From assembly GCA_013153145.1 (NCBI GenBank), contig JAADEY010000023.1, positions 1 through 22,453 on the forward strand: a stretch of 22,453 nucleotides of DNA, given 5' to 3'. Below are positions 1 through 22,453 of the stretch, one piece after another (position 1 is the first letter of the stretch; each line of letters begins with the position of its first letter). This DNA comes from Thermoproteota archaeon (GTDB lineage Archaea; Thermoproteota; Thermoprotei_A; Sulfolobales; Pyrodictiaceae). Made by a program: the position numbers and the translations under genes. Below the pieces are notes generated by a model that was not told the DNA's origin, ran no database searches, and saw nothing but the letters and a program-made list of their open reading frames with translations.

Positions 1-1018
1 CCTCCAGGTACTTCCTCACTATCGCCTCGCCGAGGGGGGTTAGTATCGTGTAGCCTCCACCCCTGCCTCCCCTATGGCCCTCCAGGAGCTTACCCCCTAT
101 CCTCTCCTCGAGCTTCTTGATCGTCGAGGCTATGTATGAGGGTTTTAGGCCGAGGGTCCTGCAGGCCGCCCTGAGGCTGTGCAGCATCGACACCGCGACG
201 AGGACTTCGAGTATCTGCTCCGGTATCCTCACTCCCCCGCACTCTATCTCCACCTTCACCCTTATCGATGGGAGTGCCCTCGGGGCCCCGTGCCTGCATG
301 GGGTGGAGGCGAGCTTGACGAGGTCTGCTATCTTCGCCTTCTCGAGGGGGAGGCCCTCCTCCCTCATGACTGATAGGGGGCACTTGTAGACCATGCAGCC
401 GTCTATGTAGAGTTTCCTGCAGTTGTAGGGGCATGGGGGCTCGAGGAGCGTCACCGCCCTCTCGCCGGCGTAGGCCCTCCTCGCCGTGTATCCGTAGAGG
501 AGGCCGAAGGGCAGCCCTACCCTGCTCAGCAGCTTCCTGGCCTCGGAGACTGTGCGTGTGTCGACGGGCGTGTATAGGCGGGGCGATATCCTGAGCCTCA
601 CTGGTATCGTGTCTAGTGGGAGCTGGGAGGCTATCTCCGCGCAGCGGCGGGCCTCCTCGAGGGAGGTGTAGTTGTAGAGCAGGGTGAGCTCCTCTACCCC
701 CTGCTCGTAGAGCATCCTTAGGGTTGTCAGCGCCTCCTGGAGGTTCGAGGATGGCGTCATCGATATCACTACCTCCGTGTTGGGGCCGCCGTATGTCTTC
801 ACGTAGCCGGCTATCCTCCTAACCGTCTGGGCGTCGGCGACGACCACCAGCTTCTTGCTGAGGTCGGCAGCCACCCTGAAAACGCCGGGGGTTAGGAGCT
901 CGGGGCGCCACTCGAGTATCAGCGTCTCCCTGGGGTATAGGGCGTCGAGAACCTCCTCTAGCCTCTCCTCCCCGAGCGGGGAGGTGAGGCTTAGTATCAG
1001 CGTGTCTAGGGACGACAT
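1..1018 (-). CDS. CorR-like transcriptional regulator, partial (C-terminus lies beyond window start): ~260-aa Cys-rich N-terminal domain followed by a ModE/LysR-type winged HTH
   Basis: Absent from the supplied ORF track because it runs off the window. I checked every minus-strand codon in the frame of ATG 1018-1016 down to position 2 and found no stop (339 codons). The ATG directly abuts the TGA (1021-1019) of the upstream V4R gene. Residues ~278-337 read 'MLHSLRAACRTLGLKPSYIASTIKKLEERIGGKLLEGHRGGRGGGYTILTPLGEAIVRKY', which matches the ModE N-terminal HTH signature as I recall it from E. coli ModE. A Cys motif C196-x3-C200-x7-C208-x4-C213 is encoded at 380-433. Confidence 0.75.
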   Translation of the reverse strand, partial: MSSLDTLILSLTSPLGEERLEEVLDALYPRETLILEWRPELLTPGVFRVAADLSKKLVVVADAQTVRRIAGYVKTYGGPNTEVVISMTPSSNLQEALTTLRMLYEQGVEELTLLYNYTSLEEARRCAEIASQLPLDTIPVRLRISPRLYTPVDTRTVSEARKLLSRVGLPFGLLYGYTARRAYAGERAVTLLEPPCPYNCRKLYIDGCMVYKCPLSVMREEGLPLEKAKIADLVKLASTPCRHGAPRALPSIRVKVEIECGGVRIPEQILEVLVAVSMLHSLRAACRTLGLKPSYIASTIKKLEERIGGKLLEGHRGGRGGGYTILTPLGEAIVRKYLE

Positions 1019-1609
1019 TCAGCCTGCCCTCACAACCACCATGAACTGGCAGTAGGGGTCTCCGCTCAGCCAGCAGTTCGTCTCCCTCACCGTCGGCGTC
1101 GCCTTCAACACGCTCTCAACAAGGTACTCTATGATGCCTGCCTCCCACTCACACATAGTACCCCCGATCTCCATGCCCGGGCCGAGGCCGCTGCAGGAGA
1201 GGCAGTCGTAGACGCGGAAGATGCACCTACCCCTCCTGCAGCCGAGGAAGTCGAAGAGCCCGATCCCCCTCCTCGCGAGCTCCAGGCCGGCCTCCATGAA
1301 GTCGTCGACCCTCCCGAGAACCCTCTCCGCGTACCGGTAGCCGGCCCTCCTCACGAGCATCCTGCCGAGGACGGGGTCGGCCATGTAGAGGGTCACGAGG
1401 AGCCTGCGGTGGGCCCCGGTGACCGCCTTGTCGCTCGCCCCGTGGACCCTCTGCGCGAAGAATGAGCGTGGCTTTAGGCCGCCGAGCCTCCTCGGGGTCT
1501 TCACCCTCCTCCACTTCTCTATCTCTGCCCTGAACTCGCCCCTCCCAACCCTGTATTCCACGTCGTCGATGACCCTTTCCAGTAGCCGTGTTTTCTCAGC
1601 TATCTGCAC
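1019..1609 (-). CDS. V4R (4-vinyl reductase) domain protein, CorQ-like putative sensor
   Basis: 196-aa ORF with a GTG start at 1609. The C-terminal half 'FDFLGCRRGRCIFRVYDCLSCSG...MCEWEAGIIEYLV...ETNCWLSGDPYCQFMVV' shows the Cys/Glu/Gly pattern typical of V4R domains. Its stop abuts the next gene's ATG, so the two form a bicistron. Confidence 0.8.
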   Translation of the reverse strand: MQIAEKTRLLERVIDDVEYRVGRGEFRAEIEKWRRVKTPRRLGGLKPRSFFAQRVHGASDKAVTGAHRRLLVTLYMADPVLGRMLVRRAGYRYAERVLGRVDDFMEAGLELARRGIGLFDFLGCRRGRCIFRVYDCLSCSGLGPGMEIGGTMCEWEAGIIEYLVESVLKATPTVRETNCWLSGDPYCQFMVVVRAG

Positions 1610-1786
1610 GCCCCATACCCCACAATATCTATACGTTGCTCTACTTGGAGATAAAGCTTACCATGGGTGCGGCTTTCCGCATAGAGCTTCGCAATAATCC
1701 ACGGTGATGTGGGCCGTATACGTGGCGGGGGTAACTCGACCCGATTATTAGTATTCAATGATGGGTTCCAATACACGGTGTGACTA
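1610..1786. promoter_or_regulatory. Divergent promoter/operator spacer between the V4R-regulator operon and cooF
   Basis: 177-bp non-coding stretch, locally AT-richer. TATA-like 'ATTATTAGTATT' at 1744-1755 lies 32-43 nt upstream of the cooF GTG (1787). TATA-like 'ATATCTATA' (1625-1633) and 'ATAAAG' (1651-1656) could serve the minus-strand operon. A short inverted repeat GTATT-N14-AATAC (1751-1774) sits between the TATA and the cooF start; its 5-bp arms are weak evidence. Confidence 0.4.
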
Positions 1787-2341
1787 GTGGCCCCAGCGAC
1801 ACGGGCACAGTACATCATCTACATCGACTACGAGAGATGCACCGGCTGCAGGAGCTGCGAGATAGCATGCGCCGTCGCCCACTCAGCAACCAAGAGCATC
1901 TACACTGCCCCGAGGGAGAAGCCGAGGCCCAAGCCGAGGATAAGGGTGTTCAGGGTAGGCGAGCTCAACGTCCCGATGAGGTGCCTCCACTGCGCCAACG
2001 CCCCCTGCGTCAGGGTGTGCCCGACCGGGGCTATGCATTACACCGATGAGGGCTTCGTGGTCGTCGACGAGGCTAAGTGCATTGGCTGCGGCCTATGCAC
2101 CCTCGTCTGCCCGATAGGCCACCCATACGTCGACCCAGAGACAGGGAAGGCCGTGAAGTGCACCTTCTGCTACAAGCGTATACGTGAAGGCAAGCTCCCC
2201 GCCTGCGTCGAGGCCTGCCCCGTCGACGCACTGATCTTCGGCAAGACCAGCGAGGTGCTGGAGGAGGTTAGGGCGAGGAAGGCCTCAGTCCTGGCCCAGG
2301 CCTACCTGCTGGGGAGGGACATCCTCCCCAGCCCAGCCTAG
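1787..2341 (+). CDS. cooF: CooF-type iron-sulfur electron-transfer protein (4x[4Fe-4S], HycB/CooF family)
   Basis: Four cluster motifs are present: 'CTGCRSCEIAC', 'CLHCANAPCVRVCP', 'CIGCGLCTLVCP' and 'CTFC...ACVEACP'. The gene ends 22 nt before cooS. GTG start. Confidence 0.9.
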   Translation: MAPATRAQYIIYIDYERCTGCRSCEIACAVAHSATKSIYTAPREKPRPKPRIRVFRVGELNVPMRCLHCANAPCVRVCPTGAMHYTDEGFVVVDEAKCIGCGLCTLVCPIGHPYVDPETGKAVKCTFCYKRIREGKLPACVEACPVDALIFGKTSEVLEEVRARKASVLAQAYLLGRDILPSPA

Positions 2342-2363
2342 CCCATGCATACCCGTGTGAGGG

Positions 2364-4274
2364 GTGGTCTCCGTGAAGTCCCCCAGGTCTCTCCGTATAA
2401 AGCCGGAGGATGTGACCACCGTTAAGGGGCTTGACAAGCTTATCTACAAGGCTGAGGAGGAGGGTGTCGAGCTAGCCTGGCACAGGTTCATGAAGCAGCA
2501 GCCGCAGTGTGGCTTCGGCCTCCTAGGGATCTGTTGTAGGAACTGTGCTATGGGCCCATGTAGGATCAACCCGTTCGGTGGGGAGCCTAGCAGGGGTGTC
2601 TGCGGAGCTACCGCCGACACTATCGTGGCGAGGAACCTTATCAGGATGATAGCTGCTGGAGCGGCTGCCCACAGCGACCACGCCAGGGACATACTATACG
2701 TGTTCCGCGACGTGGCGTGGGGCAGGAACAAGGCCTACAAGATAACCGACCCGGAGAAGCTGAAGTGGCTCGCCGGGAAGCTCGGCATAAAGACCGTGGG
2801 CCGCAGCATAATGGATGTAGCCAAGGACGTGGCGGCGGTGCTCGAGAAGGAGTTCGGCAAGCAGGATGAGGAGCCCCTGGCGCTTGTGAAGGCGCTTGCG
2901 CCGAGGAAGAGGCTGGCTGTCTGGCTCAAGGCGGGGATATGCCCGAGGAACATTGACAGGGAGATTGTCGAGATAATGCACCGCACACACATGGGCGTCG
3001 ACGCTGACCCGGTGAGCCTCATAGCGCAGGGTGCTAGGGCTGCGCTGGCAGACGGCTGGAGCGGCTCGATGATGGCCACCCTGCTCAGCGACATACTCTT
3101 CGGCACCCCCAAGCCGGTTAAGGCTACAGCCAACCTCGGCGTATTGAAGGAGGACTACGTCAACATCATAGTCCACGGCCACAACCCACTGCTATCGATG
3201 AAGATAGTTGAGGCCGCCATGAGCAAGGAGATGCAGGAGCTGGCGAGGAAGTATGGTGCTAAGGGAGTGAACGTTGCAGGCATGTGCTGCACCGGAAACG
3301 AGGTCTTGATGAGGCTTGGCGTGCCGATAGCAGGCAGCATGCTGATGCAGGAGCTGGCGATAGTGACGGGCGCCGTGGAGGCGATAGTAGCGGACTACCA
3401 GTGTATAATGCCGGCACTCGTCACCGTCGCGCAGTGCTACCACACCAAGCTGATAACAACCGAGAAGAAGGCCAAGATACCCGGGGCGCTGCACATAGAG
3501 TTCGACCCCGCGAGGGCGGATGAGTGCGCGAGGGAGATAGTGAGGATAGCTATTGAGAACTACCAGAACAGGGTTCCGGAGAAGGTGTTCATACCTAAGG
3601 AGAAGGTGGAGCTCGTCGCGGGCTTCAGCGTCGAGGCAATACTATCAGCCCTAGGCGGGACCCTCAAGCCGCTCGCGGACGCGCTGAGGAGCGGCGTGAT
3701 AAAGGGAGTCGTCGGCATAGTGGGCTGCAACAACCCCAAGGTCAAGCACACCTACGGCCACGTCGAGCTAACCAAGGAGCTGATAAAGAGAGACATACTC
3801 GTCGTGGGCACCGGCTGCTGGGCCATAGCCGCAGCGCTCCACGGCCTACTAACACCCAAGGCGGCATCCATGGCCGGGCCAGGGCTGAGGAAGCTATGCG
3901 CCAAGCTCGGCATACCACCAGCACTCCACATGGGCAGCTGCGTGGACTGCAGCCGCATGCTACTACTCCTAGGCATGCTGGCCGACGAGCTCGGAGTAGA
4001 CATATCAGACCTGCCCGTGGCGGGCTCGGCGCCGGAGTGGATGAGCGAGAAGGCGGTGAGCATAGGCACCTACTTCGTGGCCAGCGGCGTGCTGGTGCAC
4101 CTTGGTGTGGTGCCGCCGGTGCTTGGAAGCGAGAAGGTCACCAAGATACTGACCGAGGACCTGGAGGCAATCGTTGGCGCGAGGTTCTACGTCGAGACAG
4201 ACCCGAAGAAGGCGGCGGAGTACATAGCGGAGTACATCGAGGAGAAGAGGAGGAGGCTCGGCTGGCCCGTCTAA
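2364..4274 (+). CDS. cooS: Ni,Fe carbon monoxide dehydrogenase catalytic subunit (anaerobic CODH)
   Basis: 636 aa. The N-terminal B/D-cluster region reads 'CGFGLLGICCRNCAMGPCRI'. All C-cluster ligand contexts are recognisable: 'IVHGHNP', 'AGMCCTGNE', 'DYQCIMP', 'GIVGCNNP', 'VGTGCWA', 'HMGSCVDCSR'. Confidence 0.95.
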   Translation: MVSVKSPRSLRIKPEDVTTVKGLDKLIYKAEEEGVELAWHRFMKQQPQCGFGLLGICCRNCAMGPCRINPFGGEPSRGVCGATADTIVARNLIRMIAAGAAAHSDHARDILYVFRDVAWGRNKAYKITDPEKLKWLAGKLGIKTVGRSIMDVAKDVAAVLEKEFGKQDEEPLALVKALAPRKRLAVWLKAGICPRNIDREIVEIMHRTHMGVDADPVSLIAQGARAALADGWSGSMMATLLSDILFGTPKPVKATANLGVLKEDYVNIIVHGHNPLLSMKIVEAAMSKEMQELARKYGAKGVNVAGMCCTGNEVLMRLGVPIAGSMLMQELAIVTGAVEAIVADYQCIMPALVTVAQCYHTKLITTEKKAKIPGALHIEFDPARADECAREIVRIAIENYQNRVPEKVFIPKEKVELVAGFSVEAILSALGGTLKPLADALRSGVIKGVVGIVGCNNPKVKHTYGHVELTKELIKRDILVVGTGCWAIAAALHGLLTPKAASMAGPGLRKLCAKLGIPPALHMGSCVDCSRMLLLLGMLADELGVDISDLPVAGSAPEWMSEKAVSIGTYFVASGVLVHLGVVPPVLGSEKVTKILTEDLEAIVGARFYVETDPKKAAEYIAEYIEEKRRRLGWPV

Positions 4275-4278
4275 GCCG

Positions 4279-4283
4279 TTTTT
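4279..4283 (+). terminator. Oligo-T tract (TTTTT) 5 nt after the cooS stop; possible partial archaeal terminator or pause site
   Basis: 'TAAGCCGTTTTTCCCC' follows cooS directly. Archaeal termination uses oligo-T runs. It is the only T5 run I noticed in the CO island. Confidence 0.25.
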
Positions 4284-4312
4284 CCCCTCCCCCACCCACT
4301 CCCCCGCCAGCC

Positions 4313-4334
4313 TGTACACGTGTTGATGTACACG
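4313..4334. repeat. Direct repeat TGTACACG-N6-TGTACACG in the cooS-cooC spacer, overlapping the 8-bp palindrome ACACGTGT (4316-4323)
   Basis: Read directly: 'ccTGTACACGtgttgaTGTACACGg'. Function unknown. Confidence 0.35.
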
Positions 4335-4417
4335 GTTCTTCTCCCGGTCTACGCGTCTACGTGGCTAGCTCTCCTTATCCAGGTGGATGCCTAGACGTAT
4401 CACCTGGGGCTGCCTGC

Positions 4418-5230
4418 TTGGCCAGGTCGTTCAAGATTATTGTCGCGGGGAAGGGCGGCGTAGGGAAGACCACTGTTAGTGCAGGGCTCGCGGTTCTGCT
4501 CGCCAGGAGGGGGTATAGGGTAGTTGCCCTCGATACGGACTCCGTGCCCAACCTTGCCCTCAGCCTCGGCGTCCCCTTGGAGGAGGCCTCCAGGATCACG
4601 CCCCTGGTGGAGAACGTCGAGCTTGTGGAGGAGAGGACCGGCGCTAGGCCTGGTGGCGGCTGGGGGCTCCTCTTCACGCTCACCCCGCGTGTCGACGATA
4701 TACTCGAGAAGTACGGCGTCACTACGAGGGATGGTGTTAGGCTTGTCGTTGTGGGTGGTATAACTAAGCCCGGGGAGGGCTGCCTATGCCCCTCGATAGC
4801 CCTTGCAAAGGCGTTCATAGCACACGTGTTCGCCAACGAGGAGGCCGTGGTGATAGTCGACTCGGAGGCCGGGGCCGAGGTCTTCGGTAGGGGGCTGGCG
4901 GAGTACTTCGACCTAATGATAGCCGTGGCCGAGCCCACGGTGAGGAGCCTCTCGATAGCGAGGAGGCTCATAGAGCTCGCCAGGGGGCTTGACGTTAAAC
5001 GCTTCGCGGTCGTGATAAACAAGGTTAGGGATGAGCTTGCAGCCAAGAAGCTCTACGAGAGGGTTATGAGGGGGCTGGACTACCCGGTCTTCACAATCCC
5101 CTACGACCCTGTACTTGAGGAGTACGAGTCGCGGGGCTTGAGCGTTGCAGATCTCCCGGATGACTCGGAGCTGTTTTTAGCATTGACGAGCCTCGTCTCC
5201 TACATAGAGTCCCTGATCAAGGGGGGTTAG
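4418..5230 (+). CDS. cooC: CooC-type Ni-insertion ATPase (CODH maturation, MinD/Mrp family)
   Basis: P-loop 'AGKGGVGKTT' is near the N-terminus and the CooC metal-binding CxC motif 'GEGCLCP' is present. The 444-aa track ORF (3896-5230) overlaps cooS and is an artefact. Plausible starts are TTG 4418 (gives MARSFKIIVAGKGG) or GTG 4361. Confidence 0.88.
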   Translation: MARSFKIIVAGKGGVGKTTVSAGLAVLLARRGYRVVALDTDSVPNLALSLGVPLEEASRITPLVENVELVEERTGARPGGGWGLLFTLTPRVDDILEKYGVTTRDGVRLVVVGGITKPGEGCLCPSIALAKAFIAHVFANEEAVVIVDSEAGAEVFGRGLAEYFDLMIAVAEPTVRSLSIARRLIELARGLDVKRFAVVINKVRDELAAKKLYERVMRGLDYPVFTIPYDPVLEEYESRGLSVADLPDDSELFLALTSLVSYIESLIKGG

Positions 5231-5237
5231 AGGAGGC

Positions 5238-5435
5238 ATGTGCGAGTCAAAGATCGTGGTGAGGCTGGACGGGGAGGAGAAGGTGTTGGCTGACGAGATA
5301 GCAGCGCTGGACCCGGCGGCCATGAAGGCGTACAGGGTTGACGGCAGCACGGTGGACCTGGCCGGCTACAGGATCGAGATGATAGACTTCCTCCGCCACC
5401 GCGTCTACGTAAAGCCCGTGGAGAAGGAGGCCTAG
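5238..5435 (+). CDS. cooT: Small CooT-like putative nickel chaperone
   Basis: 65 aa starting 'MCESKIVV...', that is Cys at position 2 followed by a beta-rich sequence. It sits immediately after cooC, matching the R. rubrum cooFSCTJ order. An SD-like GAGGAGG lies upstream of the ATG. The assignment rests on size, Cys2 and synteny only. Confidence 0.55.
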   Translation: MCESKIVVRLDGEEKVLADEIAALDPAAMKAYRVDGSTVDLAGYRIEMIDFLRHRVYVKPVEKEA

Positions 5436-5439
5436 AGCA

Positions 5440-7035
5440 ATGAGGGATCCCCCGCCGGGGGAGACGCTGGCCGCCCTCCTAAGGCTCGCCGGCCTCAGGG
5501 ACTGCAGGGAGGAGGGGGGCGGCGTAGTCTACTGTAGGGCCGGGGCGGGGGAGGGTATTAGGGCCGCTGCGAGGCTCCACGAGGATAGCGGCTGTAGGCT
5601 CACCACCTGCCTGGCCTACGACTATAGGCTTGTTGACGGCTCGTTCCACGTCGTATACGTCTTCGACTGCCCCAGGCTCGGCAGGTACATAGACATCGAT
5701 ATAGCTGTCAGCGACTCCTCCATAGACTCCCTGGCCGCCGTCCTGGAGACCATGCAGTGCAAGTGGTGCGAGTGGGAGATCAGGGACCTCTACGGCATAG
5801 GGTTCCGCGGCCACCCCGGCAGGGGCAGACTTGTGCTCCCGGACTCCTGGCCCGAGGACTACCATCCCCTCCGCAAGGATGCTCCCAGCAGGCCTCCGAG
5901 GCTGGAGAGGCCGGCGAGGAGGAGGGCTAGGGGGCCCGGGCTCCCGCTCGGCCCCTACCACCCAGCCCTCCACGAGCCGGAGTACTTCGAGCTGGAGGTT
6001 GAGGGTGAGCGGGTTAAGGGGGTTAGGTATAGGGGGTTCTTCGTCTACCGTGGGATAGAGAAGCTCGCGGAGGACAGGTTTAGGGCTGAGCAGGTCCCCT
6101 TCCTCGCTGAGAGGATCTGCGGCATATGCGGCTTCGTCCACTCAACGACATACTGCATGGCGTTTGAGAGGGCTGTGGGGATCGAGGTCCCGGAGAGGGC
6201 GAAGTATCTGCGCAGCATGCTGCTCGAGATTGAGAGGATACACAGCCACCTCCTCTGCACCGCCGTGATGCTCCACGCCGCCGGCTATGATACGGGGTTC
6301 ATGCAGCTAATGGCTGTAAGGGAGGAGGTTATGAGTGTGGCTGAGGAGCTGACGGGTAACAGGAAGACGTACTCGGCAAACACCCCCGGCGGGGTGAGGA
6401 TAGACCCCGACGACTCCCTTGTCAGGGAGGCCGTGGAGAGGGTTTCTAGGGCTGCCGAGAAGGCGGTCAAGCTGGCCAGGAGCTTCCTGGAGGTCTCGGA
6501 GGTCTATACGAGGCTTGAAGGAGTTGGGGTGCTGGGGAGGAGGGATGCGTGGAGGCATGGGGCCCTAGGCCCCGTCGCGAGGGCCTCGGGGATAGATGTT
6601 GATGTTAGGAGGGATCACCCCTACGCCGCCTACGGGAGCCTGGAGTTCGAGGTGCCGGTGCGCGATGAGGGTGACTGTCTTGCAAGATACCTGCTCCGCC
6701 TCGACGAGGTTCTCGAGTCGGCGTCCATACTGAGGCAGATAGCGAGGAGCATCCCGCGGGGCCCCGTCGTGAACAGGGACTATGACTACGCCGAGCTCCG
6801 TGTAGGGCAGGCCGCCTCCGAGGCGCCGAGGGGGGAGTGCATCCACTACGTCATCACGGGTGTCTCGGGGAGGCTGTGGAGGTGGAAGGTTAGGGCGCCG
6901 AGCTACAACAACATCCCCCTCCTCGAGCTCATGCTTAAAGGCTACCTGGTCGCCGACGCCCCCGTGATAATATCGAGCATAGACCCCTGCTTCTCCTGCA
7001 CCGACCGCCTCATACGCGTGAAGAGGGTGGGGTGA
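5440..7035 (+). CDS. Group-4 [NiFe]-hydrogenase large subunit, HycE-type fusion of a NuoC-like (CooU) and a NuoD-like (CooH/EchE) domain
   Basis: The N-terminal ~150 aa carry the NuoC signature 'WCEWEIRDLYGIGFRGHP...LVLPDSWPEDYHPLRKD'. The NuoD-like part carries Ni-Fe ligand motifs L1 'RICGICGFVHS' and L2 'DPCFSCTDR'. Only 8 residues follow L2, so there is no long C-terminal maturation peptide. Confidence 0.9.
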   Translation: MRDPPPGETLAALLRLAGLRDCREEGGGVVYCRAGAGEGIRAAARLHEDSGCRLTTCLAYDYRLVDGSFHVVYVFDCPRLGRYIDIDIAVSDSSIDSLAAVLETMQCKWCEWEIRDLYGIGFRGHPGRGRLVLPDSWPEDYHPLRKDAPSRPPRLERPARRRARGPGLPLGPYHPALHEPEYFELEVEGERVKGVRYRGFFVYRGIEKLAEDRFRAEQVPFLAERICGICGFVHSTTYCMAFERAVGIEVPERAKYLRSMLLEIERIHSHLLCTAVMLHAAGYDTGFMQLMAVREEVMSVAEELTGNRKTYSANTPGGVRIDPDDSLVREAVERVSRAAEKAVKLARSFLEVSEVYTRLEGVGVLGRRDAWRHGALGPVARASGIDVDVRRDHPYAAYGSLEFEVPVRDEGDCLARYLLRLDEVLESASILRQIARSIPRGPVVNRDYDYAELRVGQAASEAPRGECIHYVITGVSGRLWRWKVRAPSYNNIPLLELMLKGYLVADAPVIISSIDPCFSCTDRLIRVKRVG

Positions 7036-7038
7036 GCG

Positions 7039-7554
7039 GTGGTGGGGAGGCTCACAGCCCTCCTGGCGGCATTGAGGACTGGGAGGCTCACCCTCCCATA
7101 CCCGTACCAGCCCGCGCCCGCTCCCAGGAGTTATCGTGGGCCCCCAGTATTCCTCGACGACTGTATAGGGTGTGGGGCCTGCACCTACGCCTGCCCGGCG
7201 GGGGCCCTTAGTCTAAGGTACCTAGCCGGGGACGACGTGGTAGTCCTGGAGCATAGTGTTGCTAGGTGCATCTTCTGCATGCTGTGCGCCGATGTATGCC
7301 CGATGGAGGCCGTCCGGAGGACGAGCGTCTACGAGCTGGCCACAGACAACCCGGCCGAGCTCGTGCAGAGGCTCGAGCATAGGCCGGCACACTGCGCCGA
7401 CTGCGGCGCGGCCTACTCGACGCTGAGGGCCGTGTCGGAGGCCGCTGGCAGGGTTGGCGGGATCCAGAGGTACATGCTCCGCTGCCCCGGCTGCAGGGCG
7501 GTGGAGGTCGCCTCGGTCATAGCGTCTTCTAGGAGGGGTGGTGGCCTTGCCTAG
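7039..7554 (+). CDS. HycF/CooX/NuoI-type 2x[4Fe-4S] hydrogenase subunit
   Basis: 'CIGCGACTYACP' and 'CIFCMLCADVCP' are both present. The N-terminus 'LTLPYPYQP...YRGPP' and the C-terminal 'CADC...CPGC' parallel E. coli HycF as I recall it. Confidence 0.85.
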   Translation: MVGRLTALLAALRTGRLTLPYPYQPAPAPRSYRGPPVFLDDCIGCGACTYACPAGALSLRYLAGDDVVVLEHSVARCIFCMLCADVCPMEAVRRTSVYELATDNPAELVQRLEHRPAHCADCGAAYSTLRAVSEAAGRVGGIQRYMLRCPGCRAVEVASVIASSRRGGGLA

Positions 7555-8020
7555 GAGGAGCCTCTGGGTGTACCATGTCAATACCGGGGGGTGTAATGGC
7601 TGCGATATAGAGCTCCTTGCAGCCCTCAGCCCACTCTACGACCCCGAGCGCTTCGGCGTTAGGCTGGTCGAGTCGCCGAGGCACGCGGACGCCTTCGTCT
7701 TGTCCGGGCCGGTGACGCTGCAGAGCCTGCCGAGCGTGGTTGAGGCGTTCCGGGTCGGGAGGCCGGAGGCCGTGATAGCCCTCGGCTCCTGCGCCTGCGG
7801 CGGAGGGATATGGCATGACAGTGCAGCGGTGCTCGGCGGCATAGACCCCCTCCTAGACCTGCTCGAGGAGGAGGGGATTCCGAGGCCGAGGGTTATCCGT
7901 GTACCGGGGTGTCCTCCCAGGCCCCACTCGATACTCTATGGCGTTGCAGTCCTCCTGGGATACGCGGAGCCTAAGGCGGCCAAGCTGTTGGCGGAGGCGC
8001 GGAGAGCGGCTAGGATTTAA
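7538..8020 (+). CDS. Group-4 [NiFe]-hydrogenase small subunit (NuoB/HycG/CooL family)
   Basis: Proximal-cluster Cys contexts 'NTGGCNGCDIE', 'GSCACGGG' and 'PGCPPRP' are present. 160 aa. It overlaps the preceding gene by 17 nt. Confidence 0.9.
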   Translation: MVALPRRSLWVYHVNTGGCNGCDIELLAALSPLYDPERFGVRLVESPRHADAFVLSGPVTLQSLPSVVEAFRVGRPEAVIALGSCACGGGIWHDSAAVLGGIDPLLDLLEEEGIPRPRVIRVPGCPPRPHSILYGVAVLLGYAEPKAAKLLAEARRAARI

Positions 8021-8022
8021 AA
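8016..8022 (+). promoter_or_regulatory. TATA box (TTTAAAA) for the ribosomal-protein operon, overlapping the hydrogenase small-subunit stop codon
   Basis: 'AGGATTTAAAAGG' is a near-consensus archaeal TATA. The TAA stop of the previous gene is 8018-8020. It lies ~70-105 nt upstream of the candidate rps13 starts. Confidence 0.45.
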
Positions 8023-8125
8023 GGCTCCCTCCCACTGCACCCTTGGGATGCATTACGGGTGTGTGGTTGAGGCTGGAGGGTGATGGGGGCTGCCGCGTGA
8101 GCCGGAGGTAGAGTATAAGTATATC

Positions 8126-8548
8126 GTGCGTATAGCCGCGACGGACATACCGGGCAACCTGAAGGTACCCTACGGGCTAGCCATGATTAAGGGGGTTGGC
8201 TACAACCTCGCCCTCGCCCTGTGCAGGCTTCTGGGCATCGACCCGGACAAGAGGATAGGCTTCCTCACCGACGCGGAGATAGCGAGGCTGGAGGAGGCCA
8301 TTAAGAACCCGAAGGCGGTGGGTATACCGTCGTGGATGCTTAACAGGAGGAAGGACTATGAGACCGGCAAGGACATGCACCTCGTCGGCGCAGACCTCAT
8401 CTACTATGTCAGGAGGGACATTGAGAGGGAGAAGAGGATTAAGAGCTGGAGGGGTATACGCCACGCGCTCGGCCTCAAGGTCAGGGGCCAGAAGACTAGC
8501 CGCACCGGCCGCCTCGGCGTAACCGTTGGAGTGTCGAAGAGGAGGTGA
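8126..8548 (+). CDS. rps13: 30S ribosomal protein S13 (uS13)
   Basis: 'RIAATDIPGNLKVPYGLAMIKGVGYNLALALCRLLGIDP' is typical archaeal S13. GTG 8126 is the first canonical start, but the conserved 'EYKYIV' lies in frame upstream of it (see finding). Confidence 0.93.
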   Translation: MRIAATDIPGNLKVPYGLAMIKGVGYNLALALCRLLGIDPDKRIGFLTDAEIARLEEAIKNPKAVGIPSWMLNRRKDYETGKDMHLVGADLIYYVRRDIEREKRIKSWRGIRHALGLKVRGQKTSRTGRLGVTVGVSKRR

Positions 8549-8551
8549 TGA

Positions 8552-9070
8552 GTGGTGGGTGACCCGAAGAAGCCGCGTAAGAAGTGGCAGAGCCCTAAGC
8601 ATCCGTGGATTAAGGAGAGGCTGCTCCGCGAGATAGAGTTGATGGGCCGCTACGGGCTGAGGAACAAGAAGGAGATATGGAAGGCTGAGACGATGGCCAG
8701 GAAGGTGAGGCATCGTGCCAGGGCTCTGCTCGCACTCCCGCCGGCTATAAGGGAGGCTGAGGAGAAGAGCCTCCTGCATAGGCTCATCCAGCTCGGAGTG
8801 CTCCCGGAGAACGCGACGCTGGACGATGTACTCGGCCTCACAGCCGAGCACTTCCTGGAGAGGAGGCTGCAGACGATAGTGTACAAGAAGGGGCTTGCTA
8901 GGACGCCGTATGAGGCGAGGCAGCTGATAGTCCACGGCCATATAGCGATAGGTGGTAGGAGGGTTCGCTCCCCGGGCTACCTCGTCAAGAAGGATGAGGA
9001 GGATCTCGTGGACTACGCGCCTACAAGCCCCTACTTCAAGAAGAGGCTTGAGGCCGCGCAGCAGGCCTAG
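8552..9070 (+). CDS. rps4: 30S ribosomal protein S4 (uS4)
   Basis: The '(M)[18 protein letters not shown]' N-terminus and an S4 RNA-binding domain ('[15 protein letters not shown]') are present. The start is GTG 8552 or GTG 8555. Confidence 0.95.
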
Positions 9071-9082
9071 GTGGTGGGGTGA

Positions 9083-9487
9083 GTGGCCGTGTTCTCCGCG
9101 AGGGAGATTAAGTGGGGTGTGGCCCACATATACTCGAGCTACAACAACACGATAATACACATAACAGACCTCACTGGGGCTGAGACGTTCGCCAGGATAA
9201 GCGGCGGCATGGTTGTCAAGGCCGACCGTGAGAAGCCCTCACCATACGCGGCCATGATGGCTGCCGCGAGGGCCGCCCAGCAGGCGATGGAGAAGGGTAT
9301 AATGGCTATACACATCAAGGTTAGGGCTCCCGGCGGCCATGGCCCTAAGACTCCTGGGCCCGGCGCGCAGGCCGCGATAAGGGCGCTTGCGAGGAGCGGC
9401 TTCATCATAGGGAGGATAGAGGACGTCACCCCGCTGCCGCATGACACTACGAGGAGGCCTGGCGGGCGTAGGGGTAGGAGGCTCTAG
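9083..9487 (+). CDS. rps11: 30S ribosomal protein S11 (uS11)
   Basis: '[26 protein letters not shown]' and '[20 protein letters not shown]' identify it. Confidence 0.95.
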
Positions 9488-9529
9488 CCTCCCCGTCCCG
9501 CCTCCCTGTATTGTTGGAGGGGTAGTGTT

Positions 9530-10387
9530 TTGGCTAGGGCTGTGAGGCTCCTGGAGGAGGAGAAGTATAGGCTCCGCATGCTCGTGGAGGGGTATCCCCT
9601 CCCCCTAGTTAATGCTGTGCGTAGGGCATGCTTCACCGACGTCCCGGTGATGGCTATTGACGTTGTCGAGTTCTTTGAGAACAATACGGTGCTCTACGAC
9701 GAGATAATAGCGCACCGGCTCGGCCTAATACCATTGACGTCCGAGGAGGCGCTGGAGAAGTACCCGCCCCCGGAGGAATGTAGGGACGCGCCGGTCGGGG
9801 ATCCACGCTGCTACGCCGTGCTCAGCCTCGAGGTGCATACGTCGAAGACGGAGCCGCAGAGGATAGTCTACAGCGGCGACCTCCAGCCGCAGGACCCTGA
9901 CGTGAAGCCCGTCTACCCCAACATACCGATAGTCGTTATGGCTCCCCAGCAGAGCCTACGCCTGCAGGCCTACGCCAGGCTTGGCTATGGGAAGGAGCAC
10001 GCCAAGTGGATCCCGGTGACCGTCGCCGCCCACAAGTATCTCCCGGTTCTCTCCTTCGACCTCGAGAAGCCGGGGGCCAGGGAGTGCATCGAGTGCATCG
10101 AGCAGGCCTACCCCTGGCTCGCTGAGAAGATGAGGAAGATGGGTAGGGGGAGTATAGAGGTTCTCGAGGACGTGAACACCTCGGCGCTGTACTGGTGCGT
10201 GCATCGCCGCTGCGGGGAGGCCGCCAAGCTGGACTACCTGCAGGACAGGTTGATACTGACTATAGAGACTACGGGCTCCCTCACAGCGCGCCGGGTACTC
10301 TTGAAGGCGGTGGAGGCGGTCGAGGCTAAGGCTAAGAGGCTACTGGAGGAGGTTGAAGCACTTAAAACCCGGAACGAGCAGGGCTAG
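9530..10387 (+). CDS. rpoD: DNA-directed RNA polymerase subunit D (Rpo3)
   Basis: 'PLPLVNAVRRACFTDVPVMAID' and 'YDEIIAHRLGLIPL' identify it, and it occupies the position after S11. It has four Cys ('CIEC', 'CVHRRC') where some archaeal D subunits bind an Fe-S cluster. TTG start. Confidence 0.9.
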   Translation: MARAVRLLEEEKYRLRMLVEGYPLPLVNAVRRACFTDVPVMAIDVVEFFENNTVLYDEIIAHRLGLIPLTSEEALEKYPPPEECRDAPVGDPRCYAVLSLEVHTSKTEPQRIVYSGDLQPQDPDVKPVYPNIPIVVMAPQQSLRLQAYARLGYGKEHAKWIPVTVAAHKYLPVLSFDLEKPGARECIECIEQAYPWLAEKMRKMGRGSIEVLEDVNTSALYWCVHRRCGEAAKLDYLQDRLILTIETTGSLTARRVLLKAVEAVEAKAKRLLEEVEALKTRNEQG

Positions 10388-10407
10388 GGCAAGGGGTGCG
10401 CGCCTGA

Positions 10408-10779
10408 ATGCAGGCAGTCAAGAGGACTGGGCCTACCAACATAGTGCTCCGGAAGACGTTGAGGAGGCTGAGGAGCCAGGCTAGGAGGGAGAAGGCCCCT
10501 ATATGGCGTTACGTCTACGAGCTCTTGTCGAGGCCGAGGAGGCTGAGGATAGTCGTTAACCTCTCGAAGATAAACCGCTACACGGGGCCCGGGGACGTGG
10601 TCGTTGTGCCGGGTAAGGTGCTGGGTGCTGGTAGGCTAGACCACCCCGTCACGGTGGCTGCAGCTGCATTCTCCTACACGGCTGTAAGGAAGATAAGGGA
10701 GGCTGGGGGGAGGGTTCTACACATAACGCAGTTGATGGAGGAGAACCCGAAGGGCTCTAGGGTGAAGATAATCATCTAG
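10408..10779 (+). CDS. rpl18e: 50S ribosomal protein L18e
   Basis: 123 aa with 'RTGPTNIVLRKTLRRL...APIWRYVYELLSRPRR'. The position is syntenic. Confidence 0.9.
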   Translation: MQAVKRTGPTNIVLRKTLRRLRSQARREKAPIWRYVYELLSRPRRLRIVVNLSKINRYTGPGDVVVVPGKVLGAGRLDHPVTVAAAAFSYTAVRKIREAGGRVLHITQLMEENPKGSRVKIII

Positions 10780-10782
10780 CCC

Positions 10783-11277
10783 GTGGTGGGATCAATGGTC
10801 GTGGAGGTTGAGCCCCCGAAGCCCCCGGCAAGGGTTCTCGTGGTTGATGCCGAGGGCCAGGTGCTGGGGAGGATGGCTAGCATCGTGGCGAAGAAGCTGC
10901 TTGAGGGCTACAGGGTCGTGATAGTGAATGCCGAGAAGGCCGTGGTGAGCGGAGACCCCCTAATGGTTATTGAGAGCTACCAGAAGCTGCTCGGAGTCAA
11001 GGTGCACGTCAACCCCTACAAGTGGGGGCCTAGGAGGCCTAGGGACCCGAGGTGGATTGTTAGGGACGCGGTGGAGGGCATGCTTCCGAGGTGGAAGGAG
11101 CAGGGGAGGAAGGCTGCGAAGAGGCTCAGGGTCTACATAGGCGTGCCGCCGGAGTACGAGAAGGCTGAGAAGGTGAAGTTCCCGGAGGCAGACTATAGGA
11201 GGCTGGGCCACAAGTTTATACTCGTAGGCGAGATTGCACGCGCGATGGGATGGAAGGGGGTGGCTGAGAGGCCATGA
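10783..11277 (+). CDS. rpl13: 50S ribosomal protein L13 (uL13)
   Basis: 'VVDAEGQVLGRMASIVAKKLLEGYRVVIVNAEKAVVSG' identifies it. The start is GTG 10783 or ATG 10795. Confidence 0.92.
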   Translation: MVGSMVVEVEPPKPPARVLVVDAEGQVLGRMASIVAKKLLEGYRVVIVNAEKAVVSGDPLMVIESYQKLLGVKVHVNPYKWGPRRPRDPRWIVRDAVEGMLPRWKEQGRKAAKRLRVYIGVPPEYEKAEKVKFPEADYRRLGHKFILVGEIARAMGWKGVAERP

Positions 11278-11786
11278 GCACGGCTGAGGCTGCGGGTAGT
11301 AGGGGGCAGCAGGAGGCCGGGCAGGCCGGCGGAGTAAGGGTCTTGATGGCTAAGGCTGTTGAGGTTCCGACGCAGAAGGGGAAGGTAAGGATAGTGATAG
11401 CGACGGGTAAGAGGAAGACCGCCATAGCGAGGGCTGTGATAAAGCCTGGTAAGGGCAGGGTCTGGGTCAACGGTGTGCCGGTGGAGCTCTGGCCGGTTGA
11501 GATGGCTAGGCTGAAGATGATGGAGCCCCTGATGCTTGCTGGCAGGGAGATCTGGGGGAGCGTCGATATAAGGGTGAATGTGAGGGGAGGAGGCTACATG
11601 GCGCAGGCGGACGCCGTGAGGATGGCTATAGCGAGGGGCCTCGTGGCCTATACTGGCAGCCAGCAGCTCAAGGACATATACGAGCAGTTCGACCGCTCAA
11701 TGATAGCTGGCGACCCGAGGCAGACCGAGCCCGAGAAGCCGATGAGGAGGGGTGCTAGGAGGAGGTGGCAGAAGAGCTACAGGTGA
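11274..11786 (+). CDS. rps9: 30S ribosomal protein S9 (uS9)
   Basis: '[23 protein letters not shown]' and the C-terminal 'RRRWQKSYR' identify it. ATG 11274 forms an ATGA overlap with the rpl13 stop. ATG 11346 is an alternative, shorter start. Confidence 0.9.
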
Positions 11787-11793
11787 GGCGGCC

Positions 11794-11994
11794 GTGATAA
11801 TCCCCGTTAGGTGCTATACGTGTGGGGCTCCTATAGCGAGGTACTGGGAGGAGTTCGCGAGGAGGGTTAAGGCGGGGGAGGAGCCGGGCAAGGTGCTTGA
11901 CGAGCTCGGCGTTAGGAGGCCCTGCTGCCGCCGCATACTCCTCGCACACGTCCCACTCATATACGAGGTGACCAGGTTCAAGAGGGTCTTGTAG
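11794..11994 (+). CDS. rpoN: DNA-directed RNA polymerase subunit N (Rpo10)
   Basis: '(M)[14 protein letters not shown]...[13 protein letters not shown]' is the Zn-binding RpoN signature. GTG 11794 gives the canonical 66-aa protein. The track start at 11752 would overlap rps9. Confidence 0.9.
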
Positions 11995-12004
11995 AGGAGG
12001 TGTC

Positions 12005-12637
12005 GTGGCCTTGCCGGAGCAGGGTGGCGGTGTGGTAGAGCTGCTCGTCCCCCTGGAGACCTACCTGTCGGCTGGAGTCCACATAGGGACTCATATCTGT
12101 ACCAAGTACATGGAGCAGTTCGTGTACAGGGTTAGGCCGGACGGGCTCTACGTGCTAGATATAAGGAGGGTTGATGAGAGGATAAGGGTTGCAGCGAAGT
12201 TCCTTGCGAGGTTCCCGCCGGAGAAGATAGTGGCTGTCTCGGTTAGGCAGTATGGCTGGAAGCCCGTGCAGAAGTTCTGCAGCTATGTTGGCTGCAAGAT
12301 GCTGACGGGGAGGATACTCCCAGGCACCTTCACCAACCCGGCCCTGGAGTGGTACCTGGAGCCCGAGGTCATACTGGTCACCGACCCGAGGTCGGACAGC
12401 CAGGCTATAGACGAGGCGGGTAGGATGGGGATACCCGTGGTCGCGCTAGCAGACACGGATAACAAGATAGAGAACCTGGACTTGATCATACCGTGTAATA
12501 ATAAGGGTAGGAGGAGCCTAGCACTGATATACTGGATACTGACCAGGCAGGTGCTCCGCGAGAAGGGGCAGCTCGCCCCAGACCAGGATCTCCCCGAGCC
12601 GCCGGAGGCGTTCGAGTTCAAGCCCAGGAGGAGGTGA
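12005..12637 (+). CDS. rps2: 30S ribosomal protein S2 (uS2)
   Basis: '[10 protein letters not shown]', '[27 protein letters not shown]' and '[18 protein letters not shown]' identify it. Confidence 0.93.
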
Positions 12638-12643
12638 CGCGCC

Positions 12644-12883
12644 GTGAGCCAGGAGAAGGAGGAGGTAAACGTCATAGAGGAGTTCGGCTTCCCGGCCGAA
12701 GTGATACAGATCATAGGCAGGACCGGAGTCCACGGAGAGGTCATACAGGTTAGGGTTAGGGTTCTCGAGGGCAGGGATAAGGGCAGGGTGCTGACGAGGA
12801 ACGTGCTGGGCCCGGTGAGGCTCGGCGACATACTGATACTCCGCGAGACCGAGCGTGAGGCACGCAGGCTCGGCAGGAGGTGA
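12644..12883 (+). CDS. rps28e: 30S ribosomal protein S28e
   Basis: '[56 protein letters not shown]' identifies it. Confidence 0.92.
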
Positions 12884-12889
12884 AGCTGA

Positions 12890-13075
12890 ATGGTCCTCGT
12901 ACGCACCTGCAGCTACTGCGGCCGCGACATAGAGCCGGGCACCGGGCTGATGTACGTGAAGAATGATGGCAGCATACTATGGTTCTGCAGCTCCAAGTGC
13001 TTCAAGCTCTGGAAGATGGGGCGTGACCCCAGGAAGCTCAAGTGGACTAAGAAGTACACGACTCTACGCAAGTAG
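12890..13075 (+). CDS. rpl24e: 50S ribosomal protein L24e
   Basis: '[31 protein letters not shown]' is the zinc-ribbon L24e signature. Confidence 0.92.
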
Positions 13076-13098
13076 GCCCGTGCAGGGGTGGTGTCCGG

Positions 13099-13527
13099 GT
13101 GGCTAAGGAGCAGACCTTCATAATGATAAAGCCTGATGGTGTCAGGAGGGGTCTTGTGGGGGAGATTATAGCGAGGTTTGAGAGGAAGGGGTTCAGGATA
13201 AAGGCTTTGAAGATGAAGTGGCTTACGAGGGAGGAGGCTGAGAGGCTCTACGCGGAGCATAAGGGGAAGCCGTTCTTCGAGGACCTGGTGAGGTTTGTTA
13301 CGAGCGGCCCCGTGGTTGCAATGATAATCGAGGGCGACTCAGCGGTGAAGGTTGCGAGGCTCATGATAGGGCCCACGGATGGTAGGGAGGCGCCGCCGGG
13401 GACTATACGTGGCGACTACGCGCTGAGTAAGGGGGAGAACGTAATCCACGCCTCCGACTCGCCGGAGAAGGTGTGGCGGGAGGCCTCCGTCTTCTTCAGC
13501 AAGGAGGAGGTCGTGGGCGACTACTAG
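13099..13527 (+). CDS. ndk: Nucleoside diphosphate kinase
   Basis: '[28 protein letters not shown]' is present, with the active-site context 'NVIHASDS'. Confidence 0.95.
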
Positions 13528-13584
13528 GCTCCAGGCCCTGGTTTTAGCGTGCTCCTAGGCTCTCCTAATCCATGAATGCAGTTA

Positions 13585-13615
13585 TGTATATCTATGTGTA
13601 TACGCGCTGTATACG
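13585..13615 (+). promoter_or_regulatory. Phased TGTATA(CG) repeats; candidate vapBC promoter/operator
   Basis: TGTATA occurs at 13585, 13597 and 13608 (12- and 11-nt spacing). The last two are identical 8-mers TGTATACG, each containing the palindrome GTATAC. The repeats lie 29-59 nt upstream of GTG 13644, and this AT-rich patch is the only TATA-like sequence in the spacer. Confidence 0.45.
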
Positions 13616-13643
13616 TGGGAGGGTCTCCCTCTTGAGTGTTGTT

Positions 13644-13859
13644 GTGAGTGTGCGTGTGCCCCGCCGTGTGAAGGAGATACTGGAGAGGCATGGGGTGAAC
13701 GTCGGGGAGCTTGTGAGGAGGGTGCTTATCGAGGAGGCTGAGAGGCTGGAGGATGAGAGGGTGTGGCGGGAGCTGGAGGAGGCTGCGGGGAGGCTCCGCG
13801 GCGTCTTCGACGAGGAGGAGTGGGCCAGGGTGGTTGATGAGGAGAGGCGTGCCAGGTGA
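13644..13859 (+). CDS. vapB: VapB-type antitoxin (ribbon-helix-helix-like)
   Basis: '(M)SVRVPRRVKEILERHGVNVGELVRRVLIEEAERLE' has a strand-helix-helix pattern, followed by an acidic tail. The stop overlaps the PIN-gene start (GTGA). The track start at 13572 gives an implausible hydrophobic leader. GTG 13644 or TTG 13632 is preferred. Confidence 0.6.
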   Translation: MSVRVPRRVKEILERHGVNVGELVRRVLIEEAERLEDERVWRELEEAAGRLRGVFDEEEWARVVDEERRAR

Positions 13860-14305
13860 GCCGGGTAGTGGACTACGTGGTTGATGCAAGCGTCTTTCTC
13901 CCCCTCCTGCTCCGCTACGGCCGCAGCCTACGCGGCGTGCTTGCCAGGAACCGCTTCCACGTCCTAGACCTGACATGCTATGAGACGTGTAATGGGCTGT
14001 GGAAGGAGAGTGTTAAGCTCCGCATACTCGACACTGGTACAGCTACTAGGCTCTGTAGGTGCTTCATTGAGATAGCGGCGCGGTACACCAGGATACACAG
14101 TATATGCGAGCTCGACGCCGCCCGCGTCATGGAGATCGCTGTTTCATGCGGGATAACCTTCTACGATGCAGCATACATAGAGCTTGCGAGGATGCATGGG
14201 ATCCCCGTGGCGAGTAATGATAGGGATATACTGGTCAACGCTCCGAGGTATGGAGTCGAGGTGTACAGTCTCGCCGAGTTCGAGAAACTATTAGGGCTAG
14301 GCTAG
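13856..14305 (+). CDS. vapC: VapC-type PIN-domain ribonuclease toxin
   Basis: PIN acidic residues appear in the expected contexts: 'VVDASVF' (Asp), '[10 protein letters not shown]' (Glu), '[10 protein letters not shown]' (Asp) and 'ASNDRD' (Asp). It overlaps the antitoxin gene by 4 nt. Confidence 0.8.
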
Positions 14306-14608
14306 CCATACTAGGTTGTGGAAGCAGCTCCTCCTACCCGTGTGGCATGCCGGGCCGCCCTCCACGACCATGTATAGTAGCGCGTCGTGGTCGCAGTCGG
14401 TGATTATAGCAGCCACGTACAGCATGTTGCCGCTCTCCTCCCCCTTCATCCAGAGCCTCCTCCTACTCCTCGAGTAGAAGTGGGCGAGGCCCGTCTCCAT
14501 GGTCCTCCTCACAGCCTCCCTGTCGGCATAGGCGAGCATGAGCACCGCGCCATCCCATAGGCTCTGCACGACCACCGGCACGAGGCCGCCCTGCTTCTCG
14601 AAGTCTAT
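14297..14608 (-). CDS. hisI: Phosphoribosyl-AMP cyclohydrolase (conserved core; start codon unresolved)
   Basis: '[61 protein letters not shown]...DCDHDALL...GPACHTG' is classic HisI. The end at 14297 is firm. Canonical in-frame starts are only ATG 14767 (154-nt overlap with hisH) or GTG 14581 (which cuts the first strand). 14608 marks the ATA codon where homology begins. Confidence 0.85.
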
Positions 14609-14613
14609 GCATG

Positions 14614-15264
14614 CTAGCGGGTCGACGCCCTCACCGCCTCTATGAAGTTCCTCAGTACCTTCAACCCCTCCCTGCTGCTCTTCTCCGGGTGGAACTGGGT
14701 CGCGTAGACCGGGGGCTTCTCCACCGCAGCCGCGAAGACCGTCTCCCCGTGCCTCGCGGTCGCGCATACCGTTTCATCCCCCTCGTTGTATGGTACGGCG
14801 TAGCTGTGTATGAAGTACATGTACGTGTTGTCCTCCACTCCGCGGAGCAGCGTACACCTCCTCACCACGTGTATCCTCGTCCACCCGATATGGGGCAGCT
14901 TCCTAGCCTTCATCCTCTTAACCACGCCCTTCAGGAGGCCGAGGCCACGCGTAGGCCTACCACTATAGTCCAGGGACTCCTCGCTCCACTCATAGAGCAG
15001 CTGGAGGCCTAGGCATATGCCGAGGAGGGGGCGGCCCTCACCAACCATCCTCCTTATAGCCTCCGCCCCCCTCTCCCCAATCCTCCTCATCGCGGCGTCG
15101 AAGCACCCAACGCCCGGGAGTATCACCGCATCGGGATCCACCGCCTCCAGCTCCTCGGGGCTGGTGACTACAATGGGCTCGCCTCCAGCCCTCCTAACGC
15201 CGCTCGAGATGCTGTAGATGTTGCCGACACCATACTTGAATATGGCTATCCTGGGCGGCCTCAC
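14614..15264 (-). CDS. hisH: Imidazole glycerol phosphate synthase, glutamine amidotransferase subunit
   Basis: '[14 protein letters not shown]', 'LPGVGCF', 'GICLGLQLL' (catalytic Cys) and 'QFHPEKS' identify it. Confidence 0.93.
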
Positions 15265-15581
15265 CCCTCACCACCACCCCTGCTCCCCGCCCGCTCCTTA
15301 TGCCTCCTCTCAAGCTCGGAGACGACATCCCTTATCGAGGCGCCGCGTAGCGCCAGGAGCACCATGAGGTGGTAGAGGAGGTCGGCCGACTCGTAGACCA
15401 GCGTCTCCCTGCTCCCCTGCAGGGCCTCCACTATCGTCTCGACCGCCTCCTCGCCGAGCTTCCTCGCAGTATAGCCCACCCCCCTCCTGGCCAGGAGTGC
15501 TGTGTAGGAGTCCTCCGGCATCTCCCTCAGCCTATCCCTTATAACCTCCTCCAACTCCTCCAGGAAGTCTAGGCTCCCCAC
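15261..15581 (-). CDS. hisE: Phosphoribosyl-ATP pyrophosphatase
   Basis: 106 aa with 'SYTALLARRGVGYTARKLGEEAVETIVEAL' and 'ESADLLYHLMVLLA'. It overlaps hisH by 4 nt. Confidence 0.9.
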   Translation of the reverse strand: MGSLDFLEELEEVIRDRLREMPEDSYTALLARRGVGYTARKLGEEAVETIVEALQGSRETLVYESADLLYHLMVLLALRGASIRDVVSELERRHKERAGSRGGGEG

Positions 15582-16819
15582 TTCTCCATCCTCCTCCCAA
15601 TACTCTTAGCGTGGAGCGTGAAGCCCTCGTAGCTTGCAAGCCTATAGGCAGCCCTATACGCCTCCCTAGGCACCTCCCTGACGACCGCCACCGGCTTGAG
15701 GAAGTCGTAGACGCTAAGGCCTCCCCTCCACCTAGCAGACCCGGTTGTAGGCAGCACGTGGCTCGGCCCCGCCGCATAGTCCATGACCGCCACGGGGTGG
15801 CCAACGCTCACCGCGCCGGTGTTAGCGACCCTCTGCTCGAGGGCCGCAGCCTCCCCGAGGAGCTCCAGGTGCTCCGGCGCATAAGCGTCCGCCAGCTCAG
15901 CCGCCTCATCAACCCCGCTGACCTCAACCATGTAGACCCTGCCGACACGGTCAGCGTAGGGGGCCGCGAGCTCCATGGCTTTCTCGAGGAGCTTCCTGCT
16001 CCAGGAGACTAGTACCCCGGTTGAGAGGGGGCCGTGCTCGGCCTGCGCGAGCGTGTCCAGCGCTGCCTCGACGGGGTCCGTGTCGGGGCCCGCTATCACC
16101 ATTATCTCGCTCGGCCCGGCGAGCATGTCGACCCCCACCACGCCCGCCACCAGGGCCTTGGCGGCAGTAACATAGGGGCCCCCGGGCCCCGCAACCATAT
16201 CCACGCGCGGCACGGGGGAGGCTCCATAAGCCATGGCTGCGACCGCCTGCGCCCCGCCCAGGGCTACCGCCACCGATGCCCCAGCACGGTACATGGCCGC
16301 GAGTATCACCGGGTCTGCCTTGAAGCCCCTGCAGCCGCCAGGGCGGCAGGGGGGAGTCGCCGCGACCACCTCCTCGGCGCCAGCGATCCTCGCCGGTATT
16401 ATGGTCATGAGGGCTGTGGAGGGGTATGGCTTGAGGCCGGCTGGCACGTAGACGCCTACCCTGCGGACGGGCCTCCAGGTGAGCTCTATGCCTGGGAGGG
16501 CCTCAACCCTCCTCGGCGGGAGCGTTGCCTCATGGTACTCCTCTATCCTCTCCGCCGCATAGTCTATAGCCTCCCTCAGGGCCGCGGGGAGCCCCTCATA
16601 GGCCTCCCTCATCTCCTCCCTAGTTATCAAGGGATCCTCGTAGCAGACGCCGTCGAACCTCTCACTATACCTGCACGCCGCCTCATAGCCCCTCGAGGCT
16701 ATCTCCTCCACAACCGGCCTAACCCTCTCGATGTAGGGGGCTAGGCTGTAGGGCCTCTTCAGCTCCCTAACGACACCCTCTACCCCGAGATCCCTCGTGG
16801 AGAGGAGGACTGGCTTCAC
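15569..16819 (-). CDS. hisD: Histidinol dehydrogenase
   Basis: 416 aa with '[11 protein letters not shown]', 'GPSEIMVIA', 'LAQAEHGP' and '[12 protein letters not shown]'. Confidence 0.93.
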
Positions 16820-17574
16820 GCGGGCCTCACCTCTACACCGTGCCTGGCCAGGTACTCCTTGACCTCGCGGATGCTGTAGACGCCGTAGTGGAAAATACCG
16901 GCGGCTAGGGCCGCGTCGGCCCCAACCATGAATGCCTCGAGGAAGTGGTGTGGGTTGCCCGCACCCCCGCTGGCTATGACGGGTATCGTCACCGCCTCCA
17001 CGACCGCCCTGGTGAGCTCGAGGTCGTAGCCCATCCTTGTGCCATCCCTATCTATGCTTGTCAGCAGTATCTCCCCCGCCCCGAGCTCTGCAACCCTCCT
17101 AGCCCACTCGACGGCGTCTAGGCCGGTCGGTATCCTTGCCCCCGCGACGTAGACCTCCCACCAGCCCCCCGGCCTCCTCTTAGCATCTATCGCGACAACC
17201 ACAGACTGGCTCCCATACTCCGAGGCCGCCCTCCTCACGAGCGATGGATCCCTGACCGCCGCCGTGTTTATCGAGACCTTGTCGGCGCCGGAGTCTAGCA
17301 GGCGGCCGAACTCCCGCAGGCTCCTCACCCCCCCGCCGACGGTGAATGGTATCGAGAGTGTGCTTGCAACATCTCTCACAACCCTGTATATGGGCTCCCT
17401 CTGCTCGGGCGTCGCCGAGATGTCCAGGAAGACTAGCTCGTCGGCCCCCTGCTCCTCGTAGAGGGCTGCCAGCTCGACCGGGTCCCCGGCGTCCCTTAGG
17501 TTGCGGAAGTGGACTCCCTTGACAACCCTGCCCCCGGAGACGTCTAGGCATGGGATGATCCTCTTTGCCGGCAC
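16816..17574 (-). CDS. hisF: Imidazole glycerol phosphate synthase, cyclase subunit
   Basis: '[20 protein letters not shown]', '[11 protein letters not shown]', 'TVGGGVRS' and 'ASGGAG' identify it. Confidence 0.95.
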
Positions 17575-18147
17575 CTAGACCACCCCCTTGATGCTCATAA
17601 CCCTGCTGCTCCCCCTCAACGCCTGGCCCAGCGCCATCCCTAGGGCCTTGAAGCATGCCTCGATTGTGTGGTGGGTGTTCCCCGTCCTCAGCGCCTTCAC
17701 GTGTATGGTTGCCCTCAGCGTGGAGGCTAGGCTTGCTATGAAGTGCTCGGCGTTCTCGGCCCTAAGGCCGCCGACCACGTCCCATGGCTGTAGGCCTAGC
17801 TCCACCCATGCGCCCGGCCTGTTGGAGACGTCTACGGCTGCTAGGCAGAGGGACTCGTCCATCGGCACTATGCTCCAGCCGTACCTGGCTATAGTCCTGC
17901 CTGCCGTAAGCCTCCGGAGCGCCTCGCCAAGCACTAGGGCGACGTCCTCCGCTACATGGTGGTCGTCGACCCTGTACACCTCCTCTGCGTAGACCTCTCC
18001 CCCGATGCCGGCGTAGAAGAGGAGTGTCTTCAGTAGATGGTTCAGCATCGGTATCGGCGTCTCCGCCTTCACTCCGATTGCGCCCTCCTCCAGGAACACC
18101 CTTATCCTCGTCTCGAGCGTCTCCCTGGAGACAGCCACCCTACCCAC
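17575..18147 (-). CDS. hisB: Imidazoleglycerol-phosphate dehydratase
   Basis: 'VSRETLETRIRV', 'DDHHVAEDVALVLGEA' and 'GNTHHTIEACFKALGMAL' identify it. It is monofunctional, with no fused phosphatase domain. Confidence 0.93.
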   Translation of the reverse strand: MGRVAVSRETLETRIRVFLEEGAIGVKAETPIPMLNHLLKTLLFYAGIGGEVYAEEVYRVDDHHVAEDVALVLGEALRRLTAGRTIARYGWSIVPMDESLCLAAVDVSNRPGAWVELGLQPWDVVGGLRAENAEHFIASLASTLRATIHVKALRTGNTHHTIEACFKALGMALGQALRGSSRVMSIKGVV

Positions 18148-18868
18148 TCCTAGCCCACCTCTCCACGGTGAGCCTACCAGTATAGAACGCCATCCCCGCC
18201 ACCACCCCGTCGAAGCCGAGCGACTCTAGGAGCTCGACGTCAGCGTCGCAGGAGACTCCGCCGCTGTAGATGAGGGTGAGGCCCCTCGAGATGCTCCTAA
18301 CATGCTCAGCCCTCCAGCCGCATGGCCCCTCAAGGAGCCCCTCCCTCCACACCTGCGTGTAGAAGACCCCGGCGCCGCAGTCCCTGGCCGTCCTAACGGC
18401 GTCCTCTACACGTAGCGGCGTCCTCCTAGTCCACCCCCTCGAGAGGAGGAAGCCGTCCCTATCCTCCTCCGCCGCCAGGAGGATCACCGAGCCATGGGCC
18501 CTAGCCTCCTCCGATGCCTCCGCCGCGAAGCCCGGGTCGCGGAGCCAGGCGGAGCCTATGATTATCCTTGAGGCGCCGGCGGAGGCTACATCGCTGACCG
18601 CCTCCCTGGAGCCCACCCCTCCACCATACTCGACCTCCTCGAACCCTATCCCGCAGGAGAGTGCCCGGATCAGGCGGAGTGCGTAGCTCCTCGGCCTCCG
18701 CCTACCCGCGGAGTCAAGGTCTACGAGGTGCACGGCCCTATACCCCAGCGCGTATATCTTCTCAGCAGCCTCGACGGGGTCTCCGAGAACCAGGCCCGTG
18801 CCCCTCAACCCCTTCACCCTCTTAACCGCCCTCGAGCCCTCCACGTCCACCGAGGGTATGAGCGTCAT
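18140..18868 (-). CDS. hisA: ProFAR isomerase (1-(5-phosphoribosyl)-5-[(5-phosphoribosylamino)methylideneamino]imidazole-4-carboxamide isomerase)
   Basis: 'MTLIPSVDVEGSRAVKRVKG' begins at ATG 18868, which forms an ATGA overlap with the hisG stop. The track's 37-codon N-terminal extension (to 18979) lies inside hisG and is rejected. Confidence 0.9.
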   Translation of the reverse strand: MTLIPSVDVEGSRAVKRVKGLRGTGLVLGDPVEAAEKIYALGYRAVHLVDLDSAGRRRPRSYALRLIRALSCGIGFEEVEYGGGVGSREAVSDVASAGASRIIIGSAWLRDPGFAAEASEEARAHGSVILLAAEEDRDGFLLSRGWTRRTPLRVEDAVRTARDCGAGVFYTQVWREGLLEGPCGWRAEHVRSISRGLTLIYSGGVSCDADVELLESLGFDGVVAGMAFYTGRLTVERWARSG

Positions 18869-19713
18869 GGAACCACCTTCTCCACGCCGAGTATCACTAT
18901 GTCCCTCGCACCCATCCTCCTCGCATCCACTATGATCCTGGGTAGGTCGCTCTCCCTGGCCGCCACTAGCACCTCCCACATGGGCTTCGGCGACTCCAGC
19001 CTGGCGACCATCGGGCCGCTCATGGAGGGGAGTATGCTCAGCACAGCCTTCAACGCCTCATCGGGAACATTCATCAATACCAGCTTCACGCCGCGCGCAT
19101 TTATCACGCTCCTCGTCACCTCTATGACCTGCGTAGCAGTGTACTCCAGGCCGGCCGGAACCCTCCCACGGATCAGCACTGCGCTCGTCTCCATGACGGT
19201 CTCCACGGGCACCAGGCCGTGGGCCCTCAGCGTCGTACCCGTAGACATTATGTCGACTATCGCGTCGGCCGCGCCGAGGAGGGGCATGACCTCGGTCGCG
19301 CCGCTCACCCTCATTATCTTGACCCTCACACCCTTCTCCTCAAAGAAGCGCCTCGCTATGTTAACGTACTTCGTCGCGACACGCCTCCCTTCGAGGCTCG
19401 ACAAGCCCTCATAAGGATAGTCCCTCGGGACGGCTACGACTATCCTCCCAGAGCCGAAGCCCAGGTCAAGAACCTCCTCAACCTCCCCGTCAACCCCCGC
19501 CTCGCGCACAAGATCCCTACCGGTTATCCCTAGGTGGACGGCACCGGACGCGACGAGGACTGGTATGTCGTCAGCCCTGGCATAAACCAGCACGACGTCA
19601 CTCCTCGTCGTCGGGACTAGGAGGGCCCGGGTATCGCCACCATAGATGGGCTCGATGCCCGCGGAGGAGAGGAGCTTGAGGGCGGGCTCCCGCAGCCTCC
19701 CCTTGTTCGGCAC
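18865..19713 (-). CDS. hisG: ATP phosphoribosyltransferase, long form
   Basis: '(V/M)PNKGRLREPALKLLSSAGI', 'DIPVLVASGAVHLGITGRDLV' and a ~80-aa C-terminal regulatory domain identify it. GTG 19713 is the first canonical start, but the conserved 'LRIA' continues in frame upstream of it (see finding). Confidence 0.9.
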   Translation of the reverse strand: MPNKGRLREPALKLLSSAGIEPIYGGDTRALLVPTTRSDVVLVYARADDIPVLVASGAVHLGITGRDLVREAGVDGEVEEVLDLGFGSGRIVVAVPRDYPYEGLSSLEGRRVATKYVNIARRFFEEKGVRVKIMRVSGATEVMPLLGAADAIVDIMSTGTTLRAHGLVPVETVMETSAVLIRGRVPAGLEYTATQVIEVTRSVINARGVKLVLMNVPDEALKAVLSILPSMSGPMVARLESPKPMWEVLVAARESDLPRIIVDARRMGARDIVILGVEKVVP

Positions 19714-19794
19714 GGCTATGCGTAGGGCCTGGGTGTCAGCGGTGAACGCGGGCCATCTCCCTGCGCCTCCGCCTGGGGGTGGGAGACGGGTGGG

Positions 19795-19800
19795 TTTAAA
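19795..19800 (-). promoter_or_regulatory. TTTAAA TATA-like box in the hisC-hisG spacer (possible internal promoter)
   Basis: The palindromic TTTAAA begins 4 nt after the hisC stop and lies 82-87 nt upstream of the hisG GTG. Confidence 0.3.
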
Positions 19801-19803
19801 GCC

Positions 19804-20871
19804 CTATCCACTCCCCGCGAGCCTCCTCACAGCCCCCAGCAGCTCCTCGTTCTCCTCGGGCCTCCCCACACTAATCCTCACATACGTCCTCCCTATAGGC
19901 GCCTGCCTCACGCAGACACCCATCCTCCTAAGCTCCTCGACAGGGCTCCCCGAGACGGGGCTGAAGTCAGCCAGGACGAAGTTGCTATGGCTCCTAAACA
20001 CCCTCACACCAGCGCCGCGGAGGGCCGATGAGAGCTCCTCCCTCCACTCCCTTATCCTGGACACCCTCCCCTCAACAACACCCCTGAGCCTCAGCATAGC
20101 CGTGGCCATTGCGAGGGAGGGGGCTGTGACCGGGAAGGGGTAGAGTATGTTCCTCAACGCCCTCGCAAGCATAGCCGGCGCCACCGCGTACCCAACCCTC
20201 ATCCCCGCCAGGCCGAAGGCCTTGCTCATCGTCCTCACAACCACAACGTTCCCATACTCGACGAGGCCCTGCAGCCCATCCTCCTCCATGAACTCGTAGT
20301 ACGCCTCGTCGAAGACGAAGAGCGTGTCATCGTGCTCGGATACGAGCCTCTCCAGGAGCCTGCGGGACGCAAGGAGGCCTCCCGTAGGATTATTAGGCCT
20401 GTCAAGTATGACTACATCACTCCTCTCCGCGGCCTCCTCCAGGGAGCCTACATCTATGACCCACTCGTCGTCCTCAACCCTCATCGGTATCCTCTCTAGA
20501 TCCAGGCCGTAGACCGCCGCGAGCCTGGGGTACATGGAGAAGCAGTACTGCGGCGCCGCCCCCCTAAGCCCCTGCATGAGCGCCATGACCGCGTTTATTA
20601 TCGAGTCTCCCCCCGAGGCCACCACTATCGATTCGGAGGGGGCGCCCGTGTACGCCGACAACTCCCCGACAAGCTCCTCCAGGAGCCTCCTCCGCGGATA
20701 CCGGTTAGCCCTCAGCAGGAGCCCATAGGCCTCCTCAACGACATCTACGGGTGGCGGGAAGGGGGACTCGTTTAGGTCTAGGTGGATGCACGGCTCATCG
20801 CCGGGCGGGGTGTAGGGCTCCAGGCTGCACGCCCTCTCAACCCTCTCGATCCAGGTGGGCGTGGCTTCCAA
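19804..20871 (-). CDS. hisC: Histidinol-phosphate aminotransferase
   Basis: 355 aa with 'LDLNESPFPPP', 'LDRPNNPTG' and the PLP-lysine context 'RTMSKAFGLAGMRVGY'. TTG start at 20871. Confidence 0.9.
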   Translation of the reverse strand: MEATPTWIERVERACSLEPYTPPGDEPCIHLDLNESPFPPPVDVVEEAYGLLLRANRYPRRRLLEELVGELSAYTGAPSESIVVASGGDSIINAVMALMQGLRGAAPQYCFSMYPRLAAVYGLDLERIPMRVEDDEWVIDVGSLEEAAERSDVVILDRPNNPTGGLLASRRLLERLVSEHDDTLFVFDEAYYEFMEEDGLQGLVEYGNVVVVRTMSKAFGLAGMRVGYAVAPAMLARALRNILYPFPVTAPSLAMATAMLRLRGVVEGRVSRIREWREELSSALRGAGVRVFRSHSNFVLADFSPVSGSPVEELRRMGVCVRQAPIGRTYVRISVGRPEENEELLGAVRRLAGSG

Positions 20872-20898
20872 CCCACCGTGGTGGGCGGACGCGGAGGG

Positions 20899-20905
20899 TT
20901 AATAA
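20899..20905. promoter_or_regulatory. TTAATAA box in the 70-bp divergent spacer (his operon versus the 20942 gene)
   Basis: This is the only AT-rich element in 20872-20941. It sits ~30 nt from the hisC TTG, consistent with a near-leaderless his mRNA, and ~37 nt from ATG 20942. Confidence 0.35.
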
Positions 20906-20941
20906 GAGGAGGACTCGAAACCATTTCCTGGTGGAACGCGT

Positions 20942-21223
20942 ATGCCCCCAAAGATAGACGCCGTAGTGAAGGCAGTCGAGGAATACAACAAGTACAGGTG
21001 CCCGGAGGCATGCGCAGAGATACTATGGGTAGACGGGAACAAGGCATACATCTACATAGAGGGCACGTACTGCGCGACATGCGGGCTCTACGACTGGCTA
21101 GAAGACCTCGCATACATACTAGAGGAGAAGGGAGCCCCAGCAAAGCTGCAGGGAGTCATAGAGCCGAGGAACCCGGAGACCCCATGGAGGATAGCCATCT
21201 ACGAGTTCGAAGACACAGCTTAA
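20942..21223 (+). CDS. Hypothetical small acidic protein with a C-x3-C...C-x2-C motif
   Basis: 93-aa ORF with an ATG start and codon usage like its neighbours. It contains 'YRCPEACAEIL' and 'GTYCATCGLYDW'. I recognise no family. Confidence 0.6.
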   Translation: MPPKIDAVVKAVEEYNKYRCPEACAEILWVDGNKAYIYIEGTYCATCGLYDWLEDLAYILEEKGAPAKLQGVIEPRNPETPWRIAIYEFEDTA

Positions 21224-21264
21224 ACCCTTCCACAAACCCCTAGAGAACCCCGGGCACACCAGGC

Positions 21265-21867
21265 ATGAACAAGGCAGCAGTCATAGCCGTAATAGTCATA
21301 GTAGCTGCAGTCGCAGCCTCCGCAGCCCTACTCCTCCACCACCCACGCCAACACGCCGCACCCAGGAGGACGACACCCCTCATCTACCCGCCAGGCATAC
21401 CGGCAGGCGTCATAGCCGGCGCAAGGCCCGGGGTGAGTGTGAGCGTCGAGGGGCTGAAGACGGGCGGCGAGATACCCAGGGTGTATACATGCGATAGCAG
21501 GGCCTACAAGCCACCAACCATAACATGGAGGCTCGAGGGAAGCGCCAAGATAGAGTCATGGCTCATAGTAGTCGACGACCCCGACGCACCCGGCGGGGTA
21601 TTCTACCACCTACTAGTCTACAACATACCACCCGACACACGCCACTGGCCAGGCCCAGGCGAACTAGGACTAAACACCGCTAGGAGACCAGGATGGTTCC
21701 CCGTCTGCCCACCACCAGGCAGCCCCCCACACCACTACTACTTCATAGTCATAGGCCTCGACAAGAAGCTAGACGTGCCGCGCGGCGCAAGCCCCTACCA
21801 GGTGTTCCGCGCAGCAGAGGGCCACGCAGTAGTCTTCGGATACACCTACGGCGTCTACAAGAGATAA
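21265..21867 (+). CDS. PEBP (YbhB/YbcL, Raf-kinase-inhibitor-like) family protein with an N-terminal membrane anchor or signal peptide
   Basis: The hydrophobic N-terminus is 'AAVIAVIVIVAAVAASAALLL'. PEBP motifs 'VVDDPDAP', 'YHLLVYNI' and 'CPPPGSPPHHYYFIVIGLD' are present. Confidence 0.8.
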   Translation: MNKAAVIAVIVIVAAVAASAALLLHHPRQHAAPRRTTPLIYPPGIPAGVIAGARPGVSVSVEGLKTGGEIPRVYTCDSRAYKPPTITWRLEGSAKIESWLIVVDDPDAPGGVFYHLLVYNIPPDTRHWPGPGELGLNTARRPGWFPVCPPPGSPPHHYYFIVIGLDKKLDVPRGASPYQVFRAAEGHAVVFGYTYGVYKR

Positions 21868-21967
21868 GCCCCCCTTAGGAGCCGGATAGGCTTCACGGAG
21901 GCTGTGAGGTGGCCCCTACTCGGCGACCCCGGGGAGGAGGGAAGGCCGGGGGGTGAGCGGGTGGTCC

Positions 21968-22453
21968 TCATCTCTTTCCGAGCCACTTGTCGAGCCCCAT
22001 TGTCTTCTTCTCCGGCTTCCTCCTCAACACCCTCTCGACGAACCTGTCCCTCACCGGCTCGTAGACCTCCTTGTAGAAGCGCTGTGGATCCGTGAGGACT
22101 GTCTTTGGGAACTTCTTGAGGTATTCTAGCGCGGCCTTCCATGCCTCCTTGAAGTCTATGCCTGCCTCCTCGAACCTCCTGGCGACGTAGCGGTCGAAGT
22201 CCTCTGGGCGCTGCTCAACGCCGCCCATCATGAACCAGCCGTTTGGGGATACCTGCGCCTTCTCCCCGCCGACGGTGACCCATCTTGCCTCGGTGCCCTC
22301 GGGGAGCCTCCTCCCTATGAGCCTTGACGGCCTCCTGGGCCTCCTGGCGGGGCCGTAGTACTTGGCCCATGCGTAGAATATTGCCCTGTTTAGTCCCCAG
22401 CTCTTAGCCTTCTCCACGTCCCCGTGGAGGAGGTAGTAGCGGGCAGCCTGAAG
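21968..22453 (-). CDS. Hypothetical protein, partial (the ORF stays open to the window end), with a C-terminal PIP-box-like peptide
   Basis: The track start at 22417 is a GTG, but the frame continues upstream without a stop ('LQAARYYLLHGDVEKAKSW...'). The C-terminus is 'KKTMGLDKWLGKR*'. I recognise no family. Confidence 0.6.
   Translation of the reverse strand, partial: LQAARYYLLHGDVEKAKSWGLNRAIFYAWAKYYGPARRPRRPSRLIGRRLPEGTEARWVTVGGEKAQVSPNGWFMMGGVEQRPEDFDRYVARRFEEAGIDFKEAWKAALEYLKKFPKTVLTDPQRFYKEVYEPVRDRFVERVLRRKPEKKTMGLDKWLGKR

Follow-up and report, generated by a model that had tools for sequence, protein, structure and literature searches.

The window, by which the whole analysed stretch of 22,453 nucleotides is meant, begins at base 1 of contig C18. 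A corQ-like gene was located at positions 1019..1609 on the minus strand. It is an open reading frame with a GTG start codon at 1609 and a TGA stop codon at 1021-1019, coding for a V4R sensor protein of 196 aa. The stop codon directly abutted the ATG (1018-1016) of a corR-like gene (2..1018, minus strand), so that the plus strand reads ...CATTCA... at the junction. As the TGA is followed immediately by the ATG, an arrangement of translational coupling, the two proteins are probably made in a fixed proportion. The second open reading frame, which contains a helix-turn-helix (HTH), ran off the contig edge and its 3′ end was cut by the contig start, leaving 339 aa of about 346 visible. Full-length relatives have 345-350 aa, and thus approximately seven CorR codons are missing here. 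A preliminary description of the locus had reported a minus-strand V4R gene at 1609-1019, a TGA abutting the ATG at 1018 and a 177-bp AT-richer spacer, and all of these were recovered at the same positions.

The spacer from corQ to cooF (1610..1786, either strand) is the predicted divergent promoter and operator region. Its G+C content, the lowest in the window, was 49% compared with 62% for the whole window, and only 0.13% of 177-nt segments were as low. Alignment with a relative of the same genus showed conserved gene-proximal blocks at both ends, at 1611-1664 and 1728-1760, and a diverged centre. A candidate TATA-like element for cooF, ATTATTAGTATT, was placed at 1744..1755 on the plus strand, approximately 38 nt before the GTG at 1787, and was kept in G001. 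A possible ribosome-binding site of cooF, GGTG, was read from the sequence at 1777-1780 (plus strand). Upstream of the TATA-like element, the palindrome CGTATACG at 1715..1722 (either strand) is a weak candidate for an operator half-site. The CGTATACG octamer was also present in L083 and GTATAC in G001 and G002. In k-mer enumeration, it was not enriched over shuffled sequences. An operator search with six aligned spacers of type II, the type of the window's clade, yielded ten 8-mers common to all four lineages versus 8.1 in shuffles, a number not above chance. Short direct repeats in the spacer were not conserved outside the genus. A sigma-70 promoter scan of the spacer was also run; its model is not meaningful for an archaeon.

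Based on Pfam annotation, the presumed target operon spans 1787..8020 on the plus strand. It comprises cooF (1787-2341), cooS (2364-4274), cooC and cooT, followed by genes for a fused NuoC/D-type [NiFe] large subunit, an Fe-S subunit and a small subunit. The same order was found in relatives and in Thermococcus onnurineus. The membrane module of the hydrogenase sits beyond corR in the relatives and converges on it. The best match to the NuoH-like gene of a relative in the window's own genome showed only 52% identity and lay inside another contig, indicating that the cognate membrane module is unassembled or absent.

Relationship to CorQ and CorR of Thermococcus onnurineus

CorQ matched the Pfam family PF02830 above the cut-off over aa 131-191 (E 5.2e-11), which bears out its earlier assignment as a V4R protein. 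This V4R core (1037..1219, minus strand) holds C136, C139, C153, E156, E176, C179 and C187, all kept in every full-length CorQ row except the truncated ORF L058. In BLASTP, CorQ aligned with CorQ of T. onnurineus NA1 at 28% identity over 176 of 196 aa (E 2e-16). The T. onnurineus protein is likewise matched by the V4R family (E 1.4e-11). CorR aligned with its T. onnurineus counterpart at 28% identity over 264 aa (E 2e-25). This alignment covered aa 83-337 and reached far outside the HTH, while generic ModE or LysR HTH proteins matched CorR over only approximately 90 aa. The similarity of both proteins to CorQ and CorR thus goes beyond generic domains.

The second gene had been described as a ModE/LysR-HTH protein. 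The HTH was confirmed, and the LysR-type architecture was not, because the HTH is C-terminal. The predicted ModE-type winged HTH covers aa 267-338 (5..220, minus strand). It matched HTH_1 (PF00126) over aa 270-331 of 339 with 37 bits (cut-off 26.6, E 3.3e-9) and the ModE N-terminal domain TIGR00637 with 38.9 bits, below the cut-off of 98.5 (E 6.9e-10). Profile matches in the PDB were 2ijl (E 4.9e-12) and ModE 1b9m. The wing carries the Gly-rich sequence RGGRGGGYTILT, as in the HTH_1 / ModE-N family. Membership among the LysR-type regulators was rejected on the C-terminal position of HTH_1 and the absence of a LysR_substrate match. Membership in ModE was rejected as well, given the sub-cut-off TIGR00637 score, the C-terminal HTH and the absence of a Mop or TOBE match. 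The 260-aa domain N-terminal to the HTH had no Pfam match.

The gene neighbourhood also resembles that of T. onnurineus. Both organisms have a V4R gene and a coupled gene with a C-terminal ModE/LysR-type HTH beside cooF-cooS-cooC-cooT and a group-4 hydrogenase. The V4R and HTH_1 genes of T. onnurineus stand immediately before cooF-cooS-cooC and the hydrogenase genes, in agreement with the described TON_1016-1031 region (PMC4463584, PMC2718504). The two genes are coupled in both lineages, by TGA-ATG here and by a 4-nt overlap in T. onnurineus. The orientation differs. The pair is inverted in the window and divergent from cooF over 177 bp, whereas the Thermococcus pair is co-directional with cooF. 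The proteins share the five Cys and two Glu of CorQ as well as C200, C213 and C241 of CorR. CorQ of the window gains C124, C129 and H67. CorR of the window is without the CX3CX2C motif and the 'CPNP' Cys, has an N-terminus approximately 25 aa shorter and gains C196. Judged by sequence, the window pair are true relatives of CorQ and CorR, a variant with Cys motifs moved between the partners.

For T. onnurineus, Kim et al. reportedly found in 2015 that either deletion impairs CO-dependent growth and that overexpression raises CODH expression. By analogy, CorQ and CorR together, possibly as a complex, would be a positive regulator. CorR would serve as the DNA-binding partner, built of the C-terminal ModE-type winged HTH, followed N-ward by a Cys-rich hairpin and a putative radical-SAM-derived alpha/beta barrel. 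The site of action of the pair would be the divergent 177-bp spacer, with control probably extending to its own promoter. We consider it likely that the two genes belong to the CorQ/CorR family and together regulate the cooFSCT-hydrogenase operon beside them. Counting against this are the identity of only 28% to the validated pair and the lack of a shared type II operator motif above chance. The validated CorR has the CX3CX2C motif and the window CorR does not, and the mechanism may therefore differ.

The presumed role, CO-dependent activation of a cooFS-hydrogenase cluster, is shared with the haem-based CO sensors CooA and RcoM. No sequence or fold relationship of the pair to these regulators was found. 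Searches with PF13545 and PF04397 covered the window and the 79%-complete genome assembly. They found no LytTR domain, and no Crp-type HTH reached the cut-off. Membership of the pair in CooA or RcoM was rejected on this basis, and the preliminary description was right in listing no such regulator for the window. To our knowledge, three types of regulator control anaerobic CODH clusters in response to CO, CorQR being the third and the only haem-free one.

Distribution and linkage to CooS

A word-based protein search returned only 3 CorQ and 9 CorR matches, and an exhaustive HMM search was needed. The CorR profile was built from three close relatives and matches the type I proteins, which include those of Thermococcus, over positions 14-343. 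Among 1.84 billion proteins, about 28 full-length representatives of the CorR architecture were detected, which makes it rare. The pair was present in G001, G002, G025, G026 and G286. Eight Thermococci-type contigs, 18 Thermococcaceae genomes and Pyrodictium-like contigs had it as well. The pair stood beside cooF-cooS at every related locus that holds both genes and has enough sequence. The window's clade formed one supported branch of Pyrodictiaceae-like archaea. One of the eight Thermococci-type contigs is filed under a Thermotogota MAG.

In the 498 genomes searched, CorR adjoined a single clade of CooS, whose identity to the CooS of the window is 68% or more, and no other CooS type. The sole exception to this linkage was a remote CorR paralogue of 528 aa in G186. 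Apart from it, all CorR holders with enough contig adjoined cooF-cooS, so the pair is not one that recurs beside unrelated genes. All Thermococcaceae genomes with a CooS at least 69% identical to that of the window had CorR (17/17), and none of the approximately 15 with only a 62-64% CooS had it. In the Thermoproteota sample, the genomes with a CooS of at least 68% (G000, G025, G286, G044 and G384) were exactly the holders of a full-length CorR, G186 aside. None of 24 genomes in this sample with other CooS types had CorR. In two crenarchaeal genomes, G044 and G384, a CorR homologue stood beside cooFS, and the 1.5 kb upstream of it contained no V4R gene. CorQ is thus dispensable in some cases, which weighs against the explanation favoured above.

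These data bear on the idea that the similarity is generic and that unrelated V4R and ModE-HTH proteins stand beside cooF by chance. V4R and ModE-type HTH domains are each widespread, with HTH-only matches at E 1e-15 or better in 144 of 401 Thermoproteota genomes, and a second V4R protein is encoded in the same genome as the pair. However, this second protein aligned with CorQ over just 35 aa (E 5e-4), against the full-length alignments of CorQ and CorR with their counterparts. Together with the rarity of the CorR architecture and its cooFS neighbourhood, which only a single remote paralogue lacks, this makes a chance association scarcely credible.

A further reading that was weighed is that the pair responds to the Ni, Fe or Mo available for maturing CODH and hydrogenase, and not to the substrate. 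The ModE-type HTH would fit such a role, as ModE senses molybdate. So would the nickel chaperones cooC and cooT among the neighbours and the Cys-rich nature of both proteins. The lack of a Mop or TOBE molybdate-binding domain in CorR speaks against it, as does the fact that the family keeps to one CooS clade and does not accompany other Ni enzymes. The phenotype published for T. onnurineus, also a point against it, is one of CO-dependent growth (PMC4791640, PMC13077300). Metal-supply sensing is thus very unlikely.

The preliminary description had valued the locus as a second, divergent example of such a pair. The family does extend into Pyrodictiaceae-like Thermoproteota. The pair is not a wholly new non-euryarchaeal example, since 'Ca. 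Korarchaeum', which is classed within Thermoproteota in GTDB, was reportedly named by Kim et al. in 2015 as having CorQ/CorR homologues. In a 2026 survey that screened with a generic KEGG ortholog, the entry for both Thermoproteota CODH/ECH genomes was 'not detected'.

Cysteine architectures and the perceived signal

The AF2 model of CorQ (pLDDT 77) matched PoxR/MopR sensor domains, Bet3, the V4R protein MJ1460 and H-NOX folds. The whole model superposed on the sensor regions of PoxR, MopR and DmpR (XylR_N plus V4R; Foldseek E 3e-5 to 1e-4). C153, E176, C179 and C187 aligned with Cys/Glu/Cys/Cys of PoxR, and in PoxR/MopR/DmpR we take these residues to be zinc ligands. CorQ differs from these regulators in being without an AAA+ or sigma-54 activator module and in having an added CxxC, with two more Cys in the window's clade. 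The entire CorQ protein corresponds to a V4R sensor domain of the PoxR/MopR kind, with a putative Cys/Glu/Cys/Cys metal site and a CxxC specific to CorQ. The row comparison further revealed a clade-specific motif, C124-x4-C129-x6-C136-x2-C139 (1193..1240, minus strand). C124 and C129 were present in 7/7 type II CorQ, and all other CorQ have E/D and M/I at these positions. The Cys count is five in all CorQ and seven in the window's clade.

The AF2 model of CorR (pLDDT 85) suggested an N-terminal alpha/beta barrel-like domain at aa 1-165 (524..1018, minus strand), based on strand/helix alternation and Foldseek. The matches included TIM-barrel aldolases (E 3e-4), and the best coverage was obtained with the radical SAM enzyme AbmM (8wm2, TMq 0.42, 293 columns). 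Strands were predicted at aa 170-211. A Cys-rich beta-hairpin region at aa 196-241 (296..433, minus strand) includes C196, C200, C213 and C241. The family pattern C200-x8-G-x4-C213 resembles a twitch/SPASM hairpin. C200 and C213 were at least 90% conserved in the family alignment A3 and C241 was present in most rows. C196 was confined to the window's clade except for two outlying members, P0029 and P0038. T. onnurineus CorR has a CX3CX2C motif (CDATCANC), and such a motif is shared by the other Thermococcus proteins and by the majority of the remaining type I members. No Cys precedes residue 196 in the window CorR, which is hence without the motif. The Pfam profile Radical_SAM (PF04055) matched 5/26 CorR family members, all with sub-gathering scores, and did not match the window protein. 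Model and sequence comparison suggest a possible radical-SAM-like barrel in CorR. Catalytic radical SAM activity of the window CorR was rejected; with the Cys motif absent, SAM-radical chemistry is excluded for CorR of the window's clade.

The preliminary description had placed CO perception in the V4R domain. CO sensing need not reside there alone, because T. onnurineus CorR has the radical-SAM-type CX3CX2C motif. With this motif gone from the window CorR, any metal-based sensing would run via CorQ with its seven Cys, via the four-Cys hairpin of CorR, or both. One tentative reading, which we regard as doubtful, is that the metal centre perceiving CO or redox state is portable between CorQ and CorR. 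In the Thermococcus type, CorR would carry this centre as a radical-SAM-type [4Fe-4S] cluster, whose open iron site could bind CO. In the Pyrodictiaceae type, the cluster would have been lost once and replaced by C124/C129/C136/C139 of CorQ together with C196/C200/C213/C241 of CorR. On this reading, the universal CorQ CxxC would be expected at the contact surface with CorR or close to it.

The Cys residues also allow a different signal. The pair might be a thiol or Fe-S redox switch and not a CO sensor, with C153, C179 and C187 of the V4R domain and the extra Cys motifs gating DNA binding as in MsvR. Expression of the operon would follow reduced or anoxic conditions in the cell, with CO having only an indirect influence via ferredoxin reduction. 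MsvR is established as a redox sensor that works through the cysteines of its V4R domain, and this domain, with its Cys spaced as in CorQ, governs DNA binding. Among NCBIfam families, CorQ matched the V4R part of MsvR best (NF053755, E 1.7e-8, 60 aa). The five Cys kept in all CorQ, the seven in the window's clade and the three to four retained in the CorR hairpin are in line with such a switch, and no haem-binding signature was seen in the pair. Membership in MsvR was rejected, as the score of 34.4 bits compares with a cut-off of 220. In MsvR, one chain combines the V4R domain with an ArsR-type HTH at its N-terminus, whereas sensor and DNA binder are separate here. Against the redox switch, the C/E/C/C residues align with the structural zinc site of PoxR/MopR, suggesting a structural role, and a general redox sensor would not be expected to keep so strictly to one CODH clade. 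Citing papers describe CorQR of T. onnurineus as a CO-responsive positive regulator (PMC4791640, PMC6557876, PMC13077300). Overall, a redox switch in place of a CO sensor appears distinctly unlikely.

The assignment as a CorQ/CorR-family pair has relevance for the engineering of CO-to-H2 conversion, where CorQR overexpression already raised the H2 output of T. onnurineus. The CorQ/CorR family extends into Pyrodictiaceae-like Thermoproteota and is bound to one CooS clade. It occurs with two Cys architectures that covary between the partners, either a radical-SAM-type motif on CorR or extra Cys on CorQ, and the possible place of a sensing metal centre is narrowed by them. Natural variants are thereby on offer for spectroscopy and mutagenesis. 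If the metal centre is indeed portable between the partners, the two natural variants would be a ready-made comparison for finding the sensing site.

Gene pair and counterpart in Thermococcus onnurineus

The two regulator genes were encoded on the minus strand. The V4R gene (1609-1019) started with GTG and comprised 196 aa. Its C-terminal 60 aa matched Pfam V4R above the gathering score, with an E value of 5.2e-11. The TGA (1021-1019) directly abutted the ATG (1018-1016) of the HTH gene, which ran to base 2 and had its 3′ end off the contig. Base 1 of the contig is the window start, and the assembly held 1.19 Mb at 79% completeness. Full-length relatives of the HTH protein had 345-350 aa; therefore, only about 7 codons were absent. 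Matches to HTH_1 (37 bits, cut-off 26.6) and to the ModE N-terminal domain covered aa 267-338, which places the HTH at the C-terminus. No Pfam family was matched by the first 260 aa. The spacer (1610-1786, 177 bp) had a G+C content of 49% versus 62% in the window, the lowest among all 177-nt stretches of the window. The minus-strand bicistron with its TGA-ATG junction, V4R and ModE-like HTH domains and AT-richer spacer, as given in the preliminary description, was confirmed.

Beyond the spacer, the plus strand carried cooF, cooS, cooC and cooT, followed by the genes for three hydrogenase subunits: a [NiFe] large subunit of fused NuoC/NuoD type, an Fe-S subunit and the small subunit. Downstream of the hydrogenase genes, a ribosomal-protein/RpoD operon was followed by a histidine operon, both ordinary housekeeping context. 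At 8126-11786, the S13-S4-S11-RpoD-L18e-L13-S9 operon directly adjoined the CODH island, and the complete histidine biosynthesis operon was located farther along on the minus strand (14297-20871). No further regulator besides the pair was encoded within the window.

A profile of CorR-like proteins was searched across 97 Thermococcaceae genomes, and T. onnurineus NA1 was among the matches. Its gene for a 187-aa V4R protein overlapped that of a 370-aa HTH_1 protein by 4 nt, followed by cooF, cooS, cooC, a cooT-like ORF and hydrogenase genes. The published cluster TON_1016-1031, with TON_1017 as cooF, has the same layout (PMC4463584, PMC2718504). In BLASTP, the window V4R protein showed 28% identity to T. 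onnurineus CorQ over 176 aa (E 2e-16), and the HTH protein 28% to CorR over aa 83-337 (E 2e-25). The match of the only other V4R protein in the window's own genome was limited to 35 aa (E 5e-4), and ordinary ModE/LysR HTH proteins matched only the last ~90 aa of CorR. The similarity therefore exceeds generic domains, and the proposed CorQ/CorR-type assignment held in direct alignment. Judged by sequence and gene order, the window pair is a CorQ/CorR pair. Affiliation with LTTR, ModE, MsvR, CooA/RcoM or catalytic radical SAM enzymes was rejected.

The other V4R protein (G000:C16:41854-42333; L085 1355-1834) was a stand-alone, MJ1460-like protein of 159 aa, unrelated to CorQ beyond its last 35 aa. 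The sole CorR match of the genome was on a different contig, that of the window.

Protein architecture and cysteine patterns

In the CorR model (pLDDT 85), a barrel-like domain of alternating strands and helices (aa 1-165) was followed by a Cys region rich in beta structure (170-215) and then by the winged HTH. With Foldseek, it matched TIM-barrel aldolases (E ~3e-4), and the longest superposition, 293 columns at TMq 0.42, was on the radical SAM enzyme AbmM. More distant family members started with a CX3CX2C motif (CDATCANC in T. onnurineus CorR), and 5 of 26 members matched the Radical_SAM profile below threshold. Together, the homologue motif, the sub-threshold matches and the moderate fold match suggest that the N-terminal domain may be related to radical SAM proteins. 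No published link between CorR and radical SAM was found in the literature searched. Radical SAM chemistry is excluded for the window CorR by its sequence, because CX3CX2C is absent.

The CorQ model (pLDDT 77) superposed at full length on PoxR/MopR aromatic-sensor domains, Bet3/TRAPPC3 and the V4R protein MJ1460, and more weakly on H-NOX domains. C136-x2-C139, C153, E156, E176, C179 and C187 were kept by all full-length CorQ sequences, the exception being the truncated ORF L058. C153, E176, C179 and C187 aligned with Cys/Glu/Cys/Cys of PoxR, the zinc ligands of PoxR/MopR. Three of these positions presumably also correspond to redox-active Cys of MsvR. A redox switch operating in the MsvR manner is a minor candidate for the mechanism. 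As CX3CX2C is absent, any metal-based sensing must use CorQ or the four-Cys hairpin of CorR. Sensing of metal supply is very improbable.

The loci fell into three types, with two Cys architectures that co-varied between the partners. Type I comprised Thermococcus, including T. onnurineus, and the genomes G025 and G026. Its CorR held C200, C213 and C241, a Cys of the 'CPNP' type and, towards the N-terminus, a Cys motif that read CX3CX2C in Thermococcus and C-x2-C-x3-C in G026 and was degenerate in G025; its CorQ held the five universal Cys. Type II included the window, G001, G002 and the Pyrodictium-like contigs L005, L079, L081 and L083. Here, CorR was ~25 aa shorter, had gained C196 (CPxxC) and had an N-terminal segment without Cys, except in the outlier P0008 (3 non-motif Cys) and P0183 (1 Cys). 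Type II CorQ had gained C124 and C129, resulting in C-x4-C-x6-C-x2-C, plus H67. Type III was Thermofilum-like (G286, P0028, P0031, P0180); CorR kept CX3CX2C without C200, C213 and C241, and CorQ held the five universal Cys in the single case examined (G286/L030). In the CorR tree, the type II sequences (11 rows, ~6 lineages) grouped on a single branch (UFboot 99, SH-aLRT 97), so a single loss suffices as explanation. In every type II locus examined, the pair was inverted, that is, divergent from cooF.

Linkage to one CooS clade

Among 1.84 billion representative proteins searched exhaustively with an HMM, only ~28 were full-length CorR relatives, 16 of them at E 1e-30 or better. CorR was present in 19 and CooS in 34 of the 97 Thermococcaceae genomes. 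Wherever the contig sufficed, CorR lay between V4R and cooF-cooS. All 17 Thermococcaceae with a CooS 69-76% identical to that of the window had CorR, and none having only a 62-64% identical CooS did. T. gammatolerans has a CODH without a regulator-containing cluster (PMC2718504). In a sample of 401 Thermoproteota genomes, CooS at least 68% identical to the window CooS occurred in the window's own genome, G025, G286, G044 and G384. Full-length CorR was found in exactly these five, adjacent to cooFS in each, besides G186; it was absent from the 24 genomes whose CooS was of a more distant type. The co-occurrence survey proposed earlier thus showed CorR following one CooS clade and not other CooS types. 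As related genomes are non-independent samples, the pattern is gene-cluster linkage, not a statistical test. Chance adjacency of the two genes to the operon is contradicted by the data and is the least credible explanation.

In G044 (L031 1489-2595) and G384 (L032 1434-2534), the CorR homologue adjoined cooF-cooS, and no V4R gene was found within 1.5 kb upstream; these loci are a CorQ-less version of the system. The L032 homologue carried CX3CX2C, that of L031 only CxxC. G186 held a remote 528-aa paralogue (L033/L078, G186:C1:170162-171271, contig of 1,781,889 bp) with a CX3CX2C barrel, HTH and an additional 170-aa C-terminal domain. It adjoined a gene resembling, by eye, a formate/nitrite-type transporter, and its 1.5-kb flanks contained no cooS. 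A 4.3-kb contig of a 'Thermotogota bacterium' MAG (L026, JAADCS010000069.1) carried Thermococcus-type corQ-corR-cooF-cooS, and its CorR fell inside the branch formed by Thermococcus. A binning error is the probable explanation, not a bacterial CorQR.

The cooS product (2364-4274) was 69-76% identical to CooS of CorQR-bearing Thermococcus, a different phylum, and CorQ and CorR only ~28%. Within the genus, CooF (gene 1787-2341) and CooS were 97-98% identical, CorQ 84%, CorR 76% and the hydrogenase large subunit 80%. These identities suggest that one CODH clade spread laterally, with far faster regulator evolution or recent cooFS exchange.

Operon context and proposed regulation

Contigs reaching past corR (L002, L005, L079-L083) carried NuoH-, NuoK- and NuoL/M-like membrane genes on the cooF strand, converging on corR. 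In L002 (11629-13373), L081 (4974-9977), L079 (4120-6316) and L083 (3630-6540), a NuoH-like, a NuoK-like and two or three NuoL/M-like (Proton_antipo_M) genes were located directly after corR, with a 4-nt overlap with its stop. The window contig stops short of this position, and the sole NuoH-like match in its genome (52% identical) was elsewhere, on contig C13. Since relatives with longer contigs carry the membrane genes right after corR, their lack in the window's CODH-hydrogenase island is probably a contig-end artefact.

Between the window and a same-genus relative, spacer blocks were conserved beside corQ (1611-1664) and cooF (~1728-1786), and the centre was not. Candidate elements read from the sequence were a TATA-like ATTATTAGTATT (1744-1755), GGTG (1777-1780) ahead of the cooF GTG, TTTAT for corQ (1651-1655, minus strand) and a palindrome CGTATACG (1715-1722). 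Enumeration of 8-mers common to four type II lineages gave 10 versus 8.1 in shuffles, hence no excess.

Most likely, and with good confidence, the window pair belongs to the CorQR family and activates the adjacent operon. The ModE-type HTH of CorR would bind the spacer, and CorQ would act as sensor or co-regulator. Gene coupling would hold both proteins in proportion, and the divergent layout would permit autoregulation.

Homologues were reportedly known in 2015 only from Thermococcus and 'Ca. Korarchaeum'. The NCBI label of the Pyrodictium-like CorR homologues is merely 'LysR family transcriptional regulator'. A 2026 survey screened CorQR via KEGG K02019, and its Table S1 gives CorQR as 'not detected' for its two Thermoproteota CODH/ECH genomes (PMC13077300). 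The proposed function of the window pair is the expected one, and its architecture is informative.
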